In this document: positions 1-64,000 of the stretch, piece after piece
Layout of the letters: each line of letters opens with the position of its first letter
Position numbering within the stretch: position 1 is the stretch's first letter
DNA from: Macrostomum lignano
Lineage: Eukaryota
Reading direction: 5' to 3'
Length of the DNA stretch: 64,000 bases
Assembly: GCA_002269645.1 (NCBI GenBank)
Contig: NIVC01002766.1
Span: forward strand, 62,001 to 126,000
Notes under the pieces: model-generated
Told to the model about the DNA's origin: nothing
What the model saw: the letters and a program-made list of their open reading frames with translations, nothing else
Database searches by the model: none
Position numbers and translations under genes: made by a program

Positions 1-87
<87 letters not shown>

Positions 88-118
88 TTTATCTATCTTA
101 TCTATCTTATCTATCTAT
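1..118. repeat. (TATC)n / (GATA)n microsatellite in SNRNP200 intron
   Basis: Near-perfect TATC tetramers from base 1, degenerating after about 88. Confidence 0.97.
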
Positions 119-142
119 CCACTCGCTAAAGCATTTTCTCAC

Positions 143-562
143 CTCGTCAGCGGCGCCGCACAGGACATCCCTGGGCTCGTCGCCCAGGCACTCCTGAATG
201 CAGTGCAGCAGGGACTCATAATTCCGCCTTGTCTCCGCAGTTTTCGGCCTATAAATCAATCCGGACATGCCGTCATCTTCCGTGGCCAGCACACCGCCTG
301 TGGCTTTCAGTTTGCCAACTTCGTAGCGACGATTCTCGTCACGCTTCTTGCGCTTTGCCTGCTTCTCTTCCACTCCGGTCGGCTTGGACCTGTAGGCCCG
401 GTCGCCCATTTTCGTGCCTTCCAGTTTGCCGGAAAGCGACTGCACAACGCCTGTGGACTCATCGCGGGGACGCCGATCGATCAGACTCTTGTCAGCTTGG
501 GTGACAATGTTCGAGTTGACTCGATATTCGAATTGCAGATTCCTGGCCGCTTCACCAGCCAT
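143..562 (-). CDS. SNRNP200: U5 snRNP 200 kDa helicase (Brr2), first coding exon; gene continues off the left edge
   Basis: [38 protein letters not shown]...[10 protein letters not shown] matches the Brr2 N-terminus (human [30 protein letters not shown]); phase-0 donor GAG|GTGAGA at 143/142; 140 codons. Confidence 0.95.
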
Positions 563-675
563 GACTGCTCAAGTAGTGTAGGAACTGGTGTTTGAATTCT
601 CTGCTTTCACTTGTTATAGTGGTTTTTGCTTGATTATTGCATGCATCAGTTAGTGTGGGGTGATTTTAATTAGCT

Positions 676-2170
676 TGGGATGATTAATAAATAGTGCGGG
701 ATGATTATCAATAGTTTGGGATGAGTATTAGTTTGGGATGATTATCAGTAGTTTAGGATGATTATCAATAGTTTAGGATGATTATCAGTAGTTTGGGATG
801 ATTATCAATAGTTTAGGATGATTATCATTAGTTTGGGATGATTATCAATAGTTTAGGATGATTATCATTAGTTTAGGATGATTATCAATAGTTTGGGATG
901 AGTATTAGTGTGGGATGATTATCAGTAGTTTAGGATGATTATCAGTAGTTTAGGATGATTATCAATAGTTTAGGATGATTATCAGTAGTTTGGGATGATT
1001 ATCAATAGTTTAGGATGATTATCATTAGTTTTGGATGATTATCAGTAGTTTGGGATGATTATCAATAGTTTAGGATGATTATCATTAGTTTAGGATGATT
1101 ATCAGTAGTTTGGGATGATTATCAATAGTTTAGGATGATTATCATTAGTTTAGGATGATTATCAGTAGTTTGGGATGATTATCAATAGTGTGGGATGATT
1201 ATCAATAGTTTAGGATGATTATCAGTAGTTTGGGATGATTATCAATAGTTTAGGATGATTATCATTAGTTTAGGATGATTATCATTAGTTTAGGATGATT
1301 ATCAGTAGTTTGGGATGATTATCAATAGTTTAGGATGATTATCATTAGTTTAGGATGATTATCAGTAGTTTGGGATGATTATCAATAGTGTGGGATGATT
1401 ATCAATAGTTTAGGATGATTATCAGTAGTTTGGGATGATTATCAATAGTTTAGGATGACTATCATTAGTTTAGGATGATTATCAATAGTTTAGGATGATT
1501 ATCAGTAGTTTGGGATGATTATCAATAGTCTGGGATGATTATCAATAGTTTAGGATGATTATCAGTAGTTTGGGATGATTATCAATAGTTTAGGATGATT
1601 ATCAGTAGTTTGGGATGATTATCAATAGTCTGGGATGATTATCAATAGTTTAGGATGATTATCATTAGTTTAGGATGATTATCAGTAGTTTGGGATGATT
1701 ATCAATAGTGTGGGATGATTATCAATAGTCTGGGATGATTATCAATAGTTTAGGATGATTATCAATAGTTTAGGATGACTATCATTAGTTTAGGATGATT
1801 ATCAATAGTTTAGGATGATTATCAGTAGTTTGGGATGATTATCAATAGTCTGGGATGATTATCAATAGTTTAGGATGATTATCAGTAGTTTGGGATGATT
1901 ATCAATAGTTTAGGATGATTATCAATAGTTTGGGATGATTATCAATAGTTTGGGATGATTATCAATAGTGTGGGATGATTATCAATAGTTTGGGATGATT
2001 ATCAATAGTTTGGGATGATTATCAATAGTGTGGGATGATTATCAATAGTGTGGGATGATTATCAATAGTTTGGGATGATTATCAATAGTTTGGGATGATT
2101 ATCAATAGTTTGGGATGATTATCAATAGTGTGGGATGATTATCAATAGTGTGGGATGATTATCAATAGTT
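676..2170. repeat. 20-bp minisatellite (GGATGATTATCAATAGTTTA and variants), about 74 units
   Basis: Period 20 visible as aligned columns in 60-base lines. Confidence 0.97.
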
Positions 2171-2761
2171 CGGCATGATGGGTAGCATAGTAGCCTATAT
2201 CTACCAGTGGGCATTGGACATATACACAAATAAATTTTGAAATTAGCAAAGCCAAACAAATGAAACATATTTTCGCCACAAGTTTTATTAATGCAGAACA
2301 GATGCAAAGGCAAAGGTAGAAGAATAGAACAGAGAAACTCAGCCTAGCAACATATATAGCTAAGTGGCAAAAGCAGACAAACAACAGACAAATTGCTTTT
2401 AGTAGCATAAGATATAACAAAGCAGTTAAATATCTACTAGAATAATTCGTAGCTACAATCAGGAGAAAAACGATATCATAAAGAACAACCGCGCGAGCGA
2501 GAACACTGTTTAACAAAACAAAAACATCATCATCAATGTAAGAACGTTGTGCGCGACAGAGTTAACAATGAAAATTTACCAGCATCATTTTTTGGCACAC
2601 AAAGTTGTTTTTTTTTTAAAACGGCGTGAAAAATCTGGGAGCAAACAAAGGAATACGCCACAGCCGTGTGAGTTTTTGCTCAGCTTACATGATAGCTTTG
2701 CTTGTAGTGAACAGCCAGTTCGGCTAAATATGTCTTGAAATTTAATTCGTTAGTTAGATAT

Positions 2762-3630
2762 TGGGGAATTACAAATCGCTAATAGAGATTAAAAGGGAAT
2801 TACAAATCGCTAATAGAGATAAAAGGGAATTACAAATCGCTAATAGAGATTAAAAGGGAATTACAAATCGCTAATAGAGATAAAAGGGAATTACAAATCG
2901 CTAATAGAGATTAAAAGGGAATTACAAATCGCTAATAGAGATAAAAGGGAATTACAAATCGCTAATAGAGATTAAAAGGGAATTACAAATCGCTAATAGA
3001 GATAAAAGGGAATTACAAATCGCTAATAGAGATTAAAAGGGAATTACAAATCGCTAATAGAGATAAAAGGGAATTACAAATCGCTAATAGAGATAAAAGG
3101 GAATTACAAATCGCTAATAGAGATAAAGGGGGATTACAAATCGCTAATAGAGATTAAAAGGGAATTACAAATCGCTAATAGAGATAAAAGGGGATTACAA
3201 ATCGCTAATAGAGATAAAAGGGAATTACAAATCGCTAATAGAGATAAAGGGGGATTACAAATCGCTAATAGAGATAAAAGGGGGATTACAAATCGATAAT
3301 AGAGATAACGGGGAATTACAAATCGATAATAGAGATAGGGGGAATGACAAATGGCTAAAAGGCTCGATAAAAAGAAATTACAAGTCGTTATTAGAATAAA
3401 GGGGGTAACAAATCTCTAATAGGGATAAAGGGGAATCACAGAATCACTCATTAAGATAACGGAGAATTATATATCGCTCATAGAATAAATGAAATTACCT
3501 ATAGCTATTAAGATAAAGGGGAATTACAAAATCGCTACTTAAGATTAAGGGGAATTACAAAATCGCTCATAAAGATGAAGGGGAATAAAAAATGGTCATA
3601 GAATTAAAGGAGAATTACAAATCGTTACCC
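2762..3630. repeat. 30/31-bp minisatellite (GGGAATTACAAATCGCTAATAGAGA(T)TAAAA), decaying rightward
   Basis: Clean units 2764-3330, initially alternating 31 and 30 bp, then degenerate copies. Confidence 0.95.
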
Positions 3631-3936
3631 GTTGATCTGATTAACAAATACAAGGGAAATTAAGGGCAATAGGGTAGATAATTCTACACTCAAAGTACAA
3701 TAACAAGAAAAGAATTAGATAAAATTGAATCACACAGAAAAAGACAAATAAGCAATGTGACTATATGAATCGGTAGTCTGATTAAATCCTGTGCTTAGAT
3801 TGCAAGGTAAGGTAGGCGATAGGCATTCAATAAATAGGACATGACGCAAACACATGCATGCAGAGCAGATTACTAATTAACATGTAAGAGAATTTGCAAA
3901 GATAACACAATTAGATTACACAGACGCATGCATTAT

Positions 3937-4347
3937 TCAAAGTCCATTGTAGACACGCTGAGCGGAGTCCTGCTTCAGCAGACGTTTGACAGCCTCTTTA
4001 TCCTCGGGTGGCAGGGTTAGGCCCTTGGGAAATTCCACATCGAATGTGATAAACAGGGAGCCTTTAACATTATTATTCTCATAATTTGGCATGCCTTCGT
4101 TGGCTTTGCGAAGCATCGCGCCAGGCCAAGTGACTTTCTCGCGTGTGACGCGGACCTTGTGCCCGTCCAGATGTTCGATGTCCATGGAGAAACCATTCAG
4201 AGCGTCCACTAGGGTGATGCTCAGGTTGGTGTACAGGTCGTCGCCGCGGCGTTGGAATCGGGGATGCTTCAGCTGGTGGATGCGAAAGCGGAGGTCGCCC
4301 GGCTCGCCGTCGATGTGGGGCTCGCCTTCGGCCACGAACGGGTAGAT
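3937..4347 (-). CDS. DNAJB11: DNAJB11/ERdj3 exon 4 (last)
   Basis: [23 protein letters not shown]...HLDGHKV...[17 protein letters not shown]...VYNGL*; acceptor CCCCCAG|ATC, phase 0. Confidence 0.95.
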
Positions 4348-4541
4348 CTGGGGGTGGAGGGCGCGGGATTGGCGCTTGTGTGTTGCGGCTTTGACATCAT
4401 TGCCTGAAATAGTGGACTATTGCCTAAAATATAGGGTGATTATCCAGGAGTATAGAATTATTTTCTAGGAGTAGAGATACCGACAACCCATTTTTAGTAG
4501 CTCGTATATGGACTAGCCATTTAGCCCCCCCCCCACGATGA

Positions 4542-4787
4542 TTATCCAGGAATATATGGTGATTATCTATTAGTATAAAGTGATTATCCAGGAGTATAGT
4601 ATGATTATCCAGGAATATAGGGTGGTTATCTATAAGTATAAAGTGATTATCCAGGAGTATAGAATGATTATCCAGGAATATAGGGTGATTATCGATAAGT
4701 ATAAAGTGATTATCCAGGAGTATAAGATGACTATCTAGGAATATAGGGTGATTATCTATAAGTATAAAGTTATTATCCAGGAGTATA
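4542..4787. repeat. About 21-bp degenerate repeat (GTGATTATCCAGGA(A/G)TATAG) arranged as a three-unit higher-order repeat, DNAJB11 intron 3
   Basis: GATTAT-anchored subunits recurring in a fixed order of three variants. Confidence 0.85.
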
Positions 4788-4966
4788 TGCCCATTGTTTT
4801 GAGAAGTATGGTGAATTCTATTAAAATTTTTTTATCGAACTCTCTTATAATATTAATTTATTAAATTGGACATTGGGCGATTTTTAACATAGCTGATAGG
4901 TAAAGAGCGATTATTTCGACAATTTACGAGCTTAGGCAAGATTCCATTTATCGAAAGAAGACCAAC

Positions 4967-5398
4967 CTGTCCATCTCTCATTCCAGGCTCAATCTCCAAC
5001 TCCAGCAGCTTCTCCTCCGGAACTAACGTGACATTTTCGCACTCGTCGCAGACTTCCTCCTGGGTCATCTGGAACCGGCCCGGCCCCAGTGACCTCGTTC
5101 GCATCTCGTGCCGACAGTTGCAGCGACGCTTGCCCGGGGCCTTCTTCTTCACCGGCTTGTTGCGGACAATCTCCACGAAGTTGCCATTGTACAGCTCCTC
5201 CAAGGTCACGTCGAGGTTGACCACAACGTCGCCGCCTCGGGGAATCTCTCGCTCCTGGTTGCCGCCGCCAGTGTGGAATTGAAACATGTCGCCGAAGAAC
5301 GACGAGAACGGGTCGCTGCCGCCCCGTCCAACGCCGTCCTTCAAGCCTTCCTCGCCGTGGGCGTCGTAGATTTTGCGCTTCTCCGGGTCCGACAGCAC
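4967..5398 (-). CDS. DNAJB11: DNAJB11 exon 3
   Basis: [19 protein letters not shown]...RCNCRHEM...CDECENV...[10 protein letters not shown]; acceptor TTCCCCAG|GTG, donor CAG|GTTGGT; 144 codons. Confidence 0.95.
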
Positions 5399-5399
5399 C

Positions 5400-5690
5400 T
5401 GGGGAATTACAAATTGGATTAATGGGGAATTACAATTCGGATAAAAGGGGTATTAGAAAATGGAGAAATAGGGAAGAAATAATTATAAGATTAGGGAATT
5501 ACAAATTGCGTTAAATGGGGAATCACAAATTGGGGAATTACAATTCAGATAAAAGGGCCATTAGAAATTGGATAAATGGGGAATCAAATGATTGAACAAT
5601 TAGGGAATTACAAATTGGAAAATGGAAAATCATAAATGGTATTAAAGAAAAATACAAAATGGATGAAATGGAAATTACAAAGTGGTAATT
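5400..5690. repeat. Degenerate GGGAATTACAAATT repeats, DNAJB11 intron 2
   Basis: About 8 diverged copies; same core as the 2762-3630 array. Confidence 0.75.
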
Positions 5691-5744
5691 CAAAACTGAA
5701 ATTCAAAACAGTAGTTCACCATTTCCAAAAAAACAAATCATTAC

Positions 5745-5901
5745 CTCATAAGCAGCATTCAGATCGCGGAACCTCTCCTCAGCTTTGGGATCGTCCCGAT
5801 TGCGATCCGGGTGCAGCTGTTTAGCCAGGCCTCGGTAGGCCTTCTTCACCTGGTTAACAGTGGCCGCCCGTTGCACCCCAAGGATCTTGTAGAAGTCGCG
5901 A
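5745..5901 (-). CDS. DNAJB11: DNAJB11 exon 2 (J domain; not called in the ORF track)
   Basis: Manual translation (G)[52 protein letters not shown] with HPD motif; acceptor AACAG|T (phase 2), donor GAG|GTAATG. Confidence 0.95.
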
Positions 5902-8900
5902 CTGTTAAGGTGTGAAGTTTAATGCTAGTGAAACTTTTTTTGCCATGGGGTTTTTAAGTATCAGAATTACAGGGGGATAAATAGTGGTAGAACTCTTGAC
6001 TAAACAGATTGTCAATCGACTTCTTAACCAATTCCACAAAGCCAGCTACCATGCTCTCTAGTTTAATGGCATTCATTTCAAGAGCAAACAGAATGTTTTC
6101 ATGAATCTAACTCCTTGAGCTGCTGGTTTTATTATTCTTGGATCATGGATCAAAGTGACATTTACCTAACTAGACTGCTTCATATTGAGTATCTGAGTAA
6201 CATAGTCAATTTGACAAAGGACCAAATAGCCAGAAGGATGGAGCATAACATTCTATGCTTTCAAATGCAATACTGATCAAATAAGCTTGCTCATATTTAG
6301 CCAAATATATTTCTATTTTAGATATTTTAACTTAATATAAAATTAAAATCCTAATACATCAAATAAGTATAAATATAAAACTTGCCTTGATTAGTTAATT
6401 TAATTATATCTAGATTTCAAAATACTTTAGAAAATATTTAACCAAGTTGCCTTGCTAAACAATTTAGTCCTAATAATTATTCATTATGAGTTTTATGATA
6501 AAACAAAGCTTATAATTTAGGTTAGGTGACAATTTTATTTGATAAGCAATGGGGCAGGACTGCTAGCTAAATAATAGAAAGCTTATTTGATAGGTGCCAG
6601 CTAAAGAAGCACTGTCAATGCATTAACCTTGCTTTATTTATAATGAATCTAATTTGACAATGGATCAAATTTTCAGCTAGTATTTTGTTAATTGGGGAGC
6701 CATTGCCCTTAGGTCACTTCATTAACTAGCCAATCAATAGACTTCTAAATGTGGTCACTTTGTCAATTGTGTATAGGGGCATAACTAGGGAAGGGACACT
6801 AGGGACATATCTCCCCTAGGAGATGGACTTTTTTACTGCCTTTGCATTTTTGCTTCTATTGCTAACACTGAATAGATTGATGTCTTTGTCCCCCCTGATA
6901 TAAATCCTAGCTATATATCTGGCTATGCATTATATACATATACCAAGGTAGAATTCATCCCAAAAACAAAAAACCCATTCTGCATAGAAAGTAAATAAAA
7001 TAAATGCATGTGTAAAACTTGCATTTTATACTATTAATGCATAATATATTTTTAAACTTGCAACCATATTTAAATCTTTCCTTGGCCTTAAATATGTTTG
7101 AATTTTCTAAATTATTTAAATTCAAATTCAAATTTTAAATTTAAAATTGAATTACAACAAAGTAAAAAGGATATTTTAAAAAAATAATGAATAATAATAA
7201 ATAATTAGCCAATTAATAACTGAATATTACCCTTTAAAAATCATCACAATATACTAAATCTCTAAGGTTTGTCTGTCTGACTGGTATTTCAGTCTTCATG
7301 ACTAAAGACCTTTATACAGAGCTCAATTTTCCAAACACATTTGGCACCAAAGTAATTACCACACTCCAGATCATGTAGTATATGCCTAAAAATTTGGGTG
7401 TGCATTGGCTTTGCATGCCAAAAGTAGGCATGCACAATTGGCATGCATCAATCCTAAAAAATAGTGTGTGTGCATACCTGGCATGTGCTTCATAGAATCA
7501 CGTGACAGTTATTGTGAAATAGAAAAAAGATAAAAATAGGTTTATTTTAAGTGTAAAGTTCAAGCCTTCCAGGTTTTTAAGCTTGTAATGAAGCATTTAA
7601 ACAAATCTTTTGCATATACTAATTTTCCACTATAAACTATATTGTTGAAAAAGCAGAAAAATAAACCAAATTATTTGCCAAAAAAGGTTCATAAAGCAAG
7701 TCAAAAAAGGTCACTTATAGTTATCATCACAATATAAAAAAGGTCATTTATTGTCACAATATAAAAAGGTCATTAATTTTTGCAAAACTGGCATAGTTTT
7801 GAGAAATAGGCATGCATTCAATTTTTTGGCATGCATTTATAATTATTTGATTTTTTTTATGCATGCACCTAGCATGATCCGGACTATGGAGTAATTATAA
7901 TAAGCTTTAATTAAAAACTTTGTCAATTGCTGCTAATTTTGCCAAATAGATAGTTTATCAATTGCAAATATTGCTATCCCTACCAAATAATCACTTTGTC
8001 AACCATTTGAGGAAATATTAGTTGACAAAGTGATTAGGCTAGCATCCTAATATAATATGTATTGTGGGTGCGCAACCATATATACTTAACTCTATGTTCA
8101 ATGTGTGGCCCGTCAGGCACATTGATTTGCAAAATGCATTATGCAATAATCTAACATCCAATTTTTCTCACAGTGTGCATATTAATATATATAAATACAG
8201 GCCGTGGTCCAGAAAGACTCACTAATTTCTTTTCTAGCAACCAAACCTACACATTCAATACACAACAATATGCAACATTTTTAAATGAAATCATGCAACA
8301 TTTTTGTAATTGCAAAAACCTACATATGTAAACCCTTTAAAGTTGTATAGGTTTACTAGAAATATGCTTACAAGTGTGCAAGTTTTTGTCAATACACCAG
8401 GAATGCATCTAGGATTTTGTATAAAATTCTATCCTAGGCCTTAGTGTTCTACTATAATTATGGCTACAGTTCTGGGAAAATTAGGGGTGGCACTTTTTTA
8501 AGCAAAATTTGGTTATGGATTGCGGCTACGAAGATCTTGCCAATTGGCGGCTATAGTTATAGATTATGGAGATTTGGAGCACTATATGTAATTTCCCATA
8601 ATGTAATATAAAAATTAAAATAATAAATAATTAAATCTATTTTAACTAAAAAATGATTTTTTAGTAATTCATTATGCAATCAACTTTTATATTCTTTCCT
8701 AAAATAGATACATTATTGACTATTGGCCCATAACATATAAAATGTGTTTATATTTGTTGTACTAAACTAAACAAATCAACTTGATTCAAAAGAGAGTTTT
8801 CATTATTCACTTTTTGGCTTGATTGTCGTTGCACTTAAGTCTTTGCATTATAACCAAATTATAATTTTGGTTAAATAAATAGTTTAATGTAGTACAACAA

Positions 8901-10013
8901 AATATTTATTCAATATTTTTATGCAGATGTCATTTAGCAACAATTTTGTTATATATAATATGGCCATGGGAAAATTCAGAATATGGAGATTTTACTATCT
9001 AAAACATAACCAATTGCGGCTACGGAGATAGCATGATAAATTCGGTACAGCTATGGCTATGGAGTTACAAAGGTAGGTGGTAGAACACTACTAGGCCCTA
9101 ACCTTTAAGCCTAAGGCATCAGGGGCATAGCTAAGAATTTCCTATAGGGGGATATACCAAGGTGAATTTTCTATGGAGGGGACCAGGATGGAATTATTGC
9201 ACGAAAATTGCAACATGTTTTTGCAATTGGGAAAATTGCGAAAAATTGCACAATGCAAAAAAAAATTGCGCACCTGTACAGGCTGCAAAATATGCAACAA
9301 AAATTACAAATTATTTTATGACTGTTTGCACAGTTTAAATTACTGACTTTACAGTATTAAATGTAGAATTACTACAAAAACATAACATTTCATAGTTTGT
9401 TATTTACGAACTATTCAAATTTAAAATTTTTAGGCCCTACTTAAAAAACAAAGATAATCAGTCTTCTATTTATTGTAACGAGTCGTCTGAAAATGAAAGT
9501 ATGAGACTATCGCAAAACATTATTATGACAATTGGTAATGCCAAAAATTGCACCACTAAATTTTGTTTAAGATTGTAAAAATTGCATTTGGTTCAATATG
9601 GAATTGTGCGCCAAAAAAGTCACAATTTTCTGTTTCATATGCTACCTAGATGCAAGAATTCCATGCTGGTGGGGGGATATGGGGGTGCTATGACAGAGTC
9701 ACTTGGTAGCATGTATAGCAACAAAGGGCAAAAAAAATTTGGTCAGGCTCTTCAGGGGGAATACATCCCTACTATCCCCCCTCCCTACACCCTTGTAATG
9801 TAAGGTATGTATTAAGCAAGTGGCTATCAACAAAATATCTTGTCACAAAAGTGACTGTAATCCAAAACTTAAGCAAGACATTTAGACAAATTGCCTATAG
9901 AAGTATAGGGCCAGATCTTTAGTAGGGGGCCTAGGCCCTCCTGTCCTGAGGCCTCCTTTCAAATGGCATACATGTGATACATTTAGAAAGTAAAAAAATA
10001 CTAAATATCTTAC

Positions 10014-10081
10014 CCAGCAAAGCCATAATCAGTTAGAAGTACAAGAATAATAATGACAATAATATTGATATTCACGCGCAT
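10014..10081 (-). CDS. DNAJB11: DNAJB11 exon 1 (signal peptide MRVNINIIVIIILVLLTDYGFAG)
   Basis: ATG at 10081, hydrophobic h-region, AxA-like cleavage site, donor GG|GTAAGA whose phase 2 matches exon 2; joined CDS 1068 nt = 355 aa. Confidence 0.88.
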
Positions 10082-10586
10082 TGTTTTTGTAAACTGAAGG
10101 TATAGAGTCTAGATTTTACTTTGTTTATGAGCTACAGAGCTGGGTCTAGCCAATCGAAGTCTAAATGGATTCGCTATAGATTTAACCTATTGTCATTGAT
10201 ATTTTATATTAGGGCCTAATAAATTAGAATTTTAGTGACTTTCTAATTCTTATACTAAACCATTTGTTATTAGCTTTAACAACGGCTATTGACTAAATAG
10301 ACATCAACTACCACTTCGTATCGTGTCAATTCAGCTCGTTAACTTCGCAGTGAAAAATGACAAAATTTTCTGAAAATAGCATTTAAACTACCGCGAAGTG
10401 CGCCAGATCAAGATAAGTACAACAAATATAAAAAGCTTAGTCTTTAAACTAACATTATTTATTTTAAAACTAACTAATTCGGGTTAAAAAAATTTACGGA
10501 AACACGAAAGAAAAACTAATAGATTTAATGAATTTTTATCACGATAGGTTTTGGCGCCGTTTTAATTAACACGATAAACACTGCGC

Positions 10587-10602
10587 GGCCGGGTAAATCT
10601 CA
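10587..10602 (-). promoter_or_regulatory. 16-bp motif TGAGATTTACCCGGCC upstream of DNAJB11 (sense orientation)
   Basis: Exact reverse complement of 13905-13920. Confidence 0.4.
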
Positions 10603-12119
10603 GATTGAAATGTACGTAAGTTATAAACAAATTTTTTCTTACATCAGGAATTTCATTGTTAAATTAGAAGCAATTGTACATGAATTTAACTTTCGTTCAT
10701 AAAAAACTGATTAAAAAATATTTTTTTAAACTTTTAGTCAGAGTTTATGTTTTTTTGTGGCGATAGCGACCAAAAACGTATTTTTCTGACTTGTATCTTA
10801 AGTACGTTTTTTTGTTTCATAATGTTTTTTTGTGCACGTGTAATATATTTGTCTATGGGAAAATGACAGAAAATATTGGGGAAAACCTTCATCTGTGAGC
10901 TTGTGGATGTTTTACCGCTGTGTTTTCAATATTTATGAACTTATTTGGCCCTGTCTCGATTGCATGATATTTGTCTACTGTTAAAAAATTCCTGTAAGGT
11001 GTAAGTTTTCTGATAAACAATGCCAACCATTATGATCTTCAGTGATTCATTCTTTCAGATACATTTTAAATATTGTTATTCCATTTTATCTGCGACTGTC
11101 AATGCACTGTTACTTACTTATGCCTATTGATGTTACATTTAGACTTTTTTCATAAGCACAAAATTTCCTGTAAGGTGTAAGTTTACTCAGCTCATAAGCA
11201 TGTAAATGTTCCTAAATCTTCTAATTATGTAGAAAAATACTAAACAAAGAGTAGTTTTTCATTGCATGTTCTTGTGATTTTACTAAAGAAGTATAGACCT
11301 TATTAAGTTCATTATATTGGGTTTTAACCATTTATAGCCAAGTAGCATACTTAAGTAAGCAGTTTTGTTTATGTTTGTGTGAAAATCTGTGATGATTCAC
11401 TTCTAATGATATTCACTTTTGATCTTATGAGTATATCTTGAGCTCTAACGCTCAGTAATCCACAGAAAAATTCTAATTTATTCCTGCCAATCTATTTAGT
11501 ATGTTCCTCTAATATCACCATATTTGAATGCTGTTTTGGCTAGCATAAGCAAAGGACAATAGGTACGGCAGGAACCTTTAGAAATAGATCATATGCTTAG
11601 GTCAAAGTAAAAAGAATGCTGGTATTGTATATTTTAATTGTATTTAATGACCCCTTAGAAAGCCTTTTTAATTAAGAAGCATATCTAATGCTAGATCCGA
11701 AGGAGCAGCGTAATTCGTTGTACGAGTATATTAAGTTCATTACAAGTAACACTAGCATAGTCTATCTACTTCTATTTGTATTTATTTCTATATGTAGCAG
11801 TATATGTTTACCTTGCAATCTGAATGCCATATATATTATTCTATTTAGTCATTTTCAATTGAACTCTGCTATCTCGGTGTTTACATGCAAAAATAGAAAG
11901 TGAGAGTCTATCTGCCTTTTTGTAAATTTTGGCAATTTTTAATGTTGACATTCTTAAAATTACTACACTTATTTTCTTTAAATTGATACCAGATACCATG
12001 AAGATGATTATAACTCATTCTTATATGGTTTCTGAGATACACAAATTGACTTCAAAATTCAGCTGCTGCAGCACCTGCTCTTTGAGCTGAGCTGTAATTA
12101 AATGTCATTCAATATACAC

Positions 12120-12825
12120 AACCAATTTTGACAACTCGTTGCTTTCTCGTCGATAGCGTCGAGAAAGTTGTTGGGCAACGATGACTTGTTGCCAGCTTCC
12201 TGACTGTCATCGAGATGATGCGGCACCCATCGAACAGTGACGTACTGCAGCCACAGGTCCTCTATGCATTTGAGAGTTTGGTGGATGGTGGATGAAGGAG
12301 CTTTACTGAGTTCCGCCATTTCTTTGCATGTCCATCGCGGATCGATTTCCAGCAGACCACGGATGAGTTTGATGCTGCTCTCGGTCCGCACTTTCCGGGG
12401 TCTCCCAGATCTTGGCTCATTCAGAGTCGAAGTGCAGCCATCTCTTGAAGCGATCATACCTCTTGTACACATCGCGCTGGCAAAGTTCATCCTTGCTGTA
12501 CGCGTCTACAAGCTGTAGGTGACTTGTGTAGCTGGCATTCCTCGCAGCCATTCAGATTTAATTTACCACCGCTGCTCTTCCTGCGGTTCATCTCCCAAAA
12601 CCGCGACGTCGGCCGAAGAGGGAAAGCAATGGTGATGACAATCGCGGTGGGGTTATAATAATGCGAGCTAAGAAAGGAGAAAGGTGCAAATACGAGCTAG
12701 ATAGCTCAAGTGCGCAGGAAACGACTGCTGCTGGTCGCAGGACAGCTGTGGTAACAGCTGCAGCGACTAGAGCGATGTCTGTGGTAGAAATGGATCGATT
12801 GCACGAACTTTTGAGACGCCCCTTG
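12120..12825 (-). mobile_element. Truncated, frameshifted mariner (Tc1/mariner) element: 5' TIR plus N-terminal transposase remnant
   Basis: Minus-strand end TA-CAAGGGGCGTCTCAAAAGTTCGTG (TA at 12826-12827); remnants EPRSGRP, RWVPHHL, LSRRYRRE; stops and frameshifts; no catalytic DD34D region or second TIR seen. Confidence 0.85.
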
Positions 12826-13904
12826 TAATTTTTTGTACCCAGCTGTCGATACTTAAGGTTCTGGGTTTTCCCACGGGGATAGAGTAGTCAAGTGGTTACT
12901 TTACTTTATACTACTGATGGGAGGCACGTACAGGAGCCGCGAAAAGGGACAGGACAAAACATATATATATATATATATATATGTTTTAGTTCCCAGTTTT
13001 GCTTTAGTATTGCTTTGCCATTTCCATTTTTCCTATAGTTTTCAGTGCCATATCTGCTTTGCATAGTATTTTCCAATCTGCAAGTTTTTCTGTTTTTTCT
13101 TTTTTTGCCAGCATCATTTTGGCTCGTTTTTTACTGTTTTACATTTTCCCAGTGCCAGTAGCTGTACGCTTTTCATTGATTTTTTATGGTCTGCACTTCC
13201 TAAGTCCAGTGCAGTTCAAGTATCTGTTTCGGTCTGTTTTTGCTTGCGTATTTAAAAGTAGAAATTAAATGGGGAATATACAATAATTCTACAGACAATA
13301 TATTTGATCGGTGATGGGAACCTTAATCAAAAGTTCAAAAGGAAAATTTATAAGAATTTTCAAGTTCTAGCAATTTCAATTTGCAGGTTTCGATCGCCAT
13401 ATTAAATTTCAGTAAAGCTAAATAACCCAGTTGAAATCGTTTCTTTGCCATCAATAATAAATTCCGTCCGTTATCAGTCCGTCAACGGTATGTGTTTTCG
13501 ATATATATTAAAAATGGTTTAAGTACCGTGTATTCCGTTTATTTTATAAATCAGGCAGATTCATAGCACGTTAAATTTAGTAACCATAAACAGTTTCAAT
13601 TTATAACAAAATGTTACTCAAAAACAAAAAAGATTTTAATGAATACTACTAACCAGTAGAAAGATAACTCTAACAAAACAAAAATTACAATTTTGTGAGT
13701 TAAATAAACAAACTGTTTGTCTTCGGTATTAATCGTTGTCAAAATACCCTTCGAAAAAACAAACAGCATTCTTTCTTGAAATTCAGGGTTACTTGTGGTT
13801 TTAAGTAGAAAAATTATTATATTATTCTTTTATCTTTAGATGTAAAGCATTATTTTCCATGCCACTGAACTTTTATTTTTTGTCAATTTTTTTACTTCTG
13901 TGTT

Positions 13905-13920
13905 TGAGATTTACCCGGCC
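13905..13920 (+). promoter_or_regulatory. 16-bp motif TGAGATTTACCCGGCC upstream of DCXR (sense orientation)
   Basis: Exact inverted copy of 10587-10602. Confidence 0.4.
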
Positions 13921-14899
13921 CATTCTGCAGAAACGCAGAAAAGCGTCAAGTCAACGTTTCAACTCAATGCCCTTGTAAAAGTTAGACTCCTTTGTGAATG
14001 AATTTTTGCCTACCAATGTTTAAAATGCACAACGGGCGAATCAGATTTTTTAAACGCTGCCTAAGGGCGATTTGTACTCTTTTTATTATGTTTCAAATTC
14101 ATTCGCAACTCTAGAAAATGTAACAAGCATACATGTAGATGCTCTTCTAAAAGTTAAGTTTAGCTGATGACTTTAATTTAGCTATTCAAATAACAATTTT
14201 TTTATTAAATGCACTTTCTTTTTGGATATAGAATCATAAATATATAATAGATAACTAGTAACGGACGAGTTAATACTAATTTTTGTATATTTATTGTACG
14301 ATAGTTATTGAAAGTTTAAAGTTAAAAAGCACTTCTAGTGATCCTTGGTAAATATTTCCTTAAAATAACTATGCAAAATGCTTGAATCGGCAAATTAACA
14401 ATTTTATTAATTTACAATTAACAGAATTTTAAGTTCATTGTTGGTATAATAATGGTGCCCATTGTACAAATATTTTCTTTGAAGACGTCTATCGTTCGTA
14501 CTTTAAGAATTTTGGAATTGTTATGCATATAGCTGCTAGTTTTAAAATGTGCCTTCAATTGTTTTACTACTGTCAGCTCGTAATGTAAGCAAAAACACGT
14601 CCACACAAAATATTTTCTAGCATATTTTTATGATAAAGAGAAGGGTGCATAAAAGTAAATGTATTAAAATTTAAGTAAGTTTTTAATGAGCTATATTACA
14701 GTGTTGGTTTTCATTTTTTCGTTTCATCTTTTCTGGTGTACTTTTTTGCAAATACTCGTATGAAGCGAAAAATTTGTAGATATAGTTACCGATCATATAT
14801 GATAATTAAACCCAACATACTCTTACCTGGAATTGACTTGGAGAAGAAATAGATTAGCTACTAAAAACTAACAGAAAACGAAAAATTTCTTCTCAGGCG

Positions 14900-15637
14900 A
14901 TGCGATTCGAAGGCAAGAGATTCCTCATCACTGGCTGCAACCGGGGCATCGGCCGCGACCTCGCCATTTCGTTGGCCAAGCAAGGCGCCGAAGTGGTCGC
15001 CTTGTGCCGTTCCGGCCTGTCCGATCTACCGGCGGCTTGCCCCGACCCGGAAGCCCGAGCTCGCCTGCGCCCCGTGCAGTGCGACCTGAACGATTGGTCG
15101 GCCACGCGAAGCCTCGTCCTGAGCCTTGGTCGATTCGATGGTGTTGTTAACAATGCAGGCGTTTCCAAAAATGAGGCAGTCGGTTCCATCACTGAGGAAA
15201 ATTTGCAAAACTTGTTTCGCGTCAATCTATTCGCCGCGATCAATGTCGGCCAGACGGCCGCCGAGTCGATGCAGAGCGGCGCCAGCATAGTGAACATCTC
15301 ATCGCAGGCCAGCTTCATGGCGCTGCCAGGCCATACGGCCTACGCGGCTTCGAAAGCGGCGCTGGACTCGGTAACTCGCAGTTTTGCTTCCGAGCTGGGC
15401 AAACGCGGCATTCGATGCAACTCTGTCAACCCTGGCGTGGTAATGACGGACATGAGCCGGGCTTATTGGTCCAATCCGCAGGTTGGCGAGCCCATGCTCG
15501 CCAGGGCGCCGCTGGGCCGATTTGCCGAGGTACCCGAAGTTGTGTCCGTTGTTGAATTCCTATTGAGCGACGAAGCCAGCATGGTTAATGGCGTAGTGCT
15601 ACCAGTAGAGGGCGGAGTTTCTGTTAACCAGCTCTGA
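14900..15637 (+). CDS. DCXR: L-xylulose/dicarbonyl reductase (SDR family), 245 aa, single coding exon
   Basis: TGCNRGIG Rossmann motif, VNNAG, VNISSQAS, catalytic YAASK, NSVNPGVVMTDM, PLGRFAE, LPVEGG as in DCXR; acceptor TTCTCAG 3 nt before ATG. Confidence 0.88.
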   Translation: MRFEGKRFLITGCNRGIGRDLAISLAKQGAEVVALCRSGLSDLPAACPDPEARARLRPVQCDLNDWSATRSLVLSLGRFDGVVNNAGVSKNEAVGSITEENLQNLFRVNLFAAINVGQTAAESMQSGASIVNISSQASFMALPGHTAYAASKAALDSVTRSFASELGKRGIRCNSVNPGVVMTDMSRAYWSNPQVGEPMLARAPLGRFAEVPEVVSVVEFLLSDEASMVNGVVLPVEGGVSVNQL

Positions 15638-16780
15638 TTCATGCTAACTATTACCTAAATTTACTAGTGGTAAAACGTCGAGTCAGTACTATAGTGAAAT
15701 TACCGAAACAGTTTTCTCGTGACTGACTGAGCGACTTGCGTCAGATCGACGTGCAACTTTTCAGTAGAAATTAACGTCCTTAATTGATCTCTCTCATGCA
15801 CTACTTGGGCTCAAATGACTGGATTCCGTATTACTGGGATTACTGGCTTAGCTAGAAAATCAATTAGCTACTTTTGATTGATAGTTTCGTAAGAATTATG
15901 AATGTGTCGTGTGCTATAATTCCTAATTTCCAAGTTCTTCTTGTTTGCCAATTCGAAACGAGTCACACTTCCACACAGCATTATTTGATCAGGGAATCGC
16001 AATAAATTTCTAATCATCTTGATTATTCTTCCAATAACAGCTTATAAAAAAAAGCATGCAAAAATATTTACGGTGACTTGAATTGTATATTTTGCTTTTC
16101 GGGGTGGGGGCGATTTCTCAAGATCTGAATTTCACAATGTTTAAAATATTTAGATGCCTTTTAAGTTGTTTAATCACAGCTATACAAGGGTTTTTAAAAT
16201 CTGTATCCTCTCTAATGGCATCTCAGGATGAGAGCAGCATTCATTTGGTTGATATAATTTTATGGACTGCAAGGCTATATCACTCGTGCTGTATTAGCTA
16301 GCGTACCTTAGAACGACATGTATAAAGAAAGATATGGCAAATTTGTTAACAAGCGTTTCGTTATATCGTTTAGCTACATTATGTAAGCGAACTGGTTCAG
16401 AGCTTTAAGAGCCTGACCTAGGAATACTTCTACTATCTCACATATTATCTACTACCTACGAATCAAGATTGTAACTATTTTATATTAATTTGGACTTGCT
16501 GCACAGATTAGGACTTTCAGTGCAATTTGGTCTGTTTGTGCAATTACGAGTATAGTTACTCGGGCTCCTTGTGCGATAGTGGCTCCTGATAGTGCGTGCG
16601 GCTTGGGAGTGCATGCCTTCTATTCCTGCAGCAGGGAATGCATGATTTTGTTGCATAGCTGAATAATAGAATAGACAAATATAGATAAATTAATCATTAG
16701 TTTTTACTTCATTAGTCAAAGGCAAAGCATTCGAACTAAAAGCCTCTACCAAATGACATGAAGAGGATGACATTTAAATT

Positions 16781-17640
16781 TCAATTGAGCACTACAGCAG
16801 GGTCTGCGACCGCCTTCGAATTGCCTTCGGCAGCAGCCGCGGCGGCCAAGCCGGCCCTGCGACTCATCTCCTCAATCGAGTAGGTGCTCGTCAGCTCGTT
16901 GTAGAGCTCATCCAGCCCAACTTCCTGGTCAGTGGCTTCGCCTTGGCTCTCGCTGGAGTCACCTCTGCCCAATGAGTTTGCTTTCGATTTCGCTGCCGCC
17001 TTGGCTACCGCAACTGCGGTGGTGGCGACGGCTGCACCGGCGGACGTCTTGCCGGCTTTCAGTGCGGTTCGACCCGGTGCAGCTGCGGCAGACGTTGTCG
17101 AGTTCGCAGCCATTGTCAGCGGAGTTAAGGAGCGCCGCCTGGGTGGCTCCGGCTTTTGCTGCTGCTTGGGCGTCAGTCTGCCGGCTGGAGTCTGCCGACT
17201 AGCTGTCGGATTCGGCGTCCGGGCCTGTCGGTTTGGCGACGTCCGACTGCTGCTGCCGCGGGCGTCGGTCTTGGACAGAGGCTTCAGTCGGTGTTGCTGC
17301 TGCTGCTGCTGCTGGCAACTGCTGGACCGGCGTCGTTTCACCAGCTTCTCGGCTGCCGGACTAAACAGAGCAACCTCGGGCGTTGTGCAGCCCTGCGCTC
17401 TGGCCCACTGCTCCGCCGTTCGACCGGTCCGTTCGTCAGTTTTAGACACAGATGCGTGGCCCTCGATGGCCAGCAGCGAAGCGCTTTCGGTGAAGCCGTT
17501 CTTAGCGGCAATCAGCATGGCTGTGAAGCCTTCCTTGTTCACGCGGTCAATGTCGAGACCGAGGCGTCGGAAACATTTGATTAGTATGCCGATGCCAGTG
17601 TCGTTGCCAACTCTGGCGCAGTGCATCAGGGGCGTGTTAC
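16781..17640 (-). CDS. ANKRD63-like ankyrin-repeat protein exon 3 (last), with low-complexity Q/S/A-rich tail
   Basis: (G)NTPLMHCARVG...CFRRLGLDIDRVNKEGFTAMLIAA resembles ANKRD63 FRRLGLRLDRTNRAGLTALQLAA; acceptor TTCGCAG|GT, phase 1. Confidence 0.88.
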
Positions 17641-17689
17641 CTGCGAATTAATGCATAAGAGAGGGATTGTTTTCATGTGGGAGCGGTGG

Positions 17690-19400
17690 TAAACCATCCA
17701 GGTAATTCAAGTGTGAGCTGTGGTAGAGCATCCAGGTGATTCAAGTGTGAGCTGTGGTAAACCATCCAGGTGATTTAAGTGTGAGCTGGTGATTCAATTG
17801 TGAGCTATGGTAAACCATCCAGGTAATTCAAGTGTGAGCTCTGGTAGAGCATCCAGGTGATTCAAGTTTGAGCTGTGGTAGAGCATCCAGGTGATTCAAG
17901 TTTGAGCTGTGGTAGAGCATCCAGGTGATTCAAGTTTGAGCTGTGGTAGAGCATCCAGGTGATTCAAGTGTGAGCTGTGGTAGAGCATCCAGGTGATTCA
18001 AGTGTGAGCTGTGGTAGAGCATCCAGGTGATTCAAGTGTGAGCTGTGGTAGAGCATCCAGGTGATTCAAGTGTGAGCTGTGGTAGAGCATCCAGGTGATT
18101 CAAGTGTGAGCTGTGGTAGAGCATCCAGGTGATTCAAGTGTGAGCGGTGGTAAACCATCCAGGTGATTCAATTGTGAGCTATGGTAAACCATCCAGGTGA
18201 TTCAATTGTGAGCTATGGTAAACCATCCAGGTGATTCAAGTGTGAGCTGTGGTAGAGCATCCAGGTGATTCAATTGTGAGCTATGGTAAACCATCCAGGT
18301 GATTCAATTGTGAGCTATGGTAAACCATCCAGGTGATTCAATTGTGAGCTATGGTAAACCATCCAGGTGATTCAATTGTGAGCTATGGTAAACCATCCAG
18401 GTGATTCAATTGTGAGCTGTGGTAAACCATCCAGGTGATTCAATTGTGAGCTGTGGTAAACCATCCAGGTAATTCAAGTGTGAGCTGTGGTAGAGCATCC
18501 AGGTGATTCAAGTGTGAGCTGTGGTAAACCATCCAGGTGATTCAATTGTGAGCTATGGTAAACCATCCAGGTGATTCAATTGTGAGCTGTGGTAAACCAT
18601 CCAGGTGATTCAATTGTGAGCTATGGTAAACCATCCAGGTGATTCAATTGTGAGCTATGGTAAACCATCCAGGTGATTCAATTGTGAGCTATGGTAAACC
18701 ATCCAGGTGATTCAATTGTGAGCTGTGGTAAACCATCCAGGTGATTCAATTGTGAGCTGTGGTAAACCATCCAGGTAATTCAAGTGTGAGCTCTGGTAGA
18801 GCATCCAGGTGATTCAAGTTTGAGCTGTGGTAGAGCATCCAGGTGATTCAAGTTTGAGCTGTGGTAGAGCATCCAGGTGATTCAAGTTTGAGCTGTGGTA
18901 GAGCATTCAGGTGATTCAAGTTTGAGCTGTGGTAGAGCATCCAGGTGATTCAAGTGTGAGCTGTGGTAGAGCATCCAGGTGATTCAAGTGTGAGCTGTGG
19001 TAGAGCATCCAGGTGATTCAAGTGTGAGCTGTGGTAGAGCATCCAGGTGATTCAAGTGTGAGCTGTGGTAGAGCATCCAGGTGATTCAAGTGTGAGCGGT
19101 GGTAAACCATCCAGGTGATTCAATTGTGAGCTATGGTAAACCATCCAGGTGATTCAATTGTGAGCTATGGTAAACCATCCAGGTAATTCAATTGTGAGCT
19201 ATGGTAAACCATCCAGGTAATTCAATTGTGAGCTATGGTAAACCATCCAGGTGATTCAATTGTGAGCTATGGTAAACCATCCAGGTGATTTAAGTGTGAG
19301 ATCTGGTAAATCATCCAGGTGATTTAAGTGTGAGCTGGTGATTCAAGTGTGAGCTGTGGTAAACGATCCATGTGATTCAAGTGTGAGCTGTGGTAGAGCA
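17690..19400. repeat. 34-bp minisatellite (CATCCAGGTGATTCAA(G/T)TGTGAGCT(G/A)TGGTA(GAG/AAC)), about 50 units, with duplicated variant blocks
   Basis: Direct reading; variant order around 17810-18200 recurs around 18770-19150. Confidence 0.96.
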
Positions 19401-19694
19401 ACTAACTCTAGACTCTAATTAGAAGTTGAATACGTCTCTAGTCCAATGGAAACTTTTTCAAATGACAACAAAATTCTAGCTAAGGTGTCTTTAAAAGCAC
19501 CCTATAAAAAAGCAATTCCATCGCAGTTAATGACTCGGCTTCCGCTGCTAATTCCTAAGCTAGAGATGTCACATGACATTGCGTGCCAGGTGAATCCAAT
19601 TTTTTAAGAGGAGCGCACCCGATTGCCTATAGTTATTTGGGACAAGATCACGCATTTACTGACAAATCTCGTTGTAGAATACTGTCCGGCACTT

Positions 19695-22600
19695 TTTCAA
19701 ATCAGCCGGATCGGTAGCCTCTCAATCAGCTGGATCGGTAGCCTCTCAATCAGCTGGATCGGTAGCCTCTCAATCAGCTGGATCGGTAGCCTCTCAATCA
19801 GCTGGATCGGTAGCCTCTCAATCAGCTGGATCGGTAGCCTCTCAATCAGCTGGATCGGTAGCCTCTCAATCAGCTGGATCGGTAGCCTCTCCAATCAGCT
19901 GGATCGGTAGCCTCTCAATCAGCTGGATCGGTAGCCTCTCCAATCAGCTGGATCGGTAGCCTCTCCAATCAGCTAGATCGGTAGCCTCTCCAATCAGCTG
20001 GATCCGTAGCCTCTCCAATCAGCTGGATCGGTAGCCTCTCCAATCAGCTGGATCGGTAGCCTCTCCAATCAGCTAGATCGGTAGCCTCTCTAATCAGCTA
20101 GATTGGTAGCCTCTCCAATCAGCTGGATCGGTAGCCTCTCCAACCAGCTGGATCGGTAGCCTCTCCAACCAGCTGGATCGGTAGCCTCTCCAACCAGCTG
20201 GATCGGTAGCCTCTCCAATCAGCTGGATCGGTAGCCTCTCCAATCAGCTAGATCGGTAGCCTCTCCAATCAGCTAGATCGGTAGCCTCTCCAATCAGCTG
20301 GATCGGTAGCCTCTCCAATCAGCTAGATCGGTAGCCTCTCCAATCAGCTGGATCGGTAGCCTCTCCAATCAGCTGGATCGGTAGCCTCTCCAATCAGCTG
20401 GATCAGTAGCCTCTCCAATCAGCTGGATCGGTAGCCTTTCCAATCAGCTAGATCGGTAGCCTCTCCAATCAGCTAGATCGGTAGCCTCTCCAATCAGCTA
20501 GATCGGTAGCCTCTCCAATCAGCTAGATCGGTAGCCTCTCCAATCAGCTGGATCGGTAGCCTCTCCAATCAGCTGGATCGGTAGCCTCTCCAACCAGCTG
20601 GATCGGTAGCCTCTCCAACCAGCTGGATCGGTAGCCTCTCCAATCAGCTGGATCGGTAGCCTCTCCAATCAGCTGGATCGGTAGCCTCTCCAATCAGCTG
20701 GATCGGTAGCCTCTCCAATCAGCTGGATCGGTAGTCTCTCCAATCAGCTGGATCGGTAGCCTCTCCAATCAGCTAGATCGGTAGCCTCTCCAATCAGCTG
20801 GATCGATAGCCTCTCCAATCAGCTGGATCGGTAGCCTCTCCAATCAGCTGGATTGGTAGCCTCTCCAATCAGCTGGATCGATAGCCTCTCCAATCAGCTG
20901 GATTGGTAGCCTCTCCAATCAGCTGGATCGGTAGCCTCTCCAATCAGCTGGATCGATAGCCTCTCCAATCAGCTGGATCGGTAGCCTCTCCAATCAGCTG
21001 GATCGGTAGCCTCTCCAATCAGCTGGATCGATAGCCTCTCCAATCAGCTGGATCGGTAGCCTCTCCAATCAGCTAGATCGGTAGCCTCTCCAATCAGCTG
21101 GATCGATAGCCTCTCCAATCAGCTGGATCGGTAGCCTCTCCAATCAGCTGGATTGGTAGCCTCTCCAATCAGCTGGATCGGTAGCCTCTCCAACCAGCTG
21201 GATCGGTAGCCTCTCCAACCAGCTGGATCGGTAGCCTCTCCAACCAGCTGGATCGGTAGCCTCTCCAATCAGCTAGATCGGTAGCCTCTCCAATCAGCTG
21301 GATCGGTAGCCTCTCCAATCAGCTGGATCGGTAGCCTCTCCAATCAGCTGGATCGGTAGCCTCTCCAATCAGCTGGATCGGTAGCCTCTCCAATCAGCTG
21401 GATCGGTAGCCTCTCCAATCAGCTGGATCGGTAGCCTCTCCAATCAGCTGGATTGGTAGCCTCTCCAATCAGCTGGATCGGTAGCCTCTCCAATCAGCTA
21501 GATCGGTAGCCTCTCCAATCAGCTAGATCGGTAGCCTCTCCAATCAGCTGGATCGATAGCCTCTCCAATCAGCTGGATCGGTAGCCTCTCCAATCAGCTG
21601 GATTGGTAGCCTCTCCAATCAGCTGGATCGATAGCCTCTCCAATCAGCTGGATCGGTAGCCTCTCTAATCAGCTAGATCGGTAGCCTCTCCAATCAGCTG
21701 GATCGATAGCCTCTCCAATCAGCTGGATCGGTAGCCTTTCCAATCAGCTGGATCGGTAGCCTCTCCAATCAGCTGGATCGGTAGCCTCTCCAATCAGCTG
21801 GATCGGTAGCCTCTCCAATCAGCTGGATCGGTAGCCTCTCCAATCAGCTGGATCGGTAGCCTCTCCAATCAGCTGGATCGGTAGCCTCTCCAATCAGCTG
21901 GATCGGTAGCCTCTCCAATCAGCTGGATCGGTAGCCTCTCCAATCAGCTGGATCGGTAGCCTCTCCAATCAGCTGGATCGGTAGCCTCTCCAATTAGCTG
22001 GATCGGTAGCCTCTCCAATCAGCTGGATCGGTAGCCTCTCCAACCAGCTGGATCGGTAGCCTCTCAATCAGCTGGATCGGTAGCCTCTCCAATCAGCTGG
22101 ATCGGTAGCCTCTCCAATCAGCTGGATCGGTAGCCTCTCCAATCAGCTGGATCGATAGCCTCTCCAATCAGCTGAATCGGTAGCCTCTCCAATCAGCTGG
22201 ATCGGTAGCCTCTCCAATCAGCTGGATCGGTAGCCTCTCCAATCAGCTGGATCGGTAGCCTCTCCAATCAGCTGGATCGGTAGCCTCTCCAATCAGCTGG
22301 ATCGGTAGCCTCTCCAATCAGCTAGATCGATAGCCTCTCCAACCAGCTGGATCGGTAGCCTCTCTAATCAGCTGGATCGGTAGCCTCTCGAATCAGCTAG
22401 ATCGGTAGCCTCTCCAATCAGCTGGATCGGTAGCCTCTCCAATCAGCTGGATCGGTAGCCTCTCGAATCAGCTGGATCGGTAGCCTCTCCAATCAGCTGG
22501 ATCGATAGCCTCTCCAATCAGCTGGATCGGTAGCCTCTCCAATCAGCTGGATCGGTAGCCTCTCCAATCAGCTGGATCGATAGCCTCTCCAATCAGCTGG

Positions 22601-22910
22601 ATCGGTAGCCTCTCCAATCAGCTGGATCGGTAGCCTCTCCAATCAGCTGGATCGATAGCCTCTCCAATCAGCTGGATCGGTAGACTCTCCAATCAGCTGG
22701 ATCGGTAGCCTCTCCAATCAGCTGGATCGGTAGCCTCTCCAATCAGCTGGATCGGTAGCCTCTCCAATCAGCTAGATCGGTAGCCTCTCCAATCAGCTAG
22801 ATCGATAGCCTCTCCAATCAGCTAGATCGGTAGCCTCTCCAATCAGCTGGATCGGTAGCCTCTCCAATCAGCTGGATCGGTAGCCTCTCCAATCAGCTAG
22901 ATCGATAGCC
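19695..22910. repeat. 25-bp minisatellite (CAATCAGCTGGATCGGTAGCCTCTC), about 128 units; the leftmost units are 24 bp
   Basis: Direct reading; array ends about 25 nt from the exon 2 donor. Confidence 0.97.
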
Positions 22911-22936
22911 AAATAACCAGACCAATACCACCTCAC

Positions 22937-23111
22937 CGTCCTTATCCGGCAGCTCCGGGTCCACATTGTGACGCACCAGCAGTCGCACAACATCATTATG
23001 CCGCATCTCGCAGGCGTAGCTCAGTGCCGTCCTCCCGGAGTCGTCCTGATAGTTTGGCTGAGCGCCGTACGCCAGCAGCATCTGCATAATTCTCTGGCGA
23101 CACTTTTCCTC
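22937..23111 (-). CDS. ANKRD63-like exon 2
   Basis: EEKCRQRIMQMLLAYGAQPNYQDDSGRTALSYACE...DPELPDKD(G); acceptor CTACAG|GAG, donor G|GTGAGG; 175 nt. Confidence 0.9.
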
Positions 23112-23230
23112 CTGTAGAAGTTTTTTTGAAGTTTCAGATGTTTAAGTGGCATTCAAGTGCTTCATTCCTTTTTAATTGTTTTATCAAACCCAGTTTATCC
23201 GGAAAACCCTGTTTACATGTACACAAATAT

Positions 23231-23730
23231 AGGGGCGCCAGCACCAGGGGCGCCAGCACCAGGGGCGCCAGCACCAGGGGCGCCAGCACCAGGGGCGCCA
23301 GCACCAGGGGCGCCAGCACCAGGGGCGCCAGCACCAGGGGCGCCAGCACCAGGGGCGCCAGCACCAGGGGCGCCAGCACCAGGGGCGCCAGCACCAGGGG
23401 CGCCAGCACCAGGGGCGCCAGCACCAGGGGCGCCAGCACCAGGGGCGCCAGCACCTGGGGCGCCAGCACCAGGGGCGCCAGCACCAGGGGCGCCAGCACC
23501 AGGGGCGCCAGCACCAGGGGCGCCAGCACCAGGGGCGCCAGCACCAGGGGCGCCAGCACCAGGGGCGCCAGCACCAGGGCGCCAGCACCAGGGGCGCCAG
23601 CACCAGGGGCGCCAGCACCAGGGGCGCCAGCACCAGGGGCGCCAGCACCAGGGGCGCCAGCACCAGGGGCGCCAGAACCAAGGGCGCCAGCACCAGGGGC
23701 GCCAGCACCAAGGGCGCCAGCACCTGGGGG
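23231..23730. repeat. 15-bp GC-rich minisatellite (GGGGCGCCAGCACCA)
   Basis: About 33 near-perfect units. Confidence 0.97.
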
Positions 23731-24450
23731 GCCAAAGCCACTGCAAAGGGCGCACTAAAGCTAGTCAGCGCCAGGTGAAGGGAACAGTGAGTTTTTCGAA
23801 TCAATTTTTGTAATAGTTCAAGTGTCCTTGATAAGTCAAACAGTAATAAATTGACACCTTTGAGCAGTATACTCAAGCCGGGTGAAAATTCAAAGTTTAA
23901 CTTTGACTTGCCTATCACAATAGCAATTGAAATTGTCAATGTCGAGATTTACATGTAGAAATCGTTGATAAAATCAATTAAGGCAGAGGCGAAACTGCAG
24001 GTAGATGCTGACTGACACATTCATCAACCCTTTCTGCACTACGAGAGCGTATTAGGAGTTCACAGAGAGCTTCTTAGCTGATCACCTGTGACAGGTGTGG
24101 TGAGGGAGAGGAACTAAAGTACACGTTGACAGGAGATTTTTACAAAAAATCGAGAGAAAAATCTGAGATGAAGAAACCGCGTCAGCTGAGCAGGATGACA
24201 CGGGGCTCACGGATGCTACAGGCTTAATGAGCGACAGGCAGGTGAACTCCTGGTCAGCTTATACAGTTGCACTCTTGCCTGCAAGCAACAGTATAGGCTG
24301 ATCCGTTCGACTCAAATTGCTTGTTTTTCGTGGCCTATCATTTTTCTGCTGGCAATTTTTTGTTCAATTTCTTGAGCAAGTGAGGATAAGATATGAAAAA
24401 GGAGGGGAAGATAGGAGAAAGAAGAGAGGATGGGGGAGAAGGAAGTGGAG

Positions 24451-25655
24451 GGGAGATGAGGGGGATCGAGAGGGAGATGAGGGGGATCGAGAGGGAGATG
24501 AGGGGGATCGAGAGGGAGATGAGGGGGATCGAGAGGGAGATGAGGGGGATCGAGAGGGAGATGAGGGGGATCGAGAGGGAGATGAGGGGGGTCGAGAGGG
24601 AGATGAGGGGGATCGAGAGGGAGATGAGGGGGATCGAGAGGGAGATGAGGGGGATCGAGAGGGAGATGAGGGGGATCGAGAGGGAGATGAGGGGGATCGA
24701 GAGGGAGATGAGGGGGATCGAGAGGGAGATGAGGGGGATCGAGAGGGAGATGAGGGGGATCGAGAGGGAGATGAGGGGGATCGAGAGGGAGATGAGGGGG
24801 ATCGAGAGGGAGATGAGGGGGATCGAGAGGGAGATGAGGGGGATCGAGAGGGAGATGAGGGGGATCGAGAGGGAGATGAGGGGGATCGAGAGGGAGATGA
24901 GGGGGATCGAGAGGGAGATGAGGGGGATCGAGAGGGAGATGAGGGGGATCGAGAGGGAGATGAGGGGGATCGAGAGGGAGATGAGGGGGATCGAGAGGGA
25001 GATGAGGGGGATCGAGAGGGAGATGAGGGGGATCGAGAGGGAGATGAGGGGGATCGAGAGGGAGATGAGGGAGATCGAGAGGGAGATGAGGGGGATCGAG
25101 AGGGAGATGAGGGGGATCGAGAGGGAGATGAGGGGGATCGAGAGGGAGATGAGGGGGATCGAGAGGGAGATGAGGGGGATCGAGAGGGAGATGAGGGGGA
25201 TCGAGAGGGAGATGAGGGGGATCGAGAGGGAGATGAGGGGGATCGAGAGGGAGATGAGGGGGATCGAGAGGGAGATGAGGGGGGTCGAGAGGGAGATGAG
25301 GGGGATCGAGAGGGAGATGAGGGGGATCGAGAGGGAGATGAGGGGGATCGAGAGGGAGATGAGGGGATCGAGAGGGAGATGAGGGGGATCGAGAGGGAGA
25401 TGAGGGGGATCGAGAGGGAGATGAGGGGATCGAGAGGGAGATGAGGGGGATCGAGAGGGAGATGAGGGGATCGAGAGGAAGATGAGGGGGATCGAGAGGG
25501 AGATGAGGGGGATCGAGAGGGAGATGAGGGGGATCGAGAGGGAGATGAGGGGGATCGAGAGGGAGATGAGGGGGATCGAGAGGGAGATGAGGGGGATCGA
25601 GAGGGAGATGAGGGGGATCGAGAGGGAGATGAGGGGGATCGAGAGGGAAATGAGG
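24451..25655. repeat. 21-bp purine-rich minisatellite (GAGGGAGATGAGGGGGATCGA)
   Basis: About 57 units. Confidence 0.97.
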
Positions 25656-26159
25656 GGACAGGGAAAGGATGGGGAGAGGAGGGAGAGGAGAGGGAGAAGG
25701 GAGAGGAGGGGAGAAGGGAGAGGAGAGTTCAGATGGGAAAGGGAGAAGAGAAGAGGATCGGAGAAGTGGGGAGAAGAGGAACTGGGAGAAATGTCAGGTA
25801 CATGGAAAAGATTGAGATGGGCAAACTACAAGCGTGCATATGGGATGAAGCAAGCGTCAGACTGTGCATGGATTATGCACACAAAGCATCTGCAGCAGGC
25901 TGCATAGACTGAGTAAACCCTCCGCATTCCGGATAAAGAAATGCAAATAAAAAGAGCTGTATGATGAGACAGGGTCAGGAACTGCGGCAAAGGCATGGCG
26001 GGTTAGTGGGAGAAACCAGCTGAGAACATCGGGACATGCAAGACAAGGCTAAACGCAATCAGAGAACATGGAAGCCACTTGTAGCGCATTGCAATCAGAT
26101 TATGCTTGTGGCTATAGATGCAGGACAGCCTGCAACAGTGCAGTATACTCGTATAATCC

Positions 26160-26575
26160 ACCAAGGGGCGCCAGCACCAAGGGGCGCCAGCACCAAGGGG
26201 CGCCAGCACCAAGGGGCGCCAGCACCAAGGGGCGCCAGCACCAAGGGGCGCCAGCACCAAGGGGCGCCAGCACCAAGGGGCGCCAGCACCAAGGGGCGCC
26301 AGCACCAAGGGGCGCCAGCACCAAGGGGCGCCAGCACCAAGGGGCGCCAGCACCAAGGGGCGCCAGCACCAAGGGGCGCCAGCACCAAGGGGCGCCAGCA
26401 CCAAGGGGCGCCAGCACCAAGGGGCGCCAGCACCAAGGGGCGCCAGCACCAAGGGGCGCCAGCACCAAGGGGCGCCAGCACAAAGGGGCGCCAGCACCAA
26501 GGGGCGCCAGCACAAAGGGGCGCCAGCACAAAGGGGCGCCAGCACCAAGGGGCGCGAGCACCAAGCGGCGCCAGC
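26160..26575. repeat. 16-bp GC-rich minisatellite (AAGGGGCGCCAGCACC)
   Basis: About 26 units; same core as the 15-bp array. Confidence 0.97.
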
Positions 26576-26661
26576 ATAATCCCAATGGAAACACTTACAG
26601 CCCTTAATTGCAGCATAGGTTATGGAGCCACCACAATCCGGAATGCAATGCTTGCGCTCAC

Positions 26662-26928
26662 CGTAATATACACAGCTCTAATTAGCGGCGTTTTGCCTTT
26701 GAAATCGCGAAAATTTGTTGCCAACCCGACGTCGCCTTCGCAAGCTTCCAATATAAATTTGGCCAGGTGGCTTTTGTTGCGATTAACCGCATCAAGGAGC
26801 GCATTGGCCGCTGTCTCCATGCCGGGCTGGTCGCGGGCGGTCTTTGCAGCCGAGCTCTGCATCTGTTGCTGGGGCAGAGCTGAAACTTTACCAGCCTTCA
26901 TCTGGCTCTGAGGATAGGAGCGGTTCAT
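26662..26928 (-). CDS. ANKRD63-like exon 1
   Basis: NALLDAVNRNKSHLAKFILEACE...GKTPLIRAV resembles ANKRD63 TFLEAMQAGKVHLARFVLDAL...GRTPLMVAV; donor ACG|GTGAGC, phase 0; joined CDS 1302 nt = 433 aa; exact start Met uncertain. Confidence 0.85.
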
Positions 26929-27177
26929 CCTTGAGAATCCAGGTATTTACCTCTCTATTGTAAACGCTCTGGGGAGAGGCGATCGCGGAACTTTAAACCG
27001 TATTTTCTGTTCAATAAGCATATTTCGCTGTTTCTGCTCTCAGGTGCAGAGCCAATCGGGCATCAGATGGGAAGCAGTCGGAACTTCTCTGGGAACTTTC
27101 TAGCCAAGAAGTCCAGAAACCAGAACCTGGACTAGCGCATCAACTGATTTTATACAAATGGGTTATGAAAAAGAGTC

Positions 27178-27395
27178 GGCCTGTTCAGTCCAAGGACTGG
27201 GGGGGGGGGTCGCCACATATGCTCAATAACCCCCAGCTAATGCTGACCTCCATTGTACAGCTGGGTAACTGAAGCAATGCAGAGTTAGGCGTCTTGCTCA
27301 AGGACACAAATTGTTCCGATCGTGAGTCGTGAATCGAACCCACGACCTTCAAGTCACGAGTCCGACGCTCTGACCACTAAGGGTTCAACCCCGTG
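27178..27395 (-). mobile_element. tRNA-derived SINE with CORE-like central domain, copy 1
   Basis: Minus strand: A-box-like TAGTGGTCAGAGC, B box GGTTCGATTC, then GTGTCCTTGAGCAAGACGCCTAAC...CAGTTACCCAGCTGTACAATGG, resembling the CORE consensus; 3' hairpin CAGTCC-TT-GGACTG. Confidence 0.8.
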
Positions 27396-27809
27396 TAAAT
27401 CCATGGTCTGGCTGTCGGGTCTCCTTGACTACATGTAGACTGACTGCATGCATGGCCCAACCCCGGAGAGAAAGATTTCTTTGATGTGTTCACTTCAGCC
27501 TCGATCTAATTGGCAATTAACTTACAGTCGAAAAATTGCGTGCGCGTTTTTAATGATCGAACTGGAGCAAAATTACACTTCCTAAAAAGTTAATTCTAAA
27601 TCTTAGGATTATTAGTGCTGAACTTTTTAAATGCTGCTACGAGAGGGAGGTTTGCTTTCAATGGTTCAACATTTTTTTATTACGTAACGGTGCATGCAAA
27701 CGTGGTTTAGATGCTAGACAGATAACACAGTAAAATAGACAAGCCCACTTGGTCGCAGTACAGAAGAAACTCAAAGAGTAGCTTCTCAAGGGCGATGGTA
27801 GGTTCTCAG

Positions 27810-28607
27810 GGTGCCACGGTAGATTCTTAAGGAGCCACACAGTAGATTCTTAAGGTGCCACGGTAGATTCTTTAAGGAGCTACGGTAGATTCTTAAGGAG
27901 CCACAGTAGATTCTTAAGGAGCCACAGTAGATTCTTAAGGAGCCACAGTAGATTCTTAAGGAGCCACAGTAGATTCTTAAGGAGCCACGGTAGATTCTTA
28001 AGGAGCTACGGTAGATTCTTAAGGAGCCACAGTAGATTCTTAAAGAGCTACGGTAGATTCCCAAGGAGCCACAGTAGATTCTTAAGGAGCTATGGTAGAT
28101 TTCCAAGGAGCCACAGTAGATTCTTAAGGAGCCACAGTAGATTCTTAAGGAGCTACGGTAGATTTCCAAGGAACCACAGTAGATTCTTAAAGAGCTACGG
28201 TAGATTCCCAAGGAGCCACAGTAGATTCTTAAGGAGCTACGGTAGATTTCCAAGGAGCCACAGTAGATTCTTAAGGAGCTACGGTAGATTTCCAAGGAGC
28301 CACAGTAGATGCTTAAGGAGCTACGGTAGATTTCCAAGGAGCCACAGTAGATTCTTAAGGAGCTACGGTAGATTCCCAAGGAGCCACAGTAGATTCTTAA
28401 GGAGCTACGGTAGATTTCCAAGGAGCCACAGTAGATTCTTAAGGAGCTACGGTAGATTTCCAAGGAGCCACAGTAGATTCTTAAGGAGCTACGGTAGATT
28501 TCCAAGGAGCCACAGTAGATTCTTAAGGAGCTACGGTAGATTTCCAAGGAGCCACAGTAGATTCTTAAGGAGCTACGGTAGATTTCCAAGGAGCCACGGT
28601 AGATTCC
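27810..28607. repeat. 21-bp minisatellite (AAGGAGCCACAGTAGATTCTT) evolving into a 42-bp dimer
   Basis: Right half alternates CCACAG...TTCTT and CTACGG...TTTCC units. Confidence 0.95.
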
Positions 28608-28821
28608 AGAGCGTAGTTCCTTTTAGTTTTTAGATGTATGTTGAATATGCAGTTTTATTTTTCAGTGCAAAATGCAGTGCAGTGCATATGCAGTGCAAAA
28701 TTTAATAGCCATGATTTCAATAAGAATTATTTTTCGTCTCGATCGCCTTGCACACGCAATAATAATTGAATAATTTAGTACAGCTGCCTTATTGAGCGCG
28801 GCGCATCTGAAGGCTGCGTAC

Positions 28822-29013
28822 GGCTGTTCAGTCCAAGGACTGGGGGTCGCTACACACCCTCAATTAATTACCCCAGCTAATGCTGGCACCCATTTTACAG
28901 CTGGGTGAACTGAAGCAATGCATGGAGTTGATTGTCCGAGTGAGACGGGAATCGAACCCCCGACCTTTCAGTGGTGAGTCAGACGCTCCGATCACTAAAA
29001 GCTACAAACCCGT
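28822..29013 (-). mobile_element. tRNA-derived CORE-like SINE, copy 2 (internal deletion)
   Basis: Shares CTGTTCAGTCCAAGGACTGG, CCCCAGCTAATGCTG, TACAGCTGGGT, GAATCGAACCC with copy 1; lacks the CCTTGAGCAAG segment. Confidence 0.8.
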
Positions 29014-30119
29014 AAAGACGCGGTTTGCACTCGTCAGGACTAGAATTTATTGAAAAGTTTTAGGTTAGAAATAAAGTTAATAAACTTTCTTACACAATTG
29101 CACGAATTAATAAATATAAATAAAGCTAGGGAGCCCATGAGTAACGCTAAAAACCTGGAAAACTTTATTTCGAATAAACATTCTTTTAAAGAGCGATTCC
29201 GTAACATGGTTATTGCTCAATATTACTTATAATAGTATAATTTTTATTATGTAACGATCAATGACAAAGTCAATAACGCTCGTACTTGGAACTTAGTGTC
29301 TGGATCATAATTAGTACATCTCTTGTATCGCATCTACTACTGCTAATAGCAATGTCAAGTTTTTTTCACTTGTTAAATTAACAAAACTTTGACAACGACC
29401 CACACAAAGCAATCAATAAAGTTTGATAGGAAATGTCTCGTGAAACATTACGGAATGATAAAAATATACATCTTAATACTGCAATATATTTTAATAGATA
29501 GTAATAAACAATATCCAGAAGAATTAAAACAAGCCAGATGAAAATCATATTGCTAGATGCATAAAATGAACAATTAAACAAGGCAAGGCACATATTGGTT
29601 TCAGTTCACAGCGAGGGATCACAATAAAATTTATGACTAATAATCTGGCTAGTTAAGGTGCTTTGACCTTCAATTGTCTAGTGCAAAAGAAAAGTACGAC
29701 AGTACCTAAAAATAGTAAAATCTTTGGTTTTATCCCCAGACCAAAGGAATCGACCGAATTGGAAATTAAATAAAGCTATTGGGCTCATTATTTATGCAAT
29801 AATTATGCAATAGTGAGCAAAGAGGATATCATAACTCGTAAATGTTTCATTATTAGTTTTTTTTATTAACAGCTAAGCTGTTTTAAATAACAGAGCTATT
29901 GCACACAATCGGCATAAAATACTGGATTGCAGACCGTGCAATGACGTCATCGCAACCACTATTTGACCTTCAATTGTCAGTAATGCCTAATGCCTAATAA
30001 TGCCTAATAATGGGCAGTAATGCCTCTCGCCGCTTAAAGTGCGCCAGGGTGCACACAGCCCCTGTCTATCTATATAACTAAACAAACACCGATCCTACTC
30101 GTATTTGACCTTCAACTGT

Positions 30120-30659
30120 TCACCTGTCGGTTTTATCCGCCCCAGTAGCACCAGAAGAATCCGCCGACACAAGCGCCATAGCGGCAGTATAAACGCTAGT
30201 AAAAGAATAGCCTTCAGCTCCGAGCATGTGGCTATCGTCTAGAAAGTACTCAATGTACTTTAAATGGCAGAGCAGAGCCGGCTGGCCGGAGGTGGCCACA
30301 ACGAATGCCAGCACGGGCACCAGATCGTCGGCGCCGATTTCGCCGGCCCCGACGGCCGATCGCATCGCCGCTAAGGCGCTGTTCAGAGTGTCCTGCAACA
30401 GTTGGCACTTTGCCAAAGGCGTACCAGGCGAGGCGCACAGTCGGCGCAGTAGGTCGCGCGATTCCGACAACGGCGCTAAATCGGTTGTTAAACTGTCGAA
30501 TCTTTGACCGACGCCGCACAGTTTAGCAACGGATTCTAACTGAGAGGAGACCTGACAGTCTGCCTGTTTGTCCCCTGCTACTTCGATCATGACAGCGGCC
30601 AGTCTGCTGAGATGAGGCCGCAGTACGATGGCCAGTCGGGCCAGGGCGCACGACTCCAC
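30120..30659 (-). CDS. VPS9D1: VPS9D1-like, C-terminal VPS9 domain (downstream of a frame break near 30660)
   Basis: PGTPLAKCQLL...IGADDLVPVLAFVVATSG...KYIEYFL...GAEGYSFTS carries the VPS9 GADD motif; TGA at 30120-30122. Confidence 0.82.
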   Translation of the reverse strand: MESCALARLAIVLRPHLSRLAAVMIEVAGDKQADCQVSSQLESVAKLCGVGQRFDSLTTDLAPLSESRDLLRRLCASPGTPLAKCQLLQDTLNSALAAMRSAVGAGEIGADDLVPVLAFVVATSGQPALLCHLKYIEYFLDDSHMLGAEGYSFTSVYTAAMALVSADSSGATGADKTDR

Positions 30660-31117
30660 CCGGGGGAGAGCAGGCGGCCAGACAGCAGCGCGGAGCACGC
30701 GGCCACCTCGTGACTGGCTAATCCGCCATCGCTGCCGCCGCCGCCGCAGAGAAGACAGGCGGCCGGAGCCAGCCGACGCAACAGACGACAGGCGACGCGG
30801 CCGACTCTGGCTGAGGAATCGTCGCGATCGGCGTCAAGCAGCAGACTGTCCGTCAGGCTCAATAGTTCAACGTCGGGAGCCTCGACAGAGTCGGCAGGGG
30901 TTGGCGGCGCTACGGACAGCCGATTGGCCAGCCGGTCGGAGAATGCGGCAATAAAAGCAGCCAGTGGGTGGTCGGGAATGGACAGCACGTACTGCAGGCG
31001 GGCAGGCGGCTGGCCGGCGGATTTCTGGTACAGCTGATCCCGGTACAGCACCAGGTAGTCGAACTCGCTGCACCGGCAGTACAGGGTGCGCAGCTCGGCG
31101 GCATCGATGGCCTTTTC
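30660..31117 (-). CDS. VPS9D1: VPS9D1-like exon 2, 5' part
   Basis: EKAIDAAELRTLYCRCSEFD...DHPLAAFI...LLSPGW resembles VPS9D1 EQRALYAAILEYE, HPIAQLL and FFSPLW; phase-0 acceptor CCTTCAAG|GAA; boundary at 30660 approximate. Confidence 0.7.
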
Positions 31118-31135
31118 CTTGAAGGGGGTGGGGGC

Positions 31136-31720
31136 ACTGAATCTTATCGCCTCTGACACCGAATCTGATCGCCTCTGACACCGAATCTGATCGCCTCTGA
31201 CACTGAATCTTATCGCCTCTGACACCGAATCTTATCGCCTCTGACACTGAATCTTATCGCCTCTGACACTGAATCTTATCGCCTCTGACACTGAATCTTA
31301 TCGCCTCTGACACCGAATCTTATCGCCTCTGACAACGAATCTTATCGCCTCTGACACCGAATCTCAGCACACTTGACACCGAATCTTATCGTCTCTGACA
31401 CCGAATCTCAGCACACCTGACACCAAATCTTATGACACCTGACACCGAATCTCAGCACACCTGACACCGAATCTGATCACACCTGACACCGAAGCTCATC
31501 ACACCTGACACCGAATCTGATCACACCTGGCACCGAATCTCATCACACCTGACACCGAATCTCATCACACCTGACACCGAAGCTCATCACACCTGACACC
31601 GAATCTGATCACACCTGACACCGAATCTGATCACACCTGACACCGAATCTCATCACACCTGACACCGAATCTGATCACACATGACACCGAATCTCATCAC
31701 ACCTGACACCGAATCTTATC
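31136..31720. repeat. 22-bp minisatellite (CTGACACCGAATCTTATCGCCT, shifting to ...CTCATCACAC) filling the VPS9D1 intron
   Basis: Direct reading; two subtypes along the array. Confidence 0.93.
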
Positions 31721-31785
31721 CTAGCAATAATTATCAAACACTGACTGACACAAAGGAAAATATCACAGAATCCTTAAAGCCAAAC

Positions 31786-32457
31786 CTCATCAGACTCCAC
31801 AGGTCCGTCATCATATTCGAATACCTCCGTATGCAGCTGAAACAGGCGGCTACAGTCGGTCCGTTTAGCCAGCAGATCATCCTGCAGAGCCTGTTCAAAA
31901 GCCGCCTGTTTCGGCTTAGCCAACTGCAAATTCTCTTCTATTCGGCGTTGCAAAGCCAGGTGTAAATTAACCCGGCGTGGGTCACCTTTGGGCAGGGCGC
32001 TGGTCCTAGCCAGATGGGCGCTGTAGAGCCGCCTGTTCAGCTCCATCGCTTCTTGCATGGGGGATTTACGCGGGCCAAGATAGGCTGGAGCTGGAGGAAT
32101 TGGAGAAGAGGCAGTACCCGCAAACTGCGCCGGAGTCTGGGCCGCTGCTTGATGAGGCGGCGGCTTACCCGGTTGCTGGGGTGTCCGATTATTCATACCA
32201 GGAGGGGCGGCATTTAATAACGCGTCGCTTCGTTCTAAACACAATTTCATCAATCGCATCAACTTCCGCTGCTCATCCAACTGTTGAGCTGATAATTGAG
32301 CAACTGGGACAGCCTGAGAGGCGGCAGCAGCAGCTGAAGCAACAGCCGCAGCCAGGACCTGCTGCATGCAGGCTAAATAAGGGAAATAGCATCGTTCGCT
32401 TTGGCCTTGTTCGTCCTGACGGAGAACGTCTAGGACTGCCGTCACGGCCGTCTGTGA
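31786..32457 (-). CDS. VPS9D1: VPS9D1-like exon 1; begins at a phase-0 acceptor with no ATG
   Basis: LMRLMKLCLERS and KSPMQEAMELNRRL...LHLALQRRIEENLQLAK match VPS9D1 MLKLAQQCLERA and LSPMEEASLQNQKL...LTLSLQRQMMENLVIAK; acceptor GCTGCAG|TCA, donor GAG|GTTTGG; 224 codons. Confidence 0.82.
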
Positions 32458-32574
32458 CTGCAGCGGAATTTTTTAATCAAATCAAAATTTGCGGTATAAT
32501 AAGTTATTCTTTTACGCCAATAATAGTTCCAATCCAAAGAGCACTGCATCTTGAGAACCTTTCCGGGAGTCAAT

Positions 32575-33955
32575 CATCTAGATAAACTTTCCTAGAAACC
32601 GTTATGTAGATAAACTTTCCTAGAATCTGTCATCTAGAAAACTTTTCCTAGAATCAGTCATCTAGAGACCTTTTCCTAGAATCTGTCATCTAGAGAACTT
32701 TTCCTAGAATCAGTCATCTAGAGAACTTTTCCTAGAATCTGTCATCTAGAGAACTTTTCCTAGAATCAGTCATCTGGAGAACTTTTCCTAGAGTCAGTCA
32801 TCTAGAGAACTTTTCCTAGAATCAGTCATCTGGAGAACTTTTCCTAGAATCAGTCATCTAGAGAACTTTTCCTAGAATCAGTCATCTGGAGAACTTTTCC
32901 TAGAATCAGTCATCTAGAGAACTTTTCCTAGAATCTGTCATCTAGAAAACTTTTCCTAGAATCAGTCATCTAGAGACCTTTTCCTAGAATCTGTCATCTA
33001 GAGAACTTTTCCTAGAATCAGTCATCTAGAGAACTTTTCCTAGAATCAGTCATCTAGAGAACTTTTCCTAGAATCAGTCATCTGGAGAACTTTTCCTAGA
33101 ATCAGTCATCTAGAAAACTTTTCCTAGAATCAGTCATCTAGAGACCTTTTCCTAGAATCTGTCATCTAGAGAACTTTTCCTAGAATCAGTCATCTAGAGA
33201 ACTTTTCCTAGAATCTGTCATCTAGAGAACTTTTCCTAGAATCAGTCATCTGGAGAACTTTTCCTAGAGTCAGTCATCTAGAGAACTTTTCCTAGAATCA
33301 GTCATCTGGAGAACTTTTCCTAGAATCAGTCATCTAGAGAACTTTTCCTAGAATCAGTCATCTGGAGAACTTTTCCTAGAATCAGTCATCTAGAGAACTT
33401 TTCCTAGAATCTGTCATCTAGAAAACTTTTCCTAGAATCAGTCATCTAGAGACCTTTTCCTAGAATCTGTCATCTAGAGAACTTTTCCTAGAATCAGTCA
33501 TCTAGAGAACTTTTCCTAGAATCAGTCATCTAGAGAACTTTTCCTAGAATCAGTCATCTAGAGAATCTTTCCTAGAATCAGTCATCTAGAGACCTTTTCC
33601 TAGAATCTGTCATCTAGAGAATCTTTCCTAGAATCAGTCATCTAGAGACCTTTTCCTAGAATCTGTCATCTAGAGAATCTTTCCTAGAATCAGTCATCTA
33701 GAGACCTTTTCCTAGAATCTGTCATCTAGAGAATCTTTCCTAGAATCAGTCATCTAGAGACCTTTTCCTATAATCAATCATCTAGAGAATTCTTTCCTAG
33801 AATCAATAATCTAGAGAACCTTTCCTAGAATCCATCATCTAGAACTTTTCCTAGAATCCACCATCTAGAGAATTCTTTCCTAGAATCAGTAATCTAAAGA
33901 ACTTTTCCTAGAATCAATCATCTAGAAAATCATTCCAAGAATCTGTCATCTATAC
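32575..33955. repeat. 28-bp minisatellite (TCTAGAGAACTTTTCCTAGAATCAGTCA) between RPL13 and VPS9D1
   Basis: About 48 units with recurring variant blocks. Confidence 0.96.
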
Positions 33956-34207
33956 AACCATTCCTAGAATCAATAAAGAACATTTCTCAGAATTCCTAGA
34001 AAAAAACATTTTAGAAACTTTCGTATTTCCGCATAACAGAAAAAAAAACTAGAAAGACTTGACATTTTTAATCCATCAATCAAATTGGGCACGCGCAAGT
34101 GTATTTAACGGTGTCAATTTTATTCAAGTTGTTAGTTAAGCTTTTAACGCACAAAGGGAGAAACAGCCACCATTAGATCAGCTATATAGCTCAGCTTAGT
34201 TAACTCA

Positions 34208-34831
34208 TCACTTCTTCTCCTTCTCAGCCTGCTCGGCTTTCTTCTTGCGCAGTCCGTCGAGCCGCTTGTTCGCCCGAGCCTGTCGGATAGCGTGGAAGGC
34301 GTGGAACTTCTTGTCGTCCTCCGATTGGACGCGAGCCTTCACGCGGCGCAGTCGGCGGCCCGGAGCCACCACAGGCGGCAGCGGACGCTGTACAACAGAC
34401 CGAAGTTCCTCCTCCGAAGCTTCGCCAGCCTTCGGCGCCTTGGGATTCTTCGGGAATAGGATCAGCTTGCCGCGGTAGGCCTTCAATCGCTGGGCATTGC
34501 GCTGCAGACTCTCGGCTGAGCGATTCTTGCGCCGATGATCAACGGCGATGCCGATGGTTTGGGCGAGTCGGCGATTGATGCCGGCGGCCTTGAGCTCGTC
34601 CAGGCTGAAGCCGCGGCCGGGGCGGACACGCATGTTGTACCTGATGGTCTGGCAGCGGACCACCGGGCGAAGAGGCCCGTTCACTGGCCGGGGCGCTATA
34701 AGGCGCGCCTTCTCGACGCGAGCTTTACGACGGCGCTCCTTGCGAGCGGGCTGGTTGAACCAGGTGCGAACAAAGCGCTGCCAGTCCTTGTGGAAGTGGG
34801 CATTCGGTATGATGTTCTTGCGCTTCACCAT
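34208..34831 (-). CDS. RPL13: 60S ribosomal protein eL13, 207 aa (true ATG 34831, not the ORF-track start 34873)
   Basis: [35 protein letters not shown]...[10 protein letters not shown]; acceptor TTTTCCAG 14 nt upstream; AATAAA on minus strand at 34119-34124. Confidence 0.97.
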
Positions 34832-36479
34832 GGCGACCGGAACTGCTGGAAAATCTGCAATTGCAAAAGTCAAACTTTGTTATTACTATGAGTAGGTTGA
34901 CTGGATTATTTGTTTTTTTATTGAAGAAGTTAGATCTAAACTATTAGTTAGAGGACTCAAATGGGGACCTTTGACCAACATTTCTGAGCTAAAGGATATT
35001 GATGCTATTCAAACAAATTTCTACAAATACCTTTTCAACCTCCCAAAGCATCTTAGCAATAGTATCATTTAAGCTGAGCTCAGCATCTTGCCAATTTCCT
35101 ACACCAGATCCATAAAGCTTTTTAAATTTATTTGGTTAAAACTAAGACACAAAAACACTATCAACACCCCCATTGAACTCTGAAGCAAACACAAGCTCAC
35201 AAAATCTATGGAAAACTAATAATGTAACTGAAATACTACATGGCATCAATTTGGAATGCATGACCACAATGAACCCAGACAAAAAATCTCTGTTTTACAT
35301 TACCTTCCCACTCCTAAATCTTATTTACATGCCAGAAAATTCCAACATATAACATATGTGTAAAATGGTTAGCATAAAGGGGTGATAGTCATTTTGTCAA
35401 CTGGCGTTTTGTCAACTTAGTTGACAAAGTGACCAAAGTGTTGGGGCAACTTTATTGGTAGTTAACAAAATGACCAATGCCTAGGTCTCCCCTATTTGCT
35501 TATTGACAAAGTGACCAAAATTTTACTATATGAATGATATAGCTGATATAACTGCATAATCTTGTAGCTGACAATAATTATTGTATCTATTACATTGTTT
35601 TAATAATTACCTTATTTTACATAAACAATGATCAAAAATTGCAATGGATTTGCTATTAATATTACTGCAATACTACATCATATATGTGTCATCCATATGA
35701 TGATGACAACTTGAACAAATCTCGAAGACTTAAACATTTAAATATGACAACTTTGACCAAAGGCAAGGGTGTATTAATTTTGGATTTTTCTACCTTCGGG
35801 CAAAAATCCCTTGCATATGCACCCGTAATTTTTATATTAACTGTGTCAATTAATGCTGATTCACCCCTGATTGCTGCATCAGCGATCAGGGTCGGCATTG
35901 CGTTCGTGCAAATTAATCCGGAGAAATTGCGCAGACGAATCACAACGAAATTTTCTTTCTCCTGCTTACTCCAACAGCCGGGTTCTCAAGTCTAATAAAT
36001 CTAATAAAACTATAAAATAAAACTAACAAGTCTAAAGTGTGCAAAACTAATAAATAAATTTAAACTAAACTGTCGAACACAAAAGGAAAAAGGCAAGAAA
36101 AAGAAAAAGGAAAAGGGGGTTGAAAATTAGGCGGCACATCAAGACAGTATAAATATTAAAAAAAGGAGGTTACAATCAACGGGTGGGGGTGCCGCTGGAC
36201 ACACTACTGGACCAAAAATCCCATGCGTGGAGACTACCGATGGAATGGCTCACAGGTTACATGCAAGCAACAAAATTAAAACAAAAGTTTTGACCAAGAT
36301 TTGACCAAGACCTACTTTTCCAACCAAAGGAAGAATAGAACAATTTCTGGAACCTCCAGTCAATGGAAATGTGACAAAAATTGAACAATGAGCGGACAAA
36401 AATTAAACGTTTGTAGCAGTTTTCCTTTTAAATGAGTTATTAAAGTAATGGTTATTAGCCTGATTGCAGCGCATGGGCA

Positions 36480-36672
36480 TTTTGGCGGACGGCGTCCGGC
36501 GCGGATCTAATACGGCGCGGCGCGGCGTGTACGGCGCGCGGCGATTAGTACGGCGCGGCGCGGTACTAATTAGATGCCGAGGCATTTAGGCTTGATAAGA
36601 CAGTCATAGTTACTCCTGCCGTTTACCCAAAACTGCGTTAATTTTGCTTTAGGGTTTCTTTCACAGGTAAGT
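36480..36672. promoter_or_regulatory. Putative bidirectional promoter for RPL13/RPL36, with a candidate noncoding first exon of RPL36
   Basis: CpG-dense island in AT-rich context; plus-strand TTTCTTTCACAG|GTAAGT (pyrimidine tract then perfect donor at 36666/36667). Confidence 0.55.
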
Positions 36673-39600
36673 CATTTCACAGCGTGGCGCAGGTTGTGTA
36701 GGCGTCTGGCGTACTTAAGCCATGCGCTGCAATAGGGGTTATTAGTTCAAATATCAATTAAGTGGCACCCGACTGCCACACATGACTACTGAGAATACAC
36801 TGTAAATTGTTTTAATTTGTTGGCAAACAAGAACACGCTGCCGCCATGAGCTAAGATCCTTGCGCAGCCAATGCAACACAATATGATGATTTAGTGAATG
36901 CAGCATTGTCCAATACTGAGATGATGACGATTTAGATAATTTAGTTGTTTTTCTCATAAGCCGCAGATGACGATCTCAAATATGACGACTTCGGCCGGAA
37001 CCGCATATTCAACTTTAATTCTAACCCATATATATCTGTGCGTTGATGATTCTTAGGCATTTGTATGTTATGTGACCATATATGTATCTATATAGGTTAT
37101 TCATTCTAGCAAAATGCATCAGGAACAAGAACATCAGGAGTCATGAAAATTAGTGAACTGTGTCTACAAGTTCCCACTCCTCTACCCTGCTATGTGTAGT
37201 CAACCAAAGCTGATCCCCTATAATAAGTCTTGATATCTAGTAATGCTCTTGGAGAATATCATGCACAATTCAAATGCATCATACCATATTATATAATGCA
37301 TTTCACTTTGTCATACTTAATACTAGGCTTCTATAAGCTGGTTTAAAGGGAAGCAATACCTATAAAAAATGGAAAAATGATATATGTTCTATCTCTGTGA
37401 CATACCAGGGTATGTTATTCTAATTCAAATCCAAAAAGAAATATTGTATTATACTCATCAGTCATTAGTACTTAGAAGTTAGTGAGTTGCAAGATTTAGA
37501 TTTGACTAAGCTTGAAAAGAAGACTTTTGACCAAAATCCAAAAATCCAAAATCTTAAAATAATCAAGATAGCATAATTTATTATTGAAGTTTCATACTTT
37601 TCATTTTTATCATTTTCATTTAGAAATAAAAAAAACAAATTTTGATCAAATTGTTTGTGTGGTATAACTTGAAAAATTATTGAAAACATTTTACATTTCT
37701 TGTAATTTTCTAATAAATAAACAAAGCACCTTTGCTTATGTTTGAATTTATCATCAAATGTAAACCAAAAGTAAGTATAGGCCCTAACATTTTGACTTTT
37801 ATCAATAAATAAACTTAAAATAAAAAACTGTCACCAAAATGATCCAAATATATCGCCAAAATGACTATCACCGAAGTGACTTGTCACCAAAGTGACTGTT
37901 GCCAAAGTGATCTGTCGCCGAAATGATCAGTGACCTCCCCTAGGAGCCTACTTTAAAAATCCTAGATCTGTTACGGGTCATTTCAAGGTTTTTTTTTCTG
38001 AAAAATTTAGTTTTTTGTGGCCGCGGGGGGTTAGGCCTAGTTAATTGGCAGTTGATGAAGTGACCATAGGCGAAAATAAAAACTTTTAAAAAATGAGCTC
38101 TAGCCTCCAAGTACAACTTACAAGTCTAATATTATACTTGTAAAACACATTTATAAATCAACCTACAAAGGCTGCCTACTATACCTACTACTATTAAAAA
38201 GGGACATAATCATTGTCCAAACTGGCATCATTATAATTTGCCGTGTTTTCTAGGCCAAATTTTTAGACAAGACATTGAAAAGACACTGACTGTCTCACTG
38301 TCTGACTTGAACTAGCCTAGAACTACTCAACTAGTAAAGGCCCTGTTGCCCTCGCAATGAGTCCTCATCAGATTCAGCAACATACTGAATAACACGGATA
38401 GGCCTACTAGAATTAAACTAGAAAACTTGCAAACGAAAGAGGTCCTTAAAACGTTCTAAGGACTAGGCCTAACCAATTTAAATTTCAAACTTATACTAAG
38501 ACAGGCAATGATTAGTCTGCTTTAGTTTAAACTAGACGTGTAGAAACATATGAAATCTTGCTCGGCCTACAAATGATTTAAAATTGTTACAATGTATAAC
38601 AAACCAAAATTCTCTATAATTAAGCAACGTCAGTTGTTAAAAAGAATTATGTATTTATACTTATTTAAAATTATTCTTTCATTAAAGTTTACTAATATTG
38701 TAATTACAGTTTTTAATATAACGAAAAGTCTGTTGAAATATTTCAAGAAAAAAATACTAATGCTAGGCCTATATAGCTAGCAACTTTGCAAGCCTCTCAC
38801 GTAAGGCGGGCGGTAGGGACTAACAATAGCTGGCTATGCCACTATGCTAGCCTGCTTAAAGATGAACATCGAATACTAAACTTTGTCTTATACTAAGTTA
38901 CTAAGTTATTACATTTTTTGCCGTTGTATAAGGTCTAAGTCTAAGCCCTAAAAGGGAAACTAAGGTCTACTATCTGATGATCTAAATATTTAATAATTAG
39001 CCTTAAGAGTTAAGTCAGAAATTTAAGGTCTTTATATTTTATTAGGCCTCATTGGCCCCCTAGGCCAAACTTTAAAGTTTACTAATAAAAGATAAAAAAT
39101 AATTGTTTCATCTTAGACTTAGCCCCCCCCCCTAGTTAGAATTAGATTAGAATACATTATAGGCCTATATAAAATTAAAATAGGCCTATAAAAATAGACC
39201 TAGGGGGGGCTAAAATTAGAAAAAAGTAAAGAATATTTCATATTTGCATTTCATAGGCCCTTATGATACTTTTTAGCCTATGCATTATGTAAAGATATGT
39301 TGCATTGCTATTTTCCATGCCATGCCTTACCTTTATATCATAGATATATTAGGCCTAGGCCTAGCCTATGAAATTAAGCAAGTTCTAGCTAGCTAGGGCC
39401 TATTGGCTTAGCCAATAATAAAATTTATTGTTTTTAATAGTTGACTAGCTAGCCTAATTTGCGCTGTCAACTAAGCCCTAGGGCCTAGCATCTAGAATTT
39501 TATTGTTTCCCCTTGGCCGTACACCTATATGGTTATACAAATTAAATCAAGTAGGGCCTAATTATCTTGCTAGTTCGATGCAATAAGTTTTTTATTAGTT

Positions 39601-41961
39601 GGCTATAAATCTTTTGATATAATCAAATTTAAATTAGCTATAAAGTTCAAGTTTCTCATTATATACAATTAAATTAGGCTTAGTAATTTTAATAGTTAGT
39701 TGGATACAAATAAATTAAAAAGGCCTATTTAAAAAAGCTTTCAAATATTTAATCTCTCTTAGCAATGAGCTAGAACTTAATAAAAATATATTTATCATCT
39801 TGGGCACATTTGATATGTTTTGGGGAAGAAATTATAAAAATCAACTAAAAGCCTTTTGGGAGATTATCATTTGTACAATATAAGCAAGCAAACATATATA
39901 AACTTTTTATTTTTAGTATATTTCTTGCTCTTAGGCAATTTACTGCTCTAAGGAAATCTTCTTTAGACTATTAAGTAATTTTCACTTTCAGTAGGGTTTA
40001 ATTCTCCCAATGTTGGGGTTTCTTATAAAAGAGATAAAAGAAATAAACTGGATAACAAACTTGATTAGTAAGCCTATCTTTCCAAATTGGAAGTTGATTA
40101 TAAAAGTTTACAAGCAGGTAGAAATACCAAGTTGTTGCTCTTTTAGTTTTTAGGCTTTTATTTATATTGGCTGTAAAGTCAGTTTCAAACCATTATATAC
40201 CATTGAAACAAATTTATTTATAAAATATTTTTGGAAACACTAATTCAATGAAAATTAAGGATAAGCTTTAAATGCAGTAAGCCTTTTCTTACTGCAGTAA
40301 GCAGTAAGTAATTCTTAAAAAAGAATAAGTTTTTAAAAAGAATATATAAGAAAAGAATAGGCCCTATACTAAGTCTATATAATGAATGTTATATTACTAG
40401 GCCTATAAAAAGAGCACTATGTCACTAGCATATTCAAAAGAAAATAGTTATTAATTTTTAGTATATGGATTAATTGATCAATATTACTAAATTAAACAAA
40501 AGAACTAGATATACAAATTATTTTCTTGTAAGTATATTTCAAGTATTTTAAGTATATACTTCAAGAAATAACTTTAGGACTTAAAGACTATTTGAGCTTT
40601 TAATTTCATTGACTAGTAAAAAGTAAATCAATAAAAATAACTAGGTAAGTAGATGTTATTAGTGGTATTACAAACCTTTTTAAAAGGAACTTTAAGTCAT
40701 AGGTTGAAAAGATTTTCAATGCTTTATATTATGAATAAGATGAATATAATTAGGATAATAAGGTTAAGGTATAGATATAAAAGGTTTTATTTGAACACAT
40801 GAATATACCATAAATAAATAATATATTATAAATGAGTTTTAAGTAAACTATTGCTTTAATTCTTTATTTTCTCATTATATTTTATTAAGTGATAGAAGAA
40901 CCATTGCTATTGGAATTAATATCAATTTAAAGTTTAAGGAAGTTATAGGAAATTAGTAGCTATAGATATTGATTGATATAAATAAACTATGGGAAAAATT
41001 AGCTACCACTATAGATACAAATATAGGCAATTGTGGGTTATAGTAGAACTCTAAGAATTAATACATTGTAGTTATATTATCAATAATATAATCAGGATTA
41101 ACATAAAAATATATATATATCTTTCTAATAATCATAATATACTTACCTAAATGATAAAATAGTAGTCAAAGTTCTCAAACATATAAGTGTACCATATTAT
41201 TGTCCTGTATATTATAGGCCCTATTATTTAACCTTTCAGTAATAATATATTTATAGTATGGCTTAGTTATAAACCAAATATATTTTTATAAAATGAATTA
41301 TTTATATTAGATGACCTTGTTTGTTCATTATATGCTCAAAGTACCTTGATAGCATTGGCATAGTTATGATGTATGATAATTAAAATTTAAACCTCCAAGT
41401 AATTGATATGTTTGCATTGGTTGGCATTAGGAATCCCTAAGTATGTCTATGTTATTTAGTATTCCTCATTTGTATTATAACATGGAATATCTAAAAGAGC
41501 AGATTGAGCAAATTGCCTAATAAAATGATTATTTATGCAATAGTGCTTCATCTCACATGCCAGAAACACAATTTAACATAATTTCAAGTGTTTATCTTAT
41601 TGAGAGAAATCCCTACCTAAAAATTTTTATCTAAAGGTTTTGAAATTTGAGATTTTTATTTTTCTATTTTGATTGGATTTTTAAAATAAAAATAAGCCTT
41701 TTTGTCAACTGAAATGTTAAATGCAGTAAAATGTTAAGTTATTCATGAGTGCCATGCATGCACCTATAAAGTAAAACTCAATTGAAGCATTCTGGTAGGG
41801 ATTTGTTAGTCAGACAAGTGCTTAGATTTTTGTCTGATGTGTTTTAGACATAAGATGAAGCACTTTGTAGTTTGCATCACCATTGTATTTGAAATTTTTT
41901 GGTCAATCCGCACTTCTAGATGCACCATAGTTGCTATTTTAATCTCTGAACTCCCGCAGAC

Positions 41962-42279
41962 ATGGCCCCAGCCTATGAGATCTGTGTCGGCCTGAAAAAG
42001 GGCCACCGCATCACGGCCAACACACCTCGCCCCAAGCCAGCCAATCGTCGGGGCAAAAGTACTAAAAATAACAAATTTGTCCGCTCCGTTATTCGCGAAA
42101 TTGTCGGCTACGCGCCGTACGAGAGGCGAATTGTTGAACTGTTGAAAATCTCCAAGGACAAGCGGGCGCTGAAGTTTGCTAAGCGTCGGCTTGGATCGCA
42201 TCTGCGCGCCAAACGCAAGCGCGAAGAGATGGTGCGAGTTGTGCAGGCGCAGCATCGCAAGAAGGAGCAGAAGGAGTAA
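41962..42279 (+). CDS. RPL36: 60S ribosomal protein eL36, 105 aa
   Basis: [18 protein letters not shown]...[52 protein letters not shown]; acceptor CCCGCAG|AC ATG. Confidence 0.97.
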
Positions 42280-42445
42280 CTTGACCCGATGACCCTTGCC
42301 ATCTGTGGCTCTTTAATGTCGAGTTATGTTGTGTCCTAATTCAATTATACAGAACACTCGACAAATGCTTGGATTGAAAAAATCATTTTGTGTAAACAAT
42401 TAAGCGACTGTCTTTTGTTGTTCATATTGCCTTTGTTATTTATAA

Positions 42446-43720
42446 TCTAGAACATCAGTGTTTGTACAGGTGCCAGAATCTAGAACATCAGTGTTTGTAC
42501 AGGTGCCAGAATCTAGAACACCAGTGTTTGTACAGGTGCCAGAATCTAGAACATCAGTGTTTGTACAGGTGCCAGAATCTAGAACATCAGTGTTTGTACA
42601 GGTGCCAGAATCTAGAACACCAGTGTTTGTACAGGTGCCAGAATCTAGAACATCAGTGTTTGTACAGGTGCCAGAATCTAGAACATCAGTGTTTGTACAG
42701 GTGCCAGAATCTAGAACATCAGTGTTTGTACAGGTGCCAGAATCTAGAACACCAGTGTTTGTACAGGTGCCAGAATCTAGAACATCAGTGTTTGTACAGG
42801 TGCCAGAATCTAGAACATCAGTGTTTGTACAGGTGCCAGAATCTAGAACATCAGTTTGAGTACAGGTGCCAGAATCTAGAACATCAGTTTGAGTACAGGT
42901 GCCAGAATCTAGAACACCAGTGTTTGTACAGGTGCCAGAATCTAGAACATCAGTTTGAGTACAGGTGCCAGAATCTAGAACATCAGTTTGAGTACAGGTG
43001 CCAGAATCTAGAACACCAGTGTTTGTACAGGTGCCAGAATCTAGAACATCAGTGTGAGTACAGGTGCCAGAATCTAGAACACCAGTGTTTGTACAGGTGC
43101 CAGAATCTAGAACATCAGTGTACAGGTGCCAGAATCTAGAACATCAGTGTTTGTACGGGTGCTAGAATCTAGAACACCAGTGTTTGTACAGGTGCCAGAA
43201 TCTAGAACATCAGTTTGAGTACAGGTGCCAGAATCTAGAACACCAGTGTTTGTACAGGTGCCAGAATCTAGAACATCAGTGTTTGTACAGGTGCCAGAAT
43301 CTAGAACACCAGTGTGAGTACAGGTGCCAGAATCTAGAACATCAGTGTTTGTACAGGTGCTAGAATCTAGAACACCAGTGTTTGTACAGGTGCTAGAATC
43401 TAGAAAACCAGTGTTTGTACAGGTGCCAGAATCTAGAACACCAGTGTGAGTACAGGTGCCAGAATCTAGAACATCAGTGTTTGTACAGGTGCCAGAATCT
43501 AGAACACCAGTGTGAGTACAGGTGCCAGAATCTAGAACATCAGTGTTTGTACAGGTGCCAGAATCTAGAACATCAGTTTGAGTACAGGTGCCAGAATCTA
43601 GAACATCAGTTTGAGTACAGGTGCCAGAATCTAGAACACCAGTGTTTGTACAGGTGCCAGAATCTAGAACATCAGTTTGAGTACAGGTGCCAGAATCTAG
43701 AACACCAGTGTCAGTACAAG
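42446..43720. repeat. 33-bp minisatellite (TCTAGAACATCAGTGTTTGTACAGGTGCCAGAA) between RPL36 and NPL
   Basis: About 38 units. Confidence 0.97.
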
Positions 43721-44151
43721 CGTCGAGTCTAATGCAATGTAAACATGTACGTAATGCATACGGTCTGCTGGTAAATCAAGTTCTCCAGATTGTTTATGTA
43801 ACGCCAAAATCCAATAGAGTGAGGTACTTTCAATGCGTGTACCTGCAAAGTTATTCAAAAAAAAACTCTGAGCTCCTCAACAACCGCTGATATGCATTTA
43901 GGCACGTGCTCAAAAACTGTACCCAATCAATCTGCCGCAGTGTAACTAGAGAAGTCGGTAATATTGTTGAATAATTCAGACATTTTCGTTCGAGGCACGC
44001 ATGCATTTACTTGAAACTTGAAACAAACGTGTCTTATTCCCACCCGGAGGCTAGCGTATAAAATAACACTCAAAACACCCCAACAGGTGTTTCAGCCCTA
44101 CTACTCGAGTGGTTCTCGTTACTCGTTACTCGTTACCAGTCAAGTTTTACA

Positions 44152-44739
44152 ATGCAGCAATTCCGTTTACCCAGACTGACCGTCCCAACGTTCACCCCTA
44201 TGACGCCAGACGGGGAGTTGGACCTGGACAAGATCCCAGCCTACGCCCGCCTGCTCAGCCAGTCCGGGGTACGGAGCGTCTTCGTCTGCGGCAGCACCGG
44301 CGAGTTCCCCAGTCTCAGTCTGGACGAGCGCAGGCGTGTTCTCGAAGCCTGGTGTCAGGCCCGCGCTGACGGCCTAATCGACACGGTGACCGCTCACGTG
44401 GGCACCTGCTGTCTCAAGGACACCATCCTACTGGCCAGACACGCCGTGCAAAAGTGCAACGCGGACGCTGTAGCATCCGTGGCTCCCTGGTACTTCCCTA
44501 TTGACCAGATCGACGCTACAGTGGAACTGCTGGCCAAGGTGGCTGCTGAGTGCGACGGCAAGCCCTTCTATTATTACCACATCCCGATGTTCACCAACAG
44601 CAAGCTAGACGTGGCCCAGCTGATGCGCCGGGCCGCTGCACTTGTGCCGAACCTGGTCGGGCTGAAGTTCACGGACTCTTCGCTTAGTCAACTGGCCGCC
44701 TGCTCGGAGGTTGTTGCACCCGACGGGCGACAGATGCAG
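44152..44739 (+). CDS. NPL: N-acetylneuraminate lyase (DHDPS family) exon 1
   Basis: FTPM, FVCGSTGE, FYYYHIP, Schiff-base lysine GLKFT; donor CAG|GTGCAG; 196 codons. Confidence 0.88.
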
Positions 44740-44789
44740 GTGCAGGCGCGAGTTAAAGTTGCCTTTATGGTTGATTTATTATGATCTAC

Positions 44790-45585
44790 TCAGACCTTCC
44801 CACACTACCCAACCTACTCAATCCATCCAATCTACTTAACCTACTCAACCTACCAACATATCCAATCTACTTAACCTACCTAACCTACTAATCAACTTAA
44901 CCTACTAAACCTACCAATCCATCCAGTCTACTCAACCTACCAATCTACTCAACCTACCAATCCATCCAATCTACTCAACCTACCAATCTACTCAACCTAC
45001 CAATCCATCCAATCTACTCAACCTACCAATCCATCCAATCTACTCAACCTACCAATCCATCCAATCTACTCAACCTACCAATCCATCCAAATTACTCAAC
45101 CTACCAATCCATCCAATCTACTCAACCTACCAATCCATCCAATCTACTCAACCTACCAATCTACTCAACCTACCAATCCATCCAATCTACTCAACCTACC
45201 AATCCATCCAATCTACTCAACCTACCAATCCATCCAATCTACTCAACCTACCAATCCATCCAATCTACTCAACCTACCAATCCATCCAATCTACTCAACC
45301 TACCAATCCATCCAATCTACTCAACCTACCAATCCATCCAATCTACTCAACCTACCAATCCATCCAATCTACTCAACCTACCAATCCATCCAATCTACTC
45401 AACATACCAATCCATCCAATCTACTCAACCTACCAATCCATCCAATCTACTCAACCTACCAATCCATTCAATCTACTCAACCTACCAATCCATCCAATCT
45501 ACTCAACCTACCAATCCATCCAATCTACTCAACCTACCAATCCATTCAATCTACTCAACCTACCAATCCATCCAATTTACTTAAT
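44790..45585. repeat. 26-bp G-free minisatellite (CTACTCAACCTACCAATCCATCCAAT), NPL intron
   Basis: About 28 units plus degenerate left edge. Confidence 0.95.
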
Positions 45586-45599
45586 CCACACCACAACAG

Positions 45600-45971
45600 G
45601 CCATAATCGGTCTGGACGACCTGACTTTGCCAGCCAGATCGGTGGGTGTCCTGGACGGCATCGGCGCCAGCTACAATCTGATTCCGGACGTTGTCAATTC
45701 TCTAGCCAACAGCTTTGACTCGGGCAATCTGAGCACAGCTCGCAGCGAGTCCAGCCGCATCCGGTCCCTATTCGAGGCGATCTCATCGGCAGTGGAAGGC
45801 TACGGTATGGTGTCGCTGTTAAAAACCACCATGTCCTTGATGCGAATGGACCTAGGACCGCCGCGTCTGCCGTTGAAGCCGCTGAATTCGCCTGCTAGAA
45901 TCATTCTAGAACAGCGGCTAAAGTTCGACGGATTCTTAGCCAGGGATGAAGCGCAAGAGAAGCTGGCTTGA
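45600..45971 (+). CDS. NPL: NPL exon 2 (last)
   Basis: AIIGLDDLTLPARSVGVLDGIGASYN...MDLGPPRLPL resembles NPL FLFGVDEQLL...GAVGSTYN...LGPPRLPL; acceptor CAACAG|GCC; joined 319 aa; AATAAA 46064-46069. Confidence 0.88.
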   Translation, partial: AIIGLDDLTLPARSVGVLDGIGASYNLIPDVVNSLANSFDSGNLSTARSESSRIRSLFEAISSAVEGYGMVSLLKTTMSLMRMDLGPPRLPLKPLNSPARIILEQRLKFDGFLARDEAQEKLA

Positions 45972-46194
45972 AGACCAACTGAATTTAGAATGACATTTTG
46001 AAGACAATCGACTGCCGAGTGTGATATTCAATCAAGTTTAATCCAAAGACCACTTCAAATCAAAATAAAACTTATTATTTGAAATTGCAATATTTTTAGC
46101 TTCTGGACTTAAAGGTCATTTGAAGCTAATAAATACACTTCTTTAATGGGTTTTCACCACTGTGTAACTTCCAGTGCCAAGTCGCTAGGGATTT

Positions 46195-46808
46195 TTGCTA
46201 CTGGGGAATTCCTGCTACTGGGGAATTCCTGCTACTGGGGTATTCTTGCTACTGGGGTATTCCTGCTACTGGGGTATTATAGCTACTGGGGTATTCCTGC
46301 TACTGGGGTATTCCTGCTACTGGGGTATTCCTGCTACTGGGGTATTCCTGCTACTGGGGTATTCCTGCTACTGGGGTATTCCTGCTACTGGGGTATTCCT
46401 GCTACTGGGGTATTCCTGCTACTGGGGTATTCCTGCTACTGGGGTATTCCTGCTATTGGGGTATTCTTGCTACCGGAGTATTCTTGCTACTGGGGTATTC
46501 CTGCTAGTGGGGTATTTCGATTATTGGGGAATTCCTGCTACTGGGGTATTCCTGCTAGTGGGGTATTCTAGCTACTGGGGTATTCTAGCTACTGGGGTAT
46601 TCCTGCTACTGGGGTATTCCTGCTACTGGGGTATTCCTGCTAGTGGGGTATTTCGATTATTGGGGAATTCCTGCTACTGGGGTATTCTAGCTACTGGGGT
46701 ATTCTAGCTACTGGGGTATTCCTGCTACTGGGGTATTCCTGCTACTGGGGAATTCCTGCTACTAGGGTATTCCTGCTACTGGGGTATTCCTGCTAGTGGG
46801 GTATTCCT
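46195..46808. repeat. 17-bp minisatellite (GGGTATTCCTGCTACTG) between the convergent NPL and NUMA1 3' ends
   Basis: About 35 units. Confidence 0.95.
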
Positions 46809-47551
46809 ATACGGTATCTGAGAATTCCTGCTGTCGTCAAAGTTTTAAGGGCCGCTGTTAGAGTAGATTAGTGTAAAAAATTCCATGAAAACCCGTCAGT
46901 AATGACGACAATTTCAGTTTTAACAAAATGCATTACAACTAAAGCAGCAGAGACAGAGTTTTAATGTATTTGTGTGCGTGCAAGCAAACTGACGTTTTGC
47001 TATTAGTAGCAACAGCAACAATAAGGAAATATGATTTATGTAAAACAGCTTTTATTTGGTATTTGAGTGGACTATAAAATGTAAAATTAAAAAGTAACGG
47101 TTTATTTAAAGATTATTTAGGGTATGAATATTTTTAGCACTAAATAATTAATTCATAAATGCGCGTATTTAAAACGGACTTGCTGTAGAAAAGACGGATG
47201 CTTAACAAAATGCCCACAACAGTAGGTTTATTTTATAATAAATAAAGCCAAGAAAGAAGCAACAGTGACAACGAAAATGCATGCTAAATTATATTAAACT
47301 ACTATGAGTAATAAAAAGCAGTAGAAATAAACAAGGAAAACAGTTTTAACTGGGGAAAAGTACATACAGCACCAGTATGTTTTGTAAGCCAAAATGCAAA
47401 CTATTCAACTCGGAAAAATGTTTAGAACAAAAAGAAACAACAAAAGCTTTTTTATTCAAATCAATCAGAACTAAAATAGCCAACTACTACTGGTAGTAGG
47501 CGACGCGGTATAAAACAGTTCAGTTGCTATGGCAACGCACAGATTAATAAG

Positions 47552-47945
47552 TCAGTCGCCCATCACCAGTTTGCGTACAGTCTTAGCGCTGCTGCTGCCG
47601 CTGCCACCGCCTGCGGGTCGGCGAGGTCCCGGCCTGCCCGGGTTCATCTCGATGCTATAGACCAGGGTTTTCTTGGCTGGCACAACCGGTTCGGCCGAGC
47701 TAGACGAAGCTGATACAGAGCTGTTATTGTGCTGCTGCTGCCCAATGGCATGGCTGGAGCGATTCTCGCGTTCTGAGCCGCCGCTAGGCCAGCGCTGATG
47801 CTGCTGCGGCTGCTGCTGCTGTTGCTGCAGCGTCGACATGGAAGCCGACGTATTTTTCGGCCTAGTAGAAGCGGCGGCCGATGTCGTCGACGCCAGTCTT
47901 GGCGCGGCAGATTTCGGCGATTTGAACAGGCGCTGACGCTGAGGT

Positions 47946-47981
<36 letters not shown>

Positions 47982-48114
47982 ATTCCGCCAGCAGACAGGC
48001 GGTTACGATCGCTCAGCACAGCGGCGGATGTCGACGACCATGTCGACGCTAATGTCGATGTCAGGGCTGACGTGGCGATGGTTGAAGTGGACCGACTTGC
48101 CACGGCGGACGAAG
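47552..48114 (-). CDS. NUMA1: NuMA-like exon 10 (last)
   Basis: Phase-1 acceptor AATCCCAG|CT just after an in-frame TGA, branch-like CTGAT upstream; KKTLVYSIEMNP resembles NuMA RQSMAFSILNTP; minus-strand AATAAA at 47451-47456. Confidence 0.72.
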
Positions 48115-48188
48115 CTGGGATTCAGTTTGAGGGGCAGCAAAATCAGTCTGCGAACATTGCACTGACACAAATTGACTGTCGAACGTAC

Positions 48189-48221
48189 CTAAAGCTAAAA
48201 TACGACATGTGTCGCCGTTTT
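48189..48221 (-). CDS. NUMA1: NuMA-like 33-nt microexon (exon 9), (E)NGDTCRILAL
   Basis: TATCAG|AA...TTAG|GTACGT, phase 1 on both sides; gives IVESTENGDTCRILALAS versus NuMA ITDEEMKTGDPQETLRRAS. Confidence 0.6.
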
Positions 48222-48249
48222 CTGATACGACTTTTCTCCGCGTTGCTTC

Positions 48250-49222
48250 CCTGCTCTCTCTTCTCTCTCCCCCCTCTATCTTCATTTCTTCCCCCTCTCT
48301 CTCCCCCTTATCCTCTTTTCTTCCCCCCTATCCCTCCCCTCTATCCTCTTTCCTTCCCCCCCTCTCTCTCCTCTCTATCTTCTTTCCTCCACTCTCTCTC
48401 TCCCCTCTTATCTTCTTTCCTCCACTCTCTCTCTCCCCTCTTATCTTCTTTCCTCCACTCTCTCTCTCTCCCCTCTATCCTCTTTCCTCCACTCTCTCTC
48501 TCCCCTCTTATCTTCTTTCCTCCACTCTCTCTCTCCCCTCTTATCTTCTTTCCTCCACTCTCTCTCTCCCCTCTATCCTCTTTCCTCCACTCTCTCTCTC
48601 CCCTCTTATCTTCTTTCCTCCACTCTCTCTCTCCCCTCTATCTTCTTTTCTTCCCCCATCTCTCTCTCCCCTCTTATCTTCTTTCCTCCACTCTCTCTCT
48701 CCCCTCTATCCTCTTTTCTTCCCCCATCTCTCTCTCCCCTCTTATCTTCTTTCCTCCACTCTCTCTCTCCCCTCTATCCTCTTTCCATCCCCCATCTCTC
48801 TCTCCCCTCTATCTTCTTCCCTTCCCCTCCCCTTCTCCCCCTTCTATCCCCCTCTTTCCCCTTTTCCCTCTCTTCCTTTCCCCTTCTCTTCCCTCCCCCC
48901 TTTTTTACTTCCCCTTCTCTTCGCTTCCCCTCTCTTATCTTCTCCTCTCTTCCACCCCCTCTCTTCCCTTCCCCTCTCTTCCCTTCCCCTCTCTTCCCCC
49001 CTTCTCTTCCATCCCCCTCTCTCCCCTCCCCTTCTCTTCCATCCCTCCTCTTCCCTCCCCCTCTTCCCTCCCCTTCTCTTCAATCCCCCTCTCTTCCCTC
49101 CGCCTCTCTTCCCTCCCCCTCTCTTCCCTCCCCTTCTCTTCCCTCCCCCTCTCTTCCCTCCGCCTCTCTTCCCTCCCCCTCTCTTCCCTCTCCTCCCTTT
49201 CCTCTCCCCTCTCTTCCACCCA
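48250..49222. repeat. CT-rich low-complexity/degenerate tandem repeat (purine-rich on the NUMA1 sense strand)
   Basis: Almost exclusively C/T on + strand with about 28-30-bp and 21-bp periodic sub-blocks. Confidence 0.9.
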
Positions 49223-49262
49223 GGGATCACTTTTTTATCACTGAGGCTACAATGCCACTCAC

Positions 49263-49860
49263 CAGTGGACTCAACAATAGACCTGGGCGTAACGCTAGCA
49301 GTCTGAGTCTCAACCGGATACGAGCTGCGCAGCTGAGCCGGCTGCCGCTGATTCCTCTGCTGCAGTTCCGCGATACGCTTCCACTCAAGCAGATGCGCAT
49401 CCTCGTCTTCGCAGGACAGCTGGCCGCCTTTTCCGCCGCCGCCACCACCTGCGCCACCAGCAGCGGCCGAGCAGCCGTTATTACTAGCGTTATTACTAGT
49501 GCTCAGAGCGAACGGTCTGCGATCAAACACTGGTGAAGCGGCCATGTTCACGTCGGAGTTTGCCCGCACCAGCTGGTGCACCCGGTTCGACTGCAGCGGC
49601 GGCGTTGTCGGCAACTGGCGCTGCTCGTCGGCAGGCTCCGGCGATTCAACAACTCCACCGTTGCGACGCTGCTGTGCCGTGCGGATGTTGGCGGCCTCCT
49701 CCAGTTCCTGGCATCTCACCAGCAGGCGCTCCTTCATCTCAGCTTCTTCGTTGCGCTCTTCGATGGCTTTTTTCAATGCCGCCTTTCTACGCTGACAGGC
49801 CTCAACTAGGCTGGCCTGCTCAAGCTCCACCTGGTGGAGACTGGACCGCAGCTTGTGCGC
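49263..49860 (-). CDS. NUMA1: NuMA-like exon 8 (end of coiled coil and conserved tail motif)
   Basis: CEDEDAHLLEWKRIAELQQRNQRQPAQLRSSYPVET matches NuMA CQDEPEQLDDWNRIAELQQRNRVCPPHLKTCYPLES; donor G|GTGAGT, phase 1; acceptor CCAAAG|GCG (in-frame alternative at 49830). Confidence 0.88.
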
Positions 49861-49964
49861 CTTTGGGGTGGGATGGGGCGCAAAGCAACCATGGCATAGA
49901 GAATCGTGATATGTATCAATAATCCATGCGAAAATTCACTTAATCTTCTCTCACACAGGTACAT

Positions 49965-50158
49965 AATTCCTGACACAAACCTTGAATCCCTGACACATAC
50001 CAAGAATTCCTGACACATACCAAGAATTCCTGACACAAACCAAGAATCCCTGACACATACCAAGAATCCCTGACACATACCAAGAATTCCTGACAGAAAC
50101 CAATAATCTCTGACACATTCCAAGAATCCCTGACACATGTCTAAAATCCCTGACACAA
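49965..50158. repeat. 20-bp minisatellite (CCTGACACATACCAAGAAT(T/C))
   Basis: About 10 units. Confidence 0.9.
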
Positions 50159-50178
50159 AACTAGAAACCCCGACAAAC

Positions 50179-50661
50179 CTCCGCCTTGGATGCCTTCAAC
50201 TCCTCCTCCGCAGCCTCCAGCTCTTTAGTCAGCCTATCCGTCACGGCTTTAACCTCGCGTTGAACTTCTTCGCGGGCAGCTGCCGAGGCGCGCAGCTCGG
50301 CGCCGCTGCGCTGCCGATTGCTTCGATACTGCAGCTCCTGCAGCTGGTCCTGCAGCTCGGCCAGCTCCAGCTCCGACTTCGTTCGCAACTCGCGCAGCTT
50401 GTTGGCCGCTTCGGACTCCGCCTGCAGCCGATCGCTAGTGGTCGCGAGTTCGCGTCGGAGCCTGGCCGATTCGCGCTGCAACTCGTCCTGCTGGCTGGCC
50501 GCCAAGGCCAACCGATTGGACAGGCGATCGATCTCGGCATCTCGGCTGAGCAGCTCGTCTTCGCAATCGGCCAGGCGGCGCTGAAGGCTCTCGACTTTGC
50601 GCTGGGCTCGGTCGCGTTCCATGGCGATCGATTCCGACGCCTGCTCGGCCGCTTGGCGGGC
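50179..50661 (-). CDS. NUMA1: NuMA-like exon 7 (coiled coil)
   Basis: GCACAG|GCC ... GAG|GTTTGT; 161 codons; E/A/R/L heptads. Confidence 0.85.
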
Positions 50662-50789
50662 CTGTGCGAGGTTATTATGATTTATGATCAGGTATTGTTT
50701 GCGTTTGGAGTTTCCAGCATTGCATTTTTAGCTCAGGTTTTGCTCCATAGACTTTTTTGGCGCCATCCTGACGCCTTTTACAGGGCCAT

Positions 50790-52260
50790 TCTGACATTTC
50801 TCAGCTTCATTCTGACACATTTCTCAGCTTCATTCTGACACATTTCTCAGCTTCATTCTGACACATTTCTCAGCTTTATTCTGACACATTTCTCAGCTTC
50901 ATTCTGACACGTTTCTGAGCTTCATCCTGACACAATTCTCAGCTTCATCTTGACACATTTTTAAGCGCCATCCTGACACATTTCTCAGCTTCATTCTGAC
51001 ACATTTCTGAGCTTCATTCTGACACATTTCTGAGCTTCATTCTGACACATTTCTCAGCTTCATTCTGACTCATTTCTCAGCTTCATTCTGACACATTTCT
51101 CAGCTTCATTCTGACACATTTCTCAGCTTCATTCTGACACATTTCTCAGCTTCATTCTGACACATTTCTCAGCTTTATTCCGACACATTTCTCAGCTTCA
51201 TTCTGACACGTTTCTGAGCTTCATCCTGACACAATTCTCAGCTTCATCTGGACACATTTTTAAGCGCCATCCTGACACATTTCTCAGCTTCATTCTGACA
51301 CATTTCTCAGCTTCATTCTGACACATTTCTCAGCTTCATTCTGACACATTTTTCAGCTTCATTCTGACACATTTCTCAGCTTCATTCTGACACATTTCTC
51401 AGCTTCATTCTGACACATTTCTCAGCTTCATTCTGACACATTTCTCAGCTTTATTCCGACACATTTCTCAGCTTCATTCTGACACGTTTCTGAGCTTCAT
51501 CCTGACACAATTCTCAGCTTCATCTGGACACATTTTTAAGCGCCATCCTGACACATTTCTCAGCTTCATTCTGACACATTTCTCAGCTTCATTCTGACAC
51601 ATTTCTCAGCTTCATTCTGACACATTTTTCAGCTTCATTCTGACACATTTCTCAGCTTCATTCTGACACATTTTGCAGCTTCATTCTGACAAATTTCGCA
51701 GCTTCATTCTGATAAATTTCGCAGCTTCATTCTGACACATTTCTGAGCTTCATTCTGACACATTTCTCAGCTTCATTCTGACACATTTCTGAGCTTCATT
51801 CTGACACATTTCTGAGCTTCATTCTGACACATTTTTCAGCTTCATTCTGACAAATTTCGCAGCTTCATTCTGACACATTTCTGAGCTTCATTCTGACACA
51901 TTTCTCAGCTTCATTCTGACACATTTTCAGCTTCATTCTGACACATTTCTCAGCTTCATTCTGACACATTTCTCAGCTTCATTCTGACACATTTCTGAGC
52001 TTCATTCTGACACATTTCTCAGCTTCATTCTGACACATTTCTCAGCTTCATTCTGACACATTTCTCAGCTTCATCCTGACACATTTCTCAGCTTCATTCT
52101 GACACATTTCTCAGCTTCATTCTGACACATTTTTCAGCTTCATTCTGACACATTTCTCAGCTTCATTCTGACACATTTCTCAGCTTCATTCTGACACATT
52201 TCTCAGCTTCATTCTGACACATTTCTCAGCTTCATCCTGACACCTTTTTAGCTTTATTCT
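50790..52260. repeat. 23-bp minisatellite (CTGACACATTTCTCAGCTTCATT)
   Basis: About 64 units; a distinctive variant block recurs near 50905, 51205 and 51480. Confidence 0.96.
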
Positions 52261-52339
52261 GACAAATCTTTTATCGCCTTAACCCTGTGACACACTAACA
52301 CGAGCGTAAAAGCAATCCTCCAATTATAAATCAGCTCAC

Positions 52340-52726
52340 TTTGACGATCTCAGCGTCAACCCTCGCCTTCTCCTCCGTCGCGGTGTCCAGCAGGGCCTCC
52401 CGCTCAGCCAGGCGTTTGTCCTTCTCAGACAGGCTGTCGCGCATCAGGCGCAGCTCCTCCTGGAGATCTTTGCATCGGCGCTCGAGATTTTCGGCCAGCC
52501 GGCGAGAGTCCAACAGTTCGGCGCTGGGTTCGGGTTCGGCGGCGGCGGCTGCCGTAGCGGCTGCGGCAGCGGCGTCGGCTTCCAGTTGACAGATTCGCTC
52601 TTTGGCATTGTCGAGTTCGCATTGGATGTTGGTGAGCTCGCCTTCGAGTCGGAGTTGATTGTCCGCGGCGATCACCTGCTGGGCTTCCAGCTGCTCGTGC
52701 AGGTCCGCAACTTTGCGTTGATTGGC
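52340..52726 (-). CDS. NUMA1: NuMA-like exon 6 (coiled coil)
   Basis: TCTCCAG|GCC ... AAA|GTGAGC; 129 codons. Confidence 0.85.
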
Positions 52727-52789
52727 CTGGAGATGTTGGGGATTTTGTTGAATTGAGTTGTGGGAGTATGAGTGCTTTGAATATTCTGA

Positions 52790-55672
52790 GCTGCACAATG
52801 GGGATATTCCAAACTACACAATGGGATATTCCAAGCTACACAATGGGATATTCTAAGCTACACAATGGGATATTCCAAGCTACACAATGGGATATTCTAA
52901 GCTACACAATGGGATATTCCAAACTACACAATGGGATATTCCAAGCTACACAATGGGATATTCCAAGCTACACAATGGGATATTCCAAGCTACACAATGG
53001 GATATTCCAAGCTACACAATGGGATATTCTAAGCTACACAATGGGATATTCTAAGCTACACCATGGGATATTCCAAGCTACACAATGGGATATTCTAAGC
53101 TACACAATGGGATATTCTAAGCTACACAATGGGATATTCCAAGCTACACAATGGGGATATTCTAAGCTACACAATGGGATATTCCAAGCTACACAATGAA
53201 GATATTCCAAACTACACAATGGGATATTCCAAGCTACACAATGGGATATTCCAAGCTACACAATGGGATATTCGAAGCTACACAATGGGATATTCCAAGC
53301 TACACAATGGGATATTCCAAGCTACACAATGAAGATATTCCAAGCTACACAATGAAGATATTCCAAGCTACACAATGGGATATTCCAAGCTACACAATGG
53401 GATATTCCAAGCTACACAATGGGATATTCCAAGCTACACAATGAAGATATTCCAAGCTACACAATGAAGATATTCCAAGCTACACAATGGGATATTCCAA
53501 GCTACACAATGGGATATTCCAAGCTACACAATGGGATATTCCAAGCTACACAATGGGATATTCCAAGCTACACAATGGGATATTCCAAGCTACACAATGG
53601 GATATTCCAAGCTACACAATGGGATATTCCGAGCTACACAATGGGATATTCCAAGCTACACAATGGGATATTCCAAGCTACACAATGGGATATTCCAAGC
53701 TACACAATGAAGATATTCCAAGCTACACAATGAAGATATTCCAAGCTACACAATGGGATATTCCAAGCTACACAATGGGATATTCCAAGCTACACAATGG
53801 GATATTCCAAGCTACACAATGGGATATTCCAAGCTACACAATGGGATATTCCAAGCTACACAATGGGATATTCCAAGCTACACAATGGGATATTCTAAGC
53901 TACACAATGGGATATTCCAAACTACACAATGGGATATTCCAAGCTACACAATGGGATATTCCAAGCTACACAATGGGATATTCCAAGCTACACAATGGGA
54001 TATTCCAAGCTACACAATGGGATATTCTAAGCTACACAATGGGATATTCTAAGCTACACAATGGGATATTCCAAGCTACACAATGAAGATATTCCAAGCT
54101 ACACAATGGGATATTCCAAGCTACACAATGGGATATTCCAAGCTACACAATGGGATATTCCAAGCTACACAATGGGATATTCCAAGCTACACAATGGGAT
54201 ATTCCAAGCTACACAATGGGATATTCCAAGCTACACAATGGGATATTCCAAGCTACACAATGGGATATTCCAAGCTACACAATGGGATATTCCAAGCTAC
54301 ACAATGGGATATTCTAAGCTACACAATGGGATATTCCAAACTACACAATGGGATATTCCAAGCTACACAATGGGATATTCCAAGCTACACAATGGGATAT
54401 TCCAAGCTACACAATGGGATATTCCAAGCTACACAATGGGATATTCCAAGCTACACAATGGGATATTCTAAGCTACACAATGGGATATTCTAAGCTACAC
54501 AATGGGATATTCTAAGCTACACAATGGGATATTCTAAGCTACACAATGGGATATTCCAAGCTACACAATGGGGATATTCTAAGCTACACAATGGGATATT
54601 CCAAGCTACACAATGAAGATATTCCAAACTACACAATGGGATATTCCAAGCTACACAATGGGATATTCCAAGCTACACAATGGTTATATTCCAAGCTACA
54701 CAATGGGATATTCCAAGCTACACAATGGGATATTCCAAGCTACACAATGGGATATTCCAAGCTACACAATGGGATATTCCAAGCTACACAATGGGATATT
54801 CCAAGCTACACAATGAAGATATTCCAAGCTACACAATGGGATATTCCAAGCTACACAATGGGATATTCCAAGCTACACAATGGGATATTCCGAAGCTACA
54901 CAATGGGATATTCCAAGCTACACAATGAAGATATTCCAAGCTACACAATGAAGATATTCCAAGCTACACAATGGGATATTCCAAGCTACACAATGGGATA
55001 TTCTAAGCTACACAATGGGATATTCCAAACTACACAATGGGATATTCCAAGCTACACAATGGGATATTCCAAGCTACACAATGGGATATTCCAAGCTACA
55101 CAATGGGATATTCCAAGCTACACAATGGGATATTCTAAGCTACACAATGGGATATTCTAAGCTACACAATGGGATATTCCAAGCTACACAATGGGATATT
55201 CTAAGCTACACAATGGGATATTCTAAGCTACACAATGGGATATTCCAAGCTACACAATGGGGATATTCTAAGCTACACAATGGGATATTCCAAGCTACAC
55301 AATGGATATTCCAAGCTACACAATGGGATATTCCAAGCTACACAATGGGATATTCCAAGCTACACAATGGTTATATTCCAAGCTACACAATGGGATATTC
55401 CAAACTACACAATGGGATATTCCAAGCTACACAATGGGATATTCCAAGCTACACAATGGGATATTCCAAGCTACACAATGGGATATTCCAAGCTACACAA
55501 TGAAGATATTCCAAGCTACACAATGGGATATTCCAAGCTACACAATGGGATATTCCAAGCTACACAATGGGATATTCCAAGCTACACAATGGGATATTCC
55601 AAGCTACACAATGAGATATTCCAAACTACACAATGGGATATTCCAAACTACACAATGGGATATTCCAAACTA
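52790..55672. repeat. 22-bp minisatellite (GGGATATTCCAAGCTACACAAT)
   Basis: About 130 units; runs to within about 10 nt of the exon 5 donor. Confidence 0.97.
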
Positions 55673-55681
55673 CAAGCTCAC

Positions 55682-56161
55682 CTTAGCCGCAGCATCGTAC
55701 GCAGCCTTCAAGTCGGCCAGCTCAGCCAGGGCCTGATCTCTGGCAGCGCGTAATCCTTCAGCGAATTGGCGCTTCTCATTTAGCGCCGATTCGAATTCGG
55801 CGCGCGCTTCAGCTTGGCGCCGGTCGGCGTCCTCCATAGCGGCGGCGCAGCGCTCCCTGGTGTCGTGAGCCTCCTGACTGCCTGCTTGCCGGGCCAATTG
55901 AAGCTCTTCAACAGTGTGCGCCAGCTCGGCGGCCAGCTGATCCCGATCCTGCTCAAGGCAACGCTTCACTTCGTCTAGTTCGCGTTCTCGAGTTTCGAAG
56001 TTTTTGCGCGAATTAGCCAGCTCTGCTTTGACCGACGCTAGGGCCGTTTTGTGCTCCTCGGCCTGCATAAGCAGCTCGGTTTGTAACTCTTTCACTCGTT
56101 CGTTGGCGCTGTCCAACTGCGATTCCACGAACTTGTAGGCCTCTTGCATTTGTTCAATGAG
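55682..56161 (-). CDS. NUMA1: NuMA-like exon 5 (coiled coil)
   Basis: CTTGCAG|CTC ... AAG|GTGAGC; 160 codons. Confidence 0.85.
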
Positions 56162-56269
56162 CTGCAAGCGTGTGTTGTGTGTTGTGTATGGCTTAGTGAC
56201 GTATGAGCCACACTTGCCCGGGTGACATGTTGGCGGCAGATAAAGTGGGATTTGCATCGAAGGAAGGAA

Positions 56270-56533
56270 GGGGAAACATTGTGAAGGGAGATTGTGAAGG
56301 GAGAGAGAAGGTGATAAAGAGAGGGAGATAAAAGCGAGGGTAAAGATGGTGATGCGAGGGGAAAGATGATGGAAGGGAGGGGAAAGATAATGGAAGGAGG
56401 AAGATGATAGTAGGGGAAGAAGACCAACGGAGAGGAAAGATGGTAAAGGGAGGGGAAAGATGGTAAAGGGAGGGGAAAGATGGTAAAGGGAGGGGACAGA
56501 TGGTAAAGTTAGGGGAAATATGGTAAAGGGAGG
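56270..56533. repeat. Left arm of the 20-bp purine array (GGGAGGGGAAAGATGGTAAA), degenerate leftward
   Basis: Same unit as 57526-58352. Confidence 0.85.
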
Positions 56534-57525
56534 TGTAGTGAGCCGCTAGTTTATGGTTAGGCGTCGCCCTTGTCAGCTGTTCCCTCGCCTTCGCCCTGGG
56601 TTGCTGTCTGCCGCTGGTCAGCTTCCCGCCCCTCCCTTTCGTCTGTCTGCTGCTGCCCTTGGCCTGTTCTGGCCTTTTGCGTCTTTGTTCTCAGCCCTTA
56701 GCTTCTCTGCTGTGGGCTGTCTCTGTTTCGTTCCCGTCCCGTTTTCCTCTGTCATGTGAGCAAGTCACATGACAGACTCTGCGTTCTTCAAGTCCTAAAG
56801 TGCAGTAAACATGTTTACTGCACTCGTTGGCCCTGTTTACCGGGTGAGTCACGTGCTTTCGGACCCCTCCCTTCTCTAAGGAGAGGAGTGACTCATGTTG
56901 CTAAAAATAGCAACTGAGTCACAGCCGCGTGTACTCTGGCCGGGGACCTCAAGTGACGTCAGTTCTAAAAATAGAACAAGTCACGAGGTCTTCCGCACGC
57001 TTCTACCCTGCCCAAGACTCTCGAGTGACGTCAGTTCTAAAAATAGAACGAGTCACGAGGTCTTCTGCGTGGGTGTTTCCCGGCTATAAATAGGAGCCCT
57101 CTCCCCCTTGTTTCCGTCAAGGAGTCTTTTCTGTGTCTAGTTCTGTGCTAGTCTTGTTCTTCCGTGTGATTACGTCCCGAGTGTCTGAGTCTCTGCATAC
57201 ATTGAGTCTGTTCGTATTGGTCTGACTGAGACCCGACTAAAGCGCCACAAGCCTACGAGAGACTAACTCAGCCCTCCCTCTGCCATCCAAGCCCGGCAGG
57301 TACGGCTGACGAGACGCCTAGTACGTTGAACTGCAAATCTGCACTAGGTGCTGTGTTCGTTGACTTCGTTATTTCGTTCCGACGGGAAGCTCACCTCACT
57401 GAAGGCCGAGACCTGAAGGAACTGGTGGCAGCACTACCTACGCTACTAAAGTTAAGAAGGCTTCTAATCGAGAGGACGGAGCCCAAGTCACTGCGCTGTA
57501 CAGCAGGACAACCACAGGTACAACA
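56534..57525 (+). mobile_element. Solo LTR, 992 bp, probably Ty3/Gypsy-type, inserted in a minisatellite, antisense to NUMA1
   Basis: Starts TGTAGT, ends ACAACA; 4-bp TSD GAGG at 56530-56533 and 57526-57529, and removing it restores the repeat unit; TATAAA at 57085-57090; no internal coding region. Confidence 0.82.
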
Positions 57526-58352
57526 GAGGGGAAAGATGGTAAAGGGAGAGTAGAGATGGTAAAGGGAGGGGAAAGATGGTAAAGGGAGTGGAAAGATGGT
57601 CAAGGGAGTGGAAAGATGGTAAAGGGAGTGGAAAGATGGTAAAGGGAGGGGAAAGACGGTAAAGGGAGGGGAAAGACGGTAAAGGGAGGGGAAAGATGGT
57701 AAATGGAGGGGAAATATGGTAAAGGGAGGGGAAAGACGGTATAGGGAGGTGAAAGATGGTAAAGGGAGGTGAAAGATGGTAAAGGGAGGTGAAAGATGGT
57801 AAAGGGAGGTGAAAGATGGTAAAGGGAGGGGACAGATGGTAAAGGGAGGGGAAAGATGGTAAAGGGAGTGGAAAGATGGTAAAGGGAGGGAAAAGATGGT
57901 AAAGGGAGGGGACAGATGGTAAAGGGAGTGGAAAGATAATAAAGGGAGGGGAAAGATGGTAAAGGGAGGTGAAAGATGGTAAAGGGAGTGGAAAGATGGT
58001 AAAGGGAGGTGAAAGATGGTAAAGGGAGGGGACAGATGGTAAAGGGAGGGGAAAGATGGTAAAGGGAGTGGAAAGATGGTAAAGGGAGTGGAAAGATGGT
58101 AAAGGGAGGGGAAAGACGGTAAAGGGAGGAGAAAGACGGTAAAGGGAGGGGAAAGATGGTAAAGGGAGGGGCAAGACGGTAAAGGGAGGGGAAAGATGGT
58201 AAAGGGAGGGGAAAGATGGTAAAGGGAGGGGAAAGATGGTAAAGGGAGTGGAAAGATGGTAAAGGGAGGGGAAAGACGGTAAAGGGAGGGGAAAGATGGT
58301 AAAGGGAGGGGAAAGATGGTAAAGGGAGGGGAAAGATGGTAAAGGGAGGTGA
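57526..58352. repeat. Right arm of the 20-bp purine array (GGGAGGGGAAAGATGGTAAA)
   Basis: About 41 units, period 20. Confidence 0.96.
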
Positions 58353-58421
58353 GGGGAACCAATGTAAAAGTGAGCAATAGGATCAACAATCAATTCCAGC
58401 AGATCCGCAGGCGTCACTCAC

Positions 58422-59088
58422 AGTTTTAGTTCTCTCAAACTGCTTCTCCAGCCGTTCCACACTGGTAGTCCTATTTTTCATTTCGGTCAGCGCGGCATCC
58501 TTAGCGGCCGTCTCGGCCTCCAGTTTGCTGGCCAACTCCCGCAGCCTGTCAGCTTCAGCCTGCAGATCGGCAACCCGATCGTTGGCAGCGGAAGCCTCCA
58601 ACTGAGCAGCGTCCAGTTGGAGCTCCTTGCTGGCCAGCTCCTTGCGCAAGTTGTTCATTGTAGACTCGATAGAGGCGACAGATTTCTTAGCGGCCGCTTC
58701 GCGATCGGCGGCTGCATTCTCGGCGGCCTGCTTGATTTTCTCTGCCTCTTCCAATGCCTCCTTGGAGGTGGCGTCGGCTTCAAGGCGAATCTGCAGCATC
58801 TCCATCCGCGCGATGCCCAAATCAGCGTCCAGCTTGTTTCGTTCCTCGCGAACTTTGGCGGCATCAGCTCTGGCTGCTTCCAACTCCTGTTCCAAGTAGT
58901 AGATCTTCTTCTCCGTGACGCCGAACAGGGTCTCGGCCGAGTCTGGCTCGGCCGCCGCAGCCATGGCCGAATCGTCCAATCTGGAGCTCATCTCGGCCAG
59001 CTGTTGGCGCATCTCGGCGCAACGGCGCTCGGCCGCCTCGGCCGAATCTTGGGCCTCCTTTTTGGCCTGCAACAGCCGGTTGATTTCG
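58422..59088 (-). CDS. NUMA1: NuMA-like exon 4 (coiled coil)
   Basis: CCCACAG|C (phase 2) ... ACT|GTGAGT; 667 nt. Confidence 0.85.
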
Positions 59089-59111
59089 CTGTGGGGGGGG
59101 GGGTAGGCGGC

Positions 59112-59850
59112 GATGATTCTCATGCATACCGTGAGATTTTGTGATGATTCTCATGTATACAGTGAGATTTTGTGATGATTCTCATGTATACAGTGAGATT
59201 TTGTGATGATTCTCATGTATACAGTGAGATTTTGTGATGATTCTCATGCATACAGTGATATTTTGTGATGATTCTCATGCATACCGTGAGATTTTGTGAT
59301 GATTCTCATGCATACCGTGAAATTTTGTGATGATTCTCATGTATACAATGAGATTTTGTGATGATTCTTAATGTTCTCATGTATACACTGAGATTATGTA
59401 ATGATTCTCATGCATACAGTGAGATTTTGCGATGATTCTCATGTATACAGTGAGATTTTGTGATGATTCTTATGTATACAGTGAGATTTTGTGATGATTC
59501 TCATATAAACAGTGAGATTTTGTGATGATTCTCATGTATACAGTGAGATTTTGTGATGATTCTTATGTATACAGTGAGATTTTGTGATGATTCTCATATA
59601 CACAGTGAGATTTTGTGATGATCCTCATGTATACAGTGAGATTTTGTGATGATTCTTATGTATACAGTGAGATTTTGTGATGATTCTCATATACACAGTG
59701 AGATTTTGTGATGATTCTTATGTATACAGTGAGATTTTGTGATGATCCTCGTGTATACAGTGAGATTTTGTGATGATTCTCATATACACAGTGAGATTTT
59801 GTGATGATTCTCATGCATACCGTGAGATTTTGTGATGATTCTCATGTATA
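59112..59850. repeat. 31-bp minisatellite (CTCATGTATACAGTGAGATTTTGTGATGATT)
   Basis: About 23 units filling almost the whole intron. Confidence 0.95.
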
Positions 59851-59896
59851 GTCGGTGTGATTTTGATATGCCAATTAACTATAGCCGAATACTCAC

Positions 59897-60249
59897 GAAT
59901 TAGCGCGCATCAACTCGTCAGTGAGGTGTCCAACGTGCTCTTCGGCTTCCCGTCGAGTACAGCTGCCCTGCCTGTTGGCCTGCAGTCGTTCCAGCGTCGC
60001 TTTCATCGCCTCCCGTTCGTGCATCAGCCTGTCGAACTCCTGCTCCAGGTAGCTGTACCGATCGGCATACCGGCTCATCTCTTGAAGCGACTCGGTCACG
60101 TGACCCAGCTGCTCGGCCTGCTCAGCTAATCGACGATTTTCCTCTCGCAGCTCGGCCAGTTCGTTTGATTGGTGGCCGAGCTCGGACCGGCTGCGGCGGA
60201 GACGGTCTTCCAGATCGGAGCAGTCGCGCTCCCGTCTGGCCAGCTGGTT
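59897..60249 (-). CDS. NUMA1: NuMA-like exon 3 (coiled coil)
   Basis: ATCGCAG|AAC ... TC|GTGAGT (phase 2); 353 nt. Confidence 0.85.
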
Positions 60250-60369
60250 CTGCGATGCGCATGAGAATGAATAAAAATACCAACGCAAAGGTAATTCTGC
60301 CGATTCTTTTTGACTCCTGAACACATTACATGCGCGCCAATGCTGTACTCATAGAAACGCTCAGAGCTG

Positions 60370-60810
60370 GTGAAGGGAGGGGAAAGATGATAAAGAGGGG
60401 TAAAGATTATGAAGGGAGAAAGATGATTAAGGGAAAGATGTTTAAGGGAGAAGAAAGATGATTAAGGGAGAAAGATGATTAAGGGAGAAAGATGATTAAG
60501 GGAGAAGAAAGATAATTAAAGGAGAAGAAAGATGCTTAAGGGAGGAGAAAAGATGATTAAGGGAGGGAAAGATGATTAAGGGAGGAGAAAGATGATCAAG
60601 GGAGGAGAAAGATGATCAAGGGAGGAGAAAGATGATTAAGGGAGGGAAAGATAATTAAGGGAGAAAGATGATCAAGGGAGGAGAAAGATGCTTAAGGGAG
60701 GGAAAGATTATTAAGGTAGAGAAAGATTGTGAAGGCAGGGGAAAGATACTGAAGGGAGGATAACGATGATGAAGGGAGGGGAAGATTGTGAAGAGAGGTG
60801 AAAGATGATG
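60370..60810. repeat. Degenerate purine-rich repeat of about 21 bp (AAGGGAGGAGAAAGATGATT)
   Basis: Related to the 20-bp unit in intron 4. Confidence 0.85.
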
Positions 60811-60824
60811 AAGTAAGCACAGCG

Positions 60825-61010
60825 GTGTACAGCTCACACAGGGTGTACAGCTCACACAGGGTGTACAGCTCACACAGGGTGTACAGCTCACACAGGGTGT
60901 ACAGCTCACACAGGGTGTACAGCTCACACAGGGTGTACAGCTCACACAAGGTGTACAGCTCAGGCAGGGTGTACAGGTCACACAGGGTGTAGAGCTCACA
61001 CAGGGTGTAG
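60825..61010. repeat. 18-bp minisatellite (GGGTGTACAGCTCACACA)
   Basis: About 10 units. Confidence 0.93.
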
Positions 61011-61075
61011 AGCGACCCTTTGACTTTTTAATCAGGGTGCCCACATGGGTTGTAGAAACATTAATAACAGCAAAC

Positions 61076-61648
61076 CTGAGCATCAAGCAGCTGCTGCTCG
61101 AGCATGTCCTTCATAGTCATCTCCGACTGCAGCCGATGATTCAATTGTTGAATCGCCTCCGACTCGGCAGTCGATGCCGTCCATGTCGCCGCCGCGGAAG
61201 TTGACATAGACACCGAGCCAGCTACCGAGTTCCTCTGTCGGCAGCGTCGGCGAACCAGAGGCGAAGCGGCCAGGTGCAGCTTCAGCGGTGAGCAGGTAGC
61301 GGCAGTGGCAGCGTCCAGAGACCCGCCAGTTGGACCAGCGGCAGCAGCGGCGGCCGCAGCGGCGGAAGCAGCCGACGGGAACAGCACCCGAGCCAGTTGA
61401 GGACTAGCCGAAGACTTCTCCGCTGCTGCACCAGGATGATCTTCATCGTCAGCGGTAGAATCCGTGTGCAAAGCTCGAAGCTGATCCAGGCTTAGGCAGC
61501 CGTCCTCGGTGTCTAACAGCTGTCGGGTTAGCGACATCACAGTGCGCTGACTGGCTGCGCCAAGGCGGTCGGCCGCGGCGGCCACGCGAGCCTGCGAGCT
61601 GCCTGTCTGCAGCCAGGCGCCCAGCAACAGCAGGCAGAGGCGCAGGGC
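61076..61648 (-). CDS. NUMA1: NuMA-like exon 2 (end of the N-terminal hook/CH-like domain and linker)
   Basis: GCACGCAG|GCC ... CAG|GTTTGC; QLLDTEDGCLSLDQL resembles NuMA FVLDHEDGLNLNEDL; 191 codons. Confidence 0.82.
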
Positions 61649-61816
61649 CTGCGTGCATATTTAATCCGTTAGTTCTGAACTGACTCCCACTGACTCACAA
61701 GGAATCCCACTTACTCACTAGTAATCCCACTGACTCATTCACTGGGAATCCCACTGATTCACTCATTAGGAATCCCACTGACCAAAATAAGCTAAACAGA
61801 TCCCATAAAATCTTAC

Positions 61817-62149
61817 CTGTAATTCGAATCCAGAATCCTGAGCCATCAGGCACTCCCAATTAACCAGTTCAACAATTCGAACCCGATAGAACGCGTCCAG
61901 GAACTCTTCGATAGCCGCAAATCGAGCCATTGGCGTATCGATTGCAGCCGTTTGGGGCGCCGGAGCCGCGCAACAGCCGAGACTGACGCAGAGGTCGCGC
62001 AATAAGCGACCATCGGCCAAGTCTGACTCTGTTGGCGGTCTGTTGCCCTTGCCAGTGGAGGGAGAAACAGTGCCGGATAATAGCTGGCCAATCCAGGCCA
62101 ACAGGCAGGACCGCCTAGCGGGGTCTACTGGGGCGGTGGTGTCCTCGTC
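61817..62149 (-). CDS. NUMA1: NuMA-like first coding exon seen (N-terminal hook/CH-like domain); start either ATG 62158 or supplied by splicing at 62149
   Basis: RRSCLLAWIGQL...DLADGRLL resembles NuMA RGAALLSWVNSL...QLQDCSIF; donor CAG|GTAAGA; 111 codons; ten exons sum to 4470 nt in frame. Confidence 0.8.
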
Positions 62150-64000
62150 CTGAAGCATTTTACAGTGTGATTAAGCTGAAGCAGGATGGGATCCCCAGTC
62201 CTGAAGCATTTTACAGTGTAATTAAGCCCAGGTAAGATGGGATCCCCAGTCCTGAAGCATTTTACAGTGTCATTAAGCTGAGGCAATATCGGATCCCCAG
62301 TCCTGAAGCATTTTACAGTGTGATTAAGCTGAAGCAGGATGGGATCCCCAGTCCTGAAGCATTTTACAGTGTGATTAAGCTGAGGTAGGATGGGATCCCA
62401 GTCCTGAAGCATTTTACACTGTGATTAAGCTGAAGCAGGATGATATCCCCAGTCCTGAAGCATTTTACAGTGTGATTAAGCTGAGGTAGGATGGGATCCC
62501 CAGTCCTGAAGCATTTTACAGTGTGATTAAGCTGAAGCAGGATGGGATCCTCAGTCCTGAAGCATTTTACAGTGTGATTAAGCTGAGGCAATATGGGATC
62601 CCCAGTTCTGAAGCATTTTACAGTGTGATTAAGCTGAAGCAGGATGGGATCCCCAGTCCTGAAGCATTTTACAGTGTGATTAAGCTGAGGTAGGATGGGA
62701 TCCCCAGTCCTGAAGCATTTTACAGTGTGATTAAGCTGAGGCAATATTGGATCCCCAGTCCTGAAGCATTTTACAGTGTGATTAAGCTGAGGCAATATGG
62801 GATCCCCAGTTCTGAAGCATTTTACAGTGTGATTAAGCTGAAGCAGGATGGGATCCCCAGTCCTGAAGCATTTTACAGTGTGATTAAGCTGAGGTAGGAT
62901 GGGATCCCCAGTCCTGAAGCATTTTACAGTGTGATTAAGCTGAGGTAGGATGGGATCCCCAGTCCTGAAGCATTTTACAGTGTGATTAAGCTGAGGCAAT
63001 ATTGGATCCCCAGTCCTGAAGCATTTTACAGTGTGATTAAGATGAGGTAGAATGGGATCCCCAGTCCTGAAGCATTTTACAGTGTGATTTAGCTGAGGCA
63101 ATATCGGATCCCCAGTCCTGAAGCATTTTACAGTGTGATTAAGCTGAAGCAGGATGGGATCCCCAGTCCTGAAGCATTTTACAGTGTCATTAAGCTGAGG
63201 CAATATTGGATCCCCAGTTCTGAAGCATTTTACAGTGTGATTAAGCTGAGGTAGGATGGGATCCCCAGTCCTGAAGCATTTTACAGTGTGATTAAGCTGA
63301 GGTAGGATGGGATCCCCAGTCCTGAGGCATTTTACAGTGTCATTAAGCTGAGGTAGGATGGGATCCCCAGTCCTGAAGCATTTTACAGTGTAATTAAGCC
63401 CAGGTAAGATGGGATCCCCAGTCCTGAAGCATTTTACAGTGTCATTAAGCTGAGGCAATATCGGATCCCCAGTCCTGAAGCATTTTACAGTGTGATTAAG
63501 CTGAGGTAGGATGGGATCCCCAGTCCTGAAGCATTTTACAGTGTGATTAAGCTGAGGTAGGATGGGATCCCCAGTCCTGAAGCATTTTACAGTGTGATTA
63601 AGCTGAGGCAATATTGGATCCCCAGTCCTGAAGCATTTTACAGTGTGATTAAGCTGAGGCAATATGGGATCCCCAGTTCTGAAGCATTTTACAGTGTGAT
63701 TAAGCTGAAGCAGGATGGGATCCCCAGTCTTGAAGCATTTTACAGTGTGATTAAGCTGAGGTAGGATGGGATCCCTAGTCCTGAAGCATTTTACAGTGTG
63801 ATTAAGCTGAGGCAATATTGGATCCCCAGTCCTGAAGCATTTTACAGTGTGATTAAGCTGAGGTAGGATGGGATCCCCAGTCCTGAAGCATTTTACAGTG
63901 TGATTAAGCTGAGGTAGGATGGGATCCCCAGTCCTGAAGCATTTTACAGTGTAATTAAGCCCAGGTAAGATGGGATCCCCAGTCCTGAAGCATTTTACAG
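62150..64000. repeat. 51-bp minisatellite abutting the NUMA1 5' end, about 36 units, continues off the right edge
   Basis: Unit CCTGAAGCATTTTACAGTGTGATTAAGCTGAGGTAGGATGGGATCCCCAGT; period 51 (62149 to 62200). Confidence 0.97.

Follow-up and report, generated by a model that had tools for sequence, protein, structure and literature searches.

Candidate operons led by the divergent ribosomal protein genes RPL13 and RPL36 of Macrostomum lignano

We consider it reasonably probable that two divergent ribosomal protein (RP) genes of Macrostomum lignano, RPL13 and RPL36, are each paired with a trans-spliced downstream gene in the manner of the operons of this species, with neutral repeat arrays in the spacers and no promoter common to the two pairs. 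The window analyzed, NIVC01002766.1:62001-126000 of assembly Mlig_3_7 (64,000 nucleotides), is a normal stretch of the M. lignano genome, and the locus is assembled three times, as the present copy and as copies B and C. It holds RPL13 and a VPS9D1-like gene on the minus strand and RPL36 and an N-acetylneuraminate lyase gene (NPL) on the plus strand. These genes and the repeat arrays lie where a preliminary description of the sequence had placed them, as confirmed by Pfam profile matches, a structure match, and tandem-repeat detection. From the interpretation offered in that description we retain the pairing of each RP gene with its downstream gene in an operon, while the shared promoter, the designed symmetry, and the tunable spacers are given up.

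Trans-splicing and operons have been catalogued in this flatworm, which uses a single SL of 35 nt with ATG as its 3' end (PMC8629364). In the mechanism that we propose, RPL13 and RPL36 mRNAs would gain the 35-nt SL at acceptors just 5' of their ATGs, with no cis-spliced leader exon. Each RP gene would be followed by a conserved housekeeping gene on the same strand, whose 5' end would come from SL trans-splicing, and read-through would yield a precursor from which 3'-end formation on the RP mRNA, together with SL addition, would release the downstream mRNA. Translation of VPS9D1 would begin at the AUG at the end of the SL, and NPL would start at a TTTCAG| acceptor. Because both downstream 5' ends would be made by the SL, both pairs would fall within the catalogued M. 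lignano operon class.

The RPL13 coding sequence is a single exon at 34208-34831 on the minus strand (Pfam L13e, E=1.8e-74), and that of RPL36 lies at 41962-42279 on the plus strand (Pfam L36e, E=2.1e-40). The trans-splice acceptor of RPL13, TTTTCCAG|CAG|, is a tandem NAGNAG (34842-34851, minus strand) recognized by an SL footprint and a transcript flag, while that of RPL36, CCGCAG| (41954-41959, plus strand), is located 2 nt upstream of the ATG. The supplement of eLife 2016 flags both the RPL13 transcript RNA1509_261 (851 nt) and the RPL36 transcript RNA1509_12861 (510 nt) as TRANSSPLICED, these flags referring to transcripts assembled de novo for a gene family with several copies and not being specific to the present locus copy. 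Both lengths match the sum of SL, single exon, and 3' UTR, and the 851 nt of the RPL13 transcript agree with the distal poly(A) signal. In the RPL13 3' UTR and flank (33973-34207, minus strand), the signals AATAAA (34119-34124) and ATTAAA (34067-34072) are followed by runs of T9 (34040-34048) and T7 (34000-34006), so that the T-rich tracts noticed earlier past the poly(A) signal are indeed present. In two of the assembled copies, the RPL13 acceptor bears a footprint of the SL 3' end; copy C has TTGCATG|CAG here, with the 3' end of the SL standing in the assembly itself, and RNA-seq was used in polishing Mlig_3_7. Since the RP mRNAs carry the SL, the acceptors ahead of their ATGs, at a distance of 2 to 14 nt, are trans-splice sites, and no 5' leader exon is needed. 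Their earlier reading as cis-splice acceptors was thereby not supported. In NPL and both RP mRNAs, the AUG of the SL is either out of frame (at the annotated NPL site) or followed by a short uORF.

The VPS9D1-like gene comprises two exons on the minus strand. Exon 1 (31786-32457) starts directly past a CTGCAG| acceptor (AG at 32458-32459), where the N termini of orthologs align, and exon 2 (30120-31117) contains the VPS9 domain and the stop codon (Pfam VPS9, 6.8e-15; tblastn of PAA62346.1). In the present copy, a 1-nt deletion in exon 2 (C5 versus C6, at about 30662-30666) puts the reading frame out of register with that of the other copies. The intron (31118-31785) contains a 22-bp minisatellite (31135-31720, detected by TRF) of 26.6 copies, compared to 23.6 and 29.6 in the other locus copies.

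NPL spans 44152-45971 on the plus strand, with exons at 44152-44739 and 45600-45971, and is of the DHDPS/NPL type, its best solved structure being N-acetylneuraminate lyase 6arh (E=6.5e-45). Its intron contains a 26-bp minisatellite at 44805-45581; past the gene come poly(A) signals at 46064 and 46128, beyond them a 17-bp minisatellite (46196-46808), and the next gene is convergent. The annotated 5' end of NPL falls exactly at TTTCAG| in copy C (44095/44096) and 4 to 6 nt upstream of it in the present copy. This acceptor (44090-44095, plus strand) equals the published trans-splice motif, and the SL AUG would be out of frame here. The acceptor originally assigned to NPL, 12 nt before the ATG, does exist as TACCAG| (44134-44139, plus strand), and the SL AUG would be in frame there, yet this site mismatches the published motif and is not the annotated 5' end.

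The operational definition of an M. lignano operon asks for genes that are immediate neighbors on one strand, uninterrupted by any gene on the other, and for a repeat-adjusted distance of less than 1 kb (PMC8629364), as well as for SL trans-splicing of the downstream gene, seen as SL reads at its first exon. Among the genes called, nothing lies between RPL13 and VPS9D1 on the minus strand or between RPL36 and NPL on the plus strand in any of the three copies. After subtraction of the 1,426-bp array, the left spacer (about 34045 to 32458) shrinks to about 0.16 kb, and the right one (about 42430 to 44095) shrinks to about 0.39 kb without its 1,275-bp array, both being below 1 kb; published repeat-adjusted distances have a mode of about 100 bp, with the threshold at 1 kb (PMC8629364). 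In addition, RPL36 and NPL bear the common prefix Mlig001005 (g2, g3, g5) in the published annotation, though their sequences are unrelated, and such prefixes name transcriptional-unit clusters (PMC5730564). VPS9D1, in contrast, is named Mlig015965 (g1, g2), a unit that does not appear to include RPL13; the published assembly therefore left RPL13 and VPS9D1 unjoined, including in the copy whose array is shortest. The proposal of RP-led operons thus held for both pairs as regards adjacency and distance and for RPL36-NPL as regards annotation, while the annotation does not join RPL13 to VPS9D1. Support is unequal: RPL36-NPL has annotation as one transcriptional unit, whereas RPL13-VPS9D1 has distance, conservation, and the need for an SL. 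The 5' ends of both VPS9D1 and NPL are probably formed by SL trans-splicing, and we infer polycistronic transcription, with read-through from the RP genes.

The pairs resemble the M. lignano operons already reported (PMC8629364, PMC5730564) in species, in the single 35-nt SL, in being same-strand pairs with a downstream gene that is probably trans-spliced, and in having spacers of 1 to 2 kb that shrink to a few hundred nucleotides once tandem repeats are subtracted (PMC8629364); they differ in that the deposited annotation gives transcriptional-unit support to RPL36-NPL only. Neither the present locus, nor RP genes as first genes, nor back-to-back pairs are described in Ustyantsev & Berezikov 2021 or Wudarski et al. 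2017. As in C. elegans operons of the SL2 type, the precursor would be resolved by 3'-end formation and SL trans-splicing, and there is a U-rich tract past the poly(A) signal of the first gene. Operons of the SL2 type have a specialized downstream SL and, within a spacer of about 100 nt, a Ur element that precedes the trans-splice site by about 50 nt. M. lignano, unlike C. elegans, has one SL and no specialized SL2, and the raw intercistronic distance at this locus is 1.6 to 1.7 kb instead of about 100 nt. Some 1.6 kb separate the T runs (34000-34048) from the acceptor at 32458, so that these runs can play no Ur-element role beside the splice site.

VPS9D1 and NPL could instead be independent genes, with promoters in the unique spacer or in the array and with a short outron removed by SL trans-splicing, or with NPL not trans-spliced; we regard this as possible but rather unlikely. 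About 60% of the trans-spliced M. lignano genes lie outside operons (PMC8629364), and the separate transcriptional-unit name of VPS9D1 points in the same direction, whereas the prefix common to RPL36 and NPL argues against independence. At NPL, a TATAAAA on the plus strand (44057-44063), which precedes the 5' end annotated in the present copy by 33 nt and is conserved in copy B, is a weak candidate for a promoter of its own. However, TATAAA[AT] occurs at 0.46 per kb per strand, so that a single one in 421 nt constitutes weak evidence. Against the operon reading of this pair, the unique 421 nt of the spacer between RPL36 and NPL show only 89% conservation between copies. Furthermore, transcription starting near 44090 would leave an outron of only about 5 nt before the 44095 acceptor, and the copy-C model begins exactly at the AG| of that acceptor. 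At VPS9D1, the unique 89-nt segment on the minus strand between array and acceptor (32458-32546), which may be the 3' end of an outron or intercistronic, shows 99 to 100% identity among the three copies and could equally be a promoter, but 89 nt is little space for both a promoter and an outron.

The start of VPS9D1 was another point at issue. As already described, its acceptor is in frame (CTGCAG|, 32458/32457) and no genomic ATG is available: an in-frame TAA (32473-32475) occurs 5 codons 5' of the acceptor, and the first genomic Met comes only after about 30 residues of the conserved N-terminal region. Judged from its sequence, VPS9D1 needs an externally supplied AUG for translation from the conserved N terminus. 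With the SL joined to exon 1, the AUG at the SL 3' end would be in frame and give MSQTAV..., and initiation presumably takes place at this AUG. A tiny cis-spliced ATG exon, located within the array or 5' of RPL13, might serve in its place. UniProt models based on ML2, an older assembly, do start with QQSQTAV, the first Q of which none of the three copies encodes beside the acceptor. We find such an exon very improbable, since Met1 of mollusc and nemertean VPS9D1 aligns at the acceptor, so that at most Met and a few residues are missing, since the AUG of the SL would be in frame at precisely this point, and since the deposited Mlig_3_7 proteins are 5'-partial with their first residue at the acceptor; in addition, no ATG with a GT[AG]AG donor was noticed on reading the 89-nt unique segment by eye. 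VPS9D1 thus displays the sequence features of an SL-AUG-initiated mRNA (slORF), namely, an SL ending in AUG, an in-frame acceptor, and no usable upstream genomic AUG. SL-AUG initiation is documented in flatworms ("slORFs"; Cheng et al. 2006 J Biol Chem, as cited in PMC9851317). These mRNAs, described for Schistosoma, resemble VPS9D1 in having an in-frame acceptor, no genomic start, and a conserved N terminus from the junction on, the difference being that the VPS9D1 case is deduced here from sequence alone.

We then considered the region between the two RP genes, the ATGs of which are 7.1 kb apart in the present copy and 7.1, 8.6, and 10.0 kb apart over the three copies. A single bidirectional promoter had been proposed at 36480-36670. 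This interval turned out to lie within a copy-specific insertion of 1.3 kb (35700-37003), which the copy comparison did not find in copies B or C of the locus, although the RPL13 protein is identical across the three copies and RPL36 is identical in one other copy and shows 98.7% DNA identity in the other. Together with the SL trans-splicing of the RP mRNAs and the distance between their ATGs, this led us to reject the proposed promoter, even though 36650-36672, CTTTCACAG|GTAAGT, resembles a short leader exon followed by a donor. Vertebrate-type shared bidirectional promoters have less than 1 kb between TSSs. The present genes are like such head-to-head pairs in being two highly expressed, divergent housekeeping genes, but their ATG-to-ATG distance of 7.1 to 10 kb varies between copies, the promoter block is absent from two of the three copies, and the mature 5' ends come from trans-splicing. 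The conserved element that defines a bidirectional-promoter gene pair, shared by divergent TSSs at close spacing, was not found over the three copies. Since the first 150 to 500 bp upstream of each RP gene are the best-conserved non-coding DNA of the region, RPL13 and RPL36 most likely have separate proximal upstream regions.

Both spacers are mostly array, as first reported. A 28-bp array of 50.9 copies (32547-33972) accounts for 81% of the 1,751-bp RPL13-VPS9D1 spacer, and a 33-bp array of 38.8 copies (42444-43718) accounts for 68% of the 1,872-bp RPL36-NPL spacer; the other locus copies have 34.9 and 19.9 copies of the former unit and at least 28.5 and 7.8 copies of the latter, a 2.5- to 5-fold spread; copy number differs between the locus copies in every array, and in the intronic ones no less. 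TCTAGA and CTAGAA..ATCAGT are present in the consensus of each unit, in agreement with the original observation. Similarity between the 28-bp and 33-bp units was nevertheless not significant, with 23% of shuffles equaling it (p~0.2) and a rank of 30th among the 276 array pairs of the window. The common string has plus-strand orientation in each array, and there is therefore no mirror symmetry relative to transcription. Arrays are abundant in the window, 24 of them covering 38.5% of it, introns included, and among 1.8-kb windows placed at random, 25% have an array content of 65% or more. At a second RPL13 locus (RPL13'), a 1-kb array is followed by a convergent gene, with no downstream cistron, and the RPL36' locus has arrays within spacers and introns.

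Mirror symmetry by design did not survive, because the arrays are unrelated and co-oriented and because the two pairs differ in transcriptional-unit support, spacer conservation, and SL-AUG frame; the left-right symmetry of the locus looks coincidental. The occurrence of arrays everywhere, including introns and the RPL13' flank, likewise spoke against tunable spacers, and the minisatellites appear to be neutral, fast-changing filler rather than built-in spacers. Repeat-inflated operon spacers in M. lignano have already been described and interpreted as neutral accumulation (Ustyantsev & Berezikov 2021, PMC8629364). The model of two mirror-image operons under a single bidirectional RP promoter (36480-36670), with minisatellites tuning read-through to VPS9D1 and NPL, is thus scarcely credible: it accords with the symmetric gene order, the array-filled spacers, the leader-like sequence, and copy-number differences large enough that material for tuning exists, but it was largely refuted by the copy comparison, and it conflicts with SL-bearing RP mRNAs, the long and variable ATG-to-ATG distance, unrelated co-oriented units, and the variation of intronic arrays.

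We also hold it highly doubtful that minisatellite length sets read-through or SL trans-splicing to the downstream cistron. If it did, the array differences between locus copies (51, 35, and 20 copies of the 28-mer; 39, at least 28, and 8 of the 33-mer) would make the expression of VPS9D1 and NPL differ from one locus copy to another, and a position downstream of an RP gene would be a general means of expressing low-abundance genes in M. lignano.

We examined the four-gene block of the window (NIVC01002766.1:62001-126000, assembly Mlig_3_7, GCA_002269645.1) against the background of Macrostomum lignano, a free-living flatworm that uses a single 35-nt spliced leader (SL), CGGTCTCTTACTGCGAAGACTCAATTTATTGCATG, and in which about 30% of the genes are reported to be trans-spliced and about 15% to lie in operons (PMC8629364). 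Domain calls placed RPL13 at 34208-34831 on the minus strand and RPL36 at 41962-42279 on the plus strand, with a VPS9-domain gene 3' of RPL13 and a DHDPS-family gene 3' of RPL36. The nearest solved structures of the latter are N-acetylneuraminate lyases (6arh, E=6.5e-45), hence NPL, while the top relatives of the former outside Macrostomum carry the name VPS9 domain-containing protein 1 (VPS9D1), and its exon is 100% identical to an M. lignano UniProt entry. Exact-protein look-ups with the 207-aa RPL13 and the UniProt VPS9D1 models gave no match; the deposited 5'-partial forms matched. A further UniProt protein of M. lignano, A0A1I8JR37 (564 aa), is 57% identical to the VPS9D1-like protein and therefore points to an older paralogue elsewhere in the genome. 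Convergent with NPL lies a large gene (47552-52279, minus strand) that deposited models translate into about 1480 aa; it is Q-rich and of low complexity in places and has no recorded Pfam hit. Several minisatellites fall within this stretch, and the raw six-frame translation shows some of them as open reading frames. The block is assembled twice more, as copy B (NIVC01001069.1, loci L001/L004) and copy C (NIVC01001948.1, locus L003), which fits the assembly redundancy already known (PMC5730564).

The preliminary description had proposed that a single bidirectional promoter at 36480-36670 drives both ribosomal protein (RP) genes. Alignment of the 7.1-kb inter-RP region of the window with copies B and C contradicted this, since the enclosing segment, 35700-37003, has no counterpart in either copy: its flanks are 56 bp apart in copy B and about 360 bp apart in copy C, where a different insert is found. 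The genes on both sides are retained, the RPL13 protein being the same in copies B and C, the RPL36 protein unchanged in copy B and the RPL36 DNA of copy C 98.7% identical, and the spacing from ATG to ATG is 7.1, 8.6, and 10.0 kb across the three copies. Non-coding conservation is highest in the 150 bp directly upstream of each RP ATG (97-99%) and remains at 95-97% over the next roughly 400 bp; the interior is mostly 85-93% conserved, the one exception being a 287-bp island at 37543-37829 (about 97%). Rfam gave no match across the whole window, so that the inter-RP region contains neither a snoRNA gene nor one for the SL RNA, and the SL sequence is likewise absent from the window. Folding of the proposed promoter region was unremarkable (z -2.1). 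A scan of the DNA for bacterial promoters and terminators was set aside as irrelevant to M. lignano.

The segment 35700-37003 itself is a copy-specific insertion of 1.3 kb with three TACGGCGCGGCGCGG-like motifs and a 23-nt imperfect inverted repeat (36454-36476 and 36720-36742), and its ends are alike over 60-80 nt (35699-35760 and 36920-36996). It holds no ORF above 103 aa, has no Rfam hit and has no second copy elsewhere in the window or in the compared loci; it may be a non-autonomous mobile element. The insert of copy C, near the same site, is GC-rich and roughly 300 bp long.

The acceptors in front of RPL13 and RPL36 had been read as cis-acceptors for a distant leader exon, a reading overturned by transcript data. 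In the supplement of Grudniewska et al. (2016, eLife), the RPL13 transcript RNA1509_261 (851 nt) and the RPL36 transcript RNA1509_12861 (510 nt) are both tagged {TRANSSPLICED}; another RPL36 transcript (513 nt) is listed without a trans-splicing flag. The lengths match the sum of the 35-nt SL, a single genomic exon starting at the ATG-adjacent acceptor, and a 3' untranslated region (UTR), the implied 3' UTR ends falling about 70 nt (RPL13) and about 10 nt (RPL36) before the arrays. Because the transcripts are flagged and their lengths fit this structure, the RP acceptors are trans-splice sites. On both mRNAs (RPL13, 34829-34851; RPL36, 41960-41998) the terminal AUG of the SL is out of frame. 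On RPL13 it would open a short upstream ORF, MQFRSPW*, overlapping the RPL13 start, and on RPL36 a short upstream ORF across the RPL36 start, so that the most highly translated mRNAs would need an efficient bypass.

The assembly itself carries traces of this trans-splicing. At the RPL13 acceptor (34843-34852 in the window), copy C (L003:9975-10000) reads TTGCATG/CAGTTCC, whereas the window reads TTTCCAG/CAGTTCC (the slash marking the junction), and one assembled copy of a second RPL13 locus (L007:9990-10000) reads CATG/CAG where its sister copy reads CCAG/CAG. The SL terminates in TTGCATG; in L003 and L007 its last 4-7 nt thus stand in place of the acceptor. Since the Pilon polishing of Mlig_3_7 used RNA-seq reads besides DNA reads, these SL ends were most likely introduced by polishing, at trans-spliced genes with very high expression; the alternative explanation is cDNA-mediated conversion. 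As artefacts of polishing, the footprints most likely mark the SL junction and provide an unexpected confirmation of RPL13 trans-splicing.

The claim that the VPS9D1 exon follows its acceptor, CTGCAG, directly and in frame but without an ATG was borne out, a TAA lying five codons upstream. Copies B and C have deposited proteins of 555 aa (PAA72661.1 and PAA62346.1) that are labeled "5'-partial" and start with QSQTAV at the acceptor. In an alignment built from an exhaustive HMMER search, from which the Lineus protein was left out, the mollusc orthologues and one Logan relative have their Met1 at the acceptor. Judged from sequence, no more than the initiator and a few residues appears to be missing from the exon. 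Joining the SL at the acceptor gives ...GCATG/TCACAG..., with the in-frame reading MSQTAVTAV, and there is documented precedent for initiation at the terminal AUG of a flatworm SL (Cheng et al. 2006, as cited in PMC9851317). VPS9D1 is thus very likely to be trans-spliced, and the deposited "partial" proteins probably lack the methionine only. The deposited models, which start 3 nt upstream of the AG, are not fully reconcilable with a precise SL junction, and neither are the models based on the older assembly ML2, which start with "QQ". A search of Logan/ENA found no M. lignano transcript contigs for VPS9D1, NPL, or the RP genes. At 30662-30666 the window VPS9D1 has five C residues where copy B has six, while copy C encodes the unshifted 555-aa protein; owing to this frameshift, only a 156-aa C-terminal VPS9D1 protein is deposited for NIVC01002766.1. 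The shorter run reflects either misassembly of a homopolymer or genuine pseudogenization.

For NPL, the in-frame AG described 12 nt before the ATG is present, but its context, TACCAG, is off-motif and the deposited models start elsewhere. The copy C model (337 aa, LLLEW...) begins exactly at TTTCAG (44095/44096), 56 nt before the ATG, a site that matches the published trans-splice motif [T/C]TNCAG, and the model of the window copy (339 aa) begins 4-6 nt upstream of it. An SL AUG joined at 44096 would be out of frame with NPL, as on both RP mRNAs. A TATAAAA at 44057, 33 nt before the annotated 5' end of NPL in the window copy, keeps an independent NPL promoter in play, although motifs of this type are common (0.46 per kb per strand).

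The published rule for M. lignano assigns two genes to an operon if they are neighbors on one strand, the downstream one is trans-spliced and, after adjustment for repeats, less than 1 kb separates them (PMC8629364). Once the arrays are subtracted, the spacers measure about 160 nt on the left (RPL13-VPS9D1) and about 390 nt on the right (RPL36-NPL); with trans-splicing of the downstream genes predicted, both pairs would qualify. The prefix Mlig001005 is shared by NPL of copy B (g2), RPL36 of copy C (g3), and NPL of the window copy (g5). Such prefixes name clusters of assembled "transcriptional units" that were later split at SL and poly(A) signals into individual genes (PMC5730564), and since RPL36 and NPL are unrelated, their common prefix indicates that they were assembled as one unit. 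No such link was found for RPL13 and VPS9D1: VPS9D1 is g1 and g2 of Mlig015965 in copies B and C, so that RPL13 cannot be fitted into that unit. Transcriptional units are prone to break in repeats, as noted in PMC8629364. The left spacer, in its unique parts, matches exons in its conservation among copies (98-100%); for the unique 421 nt of the right spacer the figure is only 89%. The proposed operons are therefore plausible and match published knowledge, but RPL36-NPL is better supported than RPL13-VPS9D1, and the two sides are asymmetric in their evidence because unit name, spacer conservation, and the TATAAAA differ between them. VPS9D1, NPL, and the Mlig identifiers had no match in the supplements of Wudarski 2017 and Grudniewska 2018, of the four genes only the two RP genes appear in that of Grudniewska et al. 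(2016), and a full-text literature search for Mlig015965 gave no match. In human, 16q24.3 contains both RPL13 and VPS9D1, a few hundred kilobases apart at most. The adjacency of RPL13 and VPS9D1 might be an old linkage instead of a flatworm-specific operon.

Tandem arrays do fill most of both spacers, as had been noted: TRF found 50.9 copies of a 28-bp unit at 32547-33972 (81% of the left spacer) and 38.8 copies of a 33-bp unit at 42444-43718 (68% of the right spacer). The T-rich tracts after the RPL13 poly(A) signal are also present, as T9 and T7 runs. The arrays are nonetheless ordinary for their surroundings. The window contains 24 substantial arrays making up 38.5% of its bases, against a genome-wide share of tandem and simple repeats of 15% (PMC5730564), and of random 1.8-kb windows, 25% consist of array over at least 65% of their length. 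Further arrays occupy a VPS9D1 intron (22-mer), an NPL intron (26-mer), and the region after the NPL 3' end (17-mer), and 17700-28610 is mostly filled by six different minisatellites with periods of 34, 25, 15, 21, 16, and 21/42. A common "GATTC" core was considered for these units: 12 of the 24 carry GATT(C/A), often as (G/T)GATTCT. The top 5-mer occurs in 8 of 24 units, compared with a maximum in shuffled units of 5.7 on average and 9 at the highest; being only marginal, this enrichment was dropped as evidence.

The idea of a mirrored design found no support. The likeness of the two spacer units is not significant, their best local alignment score of 9 being matched by 23% of shuffled pairs and the pair ranking 30th of 276 array pairs. 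The CTAGAA..ATCAGT string is indeed common to both arrays, but it lies on the plus strand in both; relative to transcription it would thus be sense on one side and antisense on the opposite one, not mirrored. The notion of tunable spacers fared no better. Copy numbers in the window, copy C, and copy B are 50.9, 34.9, and 19.9 for the 28-mer and 38.8, at least 28.5, and 7.8 for the 33-mer, but the other arrays vary too: 26.6, 29.6, and 23.6 for the 22-mer and, in the window and copy B (copy C not covering them), 30.2 and 5.7 for the 26-mer and 36.1 and 23.6 for the 17-mer. Moreover, at the second RPL13 locus (Mlig018539; L006/L007, NIVC01001332.1 and NIVC01000890.1), whose coding sequence shows 93-94% DNA identity and whose flanks are unrelated, the stop codon is followed, after about 200 nt, by the start of an array of roughly 1 kb with a 21-bp unit. 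This RPL13 stands alone, the downstream gene being a convergent methyltransferase, so that an RP gene followed by an array occurs without a downstream cistron. The second RPL36 (L008/L009, NIVC01002733.1 and NIVC01002021.1) belongs to a same-strand MRPL47-RPL36-Tudor cluster. Arrays of other kinds occur in both of its spacers as well as in introns, and in the older gene model A0A1I8IBM5 (455 aa) the cluster is fused into a single protein by way of a translated minisatellite. The arrays are most simply read as the outcome of neutral minisatellite turnover wherever the M. lignano genome is non-coding.

Overall, the gene order and the arrays are real, yet ordinary for this genome, for which SL trans-splicing, operons, and repeat-swollen operon spacers have already been published (PMC8629364). 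The locus adds little new for biology, the RPL36-NPL unit being at least implicit in the deposited annotation. Users of Mlig_3_7 should be aware that RNA-seq polishing seems to have put the SL 3' end at the acceptors of very highly expressed genes. VPS9D1 would illustrate cleanly how a gene can depend on the AUG of the SL, and the three copies of the locus could serve as a natural spacer-length series for the effect of the arrays on downstream expression.

What the first reader, a model, noticed from the sequence alone, without database searches (positions are those of the whole stretch)
32340..32460. VPS9D1 lacks its own start codon: leader-donated AUG candidate
The ORF opens at a phase-0 acceptor (GCTGCAG|TCA CAG ACG GCC GTG). 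It is homologous to the extreme VPS9D1 N-terminus (VLRQDEQGQSERCY versus AIELDTGNRPREAY), yet the first in-frame ATG is about 30 codons later. I found no ATG-bearing phase-0 donor exon in the unique sequence between here and RPL13. An SL ending in AUG gives MSQTAVTAVLDV directly, making translation dependent on trans-splicing.
Basis: partly seen in the sequence, partly recalled or inferred. Interest (0 to 1): 0.75.

Follow-up and report, generated by a model that had tools for sequence, protein, structure and literature searches.

The report
Spliced-leader AUG likely starts flatworm VPS9D1
In this Macrostomum lignano (flatworm) window, the VPS9D1-like gene has no start codon of its own at its conserved N-terminus and most likely takes its AUG from the trans-spliced leader; this mechanism has been known in flatworms since 2006, so the case is real but ordinary.

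Summary
The window is contig NIVC01002766.1 of Macrostomum lignano. The first coding exon of a VPS9D1-like gene opens at CTGCAG|TCACAG, with its first base at 32457. An in-frame TAA lies six codons upstream. The first in-frame ATG (32367) is codon 31.

Orthologues begin only three residues before this point. Four of the six invariant residues of the N-terminal domain lie before Met31. So does helix 1 of a confidently predicted three-helix, MIT-like bundle.

The published M. lignano spliced leader ends in ATG. The site matches the published trans-acceptor motif [T/C]TNCAG. Joining the leader here gives an open frame that reads MSQTAVTAVLDV…

The gene lies downstream of RPL13 on the same strand, about 325 nt away once a 1.4-kb minisatellite is subtracted, which is operon-like. 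Transcript-based GenBank models of two intact sister copies are 5'-partial, start within 3 nt of the acceptor and show no upstream exon.

No RNA reads could be examined, so trans-splicing at this site is inferred, not shown. Leader-donated initiator AUGs are established in flatworms (Cheng et al. 2006), so this is a new member of a known kind and mainly an annotation fix. The window's own copy also carries a 1-nt frameshift further downstream.

The parts
32458..32463 (-). Predicted SL trans-splice acceptor CTGCAG (AG at 32459-32458), preceded by an A/T-rich tract
   Evidence: Sequence. It matches [T/C]TNCAG, the top motif at M. lignano trans-acceptors (PMC8629364). It is identical in the sister copies L001 and L002.
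31786..32457 (-). VPS9D1-like coding exon 1 (SQTAVTAVLDV...ESDE), which encodes the N-terminal MIT-like three-helix bundle. The donor is GAG|GTTTGG.
   Evidence: tblastn of PAA62346.1. Homologues. AlphaFold2 model with pLDDT 84, helices at residues 2-16, 24-47 and 57-83. Top Foldseek hits are MIT domains.
32473..32475 (-). In-frame TAA six codons upstream of the acceptor. It closes the frame in any unspliced RNA.
32443..32445 (-). In-frame GTG (codon 5), a candidate near-cognate start with G at -3 and A at +4
32390..32392 (-). Out-of-frame ATG with A at -3. It opens a 39-codon ORF that runs across the Met31 ATG.
32365..32367 (-). First in-frame ATG (codon 31), in a weak context (T at -3, C at +4), in the middle of predicted helix 2
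32547..33972 (.). 28-nt minisatellite (50.9 copies) that fills the RPL13-VPS9D1 spacer. The sister loci carry 34.9 and 19.9 copies.
34208..34831 (-). RPL13 coding sequence (single exon, 207 aa plus stop), the upstream gene of the putative operon. It has its own AUG in the strong context gccATGg.
34119..34124 (-). AATAAA polyadenylation signal of RPL13, about 85 nt after its stop codon
   Evidence: sequence
31118..31785 (-). Intron 1 of VPS9D1 (668 nt). 586 nt of it is a 22-nt minisatellite at 31135-31720.
30120..31117 (-). VPS9D1 exon 2, carrying the VPS9 domain and the stop codon. In this window's copy it is interrupted by a 1-nt deletion in a C-run (30662-30666, C5 against C6 in the sister copies).
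   Evidence: Pfam VPS9, E 7e-15. tblastn frame change. Alignment A1.

Best explanation
The gene is the Macrostomum lignano orthologue of VPS9D1, with an N-terminal MIT-like bundle and a C-terminal VPS9 domain. It is the downstream member of an RPL13-VPS9D1 gene pair, which is probably transcribed as one precursor. Inferred steps: the precursor is cut by polyadenylation of RPL13 and by trans-splicing of the 35-nt spliced leader onto the acceptor CTGCAG|TCACAG (first exon base 32457). The leader ends in AUG, and that AUG falls in frame directly before Ser-Gln-Thr-Ala-Val. It would be the first AUG on the mature mRNA (nt 33-35) and would start the full-length protein MSQTAVTAVLDV... RNA that has not been trans-spliced has no in-frame AUG before codon 31, so full-length protein would depend on trans-splicing. 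Shown here: the sequence anatomy, the homology, the fold prediction, the species identity and the published SL sequence. Inferred: that this acceptor is used for trans-splicing, and that the SL AUG is the codon the ribosome uses.
For: - Species and leader. P0001 is 100% identical and is M. lignano. The window is NIVC01002766.1. The SL ends in ATG and 30% of genes are trans-spliced (PMC8629364). PMC10468722 notes that the terminal ATG is probably a start codon.
- Frame. The frame is open from the acceptor and closed by a TAA six codons upstream, with no in-frame ATG before codon 31. Of all AG sites in 32380-32560, only 32457 carries the motif and gives the full ORF. The AG 6 nt downstream (32451) is also in frame.
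- The N-terminus is complete at this point. Orthologues start 3 to about 10 residues upstream of the SL-Met position. Invariant residues D15, Y24, Y27 and L28 precede Met31. Helix 1 spans residues 2-16 at pLDDT about 88-90, and Met31 lies inside helix 2.
- Met31 is disfavoured under scanning. An out-of-frame AUG with A at -3 precedes it, and its ORF overlaps Met31.
- Operon-like setting. RPL13 is on the same strand. The distance from its stop to the acceptor is 1,750 nt, of which 1,426 nt is minisatellite, leaving about 325 nt of unique sequence. This is below the 1-kb repeat-adjusted operon threshold of PMC8629364. The RPL13-VPS9D1 arrangement is the same in three copies.
- Transcript-based GenBank models PAA62346.1 and PAA72661.1 are 5'-partial. 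They begin QSQTAV..., 3 nt upstream of the junction, and have no upstream exon. Another model simply starts at Met31 (P0014).
- Precedent. Flatworm SL AUGs serve as initiator Met (Cheng et al. 2006, as cited in PMC9851317, PMC12582326, PMC5832876 and PMC7653826).
Against: - No SL-containing read, cDNA or peptide for this gene could be examined.
- The GenBank CDS starts 3 nt upstream of the predicted junction, not exactly at it. The RPL13 models, by contrast, fit exact AG| junctions. So the annotated 5' end may not come from a trans-splice peak, and an Inr-like CAGT cap site is conceivable.
- The SL AUG has a weak context (T at -3, T at +4). It must be leaky on RPL13-type mRNAs, where it would open an overlapping uORF.
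- Weak donors are used in this very gene (intron 1 is GAG|GTTTGG), so the lack of consensus donors upstream does not rigorously exclude a cis mini-exon.
- The three available copies are nearly identical around the site, so there is no evolutionary test of the frame.
Confidence: 0.72

Rival explanations
1. The gene has its own promoter in the short unique segment or in the minisatellite and is not trans-spliced. Translation then starts at a near-cognate codon (GTG 32445 or ACG 32451/32442), or at Met31, which would give an N-terminally truncated protein.
For: - The annotated 5' ends of the sister copies fall on CAGT, an initiator-like sequence, 3 nt upstream of the junction rather than on it.
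- A TATTATA lies about 35-41 nt upstream.
- GTG 32445 has G at -3.
- One database model (P0014) starts at Met31.
Against: - A cap at 32460 would put GTG only about 16 nt from the 5' end.
- Met31 initiation would remove helix 1, a third of helix 2 and four of six invariant residues.
- Met31 is preceded by an out-of-frame AUG in a better context.
- A longer 5'UTR would carry many repeat-borne ATGs and the 32549 uORF that overlaps the start region.
Confidence: 0.12
2. A cis-spliced upstream mini-exon supplies the ATG. One candidate is 32577-32545 (MIDSRKGSQDA, donor GCA|GTGCTC, 87-nt intron). The other is the RPL13 start codon itself (ATG|GTGAAG at 34831-34829), spliced over the whole RPL13 body; this would also give MSQTAV...
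For: - Both are phase-0 and open.
- Orthologues tolerate 3 to about 10 extra N-terminal residues.
- Non-consensus donors work in this gene (GAG|GTTTGG).
- The RPL13 AUG has an excellent context.
Against: - Neither donor matches GT[G/A]AG.
- Genome-guided, spliced-read-based models of the two intact copies show no such exon.
- No database protein begins MSQTAV or MIDSRKGSQDASQTAV.
- The GTGAAG simply encodes the conserved Val-Lys of RPL13 and is also present in the RPL13 paralogue that has no VPS9D1 downstream.
Confidence: 0.07
3. The mRNA is trans-spliced at this acceptor (or at TCACAG|ACG, 6 nt downstream), but ribosomes mostly skip the weak SL AUG. The functional product then starts elsewhere, or this copy is a decaying paralogue whose start no longer matters.
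For: - The SL AUG context is weak, and it must be bypassed on RPL13 if that mRNA is trans-spliced.
- The window's copy carries a frameshift at 30662-30666.
Against: - Here the SL AUG is in frame and is the first AUG, and no better in-frame start exists.
- The intact copies L001 and L002 have the identical 5' region.
- The frameshift sits in a homopolymer and may be an assembly error.
Confidence: 0.09

Closest known systems
Flatworm SL 3'-terminal AUG used as initiator methionine (Cheng, Cohen, Ndegwa & Davis 2006, J Biol Chem 281:733; called 'slORFs' in PMC9851317)
   Same: The leader ends in AUG. The acceptor lies directly at the first codon of the conserved ORF, in phase 0. No other in-frame AUG preserves the N-terminus.
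   Different: That work was experimental and done in Schistosoma mansoni. Here the species is the free-living basal flatworm M. lignano, and both the trans-splicing event and the use of the AUG are inferred from sequence and annotation only.
M. lignano SL trans-splicing and operons (Wudarski et al. 2017, PMC5730564; Ustyantsev & Berezikov 2021, PMC8629364)
   Same: The site has a [T/C]TNCAG acceptor. It is a conserved gene downstream of another gene on the same strand. The intergenic spacer is inflated by repeats, and the repeat-adjusted distance is below 1 kb.
   Different: Those papers do not discuss the SL AUG as a start codon. Their annotation leaves such genes as 5'-partial: PAA62346.1 and PAA72661.1 begin with Q, translated from the genomic CAG.
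VPS9D1 (VPS9 domain-containing protein 1) of other animals
   Same: It has an N-terminal three-helix MIT-like domain with the conserved D..Y..YL and C..R residues, and a C-terminal VPS9 domain.
   Different: Sequence identity in the N-terminal domain is only about 20-27%. The protein is shorter (about 555 aa) and has two exons. Orthologues encode their own AUG 3 to about 10 codons further upstream.

Membership tests
SL-donated initiator AUG (flatworm type) | The organism has an SL RNA whose leader exon ends in AUG | tested here: met
   The species is M. lignano. The published SL is ...TTTATTGCATG (PMC8629364). The SL RNA gene itself is not in this window (Rfam found nothing).
SL-donated initiator AUG (flatworm type) | [quoted passage not shown] | tested here: inconclusive
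   The CTGCAG| acceptor fits the trans-acceptor motif. No GT[G/A]AG phase-0 ATG exon lies upstream. Weak donors cannot be excluded from sequence alone.
SL-donated initiator AUG (flatworm type) | The SL AUG is in frame with the conserved ORF, with no intervening stop | tested here: met
   SL plus exon gives MSQTAV..., with 228 open codons in exon 1.
SL-donated initiator AUG (flatworm type) | No genomic in-frame AUG can encode the conserved N-terminus | tested here: met
   A TAA lies 6 codons upstream and the first ATG is codon 31. Conserved residues and helix 1 lie before it.
SL-donated initiator AUG (flatworm type) | SL-containing transcripts are observed at this junction | not testable with these tools
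   No read data are available here. The only support is indirect: transcript-based 5'-partial models begin within 3 nt of the junction.
SL-donated initiator AUG (flatworm type) | Translation actually initiates at the SL AUG | not testable with these tools
   This needs Ribo-seq, N-terminal proteomics or a reporter assay.
SL-resolved operon (M. lignano criteria of PMC8629364) | Adjacent genes on the same strand, with a repeat-adjusted intergenic distance below 1 kb | tested here: met
   RPL13 stop at 34208, acceptor at 32458, and 1,426 nt of array subtracted leaves about 325 nt. The arrangement is kept in three copies.
SL-resolved operon (M. lignano criteria of PMC8629364) | The downstream gene is trans-spliced and a polycistronic precursor exists | not testable with these tools
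   The only hint is a garbled fused RPL13::VPS9D1 gene model, P0003.
VPS9D1 | C-terminal VPS9 domain | tested here: met
   Pfam PF02204, E 6.8e-15.
VPS9D1 | N-terminal domain homologous to that of VPS9D1 in other animals | tested here: met
   phmmer hits with E 5e-8 to 1.5e-4, aligned from the N-terminus. Alignment A2. MIT-like fold (the Foldseek E-values are not significant on their own).

The most novel reading that the evidence does not exclude
The start codon of RPL13 doubles as a shared mini-exon. The phase-0 donor-like site ATG|GTGAAG (34831-34829) is cis-spliced over the whole RPL13 body onto 32457. One strong-context AUG would then serve two unrelated proteins, and the product would be the same MSQTAV... 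protein as from the leader. Trans-splicing and cis-splicing would compete for the same acceptor.
Probability: 0.03. Interest if true: 0.6.

Novelty: new member of a known kind. Interest (0 to 1): 0.3.

Why it matters
If correct, the GenBank and UniProt entries for this gene are not truncated. The entries concerned are PAA62346.1 and PAA72661.1, flagged 'partial', and A0A1I8HCE2, which starts at Met31. The real protein would be complete, with a leader-encoded Met in place of the translated 'Q'. The same fix probably applies to many M. lignano genes, because the annotation pipeline trims the leader, ATG included. In biological terms, VPS9D1 protein could then be made only from trans-spliced mRNA, so trans-splicing would act as an on/off step for the downstream gene of an RPL13 operon. 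This is a useful, testable example in a transgenic flatworm model, but it is not a new principle.

Tried and rejected
- An Rfam scan of the window at gathering thresholds found nothing. The SL sequence is absent from the window at up to 3 mismatches, so the leader gene is elsewhere.
- The look-up of encoding contigs for P0001 and P0002, the models from the older ML2 assembly, returned nothing. I could therefore not inspect the copy whose model begins VTDGRVTAV..., a possible 2-nt indel upstream of the GTG that would put the SL AUG out of frame. That assembly is error-prone and the model also has an internal frameshift, so I gave it little weight.
- I searched for Mlig015965 and VPS9D1 in full texts and in the supplements of PMC5816591 and PMC5730564, hoping to find a trans-splicing flag. 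Nothing was found.
- Cheng et al. 2006 is not held in the library. Its content is cited through four papers that quote it.
- I tested whether the GenBank annotation places all trans-spliced 5' ends 3 nt upstream of the junction, which would mean the leader ATG was retained. The RPL13 models (PVAM, AGLTM, GLTM) fit exact AG| junctions of a CCAG|CAG| tandem acceptor, so a systematic offset is not supported. The 3-nt offset at VPS9D1 remains unexplained.
- The more divergent RPL13 paralogue (L004) has no VPS9D1 downstream, so it offers no comparative test of the acceptor.
- The three RPL13-VPS9D1 copies are too similar around the site for any substitution-pattern test.

Full report
**What is there.** The feature lies on the minus strand. 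Read 5'->3' on that strand, the sequence is ...ttttgatttgattaaaaaattccgCTGCAG|TCA CAG ACG GCC GTG ACG GCA GTC CTA GAC.... The AG of the acceptor is at 32459-32458 and the first exon base is 32457.

In this frame a TAA sits six codons upstream (32475-32473). The frame then stays open for 232 codons. The first ATG is at 32367-32365, which is codon 31 counted from TCA. In-frame near-cognate codons are ACG (32451), GTG (32445) and ACG (32442).

**Organism and gene.**
- The exon-1 peptide is 100% identical to a UniProt entry of Macrostomum lignano.
- The window is contig NIVC01002766.1 of assembly Mlig_3_7, GCA_002269645.1.
- The gene has two exons: 32457-31786 and 31117-30120. Its 668-nt intron is almost entirely a 22-nt minisatellite.
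- Exon 2 carries a VPS9 domain (Pfam E 7e-15).
- An exhaustive phmmer search with the N-terminal part found animal proteins of 500-900 aa. They align from their own residues 9-23 onwards and end in VPS9 domains. This supports the identification as VPS9D1.
- RPL13 (E 2e-74) lies upstream on the same strand at 34831-34208, with an AATAAA at 34124-34119.

**Is the N-terminus really missing its AUG?**
- In alignment A2 the first residue after the acceptor falls 4 columns after the initiator Met of the three shortest orthologues. A Met placed directly before it would fall 3 columns after theirs. No long upstream exon is therefore expected.
- Four of the six invariant residues of the domain (D15, Y24, Y27, L28) lie before Met31.
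- AlphaFold2 on this alignment gives a confident three-helix bundle (mean pLDDT 84). Helix 1 spans residues 2-16, helix 2 residues 24-47 and helix 3 residues 57-83.
- The best PDB matches are MIT domains of VPS4B, spartin, calpain-7, MITD1 and katanin. The individual E-values are not significant, but the theme is consistent.
- Starting at Met31 would delete helix 1 and a third of helix 2.
- In a scanning model Met31 is also the third AUG. An out-of-frame AUG at 32392 with A at -3 comes first, and its 39-codon ORF runs across Met31.

**Can a cis exon supply the AUG?**
- I enumerated every ATG...GT phase-0 open mini-exon upstream, as far as 37000.
- Between the RPL13 stop and the acceptor there are 11 candidate ATG/donor combinations, built on six ATGs. 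None has the GT[G/A]AG donor motif that PMC8629364 reports for 65% of M. lignano junctions.
- The least implausible candidates are two. One is 32577-32545 (MIDSRKGSQDA, donor GCA|GTGCTC, 87-nt intron). The other is the RPL13 start codon itself (ATG|GTGAAG).
- Sequence alone cannot exclude them, because this gene's own intron 1 uses a non-consensus donor, GAG|GTTTGG.
- The stronger argument is transcript-based. The Mlig_3_7 annotation was built from genome-guided StringTie assemblies with boundaries set by SL and poly(A) reads (PMC5730564).
- Its models for the two intact sister copies are PAA62346.1 and PAA72661.1. Both are 5'-partial, begin QSQTAV... 3 nt upstream of the junction, and contain no upstream exon.
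- No protein in the 15-billion-sequence collection starts MSQTAV or carries an extended N-terminus.

**The leader.**
- M. lignano has a single 35-nt SL, CGGTCTCTTACTGCGAAGACTCAATTTATTGCATG. It is found on 30% of genes. The top motif at trans-acceptors is [T/C]TNCAG (PMC8629364).
- The site CTGCAG| fits this motif. Among all AGs in 32380-32560 it is the only one with the motif.
- It is one of three AGs that give a long ORF when the leader is attached. The second is TCACAG|ACG, 6 nt downstream and also in frame. The third is CGTCAG|GAC at 32415, which lies inside helix 1.
- The motif itself is frequent, about 2.2 per kb per strand, so it is only weak evidence.
- With the leader attached, the mRNA reads ...UUGC AUG UCA CAG ACG..., that is MSQTAVTAVLDV..., and the AUG occupies nt 33-35.

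**Operon context.**
- The distance from the RPL13 stop to the acceptor is 1,750 nt. Of this, 1,426 nt is a 28-nt minisatellite.
- About 325 nt of unique sequence remain. This is inside the repeat-adjusted 1-kb limit that PMC8629364 uses to call operons. That paper also notes that repeats inflate operon spacers.
- The RPL13-VPS9D1 pair occurs in three copies. Their array sizes are 50.9, 34.9 and 19.9 units, while the unique flanks are nearly identical.
- An older gene model even fuses the two genes (P0003).

**Comparison with what is known.**
- All reported flatworm SLs end in AUG (PMC12582326).
- According to PMC9851317, Cheng et al. 2006 found the SL AUG in frame in 28% of S. mansoni trans-spliced mRNAs and required by more than 40 cDNAs.
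- PMC7653826 and PMC5832876 state the same function.
- The mechanism is therefore established. This locus is a new, unannotated instance of it.

**Weak points.**
- There are no reads, so trans-splicing at this site is inferred.
- The annotated CDS begins 3 nt upstream of the junction. RPL13 models, in contrast, fit exact AG| junctions of a CCAG|CAG| tandem acceptor. The offset is unexplained. It could reflect reads that retained leader bases, or a cap site at an initiator-like CAGT.
- The SL AUG has a weak context. On RPL13 mRNA it would open a 6-7-codon uORF overlapping the real AUG, so it must be leaky there.
- The window's own copy has a 1-nt deletion in a C-run (30662-30666) that breaks exon 2. 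GenBank annotates only a 156-aa C-terminal ORF in this copy. This may be an assembly error or a decaying paralogue. The 5' region is identical in the intact copies.

**Verdict.** The mechanism is well known in flatworms, so the novelty is modest: a new member of a known kind, mainly an annotation correction and a convenient test case.

Noticed in passing
window, whole (e.g. 651-2179, 19700-22910, 24451-25657, 52781-55674, 62147-64000): About 24.8 kb of the 64-kb window (39%) consists of minisatellite arrays with periods of 15-51 nt. Each array has a different unit. Most of them fill introns or intergenic spacers between GC-rich exons.
   Followed up: partly
window 30662-30666 (minus strand): The C-run is C5 here but C6 in the sister copies L001 and L002. 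This shifts the frame of VPS9D1 exon 2. GenBank annotates only the 156-aa C-terminal ORF in this contig. It could be a real pseudogenising change or a homopolymer assembly error.
   Followed up: partly
window 32547-33972; L001 8938-9914; L002 9357-9914: The 28-nt array in the RPL13-VPS9D1 spacer has 50.9, 34.9 and 19.9 copies in the three genomic copies. The unique flanks are nearly identical, so the operon spacer is hypervariable.
   Followed up: yes
window 34832-34860 (minus strand): The RPL13 5' end shows a tandem acceptor, ttttCCAG|CAG|TTCCGGTCGCCATGG. The 5'-partial GenBank RPL13 models begin at these junctions. A leader AUG spliced here would open a 6-7-codon uORF whose TGA overlaps the RPL13 AUG, so the leader AUG must be bypassed by leaky scanning on this abundant mRNA.
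   Followed up: partly
window 34829-34831 (minus strand): The RPL13 start codon is followed by GTGAAG, a phase-0 donor-like site. If it were cis-spliced to 32457 it would encode the same MSQTAV... protein. There is no evidence that it is used.
   Followed up: no
UniProt A0A1I8JR37 (P0003) and A0A1I8FSG7 (P0002), from the older ML2 assembly: P0003 is a frameshift-ridden fusion of RPL13 and VPS9D1. P0002 begins VTDGRVTAV..., which implies an indel just upstream of the GTG in another copy or in that assembly. The DNA could not be retrieved.
   Followed up: partly
window 31783-31788 (minus strand): The donor of VPS9D1 intron 1 is GAG|GTTTGG, which departs from the species' GT[G/A]AG consensus. Weak donors are therefore functional in this genome.
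   Followed up: no
L002 17241-20498: A full-length-looking Ty3/gypsy-type retrotransposon ORF (protease, RT, RNase H, integrase; 1,085 aa) lies about 5 kb downstream of one sister copy of VPS9D1.
   Followed up: no

What the first reader, a model, noticed from the sequence alone, without database searches (positions are those of the whole stretch)
62149..64000. About 36 tandem copies of the NUMA1 start/acceptor junction
On the sense strand each 51-bp unit reads CTTAAT(branch-like)CACACTGTAAA-ATG-CTT-CAG|GAC, identical to the real exon boundary, then closes at TAA (MLQDWGSHP..SA*). Only the last copy continues into NuMA (ATG CTT CAG GAC GAG...). The array is therefore either a battery of decoy 3' splice or trans-splice acceptors, or a battery of 12-codon uORFs. 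In either case copy number could act as an expression rheostat for a spindle gene.
Basis: partly seen in the sequence, partly recalled or inferred. Interest (0 to 1): 0.75.

Follow-up and report, generated by a model that had tools for sequence, protein, structure and literature searches.

The report
Minisatellite overlapping a flatworm NuMA start
A 51-base repeat, present at least 36 times in a row, copies the start codon region of a flatworm spindle gene, but it is most likely one more neutral minisatellite in a genome packed with them, not an expression dial.

Summary
Window 62147-64000 holds at least 36.4 head-to-tail copies of a 51-bp unit, and the window end cuts the array. On the minus (sense) strand each unit carries CTTAATCACACTGTAAA-ATG-CTT-CAG-GAC. 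Only the copy nearest the gene runs on into a long ORF.

The window is Macrostomum lignano (assembly Mlig_3_7). The gene is a NuMA-family member. Its C-terminal part matches solved human NuMA LGN-binding peptides, and its N-terminus is homologous to a nemertean protein that carries the Pfam NuMA hook domain.

The context is ordinary for this genome:
- 40% of the window is minisatellite, in 21 large arrays.
- Every one of the gene's eight introns is 45-98% array.
- At a duplicated locus the same arrays sit in the same places with 1.4-5-fold different copy numbers.

My best reading is a neutral array. It was born by tandem duplication of the segment from -39 to +12 around the start codon, and it is kept out of the mature mRNA. 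The likeliest route is spliced-leader trans-splicing at an acceptor in the last unit. That step is inferred, not shown.

A graded uORF rheostat is implausible. A decoy-acceptor role cannot be excluded without RNA data.

The parts
62147..64000 (-). 51-bp minisatellite, at least 36.4 copies, truncated by the window end. The unit equals positions -39..+12 relative to the gene's ATG.
62156..62158 (-). Start codon of the NuMA-like gene. It lies inside the last repeat unit, in the context TGTAAAATGC (A at -3).
   Evidence: the 1478-aa model matches the length of the gene call
62150..62155 (-). CTTCAG, a match to the M. lignano trans-splice acceptor motif. If used, the first exon base is 62149, and the ATG at the end of the spliced leader would be in frame with GAC GAG GAC...
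   Evidence: motif and SL sequence from PMC8629364; usage not tested
62176..62181 (-). Second CTTCAG acceptor-motif match, ending 17 nt upstream of the ATG. This is the usual acceptor-to-ATG distance in this window's genes.
   Evidence: usage not tested
62171..62173 (-). In-frame TAA 12 nt upstream of the ATG. The same TAA in each unit ends the 12-codon uORF of the unit before it.
61817..62158 (-). Coding exon 1 (114 codons), the first part of the NuMA-type hook-like N-terminus, which continues into exon 2; donor CAG|GTAAGA.
47552..62158 (-). NuMA-like gene with nine coding exons: 62158-61817, 61648-61076, 60249-59897, 59088-58422, 56161-55682, 52726-52340, 50661-50179, 49851 (or 49830)-49263, 48114-47552. 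Product 1478 (or 1471) aa.
49324..49395 (-). Approximate position in exon 8 of the conserved NuMA LGN-binding motif (SCEDEDAHLLEWKRIAELQQRNQ).
   Evidence: 6hc2_B E 4.4e-4; 3ro2_B E 0.039; coordinates estimated from the exon model, not computed exactly

Best explanation
The array is a minisatellite. It arose by tandem duplication, followed by unequal exchange, of a 51-bp segment spanning -39 to +12 around the start codon of the Macrostomum lignano NuMA-family gene. It is one of many such arrays that fill the non-coding DNA of this genome, and it most likely has no regulatory purpose. The gene still works because the array does not end up in the mature mRNA. The most likely reason is that the 5' end of the mRNA is made by spliced-leader trans-splicing at an acceptor in the last unit. 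The candidates are CTTCAG|CTTAAT, 17 nt before the ATG, or CTTCAG|GAC, where the leader's own terminal ATG would be in frame. Everything upstream would then be discarded as outron. Shown: the array, its unit structure, the gene identity, the minisatellite-rich context, the copy-number instability of neighbouring arrays, and the motif matches. Inferred: the origin by duplication, neutrality, and removal by trans-splicing.
For: The array and unit anatomy are established. The window is M. lignano Mlig_3_7: one search gives GCA_002269645.1 contig NIVC01002766.1, and PMC5730564 names NIVC01000000 as that assembly. Tandem repeats make up 13% of that genome and 40.3% of this window, in 21 blocks of 300 bp or more. 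All 8 introns of this gene are 45-98% array. At the duplicated locus L001 the same arrays sit at the same positions with different copy numbers: 38.8 vs 7.8, 30.2 vs 5.7, 36.1 vs 23.6, 10.6 vs 31.5 and 64.4 vs 46.4. Inside the array, variant unit types recur in multi-unit blocks (string ABCADEFGHAFIHAFFIJCAIFFFBCFFIHAKIFF), which is typical of unequal exchange. The uORF peptide varies freely and is broken in 4 of 35 units. About 30-39% of M. lignano genes are SL trans-spliced, with enrichment among conserved and stem-cell genes; the acceptor motif is [T/C]TNCAG and the leader ends in ATG. Repeats are reported to inflate operon and outron spacers. The sense strand of the array has 43 motif matches and no GTRAG donor, which fits the outron condition quoted. 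Other genes in the window have a CAG acceptor 2-25 nt before their ATG.
Against: No RNA evidence could be reached, so the transcript 5' end, SL usage and TSS are unknown. If the whole array is transcribed, about 70 equivalent acceptors compete with the last one, and nothing shown here explains why the last would win. Exon definition against the donor 342 nt downstream is only a suggestion. In the eight true introns no array comes closer than 23 nt to an acceptor, so an array that duplicates an acceptor and an ATG is unusual even in this window. The 38-nt block containing the ATG and acceptor is the most uniform part of the unit; this could reflect constraint instead of homogenisation. The 5' end of the duplicated locus could not be fetched, so the age and variability of this particular array are unknown.
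Confidence: 0.6

Rival explanations
1. The array is transcribed, and its units act as decoy (trans-)splice acceptors and/or serial 12-codon uORFs, so that copy number tunes NuMA output.
For: Each unit has an intact ATG (36 of 36) and 31 of 35 have a 12-codon ORF. There are 43 [T/C]TNCAG matches on the sense strand, about 23 per kb against 1.7 per kb in the rest of the gene. A yUnAy-like TTAAT lies 21 nt before CAG|GAC (read from the sequence). The ATG/acceptor block is the least variable part of the unit.
Against: Thirty-five uORFs with A at -3 and 12 nt between stop and next AUG would, under leaky scanning and reinitiation, shut the main ORF off; they would not grade it (inference). The uORF peptides are not conserved, and 4 units are broken. 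The same acceptor motif occurs once per unit on the other strand. Neighbouring arrays with no such content behave the same way. No expression data exist here.
Confidence: 0.1
2. Transcription starts inside the last unit, or weakly in every unit. The array would then be essentially promoter or upstream DNA, and the mRNA would have a leader of about 10-17 nt.
For: The array leaves no unique DNA between itself and the ATG, so a conventional TSS would have to lie in a unit. TCACACT (62170-62164) fits the loose initiator pattern YYANWYY (read from the sequence). About 60-70% of M. lignano genes are not trans-spliced.
Against: There is no TATA-like element in the unit. The initiator pattern is very low in information. 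Every unit would be an equally good start site, and nothing distinguishes the last one.
Confidence: 0.15
3. The array fills a cis-spliced 5'-UTR intron, like the eight coding introns, with a non-coding first exon beyond the window end.
For: All eight introns of this gene are mostly array. The unit ends in acceptor-like CAG sites.
Against: In the true introns arrays stop at least 23 nt short of the acceptor, whereas here the acceptor itself is repeated. The same competing-acceptor problem arises. No upstream exon is visible, because the window ends inside the array.
Confidence: 0.12
4. The array is coding: one sense frame is open for 483 codons (repeats of LNHTVKCFRTGDPILPQ).
For: ORF 62364..63815 on the minus strand.
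Against: This frame differs from the gene's frame. About 44% of random 17-codon units are stop-free in a given frame. Many arrays in this window give equally long spurious ORFs. The homologue's N-terminus aligns to residue 11 of the gene product.
Confidence: 0.02

Closest known systems
Minisatellites / tandem repeats of the Macrostomum lignano genome (13% of Mlig_3_7; Wudarski et al. 2017, PMC5730564)
   Same: Head-to-tail units of tens of bp; kilobase-scale arrays; variant units in higher-order blocks; location in introns and gene spacers; unstable copy number at neighbouring arrays.
   Different: The unit includes a start codon, the first four codons of a gene and two acceptor-like sites. 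It has the longest single-unit period of the window's large arrays (51 bp; longer TRF periods are multiples of shorter units).
Expression-modulating VNTRs in 5' regions (INS VNTR, MAOA-uVNTR, 5-HTTLPR; the 'tuning knob' idea and yeast promoter repeats) - from my own knowledge
   Same: A variable tandem array immediately 5' of a gene.
   Different: Those arrays act on transcription and do not contain the start codon. No copy-number-to-expression relation was tested here.
Serial uORF control (GCN4 with four uORFs, ATF4) - from my own knowledge
   Same: Short upstream ORFs ahead of a main ORF.
   Different: Known cases have few, individually tuned uORFs with reinitiation spacing. Here there would be 35 identical ones 12 nt apart, which predicts shut-off. 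Their presence in the mRNA is unproven.
Spliced-leader trans-splicing outrons, and the '5'-UTR sanitising' hypothesis (quoted in PMC8629364); the flatworm SL 3'-terminal AUG used as an initiator (Cheng et al. 2006, from my own knowledge)
   Same: Acceptor motif [T/C]TNCAG near the ATG; no upstream donor in cis; upstream AUG-rich DNA that would be discarded; the leader's ATG is in frame at CAG|GAC.
   Different: Trans-splicing of this gene was not observed here. An outron made of dozens of copies of the acceptor itself has not, to my knowledge, been described.
NuMA / Mud / LIN-5 family
   Same: Hook-type N-terminus, coiled-coil-like middle of roughly 1000 residues, and a C-terminal LGN/Pins-binding motif (EWKRIAELQQRN).
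   Different: The sequence is very divergent: there is no direct Pfam hit and no database relative above 36% identity.

Membership tests
Minisatellite (VNTR-type tandem array) | Head-to-tail units of about 10-100 bp | tested here: met
   Period 51, 36.4 copies, 92% matches; constant 51-bp spacing
Minisatellite (VNTR-type tandem array) | Variant units arranged in higher-order or interspersed patterns, as unequal exchange produces | tested here: met
   Eleven variant types; recurring blocks such as IHAF, BC and FFI
Minisatellite (VNTR-type tandem array) | Copy number varies between alleles or duplicated loci | not testable with these tools
   The 5' end of the duplicated locus lies outside L001. 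Five neighbouring arrays differ 1.4-5-fold between the two loci.
uORF-mediated translational control | The uORFs are present in the mature mRNA leader | not testable with these tools
   No transcript data could be reached
uORF-mediated translational control | uORF integrity or peptide is maintained | tested here: inconclusive
   36 of 36 ATGs are intact and 31 of 35 ORFs have 12 codons, but the peptides vary and 4 are broken. Array homogenisation gives the same picture.
SL trans-splice acceptor / outron (M. lignano) | [T/C]TNCAG at the junction close to the start codon | tested here: met
   CTTCAG at 62181-62176 and at 62155-62150; motif from PMC8629364. The motif also occurs on the opposite strand of every unit.
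SL trans-splice acceptor / outron (M. lignano) | No donor site upstream in cis | tested here: met
   No GTRAG on the sense strand of the 1.85 kb of array seen. The sequence beyond the window is unknown.
SL trans-splice acceptor / outron (M. lignano) | SL-containing reads map to the acceptor | not testable with these tools
   No RNA-seq access
NuMA / Mud / LIN-5 | N-terminal NuMA-type hook domain (Pfam PF21670) | tested here: inconclusive
   No direct Pfam hit, even at E 10. The only true relative among 1.84 billion representatives, P0002 (Tubulanus polymorphus; E 8.8e-7, 36% identity), hits PF21670 at 1e-13. The AlphaFold model was too poor to use (pLDDT 48.6).
NuMA / Mud / LIN-5 | C-terminal LGN/Pins-binding motif | tested here: met
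   phmmer against the PDB: 6hc2_B NuMA, E 4.4e-4, aligned SCEDEDAHLLEWKRIAELQQRNQ to TCQDEPEQLDDWNRIAELQQRNR; 3ro2_B NuMA peptide, E 0.039.
NuMA / Mud / LIN-5 | Long central coiled coil | tested here: inconclusive
   The central ~1000 residues of the 1478-aa model are rich in E, L, A, R and Q. Only weak sub-threshold Pfam hits to coiled-coil-type families were found. No coiled-coil predictor was run.

The most novel reading that the evidence does not exclude
The whole array is transcribed as outron, and its roughly 70 acceptor copies compete with the productive last acceptor for the spliced leader. Array length, which changes quickly in this genome, would then set the share of translatable NuMA mRNA: a copy-number-encoded dosage control of a spindle gene that could differ between the duplicated chromosome copies. 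A broader version is that minisatellites in this genome are preferentially seeded at RNA-processing signals. The intron 5 and intron 7 arrays start 7 and 3 nt after their donors, and this array covers an acceptor and the ATG.
Probability: 0.08. Interest if true: 0.6.

Novelty: new member of a known kind. Interest (0 to 1): 0.25.

Why it matters
As it stands, this is an ordinary minisatellite in a genome already known to be 13% tandem repeat, so it matters little on its own.

It is still a neat natural test case. About 36 identical copies of a start codon and an acceptor site sit directly upstream of an essential mitotic gene. How the cell picks the right copy bears on acceptor choice in spliced-leader trans-splicing. 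It also bears on the old idea that trans-splicing frees 5' regions from constraint by discarding upstream AUGs.

The locus also warns annotators that start codons and first exons in this genome can lie inside repeat-masked DNA.

Tried and rejected
- **Word-index protein searches.** Queries with the first 305 aa, with exon 1 alone and with P0002 found no relatives, nor the locus's own annotated protein. The first query may have been swamped by its poly-Ala stretch.
- **Pfam.** No hit for the N-terminus at E up to 10, and none meaningful for the whole 1478-aa model.
- **PDB sequence searches of the N-terminus.** Single sequence and two-sequence profile gave nothing, apart from an insignificant CH-domain hit.
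- **AlphaFold of the N-terminus** from a two-sequence alignment gave mean pLDDT 48.6. I judged it too poor and ran no fold search.
I did not try the same look-up through another tool. As a result, the 5' end of the duplicated locus and the DNA beyond window position 64000 were not seen.
- **Look-up of the unspliced exon-1 ORF:** not on record.
- **Shared core motif among the 25 array units:** not beyond chance (5-mers p about 0.04, 6-mers p about 0.12 against shuffles).
- **Rfam** on the whole window: nothing. No SL RNA gene is present in the window.
- **The 29-mer** does not occur elsewhere in the window or in L001.
- **Supplements of three M. lignano papers** hold no NuMA entry, and no paper holds both terms.
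- **Coding-repeat reading of the array:** rejected. The open frame is not the gene's frame, and spurious ORFs of this kind are common in this window's arrays.

Full report
**1. The observation**

Tandem Repeats Finder finds one array at 62147..64000 with period 51, 36.4 copies, 92% matches and no indels. The array runs into the window end, so the true copy number is at least 36.

Read on the minus strand, every unit contains CTTAATCACACTGTAAAATGCTTCAGGAC. This 29-mer occurs 36 times with at most 2 mismatches, against none in 100 shuffles, and nowhere else in the window or in the related locus L001. Spacing is 51 bp throughout except for one 50-bp unit.

- All 36 ATGs are intact.
- 31 of the 35 upstream copies open a 12-codon ORF (MLQDWGSHP[A/T]SA and variants) that stops at the TAA in the next unit's CTTAAT.
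- Two have an early stop, one reads through to 29 codons, and the 50-bp unit gives a frameshifted 95-codon ORF.
- Only the proximal copy (ATG 62158-62156) continues as ATG CTT CAG GAC GAG GAC into a long exon.

**2. Where the window comes from**

The intronless eL36 gene of the window is encoded, with exactly this protein, on two contigs of GCA_002269645.1: NIVC01002766.1, which matches the window's gene spacing, and NIVC01001069.1, a duplicated locus fetched as L001. NIVC01000000 is the annotated Mlig_3_7 assembly of the flatworm Macrostomum lignano (PMC5730564).

That genome is reported to be 13% tandem repeat. Between 30 and 39% of its genes are spliced-leader (SL) trans-spliced. The 35-nt leader ends in ATG, and the acceptor motif is [T/C]TNCAG (PMC8629364).

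**3. The gene**

I built a minus-strand model of nine coding exons with canonical GT..AG borders:

- 62158-61817
- 61648-61076
- 60249-59897
- 59088-58422
- 56161-55682
- 52726-52340
- 50661-50179
- 49851 (or 49830)-49263
- 48114-47552

With the 49851 acceptor the product is 1478 aa, exactly the length of the gene call on record for this locus. With 49830 it is 1471 aa. I chose 49851 to match that length, so the agreement is supportive rather than independent evidence that the annotated CDS starts at ATG 62158.

Evidence on gene identity:

- The N-terminal 164 aa have no Pfam or PDB sequence match.
- A full HMMER scan of 1.84 billion representatives found one true relative, P0002. This is a 184-aa protein of the nemertean Tubulanus polymorphus (E 8.8e-7, 36% identity).
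- P0002 matches Pfam PF21670, the NuMA N-terminal hook domain, at 1e-13. Its Met1 aligns to residue 11 of the window protein, so no long upstream coding exon is missing.
- Independently, the exon-8 stretch SCEDEDAHLLEWKRIAELQQRNQ matches solved human NuMA chains from LGN complexes: 6hc2_B (E 4.4e-4) and 3ro2_B (E 0.039).

The gene has a hook-like N-terminus, a central region of roughly 1000 residues rich in E, L, A, R and Q, and the LGN-binding motif.

**4. The surroundings**

- 40.3% of the 64-kb window lies in arrays with period 10 or more, in 21 blocks of at least 300 bp. The 51-bp array is one of them.
- All eight introns of the NuMA-like gene are 45-98% array.
- Arrays also fill the spacers between same-strand genes, eL36 to a DHDPS-family gene and eL13 to a VPS9-domain gene. 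This fits the published remark that repeats inflate operon and outron spacers in this species.

At the duplicated locus L001 the same array families sit at the same positions, but with very different copy numbers:

| Array | Window copies | L001 copies |
|---|---|---|
| 33-bp | 38.8 | 7.8 |
| 26-bp | 30.2 | 5.7 |
| 17-bp | 36.1 | 23.6 |
| 20-bp | 10.6 | 31.5 |
| 23-bp | 64.4 | 46.4 |

The flanking sequence aligns at 85-97% identity across blocks that include both unique and array sequence. Arrays in this region are thus old in position, fast-changing in length and evidently tolerated.

Inside the 51-bp array, variation is concentrated in about five positions of a 13-nt stretch. The variant types recur in multi-unit blocks, which is the signature of unequal exchange.

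**5. What is unusual**

The unit, phased as -39..+12 around the ATG, includes the start codon, four codons and two acceptor-like CTTCAG sites (62181-62176 and 62155-62150). In the eight true introns no array comes nearer than 23 nt to an acceptor, although two begin 3 and 7 nt after a donor. An array that repeats an acceptor and an ATG is therefore the odd one out even here.

The simplest origin is a tandem duplication of a 51-bp segment that happened to span the start codon, followed by expansion. That is inference. The alternative is that the gene adopted an ATG from a pre-existing array. 

**6. How the gene can work**

If the array were part of the mature leader, a scanning ribosome would meet 35 AUGs in a good context (A at -3). 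Each is followed by a 12-codon ORF that ends 12 nt before the next AUG. By the established scanning and reinitiation rules this predicts virtually no initiation at the main AUG. A graded uORF rheostat is therefore not plausible (inference), and the mature mRNA must lack most or all units.

Three routes remain.

*(a) SL trans-splicing at an acceptor in the last unit, with the array discarded as outron.*
- Both CTTCAG sites fit the species' motif.
- The -17 site is at the usual distance: other genes in the window have a CAG acceptor 2-25 nt before their ATG.
- There is no GTRAG donor on the sense strand of the array.
- At CAG|GAC the leader's terminal ATG would be in frame.
- Conserved and proliferation-related genes are enriched among trans-spliced genes.

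*(b) A transcription start inside the last unit.*

*(c) A cis-spliced 5'-UTR intron with an exon beyond the window.*

I favour (a), but it is not shown. The motif is cheap, since the opposite strand also has one match per unit. And if the whole array is transcribed, the last acceptor must somehow out-compete its copies. Pairing with the donor 342 nt downstream (exon definition) is my suggestion for how.

**7. Verdict**

The feature is real, the gene label is right, and the unit anatomy is as described. The functional reading is not supported by anything I could test. The context makes a neutral minisatellite the best explanation: confidence about 0.85 for that part, and about 0.45 for removal by trans-splicing specifically.

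A decoy-acceptor dosage effect cannot be excluded (about 0.1). It would be settled by mapping SL-containing and cap-selected reads across the junction, and by comparing array length with expression between the two gene copies.

Relative to known systems this is a new member of a known kind, a 5' minisatellite in a repeat-rich genome. It has one curious property, duplication of the start codon and acceptor, which makes it a possible test locus for acceptor choice in trans-splicing.

**8. Dead ends**

- Two of the three word-index protein searches returned nothing and the third returned only the query itself.
- The structure model was too poor to use.
- There is no shared core motif among the arrays.
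- There were no Rfam hits and no SL gene in the window.
- No NuMA entry appears in the M. lignano papers or the supplements held.
- The unspliced exon-1 ORF is not on record.

Noticed in passing
window 1-64000: 40.3% of the window is tandem arrays with period 10 or more, in 21 blocks of at least 300 bp (periods 15-51 bp, up to 3.2 kb). Many produce long spurious ORFs in the six-frame list.
   Followed up: yes
window 49965-50175 and 52781-55674 (minus-strand introns 7 and 5 of the NuMA-like gene): These two intronic arrays begin 3 and 7 nt after the donor GT. The first pseudo-unit of the intron 7 array resembles the donor-proximal sequence, so its units carry donor-like GTATGT/TTTTGT. With only eight introns the closeness is not statistically compelling.
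   Followed up: partly
L001 10484-19668 versus window 42444-52264: The duplicated locus has the same array families at the same positions, with 1.4-5-fold different copy numbers in both directions.
   Followed up: yes
L001 about 14560-15720: Intron 8 of the duplicated gene copy carries an extra ~1.1-kb segment that the window lacks. It includes a perfect 54-bp x 5 array and a second copy of the 3' end of exon 8 with its donor.
   Followed up: no
window 41962-42279 (+) and 34208-34873 (-): The ribosomal protein genes eL36 and eL13 are intronless single ORFs. Each is followed on the same strand by another gene (DHDPS family; VPS9 domain), with a minisatellite filling most of the spacer (42444-43718; 32547-33972). 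These may be trans-spliced operons.
   Followed up: partly
window 12098-12490 (-): A 130-aa ORF with a weak, below-cut-off match to a homeodomain-like HTH (PF13565, E 2.8e-5). It is probably a remnant of a DNA-transposon transposase.
   Followed up: partly
window 62147-64000 (+ strand): The opposite strand of every unit also carries an acceptor-motif match (TTACAG). The B-type units carry CAG|GTAAGA donor-like sites. This shows how readily splice-like motifs arise in these units.
   Followed up: yes
window 16781-26928 (-): Ankyrin-repeat exons are separated by about 9 kb made almost wholly of five different arrays (34-, 25-, 15-, 21- and 16-bp units). It is the same intron-filling pattern in a second gene.
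   Followed up: no
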